Source: Savitreella phatthalungensis | Taxonomy: Eukaryota | Reading direction: 5' to 3' | NCBI GenBank assembly: GCA_051599415.1 | Contig: AP039692.1 | Location: 124,001-188,000, forward strand | DNA: 64,000 nt | Shown: piece by piece, positions 1-64,000 of the stretch | Position numbering within the stretch: the first letter of the stretch is position 1 | Layout: every line of letters begins with the position of its first letter | Position numbers and translations under genes: made by a program | Notes under the pieces: generated by a model | Told to the model about the DNA's origin: nothing | Database searches by the model: none | Seen by the model: only the letters and a program-made list of their open reading frames with translations

Positions 1-2734
1 GCGGGTCGTCATCTTTCCGGCCGTCCGTGTCGAGCTGACGGAAGACGCGAACAACGAATCATCAGGGAAACACAGGCGGGAACGCGTCTCAAGATGCGCG
101 CGCCTTTGAAAGAAGCACAGTCAACATAACTATACGTGCTCGGTGAATGCCGCGGACTTGTCCTATTGGGTGTAAGAGCCACGCGGCTAGGCGATAGTCG
201 AAAGACCGGACTCAATCTGGGTGGCTTCAATGGCCAATAAACGTCATTCGCCCGCGATGGAGTCTGTAAAGCAGCTCGCGGGGCCAACAGGTCACGGTCG
301 GACTATACGGTATGGGAGAAGCTTTGCGAGGGAACTCCGAAGAGCGAGACAATAGCCCAACGGAATGGCCCATCATTTACAACCACATCACCTGCGCAAG
401 ACGGGTAAAGTCTCCTTACGAGTGTCAGATTTTGAGGTTGACCAGAGTAAGATCGCTCGAGAGCGAAAGACGCAACAGGTGATTAGTAGTTATGTAGTTG
501 AACTCCGGCCGACACAGAGCTGGCCAATCGAAGCGCCGAGGAAATCAGACTCATCCGCTGGTCGTCTGAGACATACACCTTTCGCGCTCAATGGGTCAAA
601 TCAATCTGCCATGCATGATACTCGGTTTCACCTGCGCGTCAATGGCTATGAATCCACGAGCGGATCTAAGAAGTAAAATAATTATTCGGGCGAGTCTGAA
701 GGACTGACTATGTCCAAGCAGGCCGATGGGATTGCATGTGAGGATGCAAAGCCTCGACAATTAGGATGCGGGTAATGCGCGACGCCTCATACGTCGCTCA
801 AAGCTGATTGCAGTCGTCTGTCGAATCTGAAGATGCATATGCGGGGCGTACATAGTCATGCATCTCGATGGCAGTCACGCGGTTCCCCAGTCAAAATTCT
901 TCGCATCGCCTAGAGGACACATACAATGCTGAGCTTGAGAATGTTCGAGTTCTAGCAAGTCTGCCGTAGGGTTCAGGCGGATGCTGCTTGTACAGCAGCT
1001 CGTACGACATTGTGTAGACAGATGGCAAGCTTCCAGAAGGTAGATCGTCAATGCACGCGAATCTGGGTCATCCCCTCATGTGGCAGCGCTGCGGATCTGC
1101 CGTGCTGTGCCGTGGACGTTGGTATGTATCACACAATTGTAACAGGATGAGCAGTCTTTCAGCAATTGCGCGTGGAAAGAGCTGGCTAGGCAAAGCTGGA
1201 ACGCGATCACGTAAGCTAGAACGCACGCGCTCTCTTGCTTAACTAGTGGATCCCACACGCCCGCAAGATAGAAACAATCCTAGGTCTGATTCTGGGTTGA
1301 TCATGGATGAAGATACAATGGCGGCTTTAACGCAATTACAAAAGCATGCACATGGGAAACAGCCTGAAATTGAATAAGCTTTATGCCTCCGAAGATCACC
1401 TTGATCCTCGGAGATTCGCGATCGATTGCAGATGATAAGAAACTTTGGGGATGGATTGTGGAGAAGAGGAATATCGATTGACCTTGTCCACTGCGGCAGA
1501 GTATGACCACTATACTGATTAGTGCGCTTACGGCGCTGGTGAACGTCGATCAGGACACGAGCCTACCACGTTTCACATCCAGCAACGAGTTCTATTTAGA
1601 GATGGCTTGACTCAGCCTGCAATTTCCAATCTGTCGTCAGACCGCAGCCCAAATAGGTAATTGATCTGGATTCTTCACTGTTTCAGAATCGGTATCTCAT
1701 GACTTGACCACTTTCAGATTGCATGTTAACTTGTGTAAGCCCAGACCTGATTCATAGCCTGCCACTGATCAGCTGAATGCACGATGGCGTTCAGGTGTTA
1801 TGAAGATGAGAGGGTGAGCTGAACTTTAGAAGGCCTTACGGTCAAGCTTACACTTCTTGAACAATGCATGGGTCTTCGTGAACAATGCATCGGTGTGCAT
1901 CGAGTCCAAAGCATACTCGCGTTCCCAGCGGTCTATAAGATCAAAGCTATACAGGTTATCAGGCAGCATCTTGTAGATCAGCTCACAGCTTGTGACCACT
2001 ATGCACAAATCGTCAAGATTACCAATTGTAAAATGCTTGCCTCGAGTGTCCTTGCGCTGGGCTAGGCGCTAGGACCTTGGACTGTCGTCTGATCGACCGT
2101 GACGTGCTTCAAACAATCTTCTTCCTACAAGCACAATAAAAGTAGTGGAAGATGGCAAGGGCGTCTAAGTCAGCGTGGACAGGGTGCATGGTGGCATGAC
2201 CTGTAGACGATACATGCCAATGAAATGCAAATAGAAGTCTCACACTAGACTGACCACATGACTACTGGGTCAAAGGGGCACGAATGCGGGCCACTGAAGC
2301 GGCCGAGAGCATGAACTAGCATGAACTAGCAGGAGCAATAGCGAGGTATGAGCAAGCAGCACTCTTGGGCCATAGGCATGTACAAGTGGCAGGGACAACG
2401 ACCTCGAACCACAAGACTGCGATTTACAAGATAACACCTTTGGAGTCTTTCTTTGTATCTTGTCTTTCTTACGATCGGTTAGTCCCACTCACTCTTGTCT
2501 GGTCAAACATCGCTCTCGCACAAAGCGATCCAGACCCACAATCGACTCGAGGCTTAGGCGCTAGGGTTACACAAGGCAGGCAGCACAAGCTTTCGCCAGC
2601 GTGACACAAATCAGCATCCTCTCTCTCAGTTCTCCGGTGTCTATCGCTTCTTCTTTTCTGCCTCTCTCTTTCCCTCGCATCGATCGGCCCGGATTCAAGG
2701 CAAATACCACTGCATCTCTTCTTCGATTTGTCTC

Positions 2735-5410
2735 ATGAGCTCTATGCTTTCCCGAGACGATGTGTCCCTCGTGGCCGCCGGTTTGTCCTCTAGCGAGCAG
2801 CCAATGTTGCGGGAACATAAGCTAACTGAGGACCAATCGACCCTCACAATTTATGAGGAGCTTGTGGAATCAAACGTTGCTGTTCTGCCTGATGAGGAGA
2901 AAGGGAAGCCCGATTTGAAGTCTGACGAGGATCTCTGGCTGGCCGGTATGCTTGACCTGGAGTTTGACATCCCAATTGAGCAGGGAGCGTCGTCTTGTTC
3001 TGATGGTTCCTCATATTTTCTCTCACCTTCTTCGCCCTCATCAGCTTCTATGACGGCTTGTTCGTCTTCTATTAGTGACTCCAGCGTCAAATTGACTGAC
3101 GGGACGTTGAGCATCAGCGGGAATCATGATGAATCTGACAAGCCATCGACCAGCTTGGTACCATCTTCACCCTCTTTCTCGATTTGGCAGGCTGGAGATC
3201 CTCATCTAGCGAACCAGCCGGTTGGTCCCTATTTGAATTTAGTTTCGTCAGCGAATGACTCGTCCCACTTCGAAAGGTCTCAGAAATCCAAATCCGGCTT
3301 TCCGCTCGACGACGACCAACACAAGACTACGGTCAAAGAGGATGTCAACGGGGTGAACGACAAAACCCTGAGAGACACGTCTCGTCATGCGTCTTCAGCT
3401 GAGACTTTGGTCTCAAAGGCTTCAATCCTCGCTGAGACACGTTGTGCTCATCGTCTCTCGGACATTGATACCAACGGTGTGAGCAACTGCAGCTCGCGCG
3501 CTGATACCACCACCATCACCACCACCGCCAGTGCCGACAGCATTCACTCGGGAATCTCGCTCGCTGACGTGAGTCGTCTTCGAGGCAGGCCTGATATTGT
3601 GATACCACGCACGAGCCTGATACGACTCCAGCAAAAGCTTCCATCACCTGTAAAAGAAAGCCCCGGTGGACTCGACCTCTCACAAACTACTATCACCAAC
3701 TCCACTGCTGCTCCTCCCCTTCCACCTGCAGTTCAGCCGCCCAATCGGCCGGGCCCTTTTGCTTCTATCACTCGCTCGCTCACTCTTGTCCCTGCCTCTT
3801 ATATGTCGAGGTCGTCGGCCACATCAATGCCCATTATCCCAGAGCAACAGGCAAGCGCGCAACACACATTCGCGCGGATTGATACTTCAATCGCAGCTTC
3901 GAACACCGATCTTGTGTCTGCATCGCCTGCGACTGCTTCTTCCTTACAAGACGAGCTTAGTGCTCTTGCAAGTTTCGTTGATCCAGCACAGCTCGATCCT
4001 TCTTCTTCGCCTGCAGACATGTCGATGAGACTGTCGCGATCCTTTACGACCATGGATGCGCCTTCTGCTGGTCAGCACCTATACGGAATACCGATGAAGC
4101 AACAGCCGCAGCAGCAACTCAGACCACAGCACGTCATGCAGAATGCAGGCTACCACCGCGCAACGCAGCAGCAGCTATCGTCGCCAGTATCCTTGGCTTC
4201 TGCTGACGACGCATCTCAGCTTTGGACACCAGAGACTTCTCCGCACTTCGCACCATACGGTCACGATCTCATGCTCCAGACTGAGGCGATGCGTCGTACT
4301 CAGTCTACGCCCTTCTTCCCTGCTACAAGCGAGCCTACACATCCATTCGAGGCATCAGCCGGGGATGACTTCTTCAGCGAGCTTACCGCTAGTATGTCCC
4401 GCTCGGGTTCGATCGTGCCTGCGAGCGACAATGGCATCTACGGCATGAATGGTGACTACCTCCTGCCTAGCGCGCCGATCGAGCAGCATCCTTCGGTCGC
4501 ACAGCGCGCAATGCGTCCCAGCATGAAGCGCAAGACACGGCCCATTCCTATTTCGACCACACTGCGCTATCCGGCAGCATCCCCGCTGGGTGTCAAAACT
4601 GCTCCTTTGCCCTATACTATACCATCGCCGCTATCCGCGAAGCGCACATTCGATGACTTCAGCGACCTTGAGCTGGACATGCAGCAGCACGTCGCTCAGC
4701 AGCCACACTCTCCCGCAGCAATGCAGCACCCACCAGCTCACTTGCTCGAGACGCCGACTATGAAGCGAGTGAAGTCTGTGTCTGGCGCCAGCTCCGTACT
4801 GAGCTCGCCTCTTGACGGAGATATCTGGGCTGCTGCTGCCGGGCTCGACCCAGATGCTATTTTGGCATCACCCACATATCCTTCTGAGTATGGTGTGCTC
4901 GACCAACACATAGTACCGCTGTCGCCCACAATAGCTGACATGGGCTACATGCAAGACGCCATTCACATGGATGCCGTCTACGGACCCACTTCTGCCGCAT
5001 TAGCACCTACAAGCGTAGGCTTCATGGCTCCGCGCATCCTTGCGTACGATGACGTTCAGCAGCCTTTTGCTGTGCCGATGCAGCAGCAGCAACAGCCAGT
5101 GCTGCCACAGCAGCAGCAGCGCATGCACTTTGCGCTGCATCCTCCTCAGCAACACATCCCCGTTCGTCGGTCATCCTCTTACGCACGGTCGCCAGCACGA
5201 CGACCTTTCAACAATGGCCCTGTGTCTTCGAAGGAAATCTCCTTCTGCAACTTTACTGCAGCCGACAAGAAGACAATCTTGTCAGGCGTCGCACCGTCAG
5301 GCAGCAATAAGAAGCACACTTCCGGTACCGGGGCAGGCAATCCGGCCATCGGCAAGGTCAGAGGGGAGGACATGATTCGTTCACGTTCATCCGGCTCAAT
5401 TCTCGCATGA
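2735..5410 (+). CDS. Ser/Pro/Gln-rich protein with C-terminal ESC1/WetA-related motif (WetA-like developmental regulator), 891 aa
   Basis: Single long ORF. C-terminal ISFCNFTAADKKTILSGVAPSGSNKK (5237-5314) resembles the conserved WetA/Esc1 motif FVNFT..D..KILTGVAPSGSSK. The rest is low complexity. Confidence 0.7.
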   Translation: MSSMLSRDDVSLVAAGLSSSEQPMLREHKLTEDQSTLTIYEELVESNVAVLPDEEKGKPDLKSDEDLWLAGMLDLEFDIPIEQGASSCSDGSSYFLSPSSPSSASMTACSSSISDSSVKLTDGTLSISGNHDESDKPSTSLVPSSPSFSIWQAGDPHLANQPVGPYLNLVSSANDSSHFERSQKSKSGFPLDDDQHKTTVKEDVNGVNDKTLRDTSRHASSAETLVSKASILAETRCAHRLSDIDTNGVSNCSSRADTTTITTTASADSIHSGISLADVSRLRGRPDIVIPRTSLIRLQQKLPSPVKESPGGLDLSQTTITNSTAAPPLPPAVQPPNRPGPFASITRSLTLVPASYMSRSSATSMPIIPEQQASAQHTFARIDTSIAASNTDLVSASPATASSLQDELSALASFVDPAQLDPSSSPADMSMRLSRSFTTMDAPSAGQHLYGIPMKQQPQQQLRPQHVMQNAGYHRATQQQLSSPVSLASADDASQLWTPETSPHFAPYGHDLMLQTEAMRRTQSTPFFPATSEPTHPFEASAGDDFFSELTASMSRSGSIVPASDNGIYGMNGDYLLPSAPIEQHPSVAQRAMRPSMKRKTRPIPISTTLRYPAASPLGVKTAPLPYTIPSPLSAKRTFDDFSDLELDMQQHVAQQPHSPAAMQHPPAHLLETPTMKRVKSVSGASSVLSSPLDGDIWAAAAGLDPDAILASPTYPSEYGVLDQHIVPLSPTIADMGYMQDAIHMDAVYGPTSAALAPTSVGFMAPRILAYDDVQQPFAVPMQQQQQPVLPQQQQRMHFALHPPQQHIPVRRSSSYARSPARRPFNNGPVSSKEISFCNFTAADKKTILSGVAPSGSNKKHTSGTGAGNPAIGKVRGEDMIRSRSSGSILA

Positions 5411-6673
5411 GCCGGCTTCAGCGACAACAAGAGTTATCACTGACTCTTCGTCGCCTGACTTAACTGGAAACGAAAGGACGACACGACCCCCGATGCAACA
5501 CAACGCCCTATCCGACTCAACGCCATGAGAATCTTCAACTCATCTGCTCTTTTTCTTGACACTCAACACAACCTTGGACCTGAAGCATAGAGCGCTTGCG
5601 ATGCTCCACTGCACAGAACTGACAACTATGGTCATTGCGCCTTGACCTTTTTTCTCATCTTTCACTTTGTAATTATACGACGATACGGTTGCTTCGCATA
5701 AATACTGTTATGGCATGACGCGTGTGTGTGTATTGTGATAAGGTTGAGTGCGAATGTGATTTTGTGACTGAGTGGTCAAATGGATGCCTTTTGTGCGCAT
5801 CACGAAGGGGACTGCCATTGACCCTGCAATACTCTCCACGACCACGACTCCGCAGGTCAGATTACGGCATACGTGGTACTCTTGAGCCACTTTCTAGTCA
5901 AGATCCGACACCACATGTAAGATCTTAGCAATCATACCGTATCCGAGATTCCGGTCATGAGACAAACATATAATGGAGATCCAAGGCGCAATCGCTCCCA
6001 CCAGGTGGCGGTCCAGAGATTCCCCATAACGATCGACCGCGCATAGGCGAAGGCCAATCGTCTTGTAAATCCCTCACTCATTCACAGGTTCAAGATTTGC
6101 AGAGCTTTTATCGCGTGTCCCGGCATCGGGTCCCGTTGATTGGCTCGGTTGATCGATTTGATCACGATCGGATCGGATCGATTAGAAATAAAATCTCCTC
6201 AAAACCCCGCGGGATCTGCAGATGGTGGCGTACGTCCGTGGAGCGAATTAAATTACGCAAGCACGGCACGCTTTCCTCGTGAGCGTGATAGGCTCTGTCG
6301 GAGATTGAAAGGGTGGAGAAATCGAGGTGATCTTTACACAGCGTGTGCTGGAGGTATCTCTATCGATCCAAATCTGACTTCATAGTTGCAGCTAAGAGGT
6401 CTTTTCCATTGGCGCTGCAAGTACGAACGAGTGTTCGCTGCAGCGTTCCGACTCGATTCACTTCCTCGTATCTTGTGATCATGACTTGTACCTTATCATG
6501 GTGATCCAGCGCAAGGAAGAGTCCAAAGTACGGCAGTGGCGGAACACATCTCAGGGAAAAACATGCAGAAGCTCCCTATCACGTCGCTAATGGTTATGCA
6601 TGTGCGCAAATAGTTGCTCATGGTCCATGGTGCTACATAGAAGAACAGGGAGTATAGACCGAACTCAATCGCC

Positions 6674-9262
6674 TCACCGACTTGTCCTCCTTGAGGGTTT
6701 ACTCGTTCTCCGCTCTCTCTCGTCACGCGGTGCCGTTCCCGCGACGACACCGTCAACTGATGTGGTGAAGCTGACTGGCGGCGCGTTCTCGTCGGCAGGC
6801 GCGGATGATGTTGGTGAAGCGTTGGCATTGCTGCTGCTGCTGCCTCGCCGCTTGGCCTTGAGTTCTGTGCCGAGGAGCACGTCCGCGTCGTTAGTACTGG
6901 CGCTCACAGGAGCCGTGCGTTTTGCCGCTGGGCGCTCGCCGCCAGTACCGCCCAAGGCCTCTGTCGATTTCCGCTTCTTGCCTAGCGCTTTTGCGTGATC
7001 CCCGTTATTCTCGTCTAGCTCTTTCTCCTCGTCGGACGGCGGACTTGCCAGTCTGACACCGCTCGCGAATGCGCCGGCAGCTGCAGCTGCTGCAGCCGCA
7101 GCCGCAGCCCCAGCATGTGATGTGCTCGACGGCGATCGACCGCCGAGGACCGACTCCATCGTGGGTGTCCTAGGTGAAGCGACTCCTGTGTTTGTGCTCG
7201 GCGAGTGGATCGTTGTCACAGCGCCAGTGCCTGTCCCAGGAAGCACGCCGGCGGTGGTCGTTGGTGTCGTCACAGCTGTGGAGGCATTGATGGCAGCTGC
7301 CGCCGCTGCTGCATCGTGCGCAACCACGATATTCCGTGGCACGTCTGAGTGCACAACAGACAGAAGCTGGTCGCGATGCGTCTCCACGAGCGCATTTGCG
7401 ACTCGGCCGAGCTTCTCACGTCGGATGAGATCGAACAGCTCGAGCACAGCGGAGGCAAGCAAATTGTCCTTGCCATCGCTGTCGCACAGAAGCTCCACAA
7501 GTGGCTTGAGCAAATGATTCTTGACAATGTTGCGGTCATAGTATTCATCGTTGATGGCCAGGCAGACGCGGAAATACCGCAATGCAGCCAGCTTGATATG
7601 CTTCTCCCGCCGACGCTGCATCAGCCGGGCGACCATCATCGATACGTTGTGTGAGAGAACGAAAAATTTGCACCGAAAGGTGTGGGCGCGGAGAAAGAAC
7701 GCGAGCAGGTCGAGCAAGTGAGCAAGCGTATCTGCATCTGCAGCGTCCACACCGTCTTCTTCGAGTCCTCGCATTAGTCGTGTCATGTTTTTGGTGTAGA
7801 AGAGCTCGAGAAAGCGCTCCGCTTCCGGTTCATCGAGTCGTGTCTGCTGCCCGGCAAGTGGGTCTACAACGCAGCGTAGAGCCTCTGTCATTTGCGATTT
7901 CACCCCCAGGTCGCGCTCGTTGAGCAACATGTCGATTAACAGCTCAAGTAACGTCGTTTCGCTGCGGGAGTCCTGCTGAAGGATGTGCTGCCTAGCAAGC
8001 CTGGGGTCGTGCTCAATAGTACATACTAGCACGTCGGCACCGGCTAATCTGGAGCGCTCTGTCGTCAAAGCCCAGCTGAGCATTGCGAAAAGGCCGTGCT
8101 GGATGAGAGTGGCGTACAAGGATTGCCGCGCAGGCGGTTGTAGCGTTTTTGCTACACCACAAGCTTGCTGTACGAACACGACGGCGTCGCGTCGCGAGGA
8201 TTCTGATGCCGTCGAGTCCTCTGCAAAGAGCTCGAAGAGCTCCGGAAGAAATGTTTCGTCGTGCTGGAAATGCTGCACAATGTCGACCTGATTGAAAAAA
8301 ATGAGCGTGTTAAGAATGCTAAAAGTTGGATCGTCGAGGAGGCGTGCGAGTATCACGTCTTTGAGATACTGAAGTCTGAAAGTCTGATGGATCTTGCGTA
8401 CAATGTCTTGGTCGTGAACCTGAACCACCTGTTTGAAGTCTGCTTTGTCGCGCAGGATCCTTCTGTGATCTGCTCGATGCCGAGGAAACTCCGGGTCGTA
8501 TTCGAAGATGCCGACCACACCCATGAAGTGCTCGTCCATGAGAATGCAGTCGAAGATGGCGGCATCATTGAGCAAGACGAGAGATTTGAGTACATTGCAG
8601 AGTCGATGCAAATCTGCGATGCTTTTGAGTGCTTCCGCTTGAGAGTGTAAGCCAACAAGCTTGCCGAGGTAGCCTTCGTGGAGGACGACTTTAGCGAGAG
8701 CCTCGCGACGGGCGACACTGCCCAATGCAGATTGGACGATCTCTTCGATCTCGGCGAGCTTGTCGATCGCAGGCTCAGGCAGACAGAGTTCCCCTGAGCC
8801 ATCGAGGCCGGCGCCTACACCGCCGTCGCTATCACTTGCTCCGTCATCCCATCGTTCGTTATTCATCAACTTTTGCGCATGTCGGAGGAAGTTCCAAATC
8901 TCATAGCAGCCTTCTTCCTCCTGGAAACTTAAGGCAACGTCTGTGCCATCGAGTTCTTGCCAGACGATCAGAGTGTTCTGCTGAACCTGGTAAAGGTCAT
9001 CTTTAATAATCGAGGATTCGAGCAGGGTGACATCGCGATTTTCTTCGGATTTGACGAGTAAGGTGGCTTCCTGAAGGATGACGGATTCGTCGTCGCTACC
9101 TGAGCCGGCAACCGCGATTTGCCCTCCAGATTCTGCGTCTGAGCTGGCAGAAGCAGGCCTGACAAGTCCCATACAGAATCCCGTGCCGCGATCTGACCAT
9201 GCCTCGCCGCGCATCTCGTAAACCTTGACGCGACGAGGTTGGCTAGTGCTGACCAGCTCCAT
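6674..9262 (-). CDS. PSY2: Protein phosphatase 4 regulatory subunit 3 (Psy2/SMEK/PP4R3), 862 aa
   Basis: N-terminal EVH1-like RRVKVYE..W.DRGTGFC and QQNTLIVW..D.ALSFQE..GC.EIW. SMK-1 region GIFEYDPEFP and KIHQTFRLQYLKDVILARLLDD. Low-complexity basic tail. Confidence 0.93.
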   Translation of the reverse strand: MELVSTSQPRRVKVYEMRGEAWSDRGTGFCMGLVRPASASSDAESGGQIAVAGSGSDDESVILQEATLLVKSEENRDVTLLESSIIKDDLYQVQQNTLIVWQELDGTDVALSFQEEEGCYEIWNFLRHAQKLMNNERWDDGASDSDGGVGAGLDGSGELCLPEPAIDKLAEIEEIVQSALGSVARREALAKVVLHEGYLGKLVGLHSQAEALKSIADLHRLCNVLKSLVLLNDAAIFDCILMDEHFMGVVGIFEYDPEFPRHRADHRRILRDKADFKQVVQVHDQDIVRKIHQTFRLQYLKDVILARLLDDPTFSILNTLIFFNQVDIVQHFQHDETFLPELFELFAEDSTASESSRRDAVVFVQQACGVAKTLQPPARQSLYATLIQHGLFAMLSWALTTERSRLAGADVLVCTIEHDPRLARQHILQQDSRSETTLLELLIDMLLNERDLGVKSQMTEALRCVVDPLAGQQTRLDEPEAERFLELFYTKNMTRLMRGLEEDGVDAADADTLAHLLDLLAFFLRAHTFRCKFFVLSHNVSMMVARLMQRRREKHIKLAALRYFRVCLAINDEYYDRNIVKNHLLKPLVELLCDSDGKDNLLASAVLELFDLIRREKLGRVANALVETHRDQLLSVVHSDVPRNIVVAHDAAAAAAAINASTAVTTPTTTAGVLPGTGTGAVTTIHSPSTNTGVASPRTPTMESVLGGRSPSSTSHAGAAAAAAAAAAAGAFASGVRLASPPSDEEKELDENNGDHAKALGKKRKSTEALGGTGGERPAAKRTAPVSASTNDADVLLGTELKAKRRGSSSSNANASPTSSAPADENAPPVSFTTSVDGVVAGTAPRDERERRTSKPSRRTSR

Positions 9263-9584
9263 GGTGTGCAGATGAAAGCAGGGATGGGGGACGCTCAGCA
9301 GATGGCTGGTATTCTGTAAGCCTTTCGCTAGACTATTGCATCAGAGTAGGTCGACATTATGCACGGGAAAGAGACGTGACCGCCAGTTGTTGATAAGTTT
9401 TGATATCTGGTTTATGTCTCGAACGACGCGTCTCTGACGTTTTCGAAGCTCTTCAACACAGTCGCCGGATAATTGATGTTTTAGCAGTAACAGTCAAAGA
9501 GAATCACTTGTGCAGCTTGGTGTGAATTGGTGCTACCGAAGTTTCTTCTGAGCTTGTTAATCAAATGACGTTCATTGAAGCTGT

Positions 9585-9835
9585 CGTGTGTCGCGTGTAC
9601 GTATATGTGCGTATATGAGTAAATATGTGTATGTATGTGTATATATGTGTGCATGTGTACATATAGCTAGGTACGTACATGCAATGCAAATCTGGATCAA
9701 TGGATGCGTACGTTGATGTGTGTGTGATGTGATATGCTGTGTACATCTTCAAATTGTGTATGTATAGCTATACCTTAGCTAGTAGACTCTTTCTCTATAG
9801 CTATACTCTATACTGTATACGCTATAGTGATCTGT
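9585..9835. repeat. Degenerate alternating purine-pyrimidine (TA/TG) low-complexity tract
   Basis: gtgtcgcgtgtacgtatatgtgcgtatatgagtaaatatgtgtatgtatgtgtatatatgtgtgcatgtgtac... lies in the PSY2 upstream region next to the retrotransposon insertion. Confidence 0.6.
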
Positions 9836-10049
9836 ATAATTGTGTTATTGAACTACAGTATATACAATGAACGCGCTGCAGGTGAATTACACCGTGAATT
9901 GGTGCATGGATTTCTGAATGTGATTAATTCATCAGAGGAATACACAGAATTGATCCGTCATATCAATCAACTGAATTCTTTCAAAAGATATTCACCTGAA
10001 GATCGACGAGGGCGAGTGAATATATTTGACTGATGGATGGATGCATACA

Positions 10050-10160
10050 TGTAACGCAATCGGATAATCGCTACGTGTTCAGTCTGTGATATCTTATACG
10101 AGGGACGTGATCAGCACGTCACGTGACAACAAAGGCGATCAGTAAACCTAAGGTGTAACA
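10050..10160 (-). repeat. 3' LTR (111 bp)
   Basis: tgtaacgcaatcgg...aggtgtaaca is base-for-base identical to 15450-15560. On the minus strand it is preceded by a short purine-rich GGGGTGA (10161-10167), a weak PPT candidate. Confidence 0.97.
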
Positions 10161-10207
10161 TCACCCCGGCGGAAGGATCTGCCTTGTCCTCAAGGTTGGT
10201 TAGTATA

Positions 10208-10243
10208 TAGTTGTTGGTAGTCATATAGTCGTTGGTAGTCATA
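10208..10243. repeat. 18-bp tandem duplication in the retrotransposon 3' untranslated region
   Basis: TAGTTGTTGGTAGTCATA followed by TAGTCGTTGGTAGTCATA (1 mismatch). Confidence 0.8.
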
Positions 10244-11777
10244 GAGTCGTGAGAGTCGAGAAATAGTTGAAAAGAATTGGTCGCGGGTCTCCCGGATTAT
10301 CGGTAGGCGACGATTGTTGGTCTTGGTACCGTTGGTACTCGATTGGGTCCATGTGTCGGACAATATCAGCGTCTACCCACTGGTCGTCTGTAGCGTTGGT
10401 TCCGCGCCAATGAATTAGCAACTGGGTCTTGTTGCGGCGCGTCCTACTTCGGAGTATACTGTCGATTGTCGGTGTGTCGTTTGTTGGCGGCCTGTGATGT
10501 TGGCCCTCGGCCGCCGGCTCCAGCTTGGCGACGCTCACAACGTCGTGCTGCAAATATCCTTCCGGTAGAGCCAAACGATAGGCCAGAGGCCCAACCTTCT
10601 CGACAATGCGGAACGGTCCCACACGCTGAGGACCCAGCTTGTTGGTAACGAGGTTTGGGAAGTTGAAATCGCGTGCCCTGAGGAGGACGTGGTCCCCAAC
10701 TGCGAATTGGCGTTGCTCGTGGCGACGATCGTACCAGAAGGCAGACCGAGCGTCGGCTATAGCAAGCGAATCCTCAACCTCATGACGAACAAGTTCCCTT
10801 CGTTCGTGGAAGCCCAAGGAGTTAGGTCGGTCCGCCGAGTCGGCAATATCGCGGATAAAGTCTAGTCCAGTGCGTGGCTGCAGTCCAAATAAGGCTTCGT
10901 AAGGTGATTTCTGCGTTGACTCAGAGACTGACGTGTTGAGAAAGAATTCGACTGCGGGTAGGTGTTCCACCCAATCCTTTGTTGATGAGTCGACCAGGTG
11001 ACGCAGGATGATTTCCACTTGTTGATTTGTGCGTTCCGCCTGTCCGTCAGTCTGCGGATGGTAAGCGGTCGCCAGACGCTTCTTCACTCCCAATTGTCGA
11101 AGGAGGTCGGTCCAGAAGTCACTAATGAATCGAGTGTCACGATCGGAGATGATGGACTCTGGGATACCGTAGCGTCTGACGTAGTTAGCAAAGAATCTCT
11201 CTGCAGTCACTTCAGCAGTGTCTTTCTCCGAGCAAGGCCACAGTGTGACAACCTTGGTAAATCGATCGGTGACTGTCGTGAACGCATCGTAGCCTCCAGG
11301 GAGATGAGGCAGTTTCACGACAAAGTCCATTCCGACGGCCTGGAAGGGAGCAGTTGATGTGAGAGGTTGGAGTTGACCATACGGCCGGTGACGAGTAGGG
11401 TTGTTCTCGCGACAAGCTGCACATTTGCGGACGTAGTCGTCACACAGCGTCCTCAGTCGAGGATGGAAGAAGAGCGACCGAAGGCGCTTGTAGGTGCGTT
11501 CACCTCCAGAATGGCCATAGGTCTCGTGAGTGTGTTGGACTAACTCCCGGGCCTTCTCTGTCGGCAAGCACAGTCGTGAGTTGGTGCCGTTATTGAAGTA
11601 TAGTCGCTGTCGAACGAGGGAGAAACCATGATAGTCGTTGTCAGAACCAGGACCCGTTTCTCCTATTTCGAGTTGAGCAAATAGTCGGCGCCATAGCTTG
11701 TCAGCGCGATACAATGGTCCCCAGTCTTCCTCGTCATCGATTTCGACGGGAAAAAGGGCGACTGAGCGCGTCCACAT
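10239..11777 (-). CDS. Retrotransposon ORF3: integrase (HHCC, DDE, GPY/F) with C-terminal chromodomain
   Basis: HETYGH...CAAC zinc finger. GMDFV / ISDRD / AERTN catalytic motifs. KLGPQRVGPFRI GPY/F module. IDSILRSR...LLIHWRG...DDQWV chromodomain. It is in the +1 frame relative to the RT-RH ORF. Confidence 0.93.
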   Translation of the reverse strand: MWTRSVALFPVEIDDEEDWGPLYRADKLWRRLFAQLEIGETGPGSDNDYHGFSLVRQRLYFNNGTNSRLCLPTEKARELVQHTHETYGHSGGERTYKRLRSLFFHPRLRTLCDDYVRKCAACRENNPTRHRPYGQLQPLTSTAPFQAVGMDFVVKLPHLPGGYDAFTTVTDRFTKVVTLWPCSEKDTAEVTAERFFANYVRRYGIPESIISDRDTRFISDFWTDLLRQLGVKKRLATAYHPQTDGQAERTNQQVEIILRHLVDSSTKDWVEHLPAVEFFLNTSVSESTQKSPYEALFGLQPRTGLDFIRDIADSADRPNSLGFHERRELVRHEVEDSLAIADARSAFWYDRRHEQRQFAVGDHVLLRARDFNFPNLVTNKLGPQRVGPFRIVEKVGPLAYRLALPEGYLQHDVVSVAKLEPAAEGQHHRPPTNDTPTIDSILRSRTRRNKTQLLIHWRGTNATDDQWVDADIVRHMDPIEYQRYQDQQSSPTDNPGDPRPILFNYFSTLTTL

Positions 11778-13425
11778 TACGATGCTCTGTGCCTGGACGG
11801 TGGATTACGCGCATGCCGTCGAAGGTGGAGAGGAATAGGGCCCAGCGCAATAGGCGCCCATTGCCTTGCGTGGCCCCGCCGTTCTTGAGTATGTGAGCTA
11901 ACGCAGAATGGTCGGTAATCAATTCAAACGTTGACCCATCGAGAAAGTGCCGAAGCTTCTTGACCGCCCATACAACAGCTCCACATTCCAGCTCAGTGAT
12001 GGCGTAGTTATTCTCTGCTCCGTGCAGGAGGCGGGATAGGAACACTATCGGTCGTTCGTCCTTACGAGTTCCATTAGGGGGCCTTTGATGCAGTACGGCG
12101 CCATAGCCCGCCTTAGAGGCGTCCACGTACAGCACAAAGGTCCAGTCCCAGTCCACCGGCGCCAACGTTGTAGCGTTGGCCAGAGCCTCCTTTAACGAGT
12201 TGAATGCCGCTTCACATTCGGAGGTCCAACCGGTCAAAGGTCGCATGCGTAATTGTGAGTACTGAATGACAGGTTTAGCGGTGGACGGTATCGAAGAGTC
12301 ATTGTTGTAACGCACTGCGTATGGTCGTGTCATGTTGCTTTTGAGCGCAAATAAGGGTTGCGCGAGTATTGCGTAGCGCGGAACAAAATGGCGGTAGTAA
12401 CCAAAGAAGCCAAGAAGGCTTTCAAGGTCCTTCAGGGAACGAGGTGCGGGAAGGTTCAGCATGGCCTGAACCTTGTCCTGCGATGTTGAGAGTCCTAGAC
12501 GTCCAACCCTGTGGCCGAGAAGCTTCACCTCCTCATAGGCAAGGTGAGCTTTTTCGCGTGACAAAGTAAGTCCTTTACTTTCAAAGCGGCGTAGTACCTC
12601 TTCCACCAAGGTGAGGTGTTCTTCAAAGGTAGTGGAATAGACGACTAGATCGTCAACAAAGGCTGCGACTCCTTTGAACTTGAGGTCACCCAAGATCTCG
12701 TCCATTTTCCGTTGGAAAAACGCCGGACTATTGGTGTATCCCATTACGGCCACCGTCAACTGTTCCAAGCCTCGGTGGGGAGTAGAGAAAGCCGTGAGGT
12801 GGCGATCTGCCGGGTGAATAGGGATCTGATAAAAGCCTTTGGTAAGATCAAAGGTGGACACAAAGCGCGATCCAGCCACCTGCGAAAGGATGTCGTCTTG
12901 ACGAGGCAGAGGATAAACGTCTCTGGTCACCAGGGCATTGACAGGTCGGAAATCGATGACCACGCGATCCTTGTTCTCTTGTCGTACCACCATCACAGGG
13001 CAGCTCCAGGCGGAGGAGGATGGTTCAATGCGTCCGAGGGCTTTCATCTTGTCGAATACCTCATTGACCGCTTTAATCTCCCTTGGGGAGAGTCGATACG
13101 GCGGCCGAGAGACAGGCGTCACGTTGGGGTCTCGAAGCCGAATGCGCATGCTTGAACCATCGTTCAGAAGCCCCCAATCGTTCCGAAATACCTCTCGGCG
13201 CTCATTGACAATCCGCAGGAGCTGCGATCTTTCTTCTGGTGTGAGTGAAGGAGCAATATCCAGATCTTGCGCCAATGAAGAGTTGGGTCGATCGTCTTCA
13301 TCCTTGTAACTGAAGTCGTTGACTGTAAGTTCGACCTTAGCTGGACGAGCGGCGATCCCCAATCGTTCATTCGTGTGGGGGCAGTTGGCGTCTTCCTGCC
13401 CCCCTAGGGAAAAGCCCCTTCTGAT
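11734..13425 (-). CDS. Retrotransposon ORF2: reverse transcriptase + RNase H (probably entered by -1 frameshift)
   Basis: RPPYRLSP, SAWSCPV, IDFRPVN, DLTKGFYQI, MGYTNSPAFFQ, FVDD catalytic motif. RNase H LYVDAS...ELEC...TDH...DALSR. The frame is open from 13425, after a TGA at 13428-13426. Confidence 0.93.
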   Translation of the reverse strand: MRRGFSLGGQEDANCPHTNERLGIAARPAKVELTVNDFSYKDEDDRPNSSLAQDLDIAPSLTPEERSQLLRIVNERREVFRNDWGLLNDGSSMRIRLRDPNVTPVSRPPYRLSPREIKAVNEVFDKMKALGRIEPSSSAWSCPVMVVRQENKDRVVIDFRPVNALVTRDVYPLPRQDDILSQVAGSRFVSTFDLTKGFYQIPIHPADRHLTAFSTPHRGLEQLTVAVMGYTNSPAFFQRKMDEILGDLKFKGVAAFVDDLVVYSTTFEEHLTLVEEVLRRFESKGLTLSREKAHLAYEEVKLLGHRVGRLGLSTSQDKVQAMLNLPAPRSLKDLESLLGFFGYYRHFVPRYAILAQPLFALKSNMTRPYAVRYNNDSSIPSTAKPVIQYSQLRMRPLTGWTSECEAAFNSLKEALANATTLAPVDWDWTFVLYVDASKAGYGAVLHQRPPNGTRKDERPIVFLSRLLHGAENNYAITELECGAVVWAVKKLRHFLDGSTFELITDHSALAHILKNGGATQGNGRLLRWALFLSTFDGMRVIHRPGTEHRNVDALSRPFSRRNR

Positions 13426-15338
13426 TCAGCATAACCGAGAAGAGCTCCCTTGGAGTAAGCAAGCTTCTTAGTTGTCACGAGATAGAGTCTTCCCTGGTGG
13501 GTTCTTGCGGTTACTGAGTCGTGTGACGGGCGGAAGCGGCGTTTGCGGAGAGATACGTTGGTGAAAACCTCCACTTCCTGTCCTGGATTCAGCCGAATGG
13601 AACGTGGTGCGCTCACAGGCTCCCTGTCCAGTTTGTTTGAACCGTCTCGAGCAACCAAAAGGTCTCCCATCCAGTTGCGAGCTTCGGTAACAATGTAGCT
13701 GCCTTGGGCCAGGTCAAGTCGGATCCCATACGGCTCCAAAGTGTCTGTTCCGAGTATGAGACTGACTCCTAGGTTAGGCACCACATGCAAATAGGTGCTT
13801 AACCCCACGAGTCGTCCATTCCGCAGAGGCAGTAGGAGAGAGGCGATACAACCCTCGGAAGACTCGGTTGATGCGCCAGGCACCACTCCATGTAGGACAT
13901 GAGGAACGGACTTCTTGTTGGCGACACTGAACTTCTGAAGATAGCCGTAATAGTAATCGGCCGACACGAGCGACATGGCCGATCCAGTATCCATTACGGC
14001 CCAAACGATCGATCCTCCCCGTTCTAGCTGCACCTTAGCCCTGGCAGGGCTGAGACGACGAAAGGACTCCGCCGACGGCAAGGGACCTTTTGCCTTAGGC
14101 CAAACGACAGGACCAGGTGTGTCTGAGAGGAGGACAGCGAAAGCTTTCTCTCCAGGTTGGTCAATGTCGATGGGCGTAAGCGGAGAATCTCCGGAACTGG
14201 GTCGAACCAAATGAATGACTTCGCGGTCGTCCGAAATCTCTCCTTGCGAGGACTCCGTCTCCCCACTCGAGGCTTCGGTGGTGACGTATGTCTTTGCAGG
14301 CCGTGAATTGGTTCGCGGCTGCTTAGTCTCTTCTTTGACCTTGGCAGCGTGGCAAGGCGTAGCCTGCGGTCCCTTAAGCCAGTGAGATTGACCACAGTTT
14401 GGACACGGTGGGATCGGGCGAGGTCTCCCAGGATTGACGGAGGACTTCCGAGTCGTGTCTGGAGAAACGCTACGCGCGCGGTAGCGTGCCCTTTCTGGAT
14501 GCTGAGCCTCCTCGCGAGAAACTAGCTCCCTCTCGAGTTGCTCGACAGAGGTGAAACTGGTAAAAGAGAGGCCGTATCGATATTCGGCTGGAAGGCGCGC
14601 AACTATCTCGCCAATCTGTTGGTGCGGTTCGTAGTACTCGCACTCCAGACAGATCTCTTGAGTGCGCGACACGAACGTGCTAATGCTCTCCCGAGGCGAA
14701 TACTTGTGGCTATCGAGCAAGGAACGGATTTGGTAGAAATCCTTGCCAAACTTCTGACGAATCCTGTCGATCCACTCATCAGTAGACAGGATCTGGCTTG
14801 TAGAAAGTCCAGCTAAAGTAGCACGATACCAAACCCGGACAGCTTCGTCCTCGCTCTTAGAAAGGGTTTGCACAATAGCAGAACGCAGTTGACGCTCAGA
14901 GTATAAACCTTGCATTCCCCGTACCTCCGCCAGGAAGGCATTTGGGTGCTGAGACGAGAGATCTCCTAGTTTGAGTTTCTCTCGACCTTGGTTGTCATTA
15001 GATGGAGTGGGTCGGACGGTGTAACTTGACTCGTCAGGACTGGAGCTTAATTGACGAGCCGCTTGAGCAATCATTGCGGCCAAAGCGCTTGCGTCCACAA
15101 GCGAGACATTACGCGGTGTAGAGGCGGATGCTTGAACGTCCGGGAGATTGGTAGAGTCTCCCGCTGGATCTCTAGAAGGCGTATCTTCTTGAATCTCTTG
15201 ACGCGGTTGACCCTGAGCTCTGCGGCCAGAGCTGCTAGGTAAATGGAGAGTGGCAAGTTCATCGGCTGGAACAGCACTGGGAACTTGGACAGAAGGCGGC
15301 GCTGTAGGAGCGCGGACAGGCGGAGGTGTGCGACGCAT
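13404..15338 (-). CDS. Retrotransposon ORF1: Gag + aspartic protease, 644 aa
   Basis: Gag-like helical region, atypical knuckle CPNCGQSH...C, protease motifs AVMDTGSAMSLVS and LILGTDTL. The ATG lies about 100 nt after the PBS. Confidence 0.88.
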   Translation of the reverse strand: MRRTPPPVRAPTAPPSVQVPSAVPADELATLHLPSSSGRRAQGQPRQEIQEDTPSRDPAGDSTNLPDVQASASTPRNVSLVDASALAAMIAQAARQLSSSPDESSYTVRPTPSNDNQGREKLKLGDLSSQHPNAFLAEVRGMQGLYSERQLRSAIVQTLSKSEDEAVRVWYRATLAGLSTSQILSTDEWIDRIRQKFGKDFYQIRSLLDSHKYSPRESISTFVSRTQEICLECEYYEPHQQIGEIVARLPAEYRYGLSFTSFTSVEQLERELVSREEAQHPERARYRARSVSPDTTRKSSVNPGRPRPIPPCPNCGQSHWLKGPQATPCHAAKVKEETKQPRTNSRPAKTYVTTEASSGETESSQGEISDDREVIHLVRPSSGDSPLTPIDIDQPGEKAFAVLLSDTPGPVVWPKAKGPLPSAESFRRLSPARAKVQLERGGSIVWAVMDTGSAMSLVSADYYYGYLQKFSVANKKSVPHVLHGVVPGASTESSEGCIASLLLPLRNGRLVGLSTYLHVVPNLGVSLILGTDTLEPYGIRLDLAQGSYIVTEARNWMGDLLVARDGSNKLDREPVSAPRSIRLNPGQEVEVFTNVSLRKRRFRPSHDSVTARTHQGRLYLVTTKKLAYSKGALLGYAESEGAFP

Positions 15339-15438
15339 GGCACACAGTCAGAGACCCGATTGCAGCAAGTCTTGAAGGCACTAGCTGAGTCTTAGGTCAC
15401 GTCACAAAGGCTAGCAGTTCTTCAAGTCAGCCCTACTA

Positions 15439-15447
15439 GCGCTACCA
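15439..15447 (-). promoter_or_regulatory. Primer-binding site TGGTAGCGC (initiator tRNA-Met type)
   Basis: Starts 2 nt inside the 5' LTR boundary. Complementary to a tRNA 3' end ...GCGCUACCA, with the same TGGTAGCG core as the yeast Ty3 PBS. Confidence 0.8.
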
Positions 15448-15449
15448 AA

Positions 15450-15560
15450 TGTAACGCAATCGGATAATCGCTACGTGTTCAGTCTGTGATATCTTATACG
15501 AGGGACGTGATCAGCACGTCACGTGACAACAAAGGCGATCAGTAAACCTAAGGTGTAACA
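15450..15560 (-). repeat. 5' LTR (111 bp)
   Basis: Identical to 10050-10160. The minus strand carries TATAAGATA and a CACGTG/TGACGT cluster (gtcacgtgacgtgctgatcacgt). Confidence 0.97.
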
Positions 15561-15890
15561 ATACATGAATATGCAATTCGCTTCCCAAGTTTCTCGCTCG
15601 ATCGATCAGTCTCATAGACTCTCCTGCACGTGCATCACCCGCGCGCGCCCGCATCCAAACACACCATACCAACACTGCAACGGACCAACAAACTTACTTC
15701 CAAAGGCGACGTCAATTCCACCACATAACAAACTCGTATCTCATTTTGACTCGCATCTCCAGTCTTCTCACACATATTCTCGGTTTCGCCGACATTCGAT
15801 CCTCAACGGATTCTATAAAGAGTGGCCATCTCCTTTCCTATCTACTTGCATAAGCATTTCCTTACACCTTGGATCTACCTTTCGACAATC

Positions 15891-16895
15891 ATGGAGAAGC
15901 AGAAGCTAATGAGTCTGATGAAGGCTGAAGGCAACAAGATCTGTATGGACTGTGACGCGCCGAGTCCGAACTGGGCATCAGCAAACCTCGGTATTTTCAT
16001 CTGCCTCGAGTGCTCCGGCGTTCACCGCGGTCTTGGCGTGCAGACCTCGTTCGTCCGCAGTGTAACCATGGACAAATGGACCCCTGTCCAGGTGAAGCGT
16101 ATGGAGACAGGCGGAAATGCCAAAGTTCGTGAATTCTTCTCCACATACAAGGAGTATAGGCCCAACATGCCGATCCGAGACAAGTACAACTCTGATTTCG
16201 CAGACGACTGGCGGGAGAAGCTAGCCGCAGAGTCAGAGGGGAAGGAATGGGTGCGTGGAGAGCGCAAGCCGAGAGCACCTCCTCAGCAGCCTGCCGTTAC
16301 CTCCATTGGCGGAGGCGGCTCGAGCGCGAGCTTGAGCAGTTCCGGGTACGGCGGCGCAAACAGAAATGGTCCAGGCGCGGGCAACACTGGCAGCAATTCC
16401 AAGTATGTTGGCTTCGGATCAGATTCCTCTAATCACATGCAAGCGCCTCAGGAGCGGACTGCCCGCTCAGCGCTCGATGGTCTTTCAGCCAACTCGGCTG
16501 ACGAAGATCCCTTGGCCGTGCTGTCTCGTGGGTGGGGGTTCCTGTCGAAGACGGTATCGAATGCAGCAAAGACCGCACAGGATAACTACGGTGATTCATT
16601 TGCGAGCTGGTCTCACAAGCTGCAGGAGGACGCTAAGCAAGCGTACGAGAGTGCAGCACGAATGACATCGAATGTGGCTGCTCAGGTGAGCGATGCAGCG
16701 AGTGGATCAGCTGGACCATCAGCAGGGTCCGCACAGGGTGGTAAGCACGATGCATACTTTGCAAGATTAGGTCAAGCAAATGCCTCGAAATCCGCAGATC
16801 TGCCACCCTCGCAAGGTGGAAAATACCAGGGATTCGGCAGTGACTATGTAGCTCCTGCAAAGGACAAGAAGGACGACGGCGGCTGGGGTTGGTAG
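15891..16895 (+). CDS. GCS1: ArfGAP1/Gcs1-type ADP-ribosylation factor GTPase-activating protein
   Basis: C4 zinc finger [41 protein letters not shown] and KYVGFG/KYQGFG motifs. First ATG at 15891. Confidence 0.92.
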
Positions 16896-17749
16896 ATTAT
16901 GGGCTGACAGTTTTTCTCCTGCATATATGATTTTCCGAACACGACAGCTTAATGTGCTATTCATGAATCGAGAGGCAGGACGGTGATGGCTCGCTTGAAA
17001 CCATCGCCGCAGGCTGTCTCCTGGTCCAGAACGTGCACTCAGGTTCTCTGTGGGAGTAAGCTTGTGGCATATTTATAGATTGCAGTGAGCACGTGCATGT
17101 ATGAATGACTCGCCTACAAGATTCAATTAATCGTTAATCCACATATGCCAGCTATATGGATGCACAAATGCTGATCCAGCTGTACACATTTCCACCGAAT
17201 ACACACCATCCATGCAGTGAGTGAGATTCAGAATCCAGATACAAAATTGCATGAATTGCAGCAGGCGATGCACATTGATGTACATCACATCATATATCAA
17301 TTGCACAATTGGAATCGATATTTATTGAATCCGATCGACCGAGTGTAGGCAAGCAAATGCACGTGCTCCCAGTCGAATTGTTGACGTCGAACACAAAACC
17401 AGAAATCTTGTTTCCGAACAGGACCAGACCAAAACAAAGCACAGTCTATAGTCAGAGAACAAGCACAGACCAGCACAAGAACCAGCTCTGGCCTCCGTTG
17501 GAAGGAAGGCAAAGGCCAGATACAGTCGACGACAACAGCAGCAACACCGGCATATATCAGTCCGGTGTGTCTAATCATACACACCCTTGTCTGTATCGAT
17601 ACAAGTATCAAGTCCTCCTCCTATAGCCGACTCAGGCTCACGGGGCACCAGTGTTGTATAACACCTAGCAACACGCTAAAACAGACGGTGTCGTAGCCAC
17701 TGTACAGGTGCTGAAGAATCATCATACTTTCTTTCACCATCACATCAGC

Positions 17750-20700
17750 ATGCTGGACGATCCAGCAAACCCATTCGCATCAGCGGCGCGAAATAACAGC
17801 CCTGCACCGCCTGGACAAGATGTTCTAAAAGCCAAGGCGTCCATTGAAAGACAGCTAGATGAACTCGATAGGCAACTGCGCGATGTCATGCAGGTCGCTA
17901 AGCCTCTGCTCGGTCTCAAGGACAAGCTTCAGCGACAGGTTCGAGCCATTGACAAGCACAGAGACGGTAATGGCAACTCAGAAAACATACCTCCGGATGT
18001 CAGCGCGCGTCTCAATCTGCTAGAGAAGGAGACAGAGTCAACGTTAGCACAGACAAATGTCAGAGCATCACCAATACGCAAGCAGCAGTCACTTGCAGGC
18101 CCTCTCACACCAACAAATATGCTCTCGCCCGCACCTCGATCACGAAGAAACCACTCTGCCGTGAAGTTGCACCCGAATCAGGTAGGGGCCACGACGACCA
18201 ACAATATTGAATTTGCCGCGAATCTAGGCGAGCAGCTTATTGTCAGAGTTCGGGAATTGCAAAGTCTCCTCGCAGAGCGTGACGAACAACTTCGTCAGGT
18301 GACTGCACAAAAGCAGAAGCTCGAAGTGCGTGTAGAAACCGCAGAGGAAACGGCCAGAACTGGCGATGCGCGGGAATCCAGGGACAAGGATCTACTGTGG
18401 AATGCGGAGGTTCAAGTGTCAGAGCTACAGGGCTCTCTTGCTGCAGTGGAGGCCAGAGAGGAGAAGCTCAAGCTAGATAATGCCCGCCTCACGTCGCAGA
18501 TCAAGCAGCAGCAGGAAGAAATGGATACCCTGCGAACCAACGAAGATGAGTTACGAGGACAAGTGTCAGACATCCGTGGGCATTATACAGCCACCGCGAC
18601 GGAATTCAAAGTCGAGCGGGACCTAGCGCGTCAGGAGCGAGAATCTCTCTACGACGAGATCTCAAGACTCAAAAGTGAGCTCGAAGAGAAGAATGCAGTC
18701 CGTCTTACACGGATGGTCAGCCCTCAAAAGGCTGCTCCAGAGCGACCTGAAGAGCCCTCGACGCCAGTCAGGTCTCCGATCATGTCGCCTGTCAAGCAGA
18801 CCCCCTCACGCAATCCTCATCTTGAGGCCGAAACAATGAAGGGATCGCTAGAGCATATGATGGGCCAACTGCAGCGTGCCAGAAAGACTGCAGAGCGAGA
18901 GAAGGCGGAGAAGCTCAAGCTCAGGAAAGAGCTCGACCTCGTGCTCGAAGAACTTAGCAAGCTCCAGGAAGAGCACGCTCAGCTCGAGCAACTCAAAGTC
19001 AGCAAGGTTGGTCGTTCTATGGGAGCTTCACAGCGCGGTGGTGATGGCAGGAGGACTAGAGGCAGACCGGAACTCATGGGAGCATCTCGTCGCGCAACCT
19101 CTGAAGTCTCTTCGCTCGTATCGGAGAGCGAGAATGAGCGAGAGCACGACGACAGCTGGAACGATGCCGAGTCTGATCTGGAAACAGCCGGTCGAAGGAC
19201 ACCAACACAACGCCGAGCACACAATGGGGAAGACTCACTCTACAGCTCACCCAGGTCCTATGTGGCCGCCCCACTCGATCTGTCTGCCGAGCTTGCAGGT
19301 ATTTCAACTTCCCCACCCACGATGCAGAAGCATTCAGGCCTTGATCTTGCAGCAGAGCTCGAGACGGCCGAGGCGCAAAGTGAGGAACAGACTGGGCCCG
19401 AAACACGAGAGATTGGTACAATGACGGATCCGATCGCCCCAGAAATTCCAGCTCGTTCGACTGCCCGACTCTCTCGCGCGAGCCGTGCAAGTGTTTCTGC
19501 ACCAGAAGGTATGTCTCTCGTGCCGGACGTGCCCACCAAAGCCCTTGAGCGTCGTCTCAGCAAGGCTGACGATCAATCTCTTCTGGTCAATCAGCTGAAG
19601 TCAGAAGTCGAGTCCCTATCGTCTGCGCTTCATGCTGCAAAGTTCGAAGAGGAAGCACTCGCGGCTCAGACAACGGCTCGTAGAGCTGCCGAATCGGATC
19701 TGGCCGAGCTACGAGCTCGCCACGCCGCTCAGCTGGAGGACAACACCGAACAGCTTGCACAAGTGACCGCTCTGTCTGACCGCATCGTCATTCTTGAGAA
19801 TGATGCAGCACTAGCCCACCAACTTGCCACAGAGGCTGCCAAGTCGCACGAGATGCAAGTCCGAGCACTCCAACAACAGCTCGCATGTGCCGACATCGAA
19901 TCAAAGGATGCTGGTGTCTTGTCACGTCGGCTTCAAGAGGAACTTGCTGCTTTGCGGGCAGACCATGCTGACGAGCTCACCCGAGCAGATGGCGTTGCTT
20001 CCGAGCTTTCCGCACTCCGAGAACGCCACGAAGCAGCTGCACGTCGCGCTCTCGAAGCTGACGACCTTGAAGCTGACGTCGATGCGCTGAAAGCGGAGTT
20101 GAAGACGCTCGAGCAGCGCCGTCTGTCAGACCTGGCGAAGGCCTCGACTGTGGTGGAAGAACTTCGGGCTCAGATCGCCGCTCTCCAGGCTGAATTGGAT
20201 ACGCTTCGCGCAACGTCAGACAAGAAGCTTGCCGAGGCGCATGCCCGCACTGATGCTTTGGCGATGGATATCACCTCAGCTCAAGGTCTCGTCACCTTGG
20301 CTAAGCAAAAGCTCGACACACAGGCGGCAGGTCACCAGGCGCAGGTTCATGATCTCGAGCAGGACCTCGCCGAGGCCAAAGAGCTGCTAATCATGCAGGA
20401 GAAGCGATTCGCCGAAGAGCTCAACGTGAGCCGTAATGACGCTACCATGATAACGAAAGATCCGGTCGATGAGATGATTGAGGAGTTGACCAAGGCTGGC
20501 AACGTCGAGTCACTCGGCATCGCTGAGACACAAGACATCCCGGCTACAGCTCCAGAACAGTCTGAACCCGTGCCGGTCAAAGCCCCAGCCATGGCGAAGA
20601 ACCCGTCACAGGCGAGCACGACTGGTTCGCTCGAAGAACTGCGCGACGATGAATTCGAGCGGGACTTCGAGCACTACAGTCCGCAGGCAAGTGTTCGCGG

Positions 20701-23050
20701 CATGCGACTGCAGTCTCGCCGGCACCGGAACGATGTACGGGCTACATCTCCAGCGAGGTCCTCGCCACTGGCAAAATTGACTGGTTCAGATATCCCTGTC
20801 AAGACTATTGGCATCCCTGTCAGGAACACCGATATGCCACCACCATTACATCCATCCACAGCGCCAGCGGCTACTCGTGCGAAGAAAGTTAATCGCACAC
20901 AGCCGCATGGTGTCCTCTTTGACTACGAACATGGCCGAGACTTGCAGCCACAGGCTGATGCTGCTCATGCTACTGGCACAGAAGACGCGGCGCGGCCAGA
21001 TCGTGGCTCCGCCGGTTCGGAAATGACATTCAGGCCAGTCCAGCCGCCACGATTGTCCGCAATGAACGTGCCACGCCGCAGCATTGCGCCGACGCCTGGC
21101 GCAGTGGATCTCATGGCCCGATCGCAGAGCGCCATGTCGATGGCTACTATGACCTCTGCTGCCTCCGACCTCGAAGAACGTCCCGTCTTGGCTTACAGAC
21201 CAGTGACACCATCGAGCGATATGGCATCCTCGGGCTCGCAGGCCGATGCGCTGACAATTGAATCGATCACACGTTGCATGATCGGTATGCCGATGTACAA
21301 ATACACGCGCCGCACAGCTCGCCAAGGACTGTCAGATAATCGTCACCGACGCTATGTCTGGCTTCACCCCTACACTCGTACACTCTACTGGTCTATTTTC
21401 TCCCCGATGAATGCGCCTGAATCAACCATCATCAAGTCGGCGCCGATTCTCGCAATCCACGTCGAGTCGGATTTCAACCCGCATCCCCCTGGACTATGCC
21501 AGAAGAGTATCTACGTTGCCACACCGACGCGTCCGATCAAGATGACAGCGTTACAAACAGCAGATCACGACGATTGGGTCCGTGCACTTGATTTCCTCGT
21601 CAACGGACCTCCCGCCACAGCTATTGATCGCGTTGCTTCCCCCGGCCAGCAGCTCGCAGCTCGTACCGGATCTCTGTCACGATCTATCTCAACCATCCTG
21701 CGGTCTCCATCGGCATCGCAACGCATCGAGATGGCACGTGACCGATCCACAGGAAGTCTTGGCAGCCGTCTGATGGCCGACCGACACGAAGCTGACGAGA
21801 CCGATGCGGTTGCCGCTGGAATGGCAGCGGAAGCAGAAGCGATGCGTGAACACGATTCCTACCACCGTGTTGTCCAAGAGCTTTCGCCACCACATCGCGC
21901 CCTGCCTTCTCATGGTCTGATCTCAGACGCCGACGCAGTGTCGACGCCACCGAAACGCCACCTCTCAAAGAGCAGGACTTCTCCCAACCTGGCACATGCA
22001 CTTTCTCCAGGTGGCACGAACACCGTGTTGATTTCATCTCCGTCCAAGAACCTGCTTGCGGAGGTCGAATCGAAGACGACGGTCGGTGGTCTAAAGAAAT
22101 CGAGCTCACGCTGGAGCTTACTCGCCAAGTCCCCACTAAAATGGCGATCCGCAAAGAATCTCGCGGCGCTAGCGCAAGATAGCGAGACCGATGGTTCGGA
22201 AGTTGCAGAAACTGCTTCCCCTGTCATCGTCCGGCGAGCGCCTGGAGCGCCTGTACCACGTCAATTGAGTCTTGACGACATCGCCCTGCCACTCGCTGAG
22301 CAAGGCCAACCGCATGCAGCGTTGCTGAACATCACTCGACCGTCGACCTCGCAATCCTTCCGCACGGCCGATGACGAGCTTCCACCATCGGCTCGTATGC
22401 CACCGCCGTCGACGCTCCCCACCGATGATCGGGGCTTGCAACGCGATGGTAGATCACGTGTTGTGACTGGCGGGGCTGACGCACGCTACGTCGCTGATAC
22501 ATCACTCTTCCGGAAATCATCTGCTTCCTACGCATCAGCAGTATCGTCCGCTCGTGATCTCGAACCAGCCGATGTCCGCGCAGTCACCAGCAGCGGCAGC
22601 ACACCTATCAAGCAGAGGAAGCGCCTTTCCGCACTCTTGTCACCCTCTCACCTATCAAAGTCCACTACCGCTGCATCCCCATCGTCCAAACCAGCATCCC
22701 ACCTGCCACGCTCCCTGTCATCCCTATCGCGTCGGGCGGAAGCCGAGCTGCATTCGCGACAGCCACCACCTACCGCCACCGGTCGGCGTGAGAGCTTGCA
22801 CGGGAGTGGGACGTACGATATGCTAGACGACATGCTGTTGCATGCTCACGATGGCGGGCTCGGTGGCCTTGAGAACGTGAGGGAGTGCTGTGGCGGGAAG
22901 CACGATGTGAGTCATCTATGCCGGCCGCCCTCGACCGGCAGGATACCGAGCGCCGGCAGCATCAACTCCGTTCACGCCATCATCGCACACCACCAATCAA
23001 CCTCCGCACCAGCCGCCACATCCAACGACCACGTCTTCGCAACCCGATGA
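17750..23050 (+). CDS. Num1/ApsA/Mcp5-type cortical dynein anchor (coiled coils + PH domain)
   Basis: Long coiled-coil regions. PH domain CMIG.PMYKYTRR...NRHRRYVWLHPYTRTLYWS...W..AL.FL. C-terminal LENVRECCGGKHDVSHL motif as seen in ApsA-like proteins. First ATG at 17750; an upstream exon is not excluded. Confidence 0.82.
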   Translation: MLDDPANPFASAARNNSPAPPGQDVLKAKASIERQLDELDRQLRDVMQVAKPLLGLKDKLQRQVRAIDKHRDGNGNSENIPPDVSARLNLLEKETESTLAQTNVRASPIRKQQSLAGPLTPTNMLSPAPRSRRNHSAVKLHPNQVGATTTNNIEFAANLGEQLIVRVRELQSLLAERDEQLRQVTAQKQKLEVRVETAEETARTGDARESRDKDLLWNAEVQVSELQGSLAAVEAREEKLKLDNARLTSQIKQQQEEMDTLRTNEDELRGQVSDIRGHYTATATEFKVERDLARQERESLYDEISRLKSELEEKNAVRLTRMVSPQKAAPERPEEPSTPVRSPIMSPVKQTPSRNPHLEAETMKGSLEHMMGQLQRARKTAEREKAEKLKLRKELDLVLEELSKLQEEHAQLEQLKVSKVGRSMGASQRGGDGRRTRGRPELMGASRRATSEVSSLVSESENEREHDDSWNDAESDLETAGRRTPTQRRAHNGEDSLYSSPRSYVAAPLDLSAELAGISTSPPTMQKHSGLDLAAELETAEAQSEEQTGPETREIGTMTDPIAPEIPARSTARLSRASRASVSAPEGMSLVPDVPTKALERRLSKADDQSLLVNQLKSEVESLSSALHAAKFEEEALAAQTTARRAAESDLAELRARHAAQLEDNTEQLAQVTALSDRIVILENDAALAHQLATEAAKSHEMQVRALQQQLACADIESKDAGVLSRRLQEELAALRADHADELTRADGVASELSALRERHEAAARRALEADDLEADVDALKAELKTLEQRRLSDLAKASTVVEELRAQIAALQAELDTLRATSDKKLAEAHARTDALAMDITSAQGLVTLAKQKLDTQAAGHQAQVHDLEQDLAEAKELLIMQEKRFAEELNVSRNDATMITKDPVDEMIEELTKAGNVESLGIAETQDIPATAPEQSEPVPVKAPAMAKNPSQASTTGSLEELRDDEFERDFEHYSPQASVRGMRLQSRRHRNDVRATSPARSSPLAKLTGSDIPVKTIGIPVRNTDMPPPLHPSTAPAATRAKKVNRTQPHGVLFDYEHGRDLQPQADAAHATGTEDAARPDRGSAGSEMTFRPVQPPRLSAMNVPRRSIAPTPGAVDLMARSQSAMSMATMTSAASDLEERPVLAYRPVTPSSDMASSGSQADALTIESITRCMIGMPMYKYTRRTARQGLSDNRHRRYVWLHPYTRTLYWSIFSPMNAPESTIIKSAPILAIHVESDFNPHPPGLCQKSIYVATPTRPIKMTALQTADHDDWVRALDFLVNGPPATAIDRVASPGQQLAARTGSLSRSISTILRSPSASQRIEMARDRSTGSLGSRLMADRHEADETDAVAAGMAAEAEAMREHDSYHRVVQELSPPHRALPSHGLISDADAVSTPPKRHLSKSRTSPNLAHALSPGGTNTVLISSPSKNLLAEVESKTTVGGLKKSSSRWSLLAKSPLKWRSAKNLAALAQDSETDGSEVAETASPVIVRRAPGAPVPRQLSLDDIALPLAEQGQPHAALLNITRPSTSQSFRTADDELPPSARMPPPSTLPTDDRGLQRDGRSRVVTGGADARYVADTSLFRKSSASYASAVSSARDLEPADVRAVTSSGSTPIKQRKRLSALLSPSHLSKSTTAASPSSKPASHLPRSLSSLSRRAEAELHSRQPPPTATGRRESLHGSGTYDMLDDMLLHAHDGGLGGLENVRECCGGKHDVSHLCRPPSTGRIPSAGSINSVHAIIAHHQSTSAPAATSNDHVFATR

Positions 23051-23410
23051 GCAAAGTAAGTGAACGGGCGGGATGAGTGTATATAATACGTTGATTGTAG
23101 GGGTAGTAGTATACTAGGTCAGCGTGGTTAATGATGGTTAGGACTATATACGAGCACTTAAAGGTTGCCTTTTGGCTATGCTCGGCTGATTTGGACATGC
23201 GTCAAGAAAGGGCAGAAAGAGGTACGTAGCCTGATGATCCTTGTTTATGATACACAGAAAGCGAGGTGAGATGTCATAGAGTCGTTTTTTCGTTGACTGG
23301 AAGAGAAGAAGAATGCTTTTAGTGGTCGTCGTTTCATACGTAGTTTACGTGTGGCAATGTTTCTTTGGGTGTGTGTTTGGTGGAGGTGGTGGTGGTGGTC
23401 GTGAGGTAAT

Positions 23411-24574
23411 CTACATGGCAGGATCGCTTTGGACTTGCTTGAAGAAGAACATCTTTCGAAGTCTGCCGTCAGACGCAGTCTTCGTCTCGTCACTCGCTCC
23501 CGAGGCGCGCCGTTGAGAGACATTGCTCGGCCCGATAGGCGTCGCTGATGAAGCCGATGAGTTGGACGCTGCGGATGAAGTCGATCCTGGCCGGTAGTCA
23601 AATCGAGAGCCAGCAGGCAACACCGGGTATCTTAATGCCTTGAGTTTCTCGGCATCTGGAGTCTCGGAAGCGGGGTTCGGCGCGGCTACAGGCTTTGTCA
23701 TCGAAGTTGAACCAGCGGCAGCTGCACGAGCGGCTGAGAGGGAAAGCTCTCGCGCTGATGTGGCCTGGTGACCGGACATGCGCTCGCCTGAACGACTGCG
23801 ATGATGAGAAGCTCGCGAAGCTTCACTGTTCAGGTCAGGTACAGCGGAGCACGCCGGAGTGAGCGGTGTAAGTGATGATAGGGGCATGACGAGTTCGGTT
23901 GACTTGGGCAATGATCCCGAGAGTGAGGCGCGTTTCAGCGGTAACGGGCGGTGCTTGTCCATCGACCGGCGCGAGGAAGCCTGGATCGATGAGGTAGTCG
24001 ACGTCGGTTCAGCCTGTGCGAGCGCCAAAGCAGTCAGGCTTGCGGCAGAACCATGAGAGGGAAGGTGTACGCCAGGATAAGCTACTGGACCAGTGGATCG
24101 CCTTTCAGGTACGGGGAGTTTGCGATCACGTACTGGAGAGGTGCTGAGAAGCGTGGTAGCTGAGCCGCTGGCGTGGTTATCTGTGACGGTACCGACGCTG
24201 TAAGTATTCGAGCTGAATGATTCGACGAGCGCTGGCGATTTTTGTGCCGGAAAGTATCCCAGACTTGATGTTGAAGAGTTGTGGATCGACAAGCTCGAGA
24301 GACTAGCGACGGAACTGGTCGGCGTTGTGGCTTTTGGACGCGTTGATGACGCAGATGAGTTGGGTCCTGAAGTTGATCCAGTAGCAGGAGTGAGACCGGA
24401 TGCCTTGATGCGGGCAGCAATATCTGCAGCTGCTTTTGAGCTGCCTATCTCGACTTTCTGACACTTGCGAGAGCAGTAGAGGGAGTCACGATTATGGGCA
24501 GTATCGCAGACTGCGCAAAAGCTGTGAAAATATCCAGCGTCACTCGCCATGTCTGAAGATGGCGTGACAAGCAT
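23411..24574 (-). CDS. Ecl1-family zinc-binding protein (extender of chronological lifespan-like), 387 aa
   Basis: N-terminal FHSFCAVCD......LYCSRKC..E four-cysteine motif followed by a Ser-rich disordered region. The start may be the second Met. Confidence 0.75.
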   Translation of the reverse strand: MLVTPSSDMASDAGYFHSFCAVCDTAHNRDSLYCSRKCQKVEIGSSKAAADIAARIKASGLTPATGSTSGPNSSASSTRPKATTPTSSVASLSSLSIHNSSTSSLGYFPAQKSPALVESFSSNTYSVGTVTDNHASGSATTLLSTSPVRDRKLPVPERRSTGPVAYPGVHLPSHGSAASLTALALAQAEPTSTTSSIQASSRRSMDKHRPLPLKRASLSGSLPKSTELVMPLSSLTPLTPACSAVPDLNSEASRASHHRSRSGERMSGHQATSARELSLSAARAAAAGSTSMTKPVAAPNPASETPDAEKLKALRYPVLPAGSRFDYRPGSTSSAASNSSASSATPIGPSNVSQRRASGASDETKTASDGRLRKMFFFKQVQSDPAM

Positions 24575-26674
24575 ATGTGAGGTGTCCTTTTTGTTAGAAG
24601 GGACGATTAGGGACAGTGATAGGAAGCTGAAGCTAAGCGGCTGACAAAGCCGCCGAAGATTGATGCAGAGTTGACAAGAAAGATGTGTAGAAGAGCTGGA
24701 AAGATGGGGGCCCTTATATGAGGATGTTTAGCCCTGCTGATGAGCGAGTGCTCCGCGAAGTAACTTGTCTTTCGGCTGGACAGGTATGTGCTGATGTGAC
24801 GGTGTTAGCGAGAGATCTGCAGACCTCTCGAGTACTGTCGAACGCGTGGCTAGACTAGGCAGATGAGTTCAGTCAGACAAGTTTTCGTGTTTCTTGCCGC
24901 GTGAAAGTCTCGTGACGTGGAGCAACCTGTGGGGTTAAGGGATGAGGTACTGTAAGATCCGGGGAAACACGCTGCGGGATAGAGTTCAAGACCAATGTGT
25001 CCTTGCCCTGGATCACACGCCTATTGTGTGGAATGATCCTCTGCTGGATGCTGGTGGCGGTGCAGGTGACGGAAGACGCGGATCTGGGATTAGAGTACCA
25101 GTTCTGGTCAGTTGCAATCCCCTGGTCTGATGACTTGGTCAATCACAGTAAACTGTTTGTTGTTCTAGCAAGCGCGTGGATGTGTAAATAGTTGCACGGC
25201 GCTGCTTGCCTGGCTCAAACTCTTATAGCCACGAGGAACGGGCGCGTGGAACTGCGATGGAAGCTCGTTGATGACGCGCGTGGCAATGCGCGTGCTTATG
25301 AAAGCGCTTCGAGAGTACAGGCTGGAACGCGGATTGTCTCCTGCCTAGTGATTGCACGTTAGAGCGGGATTGCTTGATAGCAGAAGAGCGCGCGCGCGTG
25401 TCTTGACTGATGGCACTTGCAATCGATCGGACTCTTGGCTGAAACACGCGTTTGAAGACGCGAGGAATCTTTTAAGAAGCCCTGAAGTCCTGAAACGCTG
25501 CAACTACTCGTGCGCGATGCTTTCCAAGAAGTCAGACTCGAGTCAAGAGGGACTCGATTAGAAGCAAGAGTATTCCCAGGGGGAAGAAGGAAGTAGAGTC
25601 CTGTAGGTGGGAATGTTGTCAAGGGTTCAGTGTATGCTATTGCTACTAATAGTCTACAATTTCTGACTCTGAACAAGAGTGTTTCGTATAATGCACCCAG
25701 ACTCAAACCAAAATCCATTCGAATCAGACTGATCACATACTCGCTCGCCAATCGTCTTCCAAAACTCTTTCAGGTGATCTATCTAGACACGCTCAGCATG
25801 AGGTTATAGATTGGGATGTCCAAGCGATGTGGATATACAAATGATTGAGTGATTGACGCTGATGTGATCTGAAATGCTCCGTCACAATTTATCCCGTTCA
25901 TCCTTTATAAATCTGACTCCAATTAGATTGAGCACATGCTTATCGGACCGTAGACGTGATTGTGGCTCTAGATTCAATCCATCCAATCGATCTCTACCGT
26001 CCTCGCACATTCCCGCAAATCACCAAAAGATCCTCTTCATTGATCCTTCTTTCTTTTCTCAAATTGAAATCGATCGATCGATGGATCTACAAATCAAAAT
26101 CCTCTAATCAATCAGTCTTCCCTCGGATATTTACGCTCCAATTGACGTTCAAAGTTATCCCGTCCGTCAGCCTGACATTCATCTGAAGAACATCGCCCGC
26201 GGGCCACAGACTGTATTTGGACTGCCGGATGAATTACGCACCGTACAATCATGTCAACTTCACACACATTTTCACGTACTGTGCATGCACGACAATGCAG
26301 GCTTCGTTTTTGAATCTACGAGTACGTGTCGAATGGCTTTGACAAAGAAGTTTTTCGTCATATGCCGCTGATCAAGGCTTATATTGAGCACTAGTGTGAC
26401 TGCTGGGCTGGAAGAATAGTCGAGGAACGATGAATGATTACTGGAGGTGTAACAGTAGCAGCAGTATCTACAATGCGTTGCAAGCACCGGTATGCCTTAC
26501 TCGACCACATGATGGATGGCAAAGTGGAGAGGCGGCATGCGCGAGAGCAAGCGTCACCAAAGCTATCAGCGGTTGATCCCACCTTGGGAGACCCAATTCT
26601 CATATGATTATCCCGCGGGCAGTGCAATTCAGATACTCCTTGATTGTATTTGAATTCACGGTCGAAGTCCCTGA

Positions 26675-28090
26675 TTAATGTACAAGATTGACAAATGCTT
26701 GGAGCGCCTCACACCAGCCTATTTGGGGCTCTCCCCCAGGCCTGGTATCCTGGTGGATGACAGCTTGCAGACGCTTGTAAGCTGCTGCGTTGCGATAGTA
26801 GACACCGGTCCGTGGATCGTGGTACCGTGCAGGCAGACCTGTGATTGGACATAGCCAGGCTCGTGGATTCAAGGATTTGCCGGAAAGCCTGGTTGAGAGT
26901 AATAGCTTCTCTGCGTCAATGTGTTTTTGCTGACGGACCTTTGCCATCGCACTGTCCGGATCGATCTCTTCCTCTCCATCCTCGTCATCCGCCTCGTCGT
27001 CCGTCGTCGCAGGGGCAGCAGGGAAATGCTCAAAGACGACATGTCCTGCCGCAAATGTTTGCATCTCCGCTGACGCAGCTGGTTCGATTCGCAATTCGCT
27101 CTGTGTATTGTTATTGTCCGTTACTGCGGGAGCGATTTCATTAGAAACAATTGGTCCGTCTTTGCTGGCGATATCTGCCTTTACCGACATTGCTGGTTCC
27201 GATTCCGATGCAGGGTCTATACTCTTCGGTGCATGAGCCACGCGACTGATGTACCTGACAATCGGCTCAACAGTACGCTTTCTGGCTGCCAGCGCTCTTT
27301 GTGTAGCTTTCTTCTCTTCCTCGTACTGGACGAGCGTATTGAGCGACTCGATGTTTCGTGCTTCTGTCACTTTCGCTTCTGCGAGTCTCTCTTCCTGTGT
27401 GAGCGCACGGACGTGCTCACGCGCTGGAATTGGAGAAGACTCAGCCTCACGGAGTCTCCTTGCAGCTTCGGCCTCTTCAAGCCGCCGAGTTACCTCCCCT
27501 GCCACCTTCACAGCGTGCGATCGTGCACTCGACCGTTTAAGGGACGGATCTAGCTGAGGGAGCGGTGTGATCTTGCGACGTTTGGCAGCAGACTCAGTAG
27601 ACTTCCGGCGTGCTACGGCTCCTGGTGCTTTTGCTTTTGCTTTCGCCTTTGCAAGCACGTCGGCAGCTTTACGCTTCCGAGCTCTCTTCGCCTCCTTCTC
27701 CTGTTCCTTGAGTGCACGCTCACCAGCATCATCGTCCTCTGTAGCAGCAATACCACCTGGACCAGCTTCGTCATCCGATGAAGAGGAATCTAGCTCTGAA
27801 TCGAGGTCAGAGACTTTATCCTGGTCTGAGCCAAAATCATCATCGTCCGCCTCTTCAGCAAAATGTGCTTCAGATGCAATTTCAGCATTCAACATCTCCC
27901 GCAACCTATTCCCTGCGGTAGCACGCTTTTCCCTGCCAAGCGATAGCGCTTCCGGTAGCTCGATTGAGGAAGCATCACTACCATCGGAATCACTCCCTGA
28001 CTCCCCTGAATCATTCTGTGAGCTGGCTGTCTCTTCCTCATCTGCAGGCTCGGAGCGCTGCGGAGATGCGAGCCGGACACGCTTCGCCAT
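26675..28090 (-). CDS. VPS72: SWR1 complex subunit Vps72/Swc2 (YL1), 471 aa
   Basis: REKRATAGNRLREML, LTQEERLAEAKVTEARNIESL, and YL1-C CPITGLPARYHDPRTGVYY. Confidence 0.92.
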   Translation of the reverse strand: MAKRVRLASPQRSEPADEEETASSQNDSGESGSDSDGSDASSIELPEALSLGREKRATAGNRLREMLNAEIASEAHFAEEADDDDFGSDQDKVSDLDSELDSSSSDDEAGPGGIAATEDDDAGERALKEQEKEAKRARKRKAADVLAKAKAKAKAPGAVARRKSTESAAKRRKITPLPQLDPSLKRSSARSHAVKVAGEVTRRLEEAEAARRLREAESSPIPAREHVRALTQEERLAEAKVTEARNIESLNTLVQYEEEKKATQRALAARKRTVEPIVRYISRVAHAPKSIDPASESEPAMSVKADIASKDGPIVSNEIAPAVTDNNNTQSELRIEPAASAEMQTFAAGHVVFEHFPAAPATTDDEADDEDGEEEIDPDSAMAKVRQQKHIDAEKLLLSTRLSGKSLNPRAWLCPITGLPARYHDPRTGVYYRNAAAYKRLQAVIHQDTRPGGEPQIGWCEALQAFVNLVH

Positions 28091-29146
28091 GTAGCTAACT
28101 CAGACCCGTCGGGCGGGAATGCCTGCTGTGAGTTGCACGCACGCTGGTGGAGGTCCTCAAGATATGCCTCAGTCGTTGATCAAGTCGTGCATCCGAATGG
28201 ATCATGAAAGGGTGTTTCAGCTGCCATGTAATGCGAGATCTGTCCACAATGCAGACGGTTTTTATTTTTACTGAGCACAATTGGAAAGGTCGATAGCTTC
28301 CTGATTTTCGCGTTCTTGATCAGATACACGTGTTTAGATCAACCTTTGATCACTCGGTTCATTGCCTTGCGGCGAGGACCTGCTGGCGGATTGAATCCAT
28401 TGCGGTATAAATTTTGAATAAATTATATATTAGACACGATTCAGATTCGGAATTTCTTTTAATAGCCATAGAGCAATCACGCCTAGCTTGACGTACCATG
28501 ACAGGCCCAAATGTATCCGCAAACGTCATCGCCATCTATTCAAATCTGACCTCATCCAGCTAACAAGGTTCCCAAAATGAGACTTGGCAACAGAGCAGCT
28601 CGAGTGGTCGATGATACAAGATTCGAACCGGAGGCAAACAAGCACGGTGAGTAACTGATTATGACTCTGCAGAGTGTCCATCACCCTCAAATGAGGCCAG
28701 AAGATATATTGATTGAATGTGGTAACGGCAGTGCGGCCCGCGGCAGACTTTTGGCAAGCATCAGTACCATAGGATGAACGATGAATCAACTATAGCTGCT
28801 ACCATACAACAATCTCAAGTCTGAGCGCTGTCTGGGAGAGCTTTGGAATGTGAGCACTGTCCAGGTTCAGTACAAATGATAGTTACGTATACTGATAGTC
28901 ATCATCATCAGTACTAGAGTCACCTTGCTTTTCCGTGCTCTCAGCCTCAGTACCTGCCGCATATGTTCAAGTGTGTCTACATCTGCACATAAGTGCATCT
29001 TGCAGCTTCGTTGCCGTCATCTATTCTATGCACTGTGAATCACCTTACTCCTTTGTCCGATTGAATGAGCGAGCGAGCGAGTGAGTGTTGTGTGTGAGAT
29101 TGACTTCATGGGTGATCGAGTTGATGAGTGAGTGAGTGTGTGGTGT

Positions 29147-29182
29147 GAGTGAGTGAGTGAGTGAGTGAGTGAGTGAGTGAGT
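29147..29182. repeat. (GAGT)9 microsatellite, with (GAGT)3 at 29126-29137
   Basis: Read directly from the sequence. Confidence 0.95.
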
Positions 29183-30073
29183 GAAACGACTTTGATCGAT
29201 TTGATCAAATCTGACGATCGATCCTATTCCATTACGCACAAACCCACAAAATCCATCAACGCACGTACGCACATACACTGCATCCATATCCACCCACACA
29301 CCACACATCACACACACTGCATCACACGCAATCACACACGCCTGCTGGCCAATCTGTCTTCTCTACAGGTTCATCCTTTCTCCACGCACATACCCTCCCA
29401 AGACAATATCCCTTTCCCTTTCAGAAGACCTTCTTGAGACTCTCGCATCTGGATCAGTCTCTACAATCGAAGGTCTTCCTCACTGACCAGGAATTGACCC
29501 GATCTCGTGGGCTGGGAGTGCACCATCATACACTACCTTTTCAAGGTCGCTGTAACCATCATCTGAGAACACTGGTGAGATTCTACCTTACGAGAAGGAC
29601 TTCTAGAGACACAAAAATCTGGAATCGTCAAGCACCCATCAAAGGCCCCATCTATATCGAACCGAAGAACCTGCATTCACGTACCAGAGGCGGTCAAACA
29701 TCTTGTTTGACTGCATCGTCCTGCCGTACGAGTTGCCCTTCCTGAAACAAGCACATTTTGTCTGAGCACCTGCCTGCGCAGAAACCTGGAACCTTGCACA
29801 CGGTACACGTCGAAACCCGGACTTTCGTTAGTCGAAGGTCACACCACAAACGCAATTGATATCCACATCCTGGGTCGTCTACAACTCGGACGTATTCGGA
29901 TCATCGTCATTCATCATTTGTCAACATCTCTGGATCCGTCGTTCTGATCAGCATCGTCATTCATAAGTTCATGGTCCGCTGAAGATTCTGACGTCCAAAC
30001 GACTACCTGCCTACGACCTTTCACGAAGACAATCACTCACAAGATCATTCACAACCCTAATTCCTCTTGTCTA

Positions 30074-33000
30074 ATGACGGACTCTTCGACGAGTCAAACC
30101 CAAGGGACTGGCGATGGCTTTTCCTCGTCGACCTTAGCTCCTGCAGCTGGGAGCGGAAGTGCCACGACTGCTGCCGGCAATCCTAGAGTATTCCCAAAAC
30201 GCGCCCGGCAAATTCAGCAGGAAGCCGGCATCGCCTCGCCCTTCTGGCAGCAGCAACAACAACCGTCAGCAACACCGCTCGGGTCCGTGGTAGCGGCGCA
30301 ATCAGGCGCAATCGGTACACCGATACGTAATGGGAGCCCAGCAGATGATTATGACAGCTCGAGTTCTCGTATTTCATCCACGCACACAACGCCAGAAGAC
30401 CGCAAGCAGGTTTCCATCGCCGCAGCCGCCGCAGCAGCTCCAGGACATCACTCTCCGGCGGCCGCACAAATTGGACCCCTGCCACCACTTAGTAACAGCG
30501 TCGCTCGGAGTCGTGGACGTGCGGGCACTTTGCCGTCGAGTTTCGGATCATCTCCAATTACGGCTGGTGCTACCCAGATGGCTCCCATCGGTAGTGCGTT
30601 CTACAACTCGGGCTCCGCTACGCCCTCAAGAACAGAAGCTTTGCGTGGTGGTCCGCAGCACCCTCAACTTATGGACGAGATGTCGCCAAGTGCTCGCATG
30701 CGATCATCTACCTTGTCACATCCCATGACTACCACGAACGACGGTTACGCATCTGCTTTCGGGCCGAGCATATTCTCGTCGACATGGTCGACGCGAGGTG
30801 CGACAGGGCAACCGCTGGCCTTCTCGCCTGCCCAATCTCAGTATTCGCGTGGAGATGACGATCAAACACCTGTTCGCACGCTCGACTATCTTGGCTTGGC
30901 AGAAACACCGACTCCGCCACGACCCATGGGTGGCATACCCGCGGACTACGTCGGCATGACTAACGTGGTTGGCGGCATGCAGCCTGTTTATCGTCGTGAC
31001 CCGAACCGAATCCGTTCTTACTCTGTCAACAACACTGAGAAGTACGATGACGCTGCTGAGTATGCCGGTGATCGGACGGACGATTACGACGAGGCCGCTA
31101 ACTTTATTCAGATGCATAATGTATCGCCGTCACGCCCAAGGTCTCGGACTGCCGGCGTGCTCGAGTCTCCACCCTCTTTACGCTCCAAGCAATATCAGCA
31201 CATGCAGTCTCACTTGGGCACGAGCGTCACTGCTGCAGACCTCGAATACGAGGCCGCTACAGCTGCGGCCGGCAGTGGCGCATCGCAGCTACCGCAGGGT
31301 CACCACTCCTTTCCCGGTCAGCATCAAGAGTATTATGGGCAGCCCGCCGGACCCAGTGATGAGGTAGCCTTCCATCTCAACCACCAGCAGCAATCTTTGC
31401 AGCAGCAACAGCAATCATTCGGCTCTTACGGACAGTCTCAGCAGCCGACACGAGCGCTATGGCTGGGCAACGTTCCGGCTTCGACGCCGTCATCAACCCT
31501 TGTGGCCATGTTCAGCTCGTTTGGTCCGATCGAGTCAGCTCGCGTCCTGACTCACAAGAGTTGTGCATTTGTCAACTTCGATACGCTGGAGAGCGCAGTC
31601 ATCGCTCGCAGTGCATGCCGTGGGAAGGAGCTATTCCCGGGTTCTGGTCCGGCACGCATCGGCTTTGCCAAGGTCCCTTCAACATTACAAGCTACCGCAG
31701 ATGCCTTCGCATCCACGCAGGACCCTGCTGAAGTGGCTGGTGGCGAAAGCGCAGCTGCTGCAGCCGAGCAGGTCGAGGTCCCCTCTCTCGAAATGTCACG
31801 TGATGAGCTCATCTCCCTCGCCCGACAGCTAGGCGCTGATGGTGAAGAGCTCGAAGAGATTACCAGCCTTGTGAGCCGGGCCGTGACATCAGGATCTACC
31901 TATCAACCGCTCGGTGACCTACCGGAGCCATCGTCCTCAGTGAGAACGTTCGATGCGCCACGACTGCGCGACATCCGGAAGAAAATCGATAATAATGTTT
32001 TCGGGCAAGCCGAACTCGAGGCGATTGCACAAGAAATGTTGGATGAAGTTGCAGAACTATCAAGCGACTATCTCGGCAACACGGTTGTGCAGAAGCTATT
32101 TGAGGCATGCAGTGTTGATATCAAATGCTCCCTTCTCGAGCGGATCGCAGCTCATCTTCCAGAAATTGGAGCACACAAGAATGGTACCTGGGCTGCTCAG
32201 AAGATCATTGATTGCGCATCATCGGATCGTGAGAAGGAGCTAATTGTACAGAGCCTTGCTCGCTCGGCCCCGGCATTGTTTCTCGATCAATTCGGCAACT
32301 ACGTATTGCAGTGCTGCTTGCGCTTCGGCCTACCACACGACAATTTTCTTTTCGAGGCGATGGTTGCATGCCCTTGGGAAATTGCGCAAGGTCGTTATGG
32401 CGCAAGAGCAATCCGGGCTTGTCTGGAATCACACAAGACCACACGATCTCAGCAGCGACTCCTTGCGGCCGTCATCATCCTTCATGCGCCCAAGTTGGCG
32501 ACTTCGCCGAATGGCGCATTGCTGTTGACATGGTTACTCGATACATGCACGCTGCCGAACCGCTATGTTGCGCTAGCTCCGCATCTCGCCAGTGCGATCG
32601 TGCCACTGTGCACGCACAAGCTCGCGTCATTGACAGTGCTGAAGGTGGTCAGTCAGCGAGCAGAAGAGGCCGCTCGTGGAATCATCCTTGACGCCGTTTT
32701 CCCTCCGGATGACACTGAGGATTCAGTAATTCATCAGATCCTCGAGGAGCCAGCTCAAGGTCCTACATTGCTCTTCAAGCTCATTACGACACCATATCTC
32801 GACCCAACACTGCATACGAGAACGCACGATGCTATTCGGCGAGCACTACTCGTGCAGCAACGCACCTCGCCTGTTCGTTATTCTGCGCACGTGGGCATTA
32901 AACGCCTCATGGACGAGGTTGGCGTCTCAGCACGAAACTTTACGAGTGATGGAAGCACACGCGCCGGGCCTGTAGGCAATCTTGGCAACGGTACCAGCGT

Positions 33001-33319
33001 ACGAGGCGGCGGTGGTGGCAGGTTCAACTACCGCGGAGTCAATCCTCAGGCGATGACTATGGATCCCGTCCAAATGATGAGTGATCTGTCACTTGCTGAT
33101 GGTATGCACCAGCAGCAGCAATATCAAGCGCTTCTTCAGCAACAACAACAGCAGCAACAACAACATCAGCGGCCGATACCACCACAGATGATATACGATG
33201 GCAGTGGTCAAGCATGGATCGATCCAGGTGTATACTATCCCGGCAACATGAGTCATGGTGGTCAGCAAGCTGGCAGAGCGCCCGGTGGTCCCACAGGCTA
33301 CGGTAGACGGCGGTACTGA
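30074..33319 (+). CDS. JSN1: Jsn1/Puf1-Puf2 class RRM + Pumilio-repeat RNA-binding protein, 1081 aa
   Basis: RRM PTRALWLGNVP...FGPIESARVLTHKSCAFVNF. PUF repeats ELSSDYLGNTVVQKLFE, HKNGTWAAQKII, DQFGNYVLQCCL, GRYGARAIRACLE. Confidence 0.9.
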   Translation: MTDSSTSQTQGTGDGFSSSTLAPAAGSGSATTAAGNPRVFPKRARQIQQEAGIASPFWQQQQQPSATPLGSVVAAQSGAIGTPIRNGSPADDYDSSSSRISSTHTTPEDRKQVSIAAAAAAAPGHHSPAAAQIGPLPPLSNSVARSRGRAGTLPSSFGSSPITAGATQMAPIGSAFYNSGSATPSRTEALRGGPQHPQLMDEMSPSARMRSSTLSHPMTTTNDGYASAFGPSIFSSTWSTRGATGQPLAFSPAQSQYSRGDDDQTPVRTLDYLGLAETPTPPRPMGGIPADYVGMTNVVGGMQPVYRRDPNRIRSYSVNNTEKYDDAAEYAGDRTDDYDEAANFIQMHNVSPSRPRSRTAGVLESPPSLRSKQYQHMQSHLGTSVTAADLEYEAATAAAGSGASQLPQGHHSFPGQHQEYYGQPAGPSDEVAFHLNHQQQSLQQQQQSFGSYGQSQQPTRALWLGNVPASTPSSTLVAMFSSFGPIESARVLTHKSCAFVNFDTLESAVIARSACRGKELFPGSGPARIGFAKVPSTLQATADAFASTQDPAEVAGGESAAAAAEQVEVPSLEMSRDELISLARQLGADGEELEEITSLVSRAVTSGSTYQPLGDLPEPSSSVRTFDAPRLRDIRKKIDNNVFGQAELEAIAQEMLDEVAELSSDYLGNTVVQKLFEACSVDIKCSLLERIAAHLPEIGAHKNGTWAAQKIIDCASSDREKELIVQSLARSAPALFLDQFGNYVLQCCLRFGLPHDNFLFEAMVACPWEIAQGRYGARAIRACLESHKTTRSQQRLLAAVIILHAPKLATSPNGALLLTWLLDTCTLPNRYVALAPHLASAIVPLCTHKLASLTVLKVVSQRAEEAARGIILDAVFPPDDTEDSVIHQILEEPAQGPTLLFKLITTPYLDPTLHTRTHDAIRRALLVQQRTSPVRYSAHVGIKRLMDEVGVSARNFTSDGSTRAGPVGNLGNGTSVRGGGGGRFNYRGVNPQAMTMDPVQMMSDLSLADGMHQQQQYQALLQQQQQQQQQHQRPIPPQMIYDGSGQAWIDPGVYYPGNMSHGGQQAGRAPGGPTGYGRRRY

Positions 33320-33456
33320 TGATTGCCATACATGCTCTCGTCCGTAGCCATACTTGACGCGTTCCAGCCGACGGCGCCTTTTTACAGACATTCCTATTAG
33401 ACAGACACAAACAAAAAAGGAAGAGACTTTGACTAGACGTCCATCCCGATCATGTT

Positions 33457-35085
33457 CTAAACGAGTTCTACAACGTCCTTGCTAATATCACCAGCCTCTA
33501 TTTCGCGGGCGAGGTTGTACAGCTGATCTAGGAAGTGTGGGACAAACGTGCCTGGGCCGTGACATGATTCGAGCGCGCCAGCTCGAGCGCCTGCGAGCTT
33601 GTACAGTGTGCATGCGGCGACGACTGCTGTGAAAACATCCCGGCCCTCCTCACTACCGACTGCGGCACCGACCGATGCAATCACACTACCAAGCGAGCAC
33701 CCACTGCCCGTAATACCGCCCATGAACGGATGTCCAGCGCGAACAACAGCCGTCCTCACCCCATCAGACACCACATCCACCGCACCCGTGATGACGACAA
33801 TATTGCGCCACGTCTTCGCACACGTCCTAGCTAGCTCAACACGCTCCTGATCCGCAGACGTCGACACGTTATCGACACCACGCATATCCGACGGCAGTCC
33901 TGCAGCACCACGGATCTCACCCTCGTTCCCCTTGACCACGGTCCAGTAGGCGGCGTCCAAGAGCTTCCTGACGGCGGAACGCCGGTAGGCTGTGGCTCCT
34001 GCGCCGACGGGGTCGAGTATTGTGAGATTGCCTGCGGCGTTGTGGGCTGCCGCGAGAGCGATAGCGGTGTCGAGTGATGCAGCGACCATGCCCATGTTGA
34101 GTAGAAACCCATTCGTCCTCCCATCACCACGCGCCAAAGCCAAATCCATACACTCCTCAGCAATCTCAGACATCACAGGCGACCCACCCACAGCAAGTGT
34201 AGCGTTAGCAGAAAAATTCTTCACGACGTTGTTTGTGTACTGGTGCACAAGTGGCGATCTTTCGACCGTTCGGCGGATCGCCCCGGCAAGGCGGGGGATG
34301 AACGAGTCGGTGTTGGTGGTGGTTGGTGGGAGGAAAGGTGAGAATGGGAGGTTGGCAGGGGTGTTTGTGAGGAGGCGTTTGAAGGCGGCGGATGCGTGGG
34401 ACGGTGTGGATGAGCACATGATTGCACTCACGAGCGCCACGCCATCGAGCGATCTGCGGCGGGTAGAATCGGCATCGGAGGACAAGTCAGCTGCAGAGGA
34501 AGCGTACATGACGCGCTCGATGTTGGCAGCATTCAATCCACCAATCGCCACTGTGCCGATCGAACCAGCAGGCAGGCCGAGAACGGTTTCCTCGTTCGCG
34601 ATCGCCCGAAGGATTGCTTGGACGCCAATCGGGCCGAGGGTCGGTTTGTCGAGCTTCTTGGTGGATGTGTCATAGACGGCACCGATGCCGACGTAGTCTG
34701 CACCGCCTCTGACTGCAGCCGTGGCTTCGTCAGGGGTGTTGACGCTGACGCCGATGATCTTGTCGTCCCCAAGGAGCAGGCGAGCATTGGACAGGGTCAT
34801 GTCGGATTGACCAACGTGGACGCCGTCTGCACCGACAACAAGGGCTACATCTACGCGGTCGTTGATCAGGAATGGGACACCTGCAGCTCGGCAGACCTGG
34901 AGCACTTCAGTGGCAAGTGCGATGAATGCACCTGTATCTAAGTCCTTCTCACGTAGCTGTACGATGTCCACTCCTCCTTTGATGGCAGCCTCCACATGAG
35001 AGTCAAGGGAGGAGGATGAGGGAGCGAGGAGGCCACTGTCAGTGACGAGGTAGAGGCAATTCTGTGGTAGCTTTGACTTTGGCAT
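33457..35085 (-). CDS. THI6: Bifunctional thiamine-phosphate synthase / hydroxyethylthiazole kinase, 542 aa
   Basis: TMP synthase LYLVTDS, VQLREK, LINDRVDVAL, DGVHVGQSD, AIGGLN. ThiM domain PLVHQYTNNVVKNFSAN, LDPVGAGAT, KGNEGEI, ITGSGCSLG. Confidence 0.95.
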   Translation of the reverse strand: MPKSKLPQNCLYLVTDSGLLAPSSSSLDSHVEAAIKGGVDIVQLREKDLDTGAFIALATEVLQVCRAAGVPFLINDRVDVALVVGADGVHVGQSDMTLSNARLLLGDDKIIGVSVNTPDEATAAVRGGADYVGIGAVYDTSTKKLDKPTLGPIGVQAILRAIANEETVLGLPAGSIGTVAIGGLNAANIERVMYASSAADLSSDADSTRRRSLDGVALVSAIMCSSTPSHASAAFKRLLTNTPANLPFSPFLPPTTTNTDSFIPRLAGAIRRTVERSPLVHQYTNNVVKNFSANATLAVGGSPVMSEIAEECMDLALARGDGRTNGFLLNMGMVAASLDTAIALAAAHNAAGNLTILDPVGAGATAYRRSAVRKLLDAAYWTVVKGNEGEIRGAAGLPSDMRGVDNVSTSADQERVELARTCAKTWRNIVVITGAVDVVSDGVRTAVVRAGHPFMGGITGSGCSLGSVIASVGAAVGSEEGRDVFTAVVAACTLYKLAGARAGALESCHGPGTFVPHFLDQLYNLAREIEAGDISKDVVELV

Positions 35086-35810
35086 TCTGAAAAGGACAAA
35101 GAGTAGAGAGAGAAGTCTGGATCAGTGATTTAGGTGTGGCAGCCAAGATGATCTGGTTAGAGCACCTGGCTAGAAACTGCTTCTGAGCTCTCGAGAGCTG
35201 TACAATGAATGAGCTGATCCCTAGGCCGATGTGAAACGTAGGGTGTATAGGACCTGTCTACTTTACGCGTAGTTTGTGCATCTTTGGATCAGCTGTATGG
35301 GTACGTGTGCATATGATCAGAGTGAGAGTGTGTGTGGAAGTGTATGTGTGCATGTGGGGAGAGTGTGTGCATGTAACGTATATATGATTGAATGAATATG
35401 AATGACTGAATGAATGAATTTATGTGACGTAGAGACAGACGTCCGTCCATACACTGTACGCAATTTGAGTGTGCATTGTATCTGGACTTGAAAAAACCTC
35501 CGTCATGTGATTCTGACGAATTAACATCGACATATGCAGCGTGCATATGATATCTGGTGCTCGGGTCGTTCAAACACGTGCAGGCCTGTGGATCATTCCG
35601 GCCTCGGTCTGGGCATACAAAGTTACAGTTCATCTACTATGCTATATAGATTCATGTAATTTATAATTTAATGATCTGACTTTGGGTCATCCAAATTCCC
35701 TGCATTGAACAGCTTTGGTAGAGTTTGATCAATTCTCGCTCAAGAATTTGTGCATCCAATCAATAACAAGAATTTCAGTTTTTTTTACCATTTGCTCGAT
35801 ATAGGGACTC

Positions 35811-35845
35811 AAGACAAGACAAGACAAGACAAGACAAGACAAGAC
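35811..35845. repeat. (AAGAC)7 microsatellite
   Basis: Read directly from the sequence. Confidence 0.95.
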
Positions 35846-35951
35846 AATGAAAAGGAAAGAAGCTTGCTTACCCGCATGGTGAAAAGATCTTTACCTTCCA
35901 TATCAATTAAATTTTCTGCATTATTGTGCATACTGGAGTAATTGAGTGAAG

Positions 35952-35987
35952 GAGTGAGTGAGTGAGTGAGTGAGTGAGTGAGTGAGT
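35952..35987. repeat. (GAGT)9 microsatellite
   Basis: Read directly from the sequence. Confidence 0.95.
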
Positions 35988-36375
35988 AGAGTCCATCGTG
36001 TCCGTGTGAGACAGACACAGAGAGTGTACACGCACTCCAATGACATCCACACAGCACACAGTACTCCATTCACACACCTACACCCTTACGCCTACCAATA
36101 GTCACCAACCCGCCAGGCCCACTGACGTCCACAGGGTCAGCCATCCACAACGGCTGCACCGACCACCTCCGCCAAACGCCAATCGTCACACCCTCGTGTC
36201 ATCTCCTACTTCAATAGTTGCGCTTGGCAATACCTTCTCAATCTTCCTCCTCGAGAAGAAAAAGAAGAAAAGGAAGTAACCAAACTCTTATTGAAGACCG
36301 CCCAAGCTGTCTTCCAACGCCTTTCACTCACACATCATTCCTCCAGCAGCTGCTACACCTACAACTCACGCGTTT

Positions 36376-36450
36376 ATGCCCGTGAGTCCTATCAGCAGCC
36401 CCTTCAGTCCTGTGCTTGACGATCCACACATCTCTGCCGATAGTGGCTGA
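36376..36450 (+). promoter_or_regulatory. Poor-context upstream ORF in the eIF5 leader (24 codons if unspliced)
   Basis: TTT-ATG-C at 36376 is the only ATG between 36043 and the eIF5 start. It is followed one codon later by donor-like GTGAGT (36382). Confidence 0.65.
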
Positions 36451-36531
36451 GACTAAAACTTTCTCTTCTGCCCTTTCCCTGCCCCATCTTTTAACACTCC
36501 AAGCGCCCCCTCTTACTAGGCCTTTCCAGCC

Positions 36532-37761
36532 ATGTCCAACATGATCAACATCCGAAGGGATGTCCAAGACACCTTTTACCGATACAAGATGCCTCGTCTC
36601 CAATCAAAGATCGAAGGCAAAGGTAACGGTATCAAGACCGTGATCCCAAACATGAGCGACATTGCCAAGGCACTTGCTAGGCCGGCGCTCTACACGACCA
36701 AGTACTTTGGTTTCGAGCTCGGTGCACAGGTCATCGTCTCTCCTGATGTGGACCGATACATCGTCAATGGCGCTCATGACGCTGGCAAGCTTCAAGACTG
36801 CCTCGACGGCTTCATCGACAAGTTTGTCCTCTGCAAGGCTTGCAAGAACCCAGAGACAGAGCTCGTCGTCAACAGCAAGACTGGCGACATCATCCGCGAC
36901 TGCAAGGCTTGCGGCAAACAGACGCCAGTCGACCTCCGCCACAAGCTCGCCAACGTCATTGTCAAGAATCCGCCAGAGAAGAAGAAGAAATCGAAGAAGG
37001 ACAAGGCTGCAAAGAAGAAAGAAGCATCGGACGAAGATGACGGTGAAGAGAATGGAGACATCGATGCCGGTTCTGACGACGAGCTCACCCGATCGATCCA
37101 GATGGCAGCTGCACAACTGCCAGCTAACGGATCCAAGGATGACGACGTCAAGTGGTCAGTCGACACATCGGAGGCTGCTGTCAAGGCTCGCGTCGCTGGC
37201 CTCGCCGACGGCGTCGACAAGCTTGTCCTTGCTGGAGGCGATGACGATGACGACGACGATGCAGGCGGGGAGACCAACTACGACGTCCTCGGCAACTGGA
37301 TCGAGGAGAACAAGGCGACGTGTTCCGACATTGAGATCTACAAAAAGGCACAAGAGCTCGAGATTGAGTCAAAACACAAGACACTTGCAGTCCTCGTCCA
37401 ATGCCTCCTCGACAAAGACATCCTCAAGCAGATTCCCAAGCACGCGCCACTCTTCTCCAAGCTCAAGACATCAGACAGGCATGAAAAGGCGTTGCTCGGT
37501 GGTCTCGAGCGCGTGGTTGGTCAACTCCATCCTGAGCTTCTGCCTGGCACGTCCAAGATCCTGATGATCCTGTACGAGCACGACCTCTTGACTGAGCCCG
37601 TGGTGGAGAAGTGGGGTGCGAAGGCATCAAAGAAGTACGTTGACAAGGACACCTCAAAGAAGATTCGTAAGGCCGCAGAACCATTCCTCCAATGGCTCGC
37701 AGAAGCAGAAAGCGATGAGGATGACAGCGACGAGGAGGATGACGAAGACGATGACGAGTAA
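36532..37761 (+). CDS. TIF5: Eukaryotic translation initiation factor 5, 409 aa
   Basis: INIRRDVQDTFYRYKMP..QSKIEGKGNGIKTV, zinc ribbon CKACKNPET/CKACG, and W2 domain ending PFLQWLAEAESDE. Confidence 0.97.
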   Translation: MSNMINIRRDVQDTFYRYKMPRLQSKIEGKGNGIKTVIPNMSDIAKALARPALYTTKYFGFELGAQVIVSPDVDRYIVNGAHDAGKLQDCLDGFIDKFVLCKACKNPETELVVNSKTGDIIRDCKACGKQTPVDLRHKLANVIVKNPPEKKKKSKKDKAAKKKEASDEDDGEENGDIDAGSDDELTRSIQMAAAQLPANGSKDDDVKWSVDTSEAAVKARVAGLADGVDKLVLAGGDDDDDDDAGGETNYDVLGNWIEENKATCSDIEIYKKAQELEIESKHKTLAVLVQCLLDKDILKQIPKHAPLFSKLKTSDRHEKALLGGLERVVGQLHPELLPGTSKILMILYEHDLLTEPVVEKWGAKASKKYVDKDTSKKIRKAAEPFLQWLAEAESDEDDSDEEDDEDDDE

Positions 37762-39258
37762 GGAAGCGCACCTGGCCTCTTATTACTCATTTCATTCAAT
37801 TTTCAGCTCAGCAACCCTCTTCTCATACACTTCCTATGGATCAGACCATGATAAATAGCTCAATGAATCAAAACCCCCCTTTGCCCAAATTCACATGTCT
37901 TTTTGACTCGAGCAACGATTGACGGATCTGTTACCTCGGACCACCCAGCTCTGCCGGATCAATGCTCTATGTCATGAGATTAATGTCTACAAGGATGAGT
38001 TTGATGCGTCACAAGGACACAAGACTTGACCGAAGGACATACTGATGGACCTCGGCAAAGTAGGCGGAGCTGGAGGATCGCCCATGCATGTTGTCCTACC
38101 CAGTGCTGTGCATTCTACGGCAGCTGTCATTACCTTATTGGTGATCCACGCGCACTGTAGAAAGACATAAATTATATCCGAAGCTAGCCGAGGGAAAATC
38201 ATTTTTAATCAAATTTGAATGAGTGTTGCACATGCATGTGGGACCCTTTTGACAGCTGATCAACCATTTCAACAGAGTTTTAATAAGATAATCAAATTCT
38301 ATTGCGGCAGAATCCAATCCTCACATCATCACCATCAACATCATCAATTAAATTAATTCTGTATAGCGTCACTCAATTGAAGCCAGTCAATTGAGCTAAG
38401 GAAAAACTTCCGATCTACTGTACACCCAATTAGTACGTACAGTAGACAGTACGTACAGTAGCTACGTTACGCCGCATGAGGTGTCATACCGCACACGCGC
38501 CCACCGATGCACACACATGCACGTCTATAGAACACCTACACCGTATCCTATATAGGACAATCTGGCACAGACGCACAGATTAGATAGTCTTGAGTCGCCG
38601 TTCTAATGTGCTAGTAGACTAGCTTGTCATCTACAACCACAACTGGCCTTCCGTCGATCTGAATCACAGCGCTTCCCGATCATCAACACGTATCCAGCGC
38701 ATCCATTCGGAATACTCATATCGCCTATATCACTACCAGCCGCTCAAGCTAGGCAGTCATCAACAGCATCGCTTACACTGCAGGAGATCTTGGAACCCCT
38801 TTTCAGAGCATTCCGCAAAGCAACCACGCTAGTTGTGACCCTCAATCCGAGACAACAGCTGAGCACATCATCTCCCACGCGCCCAGAAACACCACCTGGG
38901 TAGTATCTTAAGCGAAGGCAAGACGCGTGGAAAGTGACGCTTAAGGAGAACTGCTCGACAGGCGGATCATACCTCTTCCGATCGTCCAGCTCAACCGTGT
39001 TTCTGAACCTTCTCTGGCAGCGCATCAGTGGTTCCGCTGTTGATCCACACTTCTGCGTAACACTGCCTGCGATCTCTTCCAATTTTGCGACAAGATCACG
39101 CGATCAATCACTGGTGGCCTGAGCAAGCACTAGCAGTCCCTTTCGCCGCCTCACTCCCCTGCCGTTGCCTTGAAAAAAGCGCCTCAGTCTCCCGGCTTCA
39201 GTTTGCTGTACATTGATTGACACACTCATCATATCATACTCACAGTCTTCTGTCAGAG

Positions 39259-42183
39259 ATGAACAACGACGATGAAGACATGTCTTCAGAGACCTCAAGT
39301 CAGGACGAAAACTCCAACGACAACCCCGCATCGGCTGTGGAAGGCGGTAACAAGCAGAACCCTGCACAATCAAGCTTCCGTGCGTGTGAATCATGTCGCT
39401 CACGCAAAGTACGCTGTGTCATGAACGTGCCTGGTGGACCCTGCGAATATTGCGCAAAGCATCGCGCTCAGTGTATTCAGCTCGAGCCACAGCCAAAACG
39501 GAAGCGGAAATCCACAGCCAACGAACTCAAGAGTCGTGTAGACGTCCTCGAACGACAGCAGCTACAGGATGCTCTGAAACCAAAATAAGCGCATGCGGAC
39601 GGCTGACACCGTTCAACCACCCGCTGGATATCCACCACCACCATCGCAGCAGTCGCAATCACAACCATTGGCTCCGCAGCCGGGCTTCGCATCACCCGTA
39701 CATGGCTACGACGCTGCATGCAGCCGCTGCCGCTGCAGCCGCAAACAGCCATGGGTAAAGCCCATGTGTACGAACTCCCAAGACCACAATATCCTGGATC
39801 TCGACCGGGAAGCACGATGCCAGCGCCATCACATCCTTCAGGACCAACAATGCTCATGCCACAACCAGGTGATCCGCGGATACAGCCGCCTAGCCAGCTA
39901 TCTCAGCACAGCTACCCCGGTCAGAGCACTGGCTACTCTCCAGCAGCTCGATACGATCGTATTCTTCCTCAGATTCAGTACGGTCGAGCTGGTAATGTCG
40001 GTCCGCAGCCACCACCTTTCAATATGGATCTTTCAGGCGACAACGGTATTTCCTCTCCGAGCAACTTCCAAGCCCTTTCGTCATCGGACGGCTCTCGTCC
40101 CAGTCCTGTGGCAGCAAGTCCTCATACCGGATTTCAATCGTCCCTCGTAGCTGGCGGCGGAGGCAGCGGCAGTTCTCCGCATAGCTCGTCTGATACCTTG
40201 ACTACGACGGTTGGTGAAAAGCTGCTTGGTCCAGTGGCTGGCATGGATGCAGACTTCTTCGCCTCGTTCATCAAGCGCGGTCTAGCTACACAGGAAGATT
40301 CGAAGCTCGACCCAGCAAAGTCACAACTCTACGAGCGCCTTTTCCGCGTCTCGAACGATCCAGCCCTACCAATTTACAAAATCGCCTTCGTCGACCAAGA
40401 CGCCATGTTTGAGTACGAGCACAGGATTGCACAGCTCGATCCCAAACTCGTCAACGATCTCCAGCGTAGCTACGACGCTTATGGTACGGAGATCGTCGAG
40501 ACTTTTGCTCGCAAATTCGCCACTCACTATCGCGTCGATCCTGCAATGCTGAAAACGTCGGTAGCCGAGGCAGCGGCGCATCGTCGGCTCTCCTTCCTGT
40601 GCGCCGCCTGCGCTCTCGGTGCTATGGCCGTTGACTCATGGCCGCTCCGCAAACGCATCGCCATTGCCCAGTCCTGGCACCAGTACAACATGACCTGTAT
40701 CGGATATGAGCTACGGCAGTCGACGCCAGAATTCATCAAGGCAATCGTCATGACAGCTGACTTTCCCTTGCAGGAAATCACGTCGACAGGTCTCATGGCA
40801 GCAGTCGACAAGGCGCTCGAGATGAAACTTCACATCGATCCGCGCCATTGGCGCATTTCAGAAAGCGAGAAATCCGAACGTCGGCGCCTGTGGTCAATGC
40901 TTCTAACAAAAGAACGACTATGTACACTATTCTACTCACGGCCGACCATCTCCTCGGACGCCTACGACACCGCTTTGCCAACGGCCACCACTCGCAGCGA
41001 TGAAGCAGCTTTGATCATGCACGAGGCCGCGCGGATCATCAGCGATATCATGACGGCGCTCTACTCGATCAAGGGAGCGCGACTGCTCCATGACAATCAG
41101 TTTGTCGCGCGACTCCTATCGAAACAATTCTGTGAGCAGGCGGTAGTCCTAAGAGTGAAGTTCCTCAAGATGTTCCCAGCATTCGAGCATATGCCCGATG
41201 CAGCGCTCAGTCTCGAAGCTGCATTCTGTCTCCTCCACATCGAGTTCTGCATTGTGCTGGCGACCCGAGCACTTGCGCACGCACCAAAGCTACCAGAAGT
41301 CGACAAGCTGGAAAACACCCATCAGCTTGTACTCGGCTGTGTGAGCATCTGCGAGCTGATCTTCCGCATGCCCGATAGCTTCTTCTCGGAAGTATGGATG
41401 CCAAGCTGCTGCTATATCCTCATGCAAGTCACCTTCGAGCTCCTTCGCGCCCTTACGGGACAACTCGATGATCAAACCCGAGAGCTCGCTCACGATGCGC
41501 TCGATCGCCTGATCAAGCTTGGCGTGCGCATGGGCGACAAGTGGCATTCAGCCAAACATCTGATCCCTCTCATGCGACTCCGCCCTGTCCTCCTCGATAG
41601 ACCTGACCTACAGATGTTGCAGGAAACAGCTGAAATTTTGAAGCATCACTACAACTACGACACAAGGCGTTCAGCACGATCAGTGACGTCTGCACCGAGA
41701 GCAAAGCATCCAAAACAGTCGCATTCTTCTTCTGGTCCGCTCAAGGCTGATGACCTCGATAGTGGCCACGGCTCCAATCTCGGATCGCGCGGCAACACAA
41801 CGCCGCGCATGTCTGTCTTGCAGCAGCAGGCCATCAACAACGGTGGCGATCACGGACCAGGTAGTACTGGCTCAGGATCTCACAGCGCGTCCAACAGCAT
41901 CAGCGGTGGCTGTGGCGCTTTCCCGTGTCCCGACAGCAACGAACTTTCGCCATGGCAGATGAACGACATATGGCCCCTGCCTCCTGCCGGCGCAACCTTT
42001 GCCCCCGGTCCAGGCGCAGAGTGGGACGATTTCAGCCAACTCCTAGGCCTCGCAACACCCGGAGCTATGTTCCCCGCAGCAGACTACCTAGGCGCATGGT
42101 CCATGCCAATGGCAATGCCAATCACTGCACCGCAGCCTCAACCTCAGCAACCGCAGCAACAGCAGCCCCCACCACGTCACTGA
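39259..42183 (+). CDS. Zn(II)2Cys6 transcription factor with fungal TF middle-homology region; reading frame interrupted at 39583-39758
   Basis: ACESCRSRKVRC......PCEYC......C plus coiled coil in 39259-39588. LEMKLHIDP......SEKSERRRLWSML..ER in 39718-42183. The two parts join into a coherent 973-aa protein by three +1 steps. Confidence 0.8.
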
Positions 42184-42440
42184 GACGTTCCATAGTCTCC
42201 TGTATACTCTAGCATCTAATATTGAACATGTATATCTGTCGGGCTGGTTGATCTGCAACTGGGTACTACCCAATTGCTAGTGACTATGGCACGGTGTGTT
42301 GCAGCTGTGCATGTGATTGAAGCTTGAAAGATAAAACGCCAATTAGCCGCGGATCAATCGAGATAAGGATATATCTATTCGGAGATTCCCACGCGTATCG
42401 ACAGATAGATGTGAATGATGATGACTACAGACCCTATCTA

Positions 42441-43889
42441 ATGGCCAAGTCCGTCGTCGACGTTGCCGTACAGGCGAGTCAAGTCCCAGAAGCCGAATTA
42501 GAAGTGAATTCCCCCGCTTCAGCACCAATCGAGCCATGGCGAGCACGATACTTGCGGCTCAAGCGGTCCAAATGGTATCCTCTGACTCCTGTCGCCTTTG
42601 CTGGACTCTGCAATTGCGTATGCTGGGTCGTCGCGGCTGCAGTCCTATCCCGTCCTCCACATCCAAGTCGTGATTCACTGACGGCTGAGTCGGATCTCCA
42701 GCAGCAAGGCAAGCTGCTTGCAGCTGCTGCACTAGCATACTCGTATGGACTCCGGCATGCTCTAGATGCAGACCACATCACCGCGATCGACAACCTTACC
42801 AGAGCGCTTGTCAACCGCGCTGTAGAAGAAGCAGCCACCAAGCAAGCTGCCAACAATAACGGCACGGCCACCCTCGTCGAGCCCGCCCACAACCCAATTG
42901 ACGAAGACAAGCCCGTAACCGTCGGACTCTTCTTCTCTCTGGGTCACTCGTCTGTGGTGATTGTAGCGACGGCGGTGGTTGCATGTGCGTCCAGGAAGAT
43001 TGTCGATGGGTTTGGTGCGTTCAGAGACGGTGCAGGCGGAATTGTCGGCACGGCTGTCAGTATGACTTTCCTGCTGCTCATCGGCGCACTCAACGCCGTC
43101 GGCCTCGTCACAGGTATCCGTCGTCTTCACACCCTCTCAAAAACCAGGCGTATCCTCCTTCACGCCATCAAAACTAACACACCTCCGGAACCCCACCTCC
43201 TGCCAGCCCCAACGCATATCCACGACAACCACCTAGGCAACGGGCTCATCTACAGACTCTGCCAGAGGCTCTTCAAGCTGATCGATCGTCCCTGGAAGAT
43301 GTATCCACTCGGGATTCTCTTTGGGCTGGGGTTTGATACGTCTACGGAAGTTGCGCTGCTAGCGATGGCGTCTGTTCAAGAATCCAGCAGTGACGGGACT
43401 CCCTTGGGCTACGTCATGTTCTTCCCAGTCCTCTTCACCTGCGGCATGATGTTAGTCGACACGATCGACGGAGCCCTCATGTACGCCGCCTACCGTCAAG
43501 CAGAACCAGCCTCGCACAAAGCTGATCAGCTTGACTTCGATTACTCCACCGCCAACACCACCGATCTCTCAAAGACAAAGCGCAAGGTAGATGGTGTCAT
43601 CGCGAGGTCGTTTTACTCGACCGTGCTAGCAGCCATGTCGGTCTCTGTCGCAGCTGTCGTCGGCAGCATTCAGCTTCTCAACCTGATCGCCAACACCTCT
43701 GATGTCCATGGCCGATTCTGGGATGGCGTTTCGGAAGTCAGCGACAAGTTTGATCTCGTCGGAGGCCTCATCGTCGCATCCTTCTTAGCCGTCATCATCA
43801 TCGCGGCAGCCGCTCACTATCTCCTGCGTCGACGAGAGCGTCGCAGGGACCAAGCACTCCAACTCGCCGCTGTATCAGGGTCAACGTGA
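42441..43889 (+). CDS. nic1: High-affinity nickel/cobalt transporter (NiCoT family, Nic1-like)
   Basis: Signature motifs GLRHALDADHITAIDN, FFSLGHSSVV, GLGFDTSTEV, FTCGMMLVDTIDG and multiple TM helices. First ATG at 42441. Confidence 0.93.
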   Translation: MAKSVVDVAVQASQVPEAELEVNSPASAPIEPWRARYLRLKRSKWYPLTPVAFAGLCNCVCWVVAAAVLSRPPHPSRDSLTAESDLQQQGKLLAAAALAYSYGLRHALDADHITAIDNLTRALVNRAVEEAATKQAANNNGTATLVEPAHNPIDEDKPVTVGLFFSLGHSSVVIVATAVVACASRKIVDGFGAFRDGAGGIVGTAVSMTFLLLIGALNAVGLVTGIRRLHTLSKTRRILLHAIKTNTPPEPHLLPAPTHIHDNHLGNGLIYRLCQRLFKLIDRPWKMYPLGILFGLGFDTSTEVALLAMASVQESSSDGTPLGYVMFFPVLFTCGMMLVDTIDGALMYAAYRQAEPASHKADQLDFDYSTANTTDLSKTKRKVDGVIARSFYSTVLAAMSVSVAAVVGSIQLLNLIANTSDVHGRFWDGVSEVSDKFDLVGGLIVASFLAVIIIAAAAHYLLRRRERRRDQALQLAAVSGST

Positions 43890-45374
43890 TCACGGCTCTT
43901 TTGTCGACGTCGGCTGCAAGACTGATCTGTCGAGGAAGCCTGTCGTCGCAGCGCTATTAGCAGCATCCTCGTCGTATGTCCAGTCCTCTGCAGCCCAGGC
44001 AGGCAAATTCGTCTCGTACGCCCAGGCGCCGTCGTCCGCACTATACTTCCACGCGTGCAAAAAGATACACAGCTCGCTAGCAATCGGATCCGTGTACAGC
44101 GGCGCCTCGCATATCTCACACTCCTCGCCAGACAGCAGCTCACCAATCCGCCGATCACGTCGAATAGCGGCATCCGCTTTAGTCTCGGGCATGTAAACTT
44201 TGCCTTCGTGTGTGGCCGGCGGTGGTACGGTGAAACGGCCATAAGATGGGCATTCCGTCTTGTTCACGTTGTTCAGGGCGTTCTCGACCTCTGCATCACC
44301 GAGCTCCTTTGACGATGCTCCAGGATCATCCCCCCATACATTCCGATTGGCGTAGATGGGATCGTTTGCGATCGGATGTCCGAGCCACTGCAAGTGTACC
44401 CGAATCTGATGCGTCCGCCCTGTCTTCGGCATACACATCACCACCGACGTAGCACCGTTGTAGCTCAGTCTGCGAAAAGACGTCTGGGCAGTCTTCCCAT
44501 CCGGGTGGACGCGATTCAGACCATAAAGCGGATTGACAGACTTGATCGGCAAGTCTACCAAAATGTCATCCTTCCCAGTCGTGTCCGGAAACTCGCCAAC
44601 CACACGAGCCACGTAGACCTTACTCACATCCCGCTCGAACAAATGCTTTCGCATCTTGTCCGCCATCTTTGGATTCTGTGAGAAGAACATCAATCCAGAC
44701 GTCAGCCTGTCGAGTCGATTGCAAGGTGCAACATTCGGCGACACGTCAAACTCGATCGACAGGATGTTGAGTACAGAGTTGTGGCGATAGCGACCTGTTG
44801 GGTGGACGGGAATACCAGCTGGTTTATTGACGACGATAATATCGTCATCCATGTGGACGATCTGAGGTGCCTGGAGCGTCACCGCAGGCTCATGTCTGTG
44901 AGAGGTGTGTGTAAGGACATCGCCATTCCGAAGCTTGTACCCGAGCGCCTTTGCCTCCCCATTCACCTCGATCTTGCCTGCGAGAATGGCGCGGCGATAG
45001 TGATCAGGCGTCCTATCGCGAAACTCAGTCGTGAACAACTTCTCCAGCGTCATTCCGAGCCACCGACCTTTCACATTCGTCTTGAATGTCCAGAAGTACG
45101 GGACCACCCGGCGCAATCCCTTAGCGTGGTCTTTCACGTACTCAGCACCTTCCAGCAGCTCGCTGTTCATCACTTTCCGAAAAATTTGTTTCCGAGGCTC
45201 TTTCTCATCACGCGATCGCTCCTTCCGCTTCTCTGGAGGTCGGCGAAGCTCGTCAGGATCCGTGACAGCCAAGTCTGCAGGCAGGGCATCCAATCCGGTG
45301 CCATCGTTCTTGTCTTCACCATGTGGAGTCTGTACGTTGGTCTCATTAGAAGAATTCTCGATCGTCTCTGTCAT
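43890..45374 (-). CDS. RluA-family tRNA pseudouridine(32) synthase (Pus9/Rib2-like, no deaminase domain)
   Basis: KGRWLG...EFRDR, HRHEPAV, VVNKPAGIPVHPTGRY, catalytic CNRLDRLTSG, PKTGRTHQIRVHLQWLGHPIANDPIY, LHAWKY. First ATG at 45374; possible CUG start at 45437. Confidence 0.9.
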   Translation of the reverse strand: MTETIENSSNETNVQTPHGEDKNDGTGLDALPADLAVTDPDELRRPPEKRKERSRDEKEPRKQIFRKVMNSELLEGAEYVKDHAKGLRRVVPYFWTFKTNVKGRWLGMTLEKLFTTEFRDRTPDHYRRAILAGKIEVNGEAKALGYKLRNGDVLTHTSHRHEPAVTLQAPQIVHMDDDIIVVNKPAGIPVHPTGRYRHNSVLNILSIEFDVSPNVAPCNRLDRLTSGLMFFSQNPKMADKMRKHLFERDVSKVYVARVVGEFPDTTGKDDILVDLPIKSVNPLYGLNRVHPDGKTAQTSFRRLSYNGATSVVMCMPKTGRTHQIRVHLQWLGHPIANDPIYANRNVWGDDPGASSKELGDAEVENALNNVNKTECPSYGRFTVPPPATHEGKVYMPETKADAAIRRDRRIGELLSGEECEICEAPLYTDPIASELCIFLHAWKYSADDGAWAYETNLPAWAAEDWTYDEDAANSAATTGFLDRSVLQPTSTKEP

Positions 45375-46712
45375 GATGTGCAGATAGCGCGTACAAGAAA
45401 GCGACCGGGCTCTTAGTAGTCTCCGGTGGAGCAACAGCTTGCCGTGCCTTGATCAAGCAAGGTTCGGCTCAGCGCGGGTGTGGAGTTGCAGAGCGGAGTC
45501 CACCAAGCCGTGCAATAGAAATTTCTCGCAGTGATCAGCCCCTGCAGCAATCAAATCACCCAAAAAGACAATTGCGTAGAGGTCGCGCGACCTGATAAGT
45601 GACACTGTCTGACAGACGTTGACCTCGGGGAGCATCCCCTGCATCTGCTGTTGCCAAATATAGCAAGATACACGTGCACGGTTGAATGTCAGAATTAACC
45701 CCAGGAACTCTCTCTTACGTTTCAATGCATGAAAATCAGCGGACTTCACGGCAGTCAACCCTAGTGTCTAGTGTCTGCCTATCAGTGTCAAATTTCTGCT
45801 GCTACAGACCACACCCCAGATCGAGCATCAGCGCGCTCATGCCATCCACGATGCTTGAGGCTATGAGTCGCCATGTGACGCACAGGTTAGCGCCTATGCC
45901 AACCCCTGTTCAATGATGTGATCCACATTCAGACGACTGAATTGCACTCGCTGCTGAGAATCTGCAAAACTTGCCGTGCACGGCAATCAGATCCAATCAA
46001 ATGCAATCTACGTAGATATTCCATTAATGCCGTCCCGAACAGTGTATATCATATATTTCATATGTAGATGCGCTCGAATGCACGTTTCCGAATGCAGTCT
46101 ATTTTCAGTCTCCTCATACCCGCGGCCCCTATGTCAGAGACGATATATTCTACAGTGGAAACAGGGCACGCGTTCCAAACAACGCTTTCGCTCCCACTAG
46201 TTAGAGGACATCGAGTCACTTGCTTGCAAGCGAATCTCCCGCCATTGATCCAGACGCTGTGACATTCAGGCTAAAAAGCTCCGAAAGACAAGACGCGTCC
46301 TTTCTTTTCTGCTCGACGCATTCAGACGCGTCACACGAGGTGAGCAACTTGCGCGACGCTTGCTTCACTTCACTCTCGTGCTCTCTGATCGCGTGCTTTC
46401 AGATCTGTGGGCATCCATCTTGCCCGATAAGAGCTCATTTCAGAGTCATCTAGGTGAAACAGGACTTGCAAAAGTACACGTGAATTCGCCACCGCCTAGT
46501 CTCCACGTTGCTCTCGCCCGTTGCTCTCGCCAATTGCTCCGTGATCAACTTGGCTTGACCTGATCTACCCCTGGCTATTGATCTGATCTGACCTTGAGCG
46601 AATCAAAGTTGGCGCACTTCGCCCCAAGGGATCTCGTGGCGATGATGTCAACTTGACCTGCCTTCGAAGCCAGTCAGTACATCCTCAACCTGAAACATCA
46701 CGAGGAGCACAC

Positions 46713-46807
46713 GTGAGTACTATACTCTCGATACTGTATACACTTCTGAGCGACCATCGATTAGTTGTTGTCAGTCTGGACCTGACAAGCGACTCACCAT
46801 TCGCCAG
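46713..46807 (+). other. Candidate 5'-UTR spliceosomal intron (95 nt)
   Basis: GTGAGT donor, CCTGAC (46781) / ACTCAC branch-like motifs, and a CAG acceptor at 46807, 54 nt before the helicase ATG. Confidence 0.5.
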
Positions 46808-46860
46808 TTCAACACCTTTTCGTTGTCATCTTCATATATCCCAGATATCAGTAACAGGTC

Positions 46861-49800
46861 ATGCCCAATTCCAGGCCACAGACAGTCTCTCGTGAGCTCT
46901 CGCCTGAGGACGAGCTCACTGAGGACAACATTTCAGAGAACTCGGTCAACCAAGACAATTCAAATGGAAGTGACTCAATGAGGACCAGACGATCCACCCG
47001 TTCAGAGGGAAAGCTCACTGGCAGGCATATGCGTGAGATCCTCCCAAACGACAGTGATCTCGATGAAGCAGACAAACGAACTTCTCGCAGCAGGAAGAAA
47101 GCACGAGATGCCAGTGTCGATAGCAGCAGAGTCCGTGCAGTGCCATTGCGCAAGAAATTGCGTCTCTTGAAGGAATCTCGCGGAACGTCGACGCAGGCCT
47201 CCTCACGTCAGAGCTCTCGCGTAGGTCGCAGATCGACGGCTCAACAGCGAAGTTACCGCGAGCCAGGACTCGACGACTTCAACGATGATGACAGCAGCAA
47301 TGAAGACGACGACGACGAAGATGACTCTGACGTCTACGTACGCAGCAGCACACCCGCTTCTGGTCGTGGCAGACCTCGAGGTGGAACTTCAACTCCTCGT
47401 GAATCCGCAAAGCCGAAACATGAGTTCAACGAAGACTACAGCAGCGATTGGGAGGAGAGACACTGGGACGTCTGTGAGACCTGTCGAAACAAATCTGACA
47501 GGACACCCCTCATATACTGCCAAGGTTGCGCCGTTGCCATTCACAGGGGTTGTATTGTCAAGCACGAGCGCCAGCATCAGGTCACCGTCATTCCTGAACA
47601 TGCTTCTGTGTTGCAATGCCGGCACTGTCTCGGCCGCGGCGGGCAGAAAGGTGGAAATCGGTCCTACATGACAGGTCGTGTCGGCCCGCTCTGCGCTCCA
47701 TTTGCCTTGGCAAAGTCCAACTTCAAGGCGACACTGACACCGGAGCAGTTGGCCACGTTGCCAGAGTCCGACCGTCAAGCTCGAGAAGAAGACGCGGCGC
47801 GGATCAAGGCTTCCGCAGAACAACTTCGTGAACAGCTATTCAAGCCTGAGAAGGTCATGTTCCGTTGTCAAAATTGCTTGAGGCCGTCCTTGTACGACGA
47901 CCTGACAGACCCCGAGAACGCAGATCCAGACTACGAGCCTGCACAGTGTCTCGACTGCAACGCACACCGCAACGAGAAGGTGCACTTGGTGCTCGGATGG
48001 CGTCTGCTGGGAGACGACAAGCTTGACACGATCGAGGTGCCAAAGAGTGAGCTACCAGAAGACTACTTGCGGGAGTACCTGGTAAAGTGGGAAGAGAAGC
48101 CCTACAACCAAGCAGAATGGGTACTCGGCTCATGGCTCCACGGCGTGGCGCTACAGAAAAAGAAACACTTCGATGCTCGTGAGATGGATGCTATTAAAGA
48201 TCAAACACAGGTCATCCTCGATGACTGGCTTATTGTCGATATCGTCCTCGATGTCCGCTATGCCGGCAAGCTCAGCTTTGAGGCCATGCGATTTCAATCC
48301 GAAGAGGACTCTTTCAGGGCGATAGAGGATATCGAGCACATGCTAGTCAAATGGAGGCAGGTTCATTACGACGACTGCACATGGGATGCGCCACCGCCGA
48401 AGGTTCTCGCTGTCGGAGACGACTCTGAGCAGTCCCTGGCTCGCCGTCAATGGCTTGCTTTCGAGGCCGCTTACCGCGACTACTGCCGCGGTTTCTTCGT
48501 CATGATAGATCGCAAGGCAGCTGCCCGCAAGACACGCATGAAGGAGTACTCCTTCAATCGTCTAGAGCTCAAGCAGCAGCCCAAAACCTTGACCGGAGGC
48601 GAGCTGATGGACTACCAGCTCGAGGGACTCAATTGGCTCTACTTCAAGTACTACTCTTCCCACCCAGCAATCCTCGCCGACGAGATGGGTCTCGGCAAGA
48701 CAATCCAGATCATCTCTCTCTTCAACATTCTGCACACGCAATGGTCGCTTGGACCATTCCTCGTTGTTGCGCCGAACTCGACAATTTCGAACTGGAAGCG
48801 TGAGTGCCAGAAGTGGGCGCCAGACATGCGTGTTTGTGCGTACTATGGCGAACGCGTGGCGCGCGACATTATCGAGCAGTTCGAAATGGTTCACAACGAC
48901 GTCGAAGGCAAGCCACTCAAGGTCAACGTGCTCATCACGAGCTACAGCTGCGTCGAGCAGAGTCCTGCACTCCTAAGGAGATACAAATGGGCTTGTCTGG
49001 TGGTCGACGAAGGTCAGAGACTGAAAAACGACGAGTCGATCCTCTTCAAGGCTCTGTCTGACTTTGACGTCAACCTTCGCATTCTCCTGACTGGCACACC
49101 ACTTCAAAATAACACGAAGGAGCTTTTCAACCTTCTTCAATTCCTAGATCCTGCGAAGATGAACGCGCGAGAACTCGAGGATCGGTTTGATATTGAACGA
49201 CAGGAAAGCTTGAGTGAGCTCCACAAGTTGCTTCAGCCGTACTTCCTCCGTCGAACCAAAGCACAAGTCCTCAAATTCCTGCCGAAGAAGAACGAGGTGA
49301 TTGTACCCGTTACGATGAGTAGCCTCCAGAAATCGCTATACAAGAGCATCCTGAGCAAGAATGCAGAGCTGATGCGTTCCGTCATGTCACGCACAGCTTC
49401 GGGCAAGCCGATTCAGAACTACAACCAAACATCCCTTGGCAACATCCTGCAGCAGATTCGCAAGATCCTCAGTCATCCGTTCATGTACTCGCCTGACATA
49501 GAAGAACAAATCGACGACGAGGCTCAAGCGATGCATAACCTGACGACCGCCTGCGCGAAGCTTCAGCTGTTGCGCGTACTCCTGCCGGCTCTCAAGGCCA
49601 AAGGACACCGTGTGCTGATCTTTTGTCAGTTCATCATGATGCTCGATATCCTGGAAGACTGGCTGAATGCCTTGGGCGTACGCCACTGTCGCATTGATGG
49701 CAACACGCCCTCGCCCGAGCGGCAGGAGGCGATCGACTCATTCAATCGAGACCCAGACATCACTTGCTTCCTGCTTTCGACGCGGGCGGGAGGAGTAGGC

Positions 49801-51573
49801 ATCAATTTGGCCACGGCCGACACAGTCATCATCTACGACGCCGACTTCAATCCGCACCAGGACCTCCAGGCCGTCGCGCGTGCCCATCGAATCGGACAGA
49901 AAAACAACGTGGTCGTCTTCACCCTCGTCACCCGCAACACGGCCGAGGAGAAGATCCTGCAGATCGGGCGCAAGAAGCTAGTTCTCGACCAGCTCATCAT
50001 TGAGAATATGGCGACGAAGGAGGAAAACGTGCCGTACAATGAGATCCTCTCATTCGGTGCAGCTGCGCTGTTTGACGACGAAGAGAAGAACGAGCTCGTC
50101 TATGACACGACCAGGGTGAACGCACTGATCGAGAGCTCGTATGCCGAGGAGGCCTTTGGCGAAAGCTCTTCGAAGGAAGGCGGTGCGAAAGATGATTCGG
50201 GTGAGAAGAACTCGTTCTCGTTCGCCAAGGTCTGGGCAGGTGATACGGTGGCGGAAGATGTGGCGATTGGCGATTCGGAAGAAGGCAATCGGGCTGCAAG
50301 CGATGATCTGTGGTCGAAGATCCTGACTGAGCGCGCCGAAGAAGCCAAGAGGGAGGCTGAGAAACGTAGAGACGATCTGGCCAAGGGTCGAAAGCGCACT
50401 GTTAAGGACTACTCCGAAGCGAAGCAGGCAAAGCAGATCGATGAGATGCTGCGGAAGAACAAGCCTAGCGCGGGTAAATCTGGTGAGTCTGAGGATGAAG
50501 ACGAGGAGGACGAGGCGATGCAGGTGGACGAAGGCGTGGCAAATACTTCAGAGCCCGAAATAGTGATGGACGACCACGCTGACTCGGACTCCGGTGTTTC
50601 AACGGACGACGAAGGCGAGCTCGAAAGTGATCCTGCACTACCACCAGGTTCGACAGGCCAAGTCGTCAAAACCCCTGCCGCCTACAAGACAGAGTCTGAT
50701 GGGTTCCCTGTAGTGACAGAGTTCAACGGCTTGACGAAGGAGACTGTCTCCCAGACAGACGTCCTGGCAAATCTGGCAATCAATGGCACCCTGCCGCTGA
50801 TTGGGCAGAGGGAACCCGTGGCGCCCCCAGGCACCGCAGGATTTGTGTCTGTGAACGAGGTTCCGCGACCGATCGTGCTTCCAGCGCGAGTGAAGGTGGA
50901 CAGGACGACGGAAGCGACACCAGAGCTGGCAGTCCGCCTTGGATTCCTGCCGGAGGAGGCCAAGTACCTGAACAAGGACGGGGTGCCGAAGAACTGGTGC
51001 AAAGTCTGCCGAAACTACCACATCTCCGGGCAGTGTCCACTCCGAGCTGTGCCGCTGGACGTTTGCACACTCTGTGGCACACCACACCTGTCTGGAAAGA
51101 AGGGTAACTCGGCAATGCCTTGTCCTGCCCTCAACTCCACAGACATCCTCAAGCAGATCCTAGAAGACCTGAAGCGCACAAATGAAGATACAGAACTGGC
51201 AGAGAAGGCAAAGGCGTTTGTCAGAGGCCGGATCGGTCACCTCCAACGCCTTGAGCGTGACAAGCTCCAACTTCAGCAGAAGCCTGGAGGTCAAGGTGCA
51301 GCAGGGGTGGGCAATGGTGCTACGTCAGGTTCTCCTAATTTGGGATCTTCTGCTGTGGCGGGATCCCGCTCGCAAGTACAACCTGTGGCAACGGGTTCGG
51401 GCATGCAGAGCTCAACGACGATGGAAGAAGCTTCAGCAAGAGAGACACAGGAGGCGGAAGATGCACGACAAGCAGCACAACAGATGCTAGACGACGTAGA
51501 GCTACCGTCCGGCCAACTCCCATCATCTACACGACCACCAGCAGTCAGCATCGACCACGCGAAGAGTGGGTGA
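46861..51573 (+). CDS. mit1: CHD/Mi-2-like SNF2 chromatin remodeller (Mit1-like: PHD, chromo-like domains, helicase, C-terminal Zn finger), 1570 aa
   Basis: PHD CETC...YCQGC...H..C...QCRHC. EYLVKW and MLVKW chromo-like motifs. ILADEMGLGKTIQ, VVDEGQRLKN, LLTGTPLQNN, LSTRAGGVGINL, QAVARAHRIGQ. C-terminal CKVC..YH...CPL......CTLCG.PH. Confidence 0.88.
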   Translation: MPNSRPQTVSRELSPEDELTEDNISENSVNQDNSNGSDSMRTRRSTRSEGKLTGRHMREILPNDSDLDEADKRTSRSRKKARDASVDSSRVRAVPLRKKLRLLKESRGTSTQASSRQSSRVGRRSTAQQRSYREPGLDDFNDDDSSNEDDDDEDDSDVYVRSSTPASGRGRPRGGTSTPRESAKPKHEFNEDYSSDWEERHWDVCETCRNKSDRTPLIYCQGCAVAIHRGCIVKHERQHQVTVIPEHASVLQCRHCLGRGGQKGGNRSYMTGRVGPLCAPFALAKSNFKATLTPEQLATLPESDRQAREEDAARIKASAEQLREQLFKPEKVMFRCQNCLRPSLYDDLTDPENADPDYEPAQCLDCNAHRNEKVHLVLGWRLLGDDKLDTIEVPKSELPEDYLREYLVKWEEKPYNQAEWVLGSWLHGVALQKKKHFDAREMDAIKDQTQVILDDWLIVDIVLDVRYAGKLSFEAMRFQSEEDSFRAIEDIEHMLVKWRQVHYDDCTWDAPPPKVLAVGDDSEQSLARRQWLAFEAAYRDYCRGFFVMIDRKAAARKTRMKEYSFNRLELKQQPKTLTGGELMDYQLEGLNWLYFKYYSSHPAILADEMGLGKTIQIISLFNILHTQWSLGPFLVVAPNSTISNWKRECQKWAPDMRVCAYYGERVARDIIEQFEMVHNDVEGKPLKVNVLITSYSCVEQSPALLRRYKWACLVVDEGQRLKNDESILFKALSDFDVNLRILLTGTPLQNNTKELFNLLQFLDPAKMNARELEDRFDIERQESLSELHKLLQPYFLRRTKAQVLKFLPKKNEVIVPVTMSSLQKSLYKSILSKNAELMRSVMSRTASGKPIQNYNQTSLGNILQQIRKILSHPFMYSPDIEEQIDDEAQAMHNLTTACAKLQLLRVLLPALKAKGHRVLIFCQFIMMLDILEDWLNALGVRHCRIDGNTPSPERQEAIDSFNRDPDITCFLLSTRAGGVGINLATADTVIIYDADFNPHQDLQAVARAHRIGQKNNVVVFTLVTRNTAEEKILQIGRKKLVLDQLIIENMATKEENVPYNEILSFGAAALFDDEEKNELVYDTTRVNALIESSYAEEAFGESSSKEGGAKDDSGEKNSFSFAKVWAGDTVAEDVAIGDSEEGNRAASDDLWSKILTERAEEAKREAEKRRDDLAKGRKRTVKDYSEAKQAKQIDEMLRKNKPSAGKSGESEDEDEEDEAMQVDEGVANTSEPEIVMDDHADSDSGVSTDDEGELESDPALPPGSTGQVVKTPAAYKTESDGFPVVTEFNGLTKETVSQTDVLANLAINGTLPLIGQREPVAPPGTAGFVSVNEVPRPIVLPARVKVDRTTEATPELAVRLGFLPEEAKYLNKDGVPKNWCKVCRNYHISGQCPLRAVPLDVCTLCGTPHLSGKKGNSAMPCPALNSTDILKQILEDLKRTNEDTELAEKAKAFVRGRIGHLQRLERDKLQLQQKPGGQGAAGVGNGATSGSPNLGSSAVAGSRSQVQPVATGSGMQSSTTMEEASARETQEAEDARQAAQQMLDDVELPSGQLPSSTRPPAVSIDHAKSG

Positions 51574-52767
51574 AGGAAGATTTCTGTGTTAAGAAAATGT
51601 TCCAGATCTCTTCAAATTCATCTGAACTGTATCTCCGAAGAGTCTATGTCTGCAGGTTGTATAAGGCACGTATAGCTGTCAATCGTGTGCGGTTGAGATC
51701 TGTCAAGTACGTGTTGTACGTTGTCTGTTCTCTTTATTTTTTCACTCTTACATTTGTGGGTTAGGACTCAGAGTTGCTCAGAAGCCATGGCGTATAGGGC
51801 TGAAAATGTGTTGTGGATGCATGTGAATGTACGGCCTGTGGTGGTGATATGTGCGTGCGGAGTATCAGGAGTAAGTCTGAGGCCAAGCACGTGTATCTTC
51901 TCCACCTCGCCTGATGTGCTTTTGACTCCCACTCCTGTCAGATTCAATGCGGAGACGTCTAATCTAGGTAGCGTAGAACGATGACGGACTCCCAGTGTGC
52001 TAGTCTTGATCCACGAGGTTGACTGTGAAGGTGTTCTGATATGCTCGCTAGTTTGAAGGGATCGTCACAGTGCCAAATTCATTACCAGCCTCTCGATTCG
52101 TCACAAAATCTCCTAATTCAGTTTACCATGTCTTGAGTCAGTGAATTAAGAAATTTCGACCTTTTTAAAGTCGAATAAGACAACTACCTGCACTGCATTT
52201 CCGGATGGATTCTGAACCATTTATATTTTGACGCTCTTTAGATATCCAAACTGAATTTGAATGGCTGAATCTGCCCGCTCAATTTTCCTCCTTACTCATC
52301 TACCAGCCCCTCTTTCCACCAGAAACAAGCCAACCCTTACCCCCAACATGACCATACTCAATTCTACATCATGCCCTGCCCCATACCCATACACCAGACG
52401 TCTTCCTCCTTCATCACTCGGGCGTTCCATCTTCTGGCTTAAGTCGATGTGCTCCACCTTTGAACGGTGGTCTTCAATCTCATTCAAGTTAACCGTTACA
52501 GAGTCACAAGCTTCCTCTCTCTCCCCTAGTCTTGACTCAGAAATCAAGCGCAGTCACCTTTCCTTTGGAGCTCCAGCATAAGCTGCCATTGTTGCTCCTC
52601 ACCAGTTCCCTAATTGTCTAACTTATCCAAGATCCTTTCTCCTCCAGCAGATATTCTTTCAGAATCGCCAAGAGCTCTTGGTTTCTCCCATATCAGACTG
52701 CGGTGCGGTAACTTGACCAACCTTCAAGCCAGGTGAGGTGGAGTAGAATAATCAAGTCAAGTGGAGC

Positions 52768-53345
52768 AAAGAGAGAGAGCGAGAAAGAGAGAAAGAAAGA
52801 AAGAGAGAGAGGAAGAGAAAGAGGAAGAAGTGGAAGTAGGAGCAAGGAGATCCTCGAAAGTCAAATATTGAGAGAGAACGGGAAGGGCAAAGCTTTCAAT
52901 TCTCCCTTCTGCCATCCATCCAAATCAAAGCTACCATCACTGTCGCGCTAAACCCCCTCTCACTCTCTCACTGTCTCTCAATCCTCTAACTCTCTCATTC
53001 TCTCTATCACTCTCTGTCTCTCTCTCTCGCTCTTTTACTTCAATCACAGACAAGACTGACCTGGCTAAGCTATACTAAATCACATACTCACTCAACTAGG
53101 TCGCCCGCACCACCTGCGCAGTTGAACTGCCTCACCCGCTCACCCTCTCTCTTTCCACACTTGCTTCACTTTAACCTCCGAGCTAAACCAGAACGAGGTC
53201 ATCCATATACACACACACACACGCATCACCTCAATACTCTCCTCTCCACTTCTCTCTTCTCTCTTCTCTCTTCTCTTCTCTTCTCTCTTCATCTTAACCT
53301 ACCCTGCTCTAAATCTACCTTTCCCTTCTTCTTGACTCTTCTCTC
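52768..53345. repeat. GA-rich tract followed by CT-rich tracts (low complexity)
   Basis: Purine tract at 52768-52830, pyrimidine-rich tracts at 52953-53040 and 53238-53345, and a (CA)n run near 53210-53222. Confidence 0.8.
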
Positions 53346-53797
53346 TTCGCCATACATACGCGCAAAAGCTTTGGATCTTCAACGTTTGAGACATCGTCCC
53401 GCTGCACCCACCTTTCGCTTGTGACCGAGCTATCACCCACACTGTCTCATACCCTCTCGCGCGACTGCGACTCCCTCATCGCTTGCGCTAGGCGACGTCA
53501 ACATCCTCTTCTGACGTCCTCCATAGCAATCCTCACTGCGATATAATCCCCTTTCCATCACCCGAACACCCCCCATTTCTACGTGCGACAGTCGACCGCT
53601 TGTCAGCAACGCCGTCTAACGCAAACGCGCACGTTCTTCAACTCTAATTTCCAGGGATTGTACCATCCTGATAGAAGCTCTCTGCCGCGCAAGAGCGTTA
53701 TTTGCGCACCTCAACCATCCTTCTCAGATCTTTCGCCTTCGCAATCTAGAAGAAAGGCGAAAACAACGGCTGACATCCATCCTCTCTCGTGATCAAG

Positions 53798-56700
53798 ATG
53801 GACGCAGACGCCGCTTTCATATCGCTGAGTGCGGCCACATACATCGCATCCACAAACACTTCAGCATCAGATCCAGGACCATCTCGCGCGACACTCTCTC
53901 CTGATGAAGTCTGTCTCCGCAGTCTAAATGCCTTTCTCGATTACTTCCTTGCCATGATCCTGCAAGATGCAAAGTCAGTCGACCTCAAAGATCTTCAGGC
54001 TACACTCACACAGCTCCTGAACTCCCCGCTCGGTCACGTCGCCCTGCAGGAGGCTTCGGCAGAACTCGAGACATACAAATCACAAGCGGCGGGCCAAGGT
54101 CGCATTCTTGACGACGAGCTCAATGGCAAGCGCAGACCTTCCAATCAGCCTTTCAACGTCGAGGCCGTCTGGGCTCAGGCCAGAGTCAGATGCATGGTCT
54201 ACTCGACGATTGGTGAGAAGGAGGAGAATGACTTCCCGCCCCTCCCAGAAGACGAGAACAGCGTGACCCCACCAGTCGCCATTTTCCTCACAGCCATTCT
54301 CGAATTCCTTGGAGAGCACATTCTCTTCACCACTGCACGATTTGCACGCTCGCGCCTCGGCGAAGACACACGAGGTACCATGACCCATGTCGATCTTGAC
54401 CAAGGCATTCGCACAGATACCGTCCTCGCGGCTCTCTGGTCGGATTACTGGGAGATCATGCCTGCTTCCATGCAGCAACAGGCAGCGGCAGCAGCATCGA
54501 CGACCGCAGCTTCTTCCGCTCCTTCTGAGCTGCAAGGACAGAAGGCGCTGTCGGGCATGCAGAATCATCAGACGATCGGAACACTGCCCTTCACACCAGG
54601 CTCAGCCGATGCGTCCCCCGGAAGTGTTCCTTACAACCCATCTGCACAGCCTGCTCCGACAGAAGCAGTCTCGGCTCTCGCGGCTGGAACTCGTCAGCAA
54701 GATCTTGCCTCTACACCGGTCGTCATGCGGAAGCAGAGTCCAGCACTACACGATCCACGAAACCAGCCGCAAGCACAGTCGCAGACAGCCAAGCCAGCTC
54801 AACCAAGACCTATCAACACCTCAACCCTCACATCCGATAATGTCAACGTTGCAACCTCGCCCACAGCCACCATGGCAAATGGCTCCACCTTTGCCACGCG
54901 CAAGGGTGTCCAGACAGGTCTTACACAGGCCAGGCACCTCGCTTCGACAGACGATGCCGTTAGTAATGTCAGTGCTCCGATTGCAGAGCCTGGCTCCGAC
55001 TTTGACGCCTTCTTGCGTTACGAGCGACTACGGGAGGAAGAGGCACAGAGGCAATCGCGCATTCTTTCAGACCGCGACCGCGAGGCAGCTGAGGAGAAGC
55101 GCGCTCGAATCGTTGCGCAGCGCGAAGCCGCGTTGGCATCACAGCGCCAATCGATCACGCCACCAAACGATGCACAGACCCCTGCTCCCAAGTCATCACC
55201 AACCAAGCCTCAGCAGCAGACGCAGCCGACCACACCCGGGCGTGCTGGTCCAGGCTACATCGAACTACCAGCATATCGCGCGCCTCCCACAGGTGCCTCA
55301 CCAATGGCATCACCATCAGGCGCTCGTACCCCTTCGAATCTCCAGCCACGCGATGCAACGGGCTCTCCTGTCGGCGAACAGACCCTCAGACTTGCAGCTT
55401 TCCTGCGTAACACTGCACCGCCTGGCAGCGCACCGGCATCCCCTCTGCGAGAAACGCCCGTCGCAGGAGCTCCTGCCAAGAAGTCCATCCCGATCATCTC
55501 GTCGCCGTCATCATCCAAAGTCCCGCAGTCGCCGTCTCGGGGCACGACTTCCGGCACGGCGATCACGGCGCCAGAGAGTCTCGCGCCGGCGTCTCCCGCG
55601 CCAGTCCCGCGCTCCGCCGGCAACGCAAATGTCGCATCTCCACAGGCTGTAGCTGCCGCTGTGGCCGCGACGAAGAAGCTCGAAGCCCCTGCAGACATCA
55701 CACATGCTCCTACCACGGCGCAGCGCGTCAAGGCTCGCCCGGCGGAAAAGCGGCAGCCGATCGAATCGAGTGCAGGCACCTCTGTCAGCGAGGGATTCCA
55801 CGTGCCAACCACAGAGTCCGCCGCCGAGGTCTTTGTACCGGACAATGCAAGAGCAGAGTCACTCGCAGACTTCCTCTTCGGTACACCGGCCCCGCCCGCA
55901 GCAGTTGCCCATCCCAGCGCCAGAGGTGCAGAGATCATTGGTTCTCCCACACGTCAGTCATCAGCATATTCAGTCATTCCACCGCCACAGAAGCAGCAGC
56001 AGTCGCAACCCTCGGCACCTGTCTCGAAGATTAACACCGAATCTCGTCAGGAGCTTCTGCGTCAGACGACGCCGTCGCGACTGACGACGATCCCCGGATA
56101 CGATCGTCCTGTCGGACTGCCCTTGGGATCTCCATTAGCAGCCACAGCAGGCGCAAAGCAGGCCTCGACTGGCAATGCATCTGCTCCAGCGCCCGCGGCT
56201 GCCGAAATGCACCGCGATAACTCGATCGCCCGGATTGCTCACGAGGGCAAGCGTTCTCGCTTCAGGATGACGGCGTTATCGGACCAGCGAGCAGTCTCGC
56301 GCTCACAGCGTGAAGAAGAGGACGCCCTCCTGGCAGAGGACTCTGACGACGAATTGCTCGACTACAATGAGCTCCTCACCGGTCGATCTGCAGGCGGTGG
56401 TCGCAGAGGTGTCGAGTCCCTGGCAGAATTCCTCCGGTCGACCGCACCACCCGGCACGGACAATGCAGCCGTCGGTAAGCGGATGCCGCCGACAGTCATG
56501 TCGGTTGGTGGGAACGCGCAAAAGGACTCTGTCGGCGACTCCCTGCCATCATCGGCAGCGAACGGTCCCAAGGGATCACGACTCTCCTCGCTCGGACGCA
56601 GGATCTCCAGTCTCAGTTTCCAGAAACGGACGACATCGACATCGAGCGTGCCGACGGCGAGCGACAAGGAGTACGTCCACGACACCGCGTCAACAGCAGC

Positions 56701-56812
56701 AGCGTCTGAGTCAACCATCAACGACAAACTTGCACAGCCACAGAACCCGCCATCCCGACCTACGCATCGGCCGCTCATCCCGTCCACCTCCGACGGTCCC
56801 CCACGGCTTTAG
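53798..56812 (+). CDS. Uncharacterised protein with N-terminal H2B/H2A-like histone fold and long Pro/Ser/Ala-rich tail
   Basis: About 1004-aa ORF from ATG 53798. Two segments resemble H2B and H2A helices. Three LAxFL..T..PP repeats in the tail. Confidence 0.75.
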   Translation: MDADAAFISLSAATYIASTNTSASDPGPSRATLSPDEVCLRSLNAFLDYFLAMILQDAKSVDLKDLQATLTQLLNSPLGHVALQEASAELETYKSQAAGQGRILDDELNGKRRPSNQPFNVEAVWAQARVRCMVYSTIGEKEENDFPPLPEDENSVTPPVAIFLTAILEFLGEHILFTTARFARSRLGEDTRGTMTHVDLDQGIRTDTVLAALWSDYWEIMPASMQQQAAAAASTTAASSAPSELQGQKALSGMQNHQTIGTLPFTPGSADASPGSVPYNPSAQPAPTEAVSALAAGTRQQDLASTPVVMRKQSPALHDPRNQPQAQSQTAKPAQPRPINTSTLTSDNVNVATSPTATMANGSTFATRKGVQTGLTQARHLASTDDAVSNVSAPIAEPGSDFDAFLRYERLREEEAQRQSRILSDRDREAAEEKRARIVAQREAALASQRQSITPPNDAQTPAPKSSPTKPQQQTQPTTPGRAGPGYIELPAYRAPPTGASPMASPSGARTPSNLQPRDATGSPVGEQTLRLAAFLRNTAPPGSAPASPLRETPVAGAPAKKSIPIISSPSSSKVPQSPSRGTTSGTAITAPESLAPASPAPVPRSAGNANVASPQAVAAAVAATKKLEAPADITHAPTTAQRVKARPAEKRQPIESSAGTSVSEGFHVPTTESAAEVFVPDNARAESLADFLFGTPAPPAAVAHPSARGAEIIGSPTRQSSAYSVIPPPQKQQQSQPSAPVSKINTESRQELLRQTTPSRLTTIPGYDRPVGLPLGSPLAATAGAKQASTGNASAPAPAAAEMHRDNSIARIAHEGKRSRFRMTALSDQRAVSRSQREEEDALLAEDSDDELLDYNELLTGRSAGGGRRGVESLAEFLRSTAPPGTDNAAVGKRMPPTVMSVGGNAQKDSVGDSLPSSAANGPKGSRLSSLGRRISSLSFQKRTTSTSSVPTASDKEYVHDTASTAAASESTINDKLAQPQNPPSRPTHRPLIPSTSDGPPRL

Positions 56813-56992
56813 ACAGACATATCTGGCAGATTCCTTCTGCAACTTTTTACGTATGTAAGAAAAAAGCATATCTTCGAAATAAGTCATCGACATCACTATC
56901 CTCCTCCATGCTTCTGCATGCCATAGCAATTTGCAATTATCTGTGCTGAACTACCAAACTTGAGAGCTTGCTTGACCCCCTTCCTGCTCAAC

Positions 56993-57778
56993 TCAAATGG
57001 CCTTGAGCTCTTTGAGCTTTGCAACGAGAGAGTCTACATCTGCGACCTTGTCACCACCCTGTCTCGTCGGTGGCTCTTCCACCTTGAGTAGCTTGAGCCT
57101 CGGGTTTGCGAGATCAACGCCATAGTCCTGTGGCTTCTTCTTGGCCAGCGGCTTCTTCTTCGCCTTCATGATGTTTGGGAGGGTGGCAAACCTAGGCTCG
57201 TTCAACCTCAAGTCGGTCGTAATCACACACGGCAACTTGACCTCAACCGTCTCAGTCCCACCATCCACCTCACGCTCAACCTTCACCTCCTTCCCACCCT
57301 CACCCACCTCAACCTTGGACGCACACGTCGCCTGACCCCACCCAAGCAATCCCGCAAGCATCTGTCCCGTCTGATTGTTATCGGTGTCGATAGCCTGTTT
57401 GCCCAAGATCACAATATCCGCCTTCTCCTCCTTGGCCGCGCCGGCGATCAGCTTGGCTACGCTGAGTGGTTCCAATTTCGGGGTATCTGACTCAGCGACC
57501 TCGACCAGGAGCGCTCGATCGGCGCCCATTGCCAATGCCGTCCTGAGGGTATCCTGCGCCTTTGGCGGCCCTGCTGAGAAGGCGACGATGTCGGATACTT
57601 TGTCCTTCCCCAGCTTCTCTCGAAGCCGGACAGCCTCCTCGACACCGATCTCGCAGAACGGGTTCAACGACTGCTTCTGACCAGTCAAGTCCACACCAGC
57701 ACCACCTTTCGCAATCCGGGGCTTGAGGGCGTAGTCCAACACCCGCTTCGTAGCACACATGATCCGTAGAGACGTCAT
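56993..57778 (-). CDS. CIR1: Electron transfer flavoprotein beta subunit
   Basis: KRVLDY, SLNPFCEIGVEEAVRLRE, LRTALAMGADRA, LGKQAIDTDNNQTGQMLAGLLGWGQAT, TTDLRLNEPRFATLPNIMKAKKKP. First ATG at 57778. Confidence 0.95.
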   Translation of the reverse strand: MTSLRIMCATKRVLDYALKPRIAKGGAGVDLTGQKQSLNPFCEIGVEEAVRLREKLGKDKVSDIVAFSAGPPKAQDTLRTALAMGADRALLVEVAESDTPKLEPLSVAKLIAGAAKEEKADIVILGKQAIDTDNNQTGQMLAGLLGWGQATCASKVEVGEGGKEVKVEREVDGGTETVEVKLPCVITTDLRLNEPRFATLPNIMKAKKKPLAKKKPQDYGVDLANPRLKLLKVEEPPTRQGGDKVADVDSLVAKLKELKAI

Positions 57779-58210
57779 CTTCGGAGGTAGAGAGGATGAG
57801 TACGCTCTGTGACACGTTTGATGAAATGACGCTTGATGGAGACTTGCAAGCCTGGTAAGATGCTGCGCACTCCAACGTGTGTATACAGTATATTGCGGAG
57901 AGAAATTTACAAAAGTCAATCAAGTCATCAGCACGTGATTGATCAAACACGTGCTGTATGGCCGAGGTTGAAACCTCGCTGACCTGATCGACCTGACATA
58001 CGATGATGAGGTTCATAGTGTAGTCCTCGCCTGCACAGCTTCCAGGAGACTTCCTCACACGATCAAACAAGACTGCCATATAGACGACGGATCGTGTGTC
58101 GGGCGTACAATCATATTTGCTTTATTATCCCTATCTTCGCTTTTTCATCGCTCGTTAGCGCATTGTGGTTCACTTTCTCGGCATGGCATGTACAAGAAGT
58201 GATATTATAC

Positions 58211-58912
58211 TCATGCCTTGTGAGAGTGTCCGGCAGTGCCGATGGCGTTGGTGTGTGGGTGAGCACCGTCAGCATGACCGTGGTCGAGCACGGCTGGCTC
58301 TCCTGCACGGACCTCGCGAGACACCGGTCCGGTGCCCTCGATCGATCCTCCCTTCGCCTTGAACTGGTCGAGGGTGATGGTTGGCTCGACGGTTGCCTCG
58401 TGCACGATCGGGGCCTCGTGAATCACCTTGTGGGTGGCCGCGGTGGTGTGGATCACCTCGGGCTGGATAACGTCACGCTGGATCACAGGCTGTGTCTGCT
58501 CAATCACGTGGTGGTGTGTCACATCACGGCCAACTGCGCCAAGCGACTCAGTCGTGTGCTGCGTGGGCAAGGTTGTGGTCGAGTCCTTGTAGGCGGTCTG
58601 CTGCTCCTGGAGTGCACGCTGTGCGCCGCTCGAGATGTCGTGGCGCTCCTCGTGCTGCTGGACTGGGAGGACGTTGTGCTTGTGGACGGTGTTCTCGACG
58701 CGCTGGTCGGCAATAGGCTGGACACGCTGCTGGTGGTGAACCTGGTGGTGCTCACGGTCCTCGACGACCTGTGTCTGCTCGTGCACGTTCTTCTGCTGAC
58801 GCTCCTGTGTGACGGCCGGAAGAACCTCCTCGCGGGTCTGCGTGGTGTCGTGCTTGTTGCCGCCGAGGAACTCCTTGGCGCCGTCTGTGAGCTTGTTCAA
58901 CGTGCTAGACAT
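58211..58912 (-). CDS. His/Gln/Thr/Val-rich hydrophilic repeat protein (fungal 'allergen'-like family), 233 aa
   Basis: Two internal modules, DREHHQVHHQQRVQPI and HHHVIEQTQPVIQRDVIQPEVIHTT. Strong codon bias. TATATA about 85 nt upstream. Confidence 0.8.
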   Translation of the reverse strand: MSSTLNKLTDGAKEFLGGNKHDTTQTREEVLPAVTQERQQKNVHEQTQVVEDREHHQVHHQQRVQPIADQRVENTVHKHNVLPVQQHEERHDISSGAQRALQEQQTAYKDSTTTLPTQHTTESLGAVGRDVTHHHVIEQTQPVIQRDVIQPEVIHTTAATHKVIHEAPIVHEATVEPTITLDQFKAKGGSIEGTGPVSREVRAGEPAVLDHGHADGAHPHTNAIGTAGHSHKA

Positions 58913-58993
58913 GATTGTGCGGTATAAAAAGTTGTAATGTATTTTGGCCGATGTACTTGATCGTGCTTCTCTCCAACGGCGGCGCACCCAGTC

Positions 58994-59097
58994 TATATAC
59001 TGCAGACATGTGCCATGACGCGTCTACGATGGCGTTGTCCGGCCACAGTGACGCACGGGCTGTTCTCGATGGCGAATATGCGATCTACGACTGACGT
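58994..59097 (-). promoter_or_regulatory. TATA box plus three TGACG (ATF/CRE half-site) motifs
   Basis: TATATA at 58994-58999. TGACG at 59016, 59049 and 59092 (TGACGT). Confidence 0.4.
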
Positions 59098-62000
59098 GAA
59101 CATAGTTCGGAAGACAAGATAGTGGGAATGCTAGCCGAGGCGGTGCATCTCGTTTTGCCAATTGCTATGGCTGGCCACGGAGGAACAACCCACAAACTCT
59201 CCGAGAACGATTCATTTGAGATCATGTGTCGTCATACATGATCGTCGGGAATCTAGTCCTGCACGGTTGCGTAGCAGGAGAACGAATGGTACTGGCGATG
59301 ATGCAGGGGCCACCAGTATCTGATATGGTGAAATGATGGCAGACTGCAGAGATCTTTCTACAATCCACACAGGTATCACATTGGCAAGCAAGCTATGTGA
59401 TGTGATATGAGCCAAGATCGTGCAAAGGATCGGCTCAGTGGGTTGGCTACATGGCATCATGGCTTTCTGGCTTGTGCCTTCGGTATGCTAGGAAGGCTTG
59501 GCTTTGTGCCGCTGACTTGAGATTTGTGTTTGCAAAAGGATGACGAAGGTGGGGATACAGCCGCGGGCAAGAGGCGAGATTGAATGTCTCGCATCCGTCG
59601 AATGCTCCGCCAACGTGCTTGATACTCGACATCTCAAGCAGATGTAAAGAATAGAAGTATATGCTAGTAGATGACACCGGCACCTCGAGCAAGTTTGGCC
59701 TCGAATCGGCCGTGCAAATCCCTCAACCTTGTAGGGTGAATATTCAGACGGGCTATGCCACTGCGGGAAGAACAGGGAAGGCACTCGAGGACAGATTCTC
59801 GTCTCTCAGCATGCATCAGCTATGATCGGAATTCACATAGCTGAAATTTACCCGGTCGCCAGTGATGGAGTCTGGCTTGAGCTTGAATCCCACCAAGTTG
59901 ACTCAGATACTTGAGTACACGTACTTTGAGGCTGCAGCATTATGACTGGCGTGGACGGAGAAAGCTACTTGAGTGGGTGACTGCACGCCATGGCTGGCGA
60001 GGCGGTCTCTGAGGGGCGCAATATATCGTTTCTCAATAGCTTGACCATTCATAGTCCATAATACACAAGTGGCTTGGGGTGTCTGCTGATCTTCTCGCAC
60101 TGTTTGGCTTGGTATAGCTCCTGGGTTCTGCTTTCTGGATGATGCATGATGTGCAATTGGCAGCAAATTGATCTTGCAGTGGCGAGGGTGGGAAGGGAGA
60201 AAATATACGAGAATTTCTTTCGAATATCGCAATCCAAAATGACGAACGCGAAACATGGATGGCGTCAAGTCCTTGGCGTGTTGACATTTTCCCTGCCAAA
60301 AAAGCAGCAATGAGGTTGCAAGAATGAGAGGAATGATGTCCGTTTCGTCTCGCGTAGAGCACGCAGACGGACGAGCGTATTGCTTTGCATCGCATCACGT
60401 CGCTGCACGCTGTTCGCACGACTCTGAGTTCATCATGATCCGTATAAAACTCGTGGTAGATTTGAGAATATGTTATCGCCATGAACGTGAATCAGGACAT
60501 GTGCACGAGTGGCGTCCACTCAAACTTCATCTCGGGGCATTTTCATTCACCAACTCAATTGGTCTTGAATATGCATGTTCCAGCACTAGGAAGAGTTTTG
60601 TGATCCGAACAACGAATCAGCCATACACTTTCATCATTCCCTTGGCGTAAACACCTCCTCATCGGCAGCTCGGATGCCGACAGCCATGACAAGCGATAGA
60701 GCTAAGATGTGATACGGATCGCGGATCAGACGGACCTGGTCTCTGACGATTCAAATTCTCAGCGAGACGAGAGGAAGCTTGCTATAGACTTTCTACGTTG
60801 TACGCGGCCAACCCGTCGATAGGCATCACTTTGTTGTCCTTCAATCTCAGTTCACCGTGCATAATGCTTGACACATATGTTCTGTAATATGATCCAGGGT
60901 CAGATCTTGAGAAGGCAACTCGGAGATCTACCATAATGATAATGGTAGATCTATGACGCAACAGATTGCAGACCATGGAAATTCGCGAATTGCATGTTCT
61001 AGTTCACATGTCTAAATTTCAAGATGTTGAGGAAGCGAAGCTGATTTCCACTTTCAATTTCATTCGTCTTTGCAGATCGCCTGAGTCCAGAAGCAGTTCG
61101 GTATCTTCTCAAGAGCACATTCGCGCCATTGTTTGACCTCATCCTTGATGCAGTTGGCGTGCTCTTTACTGATTATGAATGCTGTCTACTCGAACATGGA
61201 TCACAATATTTCTGCATCACTGTTGTGCCATATCGTCGTCAAGCACATCCTGATTTGGTCATGTTGGCGGTCGAGGATAATAGTACGGCAAGAGTCGTGA
61301 TTCTGTATGCGTTGTCCACTCGCCATCGGGCGTTTTGGCGTTATTGGAAGATCTACCTGAGTCAAAGCAGTTATTCTGTCGGCCGGAAAAGACTTCTTGC
61401 CATCGGCTGACACTGGGCGGTAGTGGCGCTGTCTAAATGCAAAGGGTCAAATGAGAATTAGTTCTTCAAGGGTCGTGGTTTCCATAAAGCTGATTTATTC
61501 ATTCATCCATCATAAGAATTATCAACGTCTTTATTAAATTCGGCAACTGCGTTCTACCTCCTGTAGCTCTCAAAATGTAATGGCTTTTGAATTCAGAGCG
61601 AACTACGAATCTCCGCCTCGTCAGCAAGGACTACTGATCTTGTCGAGTATGACTTCATACGCGCTTCTTTCGCGAAGTCTAACTAATTTACTCTGAGGCA
61701 GCTCAAGACACTCGTGTCTCTCCACTATACGAGGCGGGATGTTCTCAAGGCGCAAAATACCCATCAGCGAGAAGGTCAAGCAGGTTTAGAAGAAACTCAC
61801 TGAGAACGACTGCCGGTAATAGTTTCGCCAGAGCATAAACCCATCGTCTATACTGCAAGTGGATACAGCAGTCTCGCGGAAGCCTCATCCACATGAGATC
61901 CGCAGTATGGATACATCCATTTGAGGTTAGCACTGCCGAACGCCTTCCTTTGACGCGCCGAAGGCTTGCAAATTGCCTATCCACTGTGCTTGGATATGTG

Positions 62001-62401
62001 GCTACATACGAACTGTCCAATAATGCACATACAGAGCTTCAGCTAGGGCGTATCGCACTAGACCCGTGCACGATGGTTCACAGACCACTGGAATCACAAA
62101 GACTGAGCCTGAATCATTGCCAGAATTCGCCGCTCCGACGACATCATCAGTCGATACGAGGACAAATCTCATCCGCTGCTTCTGAGCCAGGCTCCAGAGC
62201 AGACCAGTGAAGTGCCACTTTTGTAAACGCCTCAGCTGCTCCAATCTAATAGCGACCTGTATCTCTGGTCGTGCCTTACGAGCATCAACGATCAAGTGCA
62301 AGTAATAATCATCGTCTCAAGACGTCGATCTCCATCACAGCTCACTCCACAGTCAAGTTAGCTACCTACCTTGCAACTCGTCGCAGCGTTGCTGAAGAAT
62401 C

Positions 62402-63598
62402 ATGGGCTTGATTGACAAGCTGAAGGGCCACAAGAAGGAGGAGAGCTTTGACGATGTGGCAGCGAGACAGCAGCAGCAGAGCACCGGAAAGAGCAGCAAG
62501 CGAAGGTCTTTGAGCCTCGGGCGCAAGTCTAGCAAGAAGCTCGGTGCAAAGGACGTCGACGCTGTCCCGCCTGTGCCAACTGAAGGTACGACTGCAACGT
62601 ATCCTGTTGATGGTACGCACGGAGTTGAGTCTGCTCGGGAGAACGCTGCCGCGAACTCCGTAGCTCACAGCAACGGAAACACGAATCCGTCTGAGATTCC
62701 GGCGGCTTCTTCATCTGCCACGCCGGGCGCGGGTATCACGAATGCTGCATCCGCGGCAAAGGCGCAGGGTTCGGCAAACGAGAAGTCTGTCGACGGCATC
62801 ACGTCTGGAGTGCACTCACTCCATATCCCTGCCAGCGACCCACGCTTCGACCGATCCAAGCTGAGCGATACGCCTTTCGATGAGGCAGCATTCTTTGGCG
62901 ACTCACAGACCACGACAGACTTCCAGCAATCGCAGCTTAAGGCTGTGATTCAGCAACGTATCCAGCCGACCGTGCACGAGATTGTACATCCAATCTTCCA
63001 CCACGAGCACCACGTCACACACCACCAAACACGCATTCAGCCGGTGCTTGAGCAGGTGATCTTGCCCGCAAAGCACTTTGTCATCATCGAAGGCAAAAAG
63101 TATGAAATCCTTCCGGAAGCTGTCGTCAACCACGTTGTTGTGCAGCGTGAGTACATTCCGATGAACGTCAAACCGCAAGTCATTGTACACAATTACGTGA
63201 ACGGGGAACCGCATGTGGGACCGATCACCGGCGTTGGCGCTAGTCCACTCAACCAAGACGTTGCAACTGAGCACCAGCGCTTCATCAACGCTTCGTACGA
63301 GCCTAATGCGGCAGCCAAGCACCAGAAAGATGTGCCCGCAGCTGTACTGGACTCTCGGCCTGCTGGACAAATCGTTGACACGGGCTTTGACGCGAGCAAG
63401 ATTGATCGTGCTGCTGCGAACCTGTTCAACAACCCGATCTACAAGGGTCCGATTGAGAATCTCAGCAACCACGCCAATATGACGACCACAGGTTCAGCAT
63501 ACAGTGCTGCCGGTATTCACCAGGTGCCAAACACGTCGAAACCTCTGCCAGGCGTCAATCTCCCAGGCGGCAACTCTGCAGCGGTCACATCTAAGTAA
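62402..63598 (+). CDS. Hypothetical protein with one His-rich 'allergen'-like module, 398 aa
   Basis: Long ORF. AVIQQRIQPTVHEIVHPIFHHEHHVTHHQTRIQPV aligns with the module in 58211-58912. Confidence 0.75.
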   Translation: MGLIDKLKGHKKEESFDDVAARQQQQSTGKSSKRRSLSLGRKSSKKLGAKDVDAVPPVPTEGTTATYPVDGTHGVESARENAAANSVAHSNGNTNPSEIPAASSSATPGAGITNAASAAKAQGSANEKSVDGITSGVHSLHIPASDPRFDRSKLSDTPFDEAAFFGDSQTTTDFQQSQLKAVIQQRIQPTVHEIVHPIFHHEHHVTHHQTRIQPVLEQVILPAKHFVIIEGKKYEILPEAVVNHVVVQREYIPMNVKPQVIVHNYVNGEPHVGPITGVGASPLNQDVATEHQRFINASYEPNAAAKHQKDVPAAVLDSRPAGQIVDTGFDASKIDRAAANLFNNPIYKGPIENLSNHANMTTTGSAYSAAGIHQVPNTSKPLPGVNLPGGNSAAVTSK

Positions 63599-64000
63599 CT
63601 GGCAAGGCGACAGTCCTCTGAATCCCCCATGATTCCACACAATCAAGCAGTATGCTAACGTAAGGGATACTCGATCATAGTAAGCAGTAATGACTATCGA
63701 CATGAATGGGTCTTGTGTTAATTCTACGTATGAGTGTCGTCATAGTCAACCATATGCACTTTTAACAACATTTTGTGTGCATTCGGCCAACGGAAAAAGT
63801 CTGGCCGTCTCAGGCCTCTGTTACATGCATTTGGAGTTACGCGAATCAGACTTTTATACTGTGAAGTCACGAGGTCAACTTCATCGTCAGCTTCTGTGTG
63901 AAGATATCCTATTGTCCTCAGGCGAGAAGGTCTCAGTCCTCAAAGTCACAAGAGCAGTACAAGCCATCGTCATCATCTTCCTGACTGTGAAAAGATCAGC

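What the first reader, a model, noticed from the sequence alone, without database searches (positions are those of the whole stretch)
39575..39760. Zn2Cys6 transcription factor needs three consecutive +1 frame steps to join its DNA-binding domain to its body
Seen: the Zn cluster/coiled-coil ORF (ATG 39259) stops at CCA-AAA-TAA (39580-39588). The +1 frame opens only three codons earlier (after TGA 39575-77) and continues NKRMRTADTVQPPAGYPPPPSQQSQSQPLAPQPGFAS. At TCA-CCC-GTA (39692-39700) a second +1 step gives PYMATTLHAAAAAAAANSH. That frame stops at GGG-TAA (39753-39758), and a third +1 step gives GKAHVYELPRP... into the long regulatory-domain ORF. The stitched product is a natural-looking 973-aa TF with an NLS-like KRMR and poly-Pro/Gln/Ala linker. 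Each step sits on an in-frame homo-triplet codon (AAA, CCC, GGG) that could re-pair at +1, and two are followed directly by TAA. I found no consensus intron that repairs the frame, and no other cellular CDS in the window is broken. Established: +1 shifting at 'shifty stops' occurs in antizyme and at AAA-TAR in Euplotes. Inference: this is (a) three clustered single-base insertion errors in the assembly, which is the mundane and quite likely explanation, (b) a recent pseudogenisation, or (c) a multi-step recoding switch whose default product is a 109-aa DNA-binding-only repressor. The position of the middle step is inferred from protein composition only.
Basis: partly seen in the sequence, partly recalled or inferred. 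Interest (0 to 1): 0.85.

Follow-up and report, generated by a model that had tools for sequence, protein, structure and literature searches.

The report
Transcription factor gene split by extra letters
An ordinary fungal zinc-cluster transcription factor gene looks broken only because this assembly carries four small insertions, probably sequence errors, that reads of the same organism lack, so no unusual decoding is needed.

Summary
The ORF layout is as described. A 109-aa Zn2Cys6/coiled-coil ORF (ATG 39259, TAA 39586-88) is followed by pieces in the two other frames and then a long regulatory-domain ORF ending at 42183. Three +1 displacements do join them.

Read-derived contigs of the same organism (X1 and X2, one sample, depths 43 and 536, 0 substitutions over 39200-40400) lack one letter at each of 39577, 39720 and 39743, and lack a CAG at 39556. 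With those six letters left out, ATG 39259 to the stop at 42181-83 is one uninterrupted 972-codon ORF. A contig set from another study (X3, about 2% divergent) has the shorter state at 39556, 39720 and 39743. At 39577 its contig ends.

All four relatives that have an N-terminus read straight through the junction in one chain.

The breaks are therefore peculiar to this record. Consensus error is the most likely cause (about 0.7). A real strain-specific lesion is less likely (about 0.25). Recoding is essentially excluded. Interest is low.

The parts
39259..42183 (+). Whole gene: a single-exon Zn2Cys6 transcription factor. It is 972 codons plus stop once the six extra letters are left out.
   Evidence: It is colinear with P0002 and P0003.
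39259..39588 (+). The 109-aa ORF as it stands in the window: Zn2Cys6 cluster (C-x2-C-x6-C-x8-C-x2-C-x6-C), a basic K-R-K-R-K stretch and the start of a coiled coil. It ends at TAA 39586-88. The protein collection holds it as a separate protein, P0007.
   Evidence: It is 68% identical to P0002 over 94 aa, and that alignment ends at D-A-L.
39556..39558 (+). Extra CAG (in frame). It adds one Gln inside the coiled coil.
   Evidence: Left out in X1, X2 and X3. It forms a one-residue gap column against all 4 relatives.
39577..39577 (+). Extra A in the AAA run 39577-79. This is the first frame break (frame 1 to frame 2).
   Evidence: Left out in X1 and X2. The X3 contig ends at this position, so it is uninformative. 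P0002 continues with N-N-K-R-A-R where the window's frame 2 reads N-Q-N-K-R-M-R.
39578..39719 (+). Linker segment that the window holds in frame 2. It is rich in Pro, Gln and Ser.
39720..39720 (+). Extra G, not in a homopolymer. This is the second frame break. The same G completes the ATG 39718-20 with which the 821-aa gene model P0001 starts.
   Evidence: Left out in X1, X2 and X3. Context. P0001 sequence.
39721..39742 (+). Short Ala-rich segment that the window holds in frame 3.
39743..39743 (+). Extra A in the AAA run 39743-45. This is the third frame break and returns the reading to frame 1.
   Evidence: Left out in X1, X2 and X3.
39744..42183 (+). Body of the factor in frame 1: a low-complexity linker, the Fungal_trans middle domain and a conserved C-terminal hydrophobic/acidic motif. 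Stop at 42181-83.
   Evidence: It is 35-36% identical to P0002.

Best explanation
The locus is one ordinary, intron-less gene for a Gal4-type Zn2Cys6 transcription factor of about 972 aa. The order is Zn cluster, basic stretch, coiled coil, low-complexity linker, fungal-specific middle domain and a C-terminal activation-like motif. In this assembly record the gene carries four small insertions within 188 bases: +CAG at 39556, +A at 39577, +G at 39720 and +A at 39743. The three single-base ones push the reading through all three frames and back. Gene callers therefore split the gene into a 109-aa protein and an 821-aa protein. The start codon of the 821-aa model is itself created by the extra G. 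The insertions are most likely local consensus errors of the assembly, not a property of the organism. No frameshifting, splicing or other recoding is involved. Shown: the extra letters are absent from read-derived contigs of the same organism and of a close relative, and the shorter form is one open frame. Inferred: the cause is assembly error rather than a real allele of the assembled strain.
For: -: X1 and X2 each span 39200-40400 in a single contig (18,534 and 6,274 letters, depths 43 and 536). They show 0 substitutions and exactly six gap letters: 3 at 39556 and 1 each at 39577, 39720 and 39743. Neither run yielded a contig with the longer form (one record laid per run).
- these two runs hold 0.91 of the sampled 31-letter words. 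By my own arithmetic, the words overlapping the four sites make up about 9% of the stretch, which accounts for the shortfall.
- X3 comes from a different organism label and study (12 substitutions in 645 laid letters). It has the shorter state at 39556, 39720 and 39743.
- leaving the six letters out gives 972 codons with no stop before 42181-83.
- the alignment with P0002 runs at 68% identity up to D-A-L, with a gap exactly at the extra Gln. The frame-2 piece then picks up two residues further along P0002, at N-K-R. All 4 relatives with an N-terminus (P0002, P0003, P0005, P0006) continue past the coiled coil in one chain.
- Four insertions against no substitutions in 1,201 bases is the pattern of consensus error rather than natural divergence. 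This rests on general knowledge that substitutions outnumber indels in natural variation.
- The contig is long (714,618 bases) and the window has no N. This is compatible with a long-read assembly, whose residual errors are mostly indels (inference).
Against: - The errors are not assembly-wide. Fifteen other large cellular ORFs (33,975 nt) are unbroken. If three frame-breaking indels were scattered evenly, the chance of all falling in one 167-nt span is about 6e-5. A local cause must be assumed, such as a low-coverage or patched stretch, and I could not show one.
- One of the three single-base insertions (39720) is not in a homopolymer.
- I do not know whether X1/X2 come from the strain that was assembled. 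If they come from another strain, the longer form could be a real allele.
- X1 and X2 are one sample, so they are not independent of each other. They may also be the source of the assembly.
- Contigs show presence, not absence, of variants.
Confidence: 0.7

Rival explanations
1. Real strain-specific lesion. The assembled strain truly carries the four insertions, so the gene is a recent pseudogene. At most it is a split locus giving a 109-aa DNA-binding-only fragment.
For: The public record and its gene calls (P0007, 109 aa; P0001, 821 aa) carry the longer form. The rest of the window shows no sign of a noisy consensus. The strain identity of X1/X2 relative to the assembly is unknown.
Against: Four independent insertions within 188 bases, with 0 substitutions over 1,201 bases against X1/X2, is very unlikely for natural mutation. 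All four changes are insertions. No contig with the longer form was laid from X1, X2 or X3.
Confidence: 0.25
2. Programmed recoding. Three successive +1 ribosomal frameshifts join the DNA-binding domain to the body, with the 109-aa protein as the default product.
For: Step 1 is confined to a three-codon overlap that ends in AAA-TAA. The stitched product looks natural.
Against: - The extra letters are absent from DNA contigs of the same organism, where a plain ORF encodes the protein.
- They are not conserved. X3 lacks them at the 2 single-base sites it covers, and all 4 relatives with an N-terminus are single chains.
- The true positions of breaks 2 and 3 (39720, 39743) are not on the proposed homo-triplets, and 39720 is not in a run at all.
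- No Rfam family matched 39200-40000 at E up to 1.
- Three efficient shifts in series would give a negligible yield (general knowledge).
Confidence: 0.02
3. An intron removes the stops. Because the two big ORFs share a frame, an in-frame GT-AG intron spanning 39586-39606 could join them.
For: The Zn-cluster ORF and the body ORF are both in frame 1. A CTGAC branch-like motif (39602-06) and CAG acceptors at 39647-49 and 39650-52 exist.
Against: - The only GT dinucleotides between 39530 and the TAA are at 39533, 39536, 39538 and 39544. All are poor donors, and all lie inside the coiled-coil codons that are conserved in 4 of 4 relatives.
- The homology continues in frame 2 right after the break.
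- Genomic contigs restore the frame by single-letter differences, which is not splicing.
- The neighbouring genes are single long ORFs.
Confidence: 0.01

Closest known systems
Gal4-type fungal Zn2Cys6 binuclear-cluster transcription factors (Pfam PF00172 plus PF04082)
   Same: It has an N-terminal six-cysteine cluster, a basic stretch, a coiled coil, a low-complexity linker and a fungal-specific middle domain, all in one chain once the extra letters are left out.
   Different: It belongs to a small, unnamed subfamily. Only 5 proteins reached E <= 1e-30 with P0002 as query among 1.84 billion representatives, one of them the window's own. Its regulon is unknown.
Residual insertion/deletion errors in genome assemblies that split gene models
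   Same: The indels come without substitutions relative to reads of the same organism. Two of the three single-base ones lie in AAA runs. One gene is split into two models.
   Different: The four differences are tightly clustered within 188 bases, while 33,975 nt of other ORFs in the window are clean. One is outside any homopolymer.
Programmed +1 frameshifting (antizyme, bacterial prfB, Ty1/Ty3, Euplotes AAA-TAR sites; recalled, not from a call)
   Same: The first break lies next to an AAA-TAA in the zero frame.
   Different: The break is absent from the organism's reads and from relatives. Three shifts in series would be needed. No conserved shift site or stimulator was found.

Membership tests
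Programmed +1 ribosomal frameshift site | The frame break is present in the organism's genomic DNA | tested here: not met
   X1 and X2 contigs (one sample, 0 substitutions) lack the extra letter at all 3 sites.
Programmed +1 ribosomal frameshift site | The frame break is conserved in orthologues | tested here: not met
   X3 lacks the extra letter at the 2 single-base sites it covers. All 4 protein relatives with an N-terminus are single chains.
Programmed +1 ribosomal frameshift site | A shift-prone codon followed by a slow or stop codon at the true break, with or without a stimulatory RNA element | tested here: inconclusive
   AAA-TAA exists near break 1. Breaks 2 and 3 lie at 39720 and 39743, not on the proposed codons. 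Rfam gave no match.
Programmed +1 ribosomal frameshift site | A full-length trans-frame protein is made from the broken template | not testable with these tools
   No RNA run was listed, and there are no proteomic data.
Gal4-type Zn2Cys6 transcription factor | Six-cysteine binuclear cluster motif | tested here: met
   PF00172 scored 29.9 bits against a cut-off of 21. The spacing C-x2-C-x6-C-x8-C-x2-C-x6-C was read.
Gal4-type Zn2Cys6 transcription factor | Fungal-specific middle homology domain in the same chain | tested here: met
   PF04082 scored 23.7 bits against a cut-off of 23, which is marginal. It is in the same chain only in the read-supported shorter form.
Gal4-type Zn2Cys6 transcription factor | Dimerising coiled coil after the cluster; DNA binding to CGG-type repeats | not tested
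   A heptad-like stretch conserved in 4 relatives is visible. No coiled-coil prediction or binding test was run.
Spliceosomal intron | A GT donor, branch site and AG acceptor whose removal restores the frame without deleting conserved codons | tested here: not met
   The only GTs upstream of the stop (39533-39544) lie inside conserved coiled-coil codons.
Assembly consensus indel error | Independent reads of the same organism disagree with the record by indels only | tested here: met
   6 gap letters and 0 substitutions over 1,201 bases, in each of 2 runs of one sample.
Assembly consensus indel error | The assembly's own reads disagree with its consensus at these sites | not testable with these tools
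   It is not known whether X1/X2 are the source reads.

The most novel reading that the evidence does not exclude
The assembled strain really carries the four insertions, and the locus works as a natural split. The 109-aa Zn-cluster and coiled-coil fragment would be made alone and would compete for the factor's DNA sites as a small repressor. The 821-aa body would be silent or expressed from the ATG that the extra G creates. Three-step recoding on this template remains formally possible only in that case.
Probability: 0.04. Interest if true: 0.35.

Novelty: not a real feature. Interest (0 to 1): 0.06.

Why it matters
The main value is as a correction and a caution. The public record splits one transcription factor gene into a 109-aa and an 821-aa gene model, and the 821-aa model starts at an ATG created by one of the extra letters. 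A tempting multi-site recoding story disappears once reads of the same organism are consulted. If the lesions proved real in the assembled strain, this would be a strain-specific loss of one Zn2Cys6 regulator, which is of local interest only.

Tried and rejected
- Whole genome: none is held for this window.
- RNA evidence: no RNA holder was listed, so nothing can be said about expression or splicing from reads.
- Runs: 8 were listed and 4 were laid (X1-X4). X4 covers only 40048-40285, so it reaches none of the four sites. X3's contig ends at 39577, so it says nothing about that site.
- Earlier notes of this scan: none for this genome.
- Rfam on 39200-40000 at E up to 1: 0 matches.
- Papers: one search for 'ribosomal frameshifting' plus 'Zn2Cys6' found 1 paper (PMC12855567). 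I saw only its listing and the start of its abstract. It concerns uORFs of cellulase genes and is unrelated.
- Intact copy elsewhere: a search for longer proteins sharing the 109-aa N-terminus found only P0002 and P0003 (66-68% identical). No intact near-identical copy appeared.
- Frame-2 piece against P0002: the colinear match starting at N-K-R is not significant alone (E = 2). It counts only because it follows directly on the significant N-terminal alignment.
- P0004: this 557-aa relative of the body has no Zn cluster in its predicted chain. I take it as a partial model, but it does not show a fused form.
- In-frame intron: considered because the two large ORFs share a frame, then rejected (see the rival explanations).
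- Uniformly noisy assembly: considered and rejected, because 15 other ORFs (33,975 nt) are intact.

Full report
**What is in the window**

- An ORF with its first ATG at 39259 encodes 109 residues and stops at TAA 39586-88.
- The next frame is open from 39578, just after TGA 39575-77, and starts N-Q-N-K-R-M-R.
- The third frame is open until TAA 39756-58.
- A long ORF (39607..42183) carries the rest.

Pfam finds Zn_clus in the 109-aa ORF (29.9 bits, cut-off 21) and Fungal_trans in the long ORF (23.7 bits, cut-off 23). Three +1 steps add up to a whole codon.

**Is the break real relative to homologues?**

The protein collection holds the window's own two gene calls: P0001 (821 aa, body only) and P0007 (the 109-aa ORF). 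The nearest other proteins are P0002 (1024 aa) and P0003 (1015 aa).

P0002 aligns to the 109-aa ORF at 68% identity over 94 residues. That alignment ends at D-A-L, three codons before the stop, and has a one-residue gap exactly at the second Gln of the window's R-Q-Q-L. P0002 then continues N-N-K-R-A-R, and the window's frame 2 reads N-Q-N-K-R-M-R. The colinear match of the frame-2 piece starts at P0002 residue 93, but alone it is not significant (E = 2).

So the first frame change is a genuine displacement relative to a homologue. An in-frame intron does not explain it.

**Reads**

Eight runs were listed for 39200-40400, none on record as RNA. I laid four of them.

X1 and X2 come from one sample and carry the same organism label. 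Each spans the whole stretch in a single contig (18,534 and 6,274 letters, depths 43 and 536). They show 0 substitutions and six gap letters: three left out at 39556 and one each at 39577, 39720 and 39743. Each run laid only that one record, so no contig with the longer form was seen.

Their 0.91 share of sampled words is what these four sites alone would cost. By my own arithmetic, about 106 of 1,171 possible 31-letter words overlap the sites.

X3 has a different organism label and comes from a different study. It differs by 12 substitutions in 645 laid letters. It has the shorter state at 39556, 39720 and 39743, and its contig ends at 39577, so it is silent there. X4 covers only 40048-40285 and is uninformative.

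**What the shorter form encodes**

Leaving out those six letters in a script gives 972 codons from ATG 39259 with no stop before 42181-83.
- The reading leaves frame 1 after D-A-L and passes through the window's frame 2 from 39578 to 39719.
- It forms one Ser codon across 39720.
- It runs through seven mostly Ala codons held in frame 3 (39721-39742).
- It re-enters frame 1 at 39744, shortly before G-K-A-H-V-Y-E-L.

The second and third (39695-97 and 39753-55) are misplaced by 25 and 10 bases, and the proposed P-Y-M-A-T-T segment is not part of the protein. The ATG 39718-20 that starts the 821-aa gene model is completed by the extra G at 39720.

**Family context**

With P0002 as query against 1.84 billion representatives, 118 proteins had E <= 0.001, 13 had E <= 1e-10 and 5 had E <= 1e-30. 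I fetched five of them, P0003-P0007.

Four relatives have an N-terminus: P0002, P0003, P0005 and P0006. All four carry the cluster, the basic stretch, the coiled coil and the body in one chain. In their alignment the window's extra Gln is a lone insertion.

P0004 (557 aa) has the body only and does not bear on fusion. P0007 is the window's own ORF. A search for longer proteins sharing the 109-aa N-terminus found only P0002 and P0003, so no intact near-identical copy is in that collection.

**Is the assembly noisy in general?**

It is not. Fifteen other large non-retroelement ORFs (33,975 nt) are unbroken. Eleven of them (25,575 nt) have Pfam matches, mostly with near-complete profile coverage: PP4R3, ArfGap, YL1, thiamine-phosphate synthase/hydroxyethylthiazole kinase, eIF5, NicO, a pseudouridine synthase, an SNF2/Mit1-like remodeller, ETF and others.

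If three frame-breaking indels were scattered evenly, the chance of all falling in one 167-nt span is about 6e-5. The four differences are therefore a local cluster. This argues against a uniformly noisy consensus. It argues equally against independent natural mutations.

**Weighing the explanations**

Recoding is contradicted. The template that would require it is not found in the organism's reads. The breaks are not conserved. Two of the three true break positions do not sit on the proposed shifty codons. No RNA family matched.

An intron is contradicted. The only GTs upstream of the stop (39533-39544) lie within coiled-coil codons conserved in 4 of 4 relatives. The frame is also restored in genomic contigs by single-letter differences.

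That leaves an assembly or consensus error against a real allele of the assembled strain. Several points favour error:
- There are four insertions, no deletions and no substitutions over 1,201 bases.
- Two of the three single-base insertions lie in AAA runs.
- The contig is long and free of N.

I could not show that X1/X2 come from the assembled strain, and I could not find a local cause for the cluster. I put error at about 0.7, a real lesion at about 0.25 and everything else at a few per cent.

**Comparison with what is known**

The gene is a regular member of the Gal4-type Zn2Cys6 family, in a small unnamed subfamily, and its regulon is unknown. The apparent triple frameshift resembles known +1 frameshift sites only in having an AAA-TAA near the first break. 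It fails the tests of presence in genomic reads and of conservation. One literature search for frameshifting together with Zn2Cys6 gave a single unrelated paper, of which I saw only the listing.

**Verdict**

This is not a real biological feature, or at most a strain-specific broken gene. Interest is low. The useful outcome is that the two gene models should be merged, pending confirmation from the assembly's own reads.

Noticed in passing
window 10045-15565, minus strand: A young Ty3/gypsy-type (chromodomain) LTR retroelement. It has identical 112-nt direct repeats at 10049-10160 and 15449-15560, TG..CA ends and a 5-bp flanking duplicate, ATACA. It holds three abutting ORFs in different frames. 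13404-15347 has no Pfam match and sits in the gag position. 11734-13425 carries RVT_1 and RT_RNaseH. 10239-11804 carries Integrase_H2C2, rve, SH3_Tf2-1 and Chromo. A frame change between RNase H and integrase is unusual for this kind of element. It could be real, programmed, or another local consensus error.
   Followed up: partly
window 39718-39720: The start codon of the collection's 821-aa gene model (P0001) is completed by the extra G at 39720. In the read-supported shorter form this ATG does not exist.
   Followed up: yes
window about 42090-42180, and the C-termini of P0002-P0005: A C-terminal motif is conserved from the window's protein to relatives of 28-36% identity. It runs from an acidic/aromatic stretch through Q-L-L-G-L to a final G-x-W. 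It looks like an activation or partner-binding motif, but this was not tested.
   Followed up: no
window 2558-5410 (+), 23411-24727 (-), 53774-56812 (+), 62396-63598 (+): Four long ORFs (951, 439, 1013 and 401 codons) have no Pfam match at E <= 0.001.
   Followed up: no
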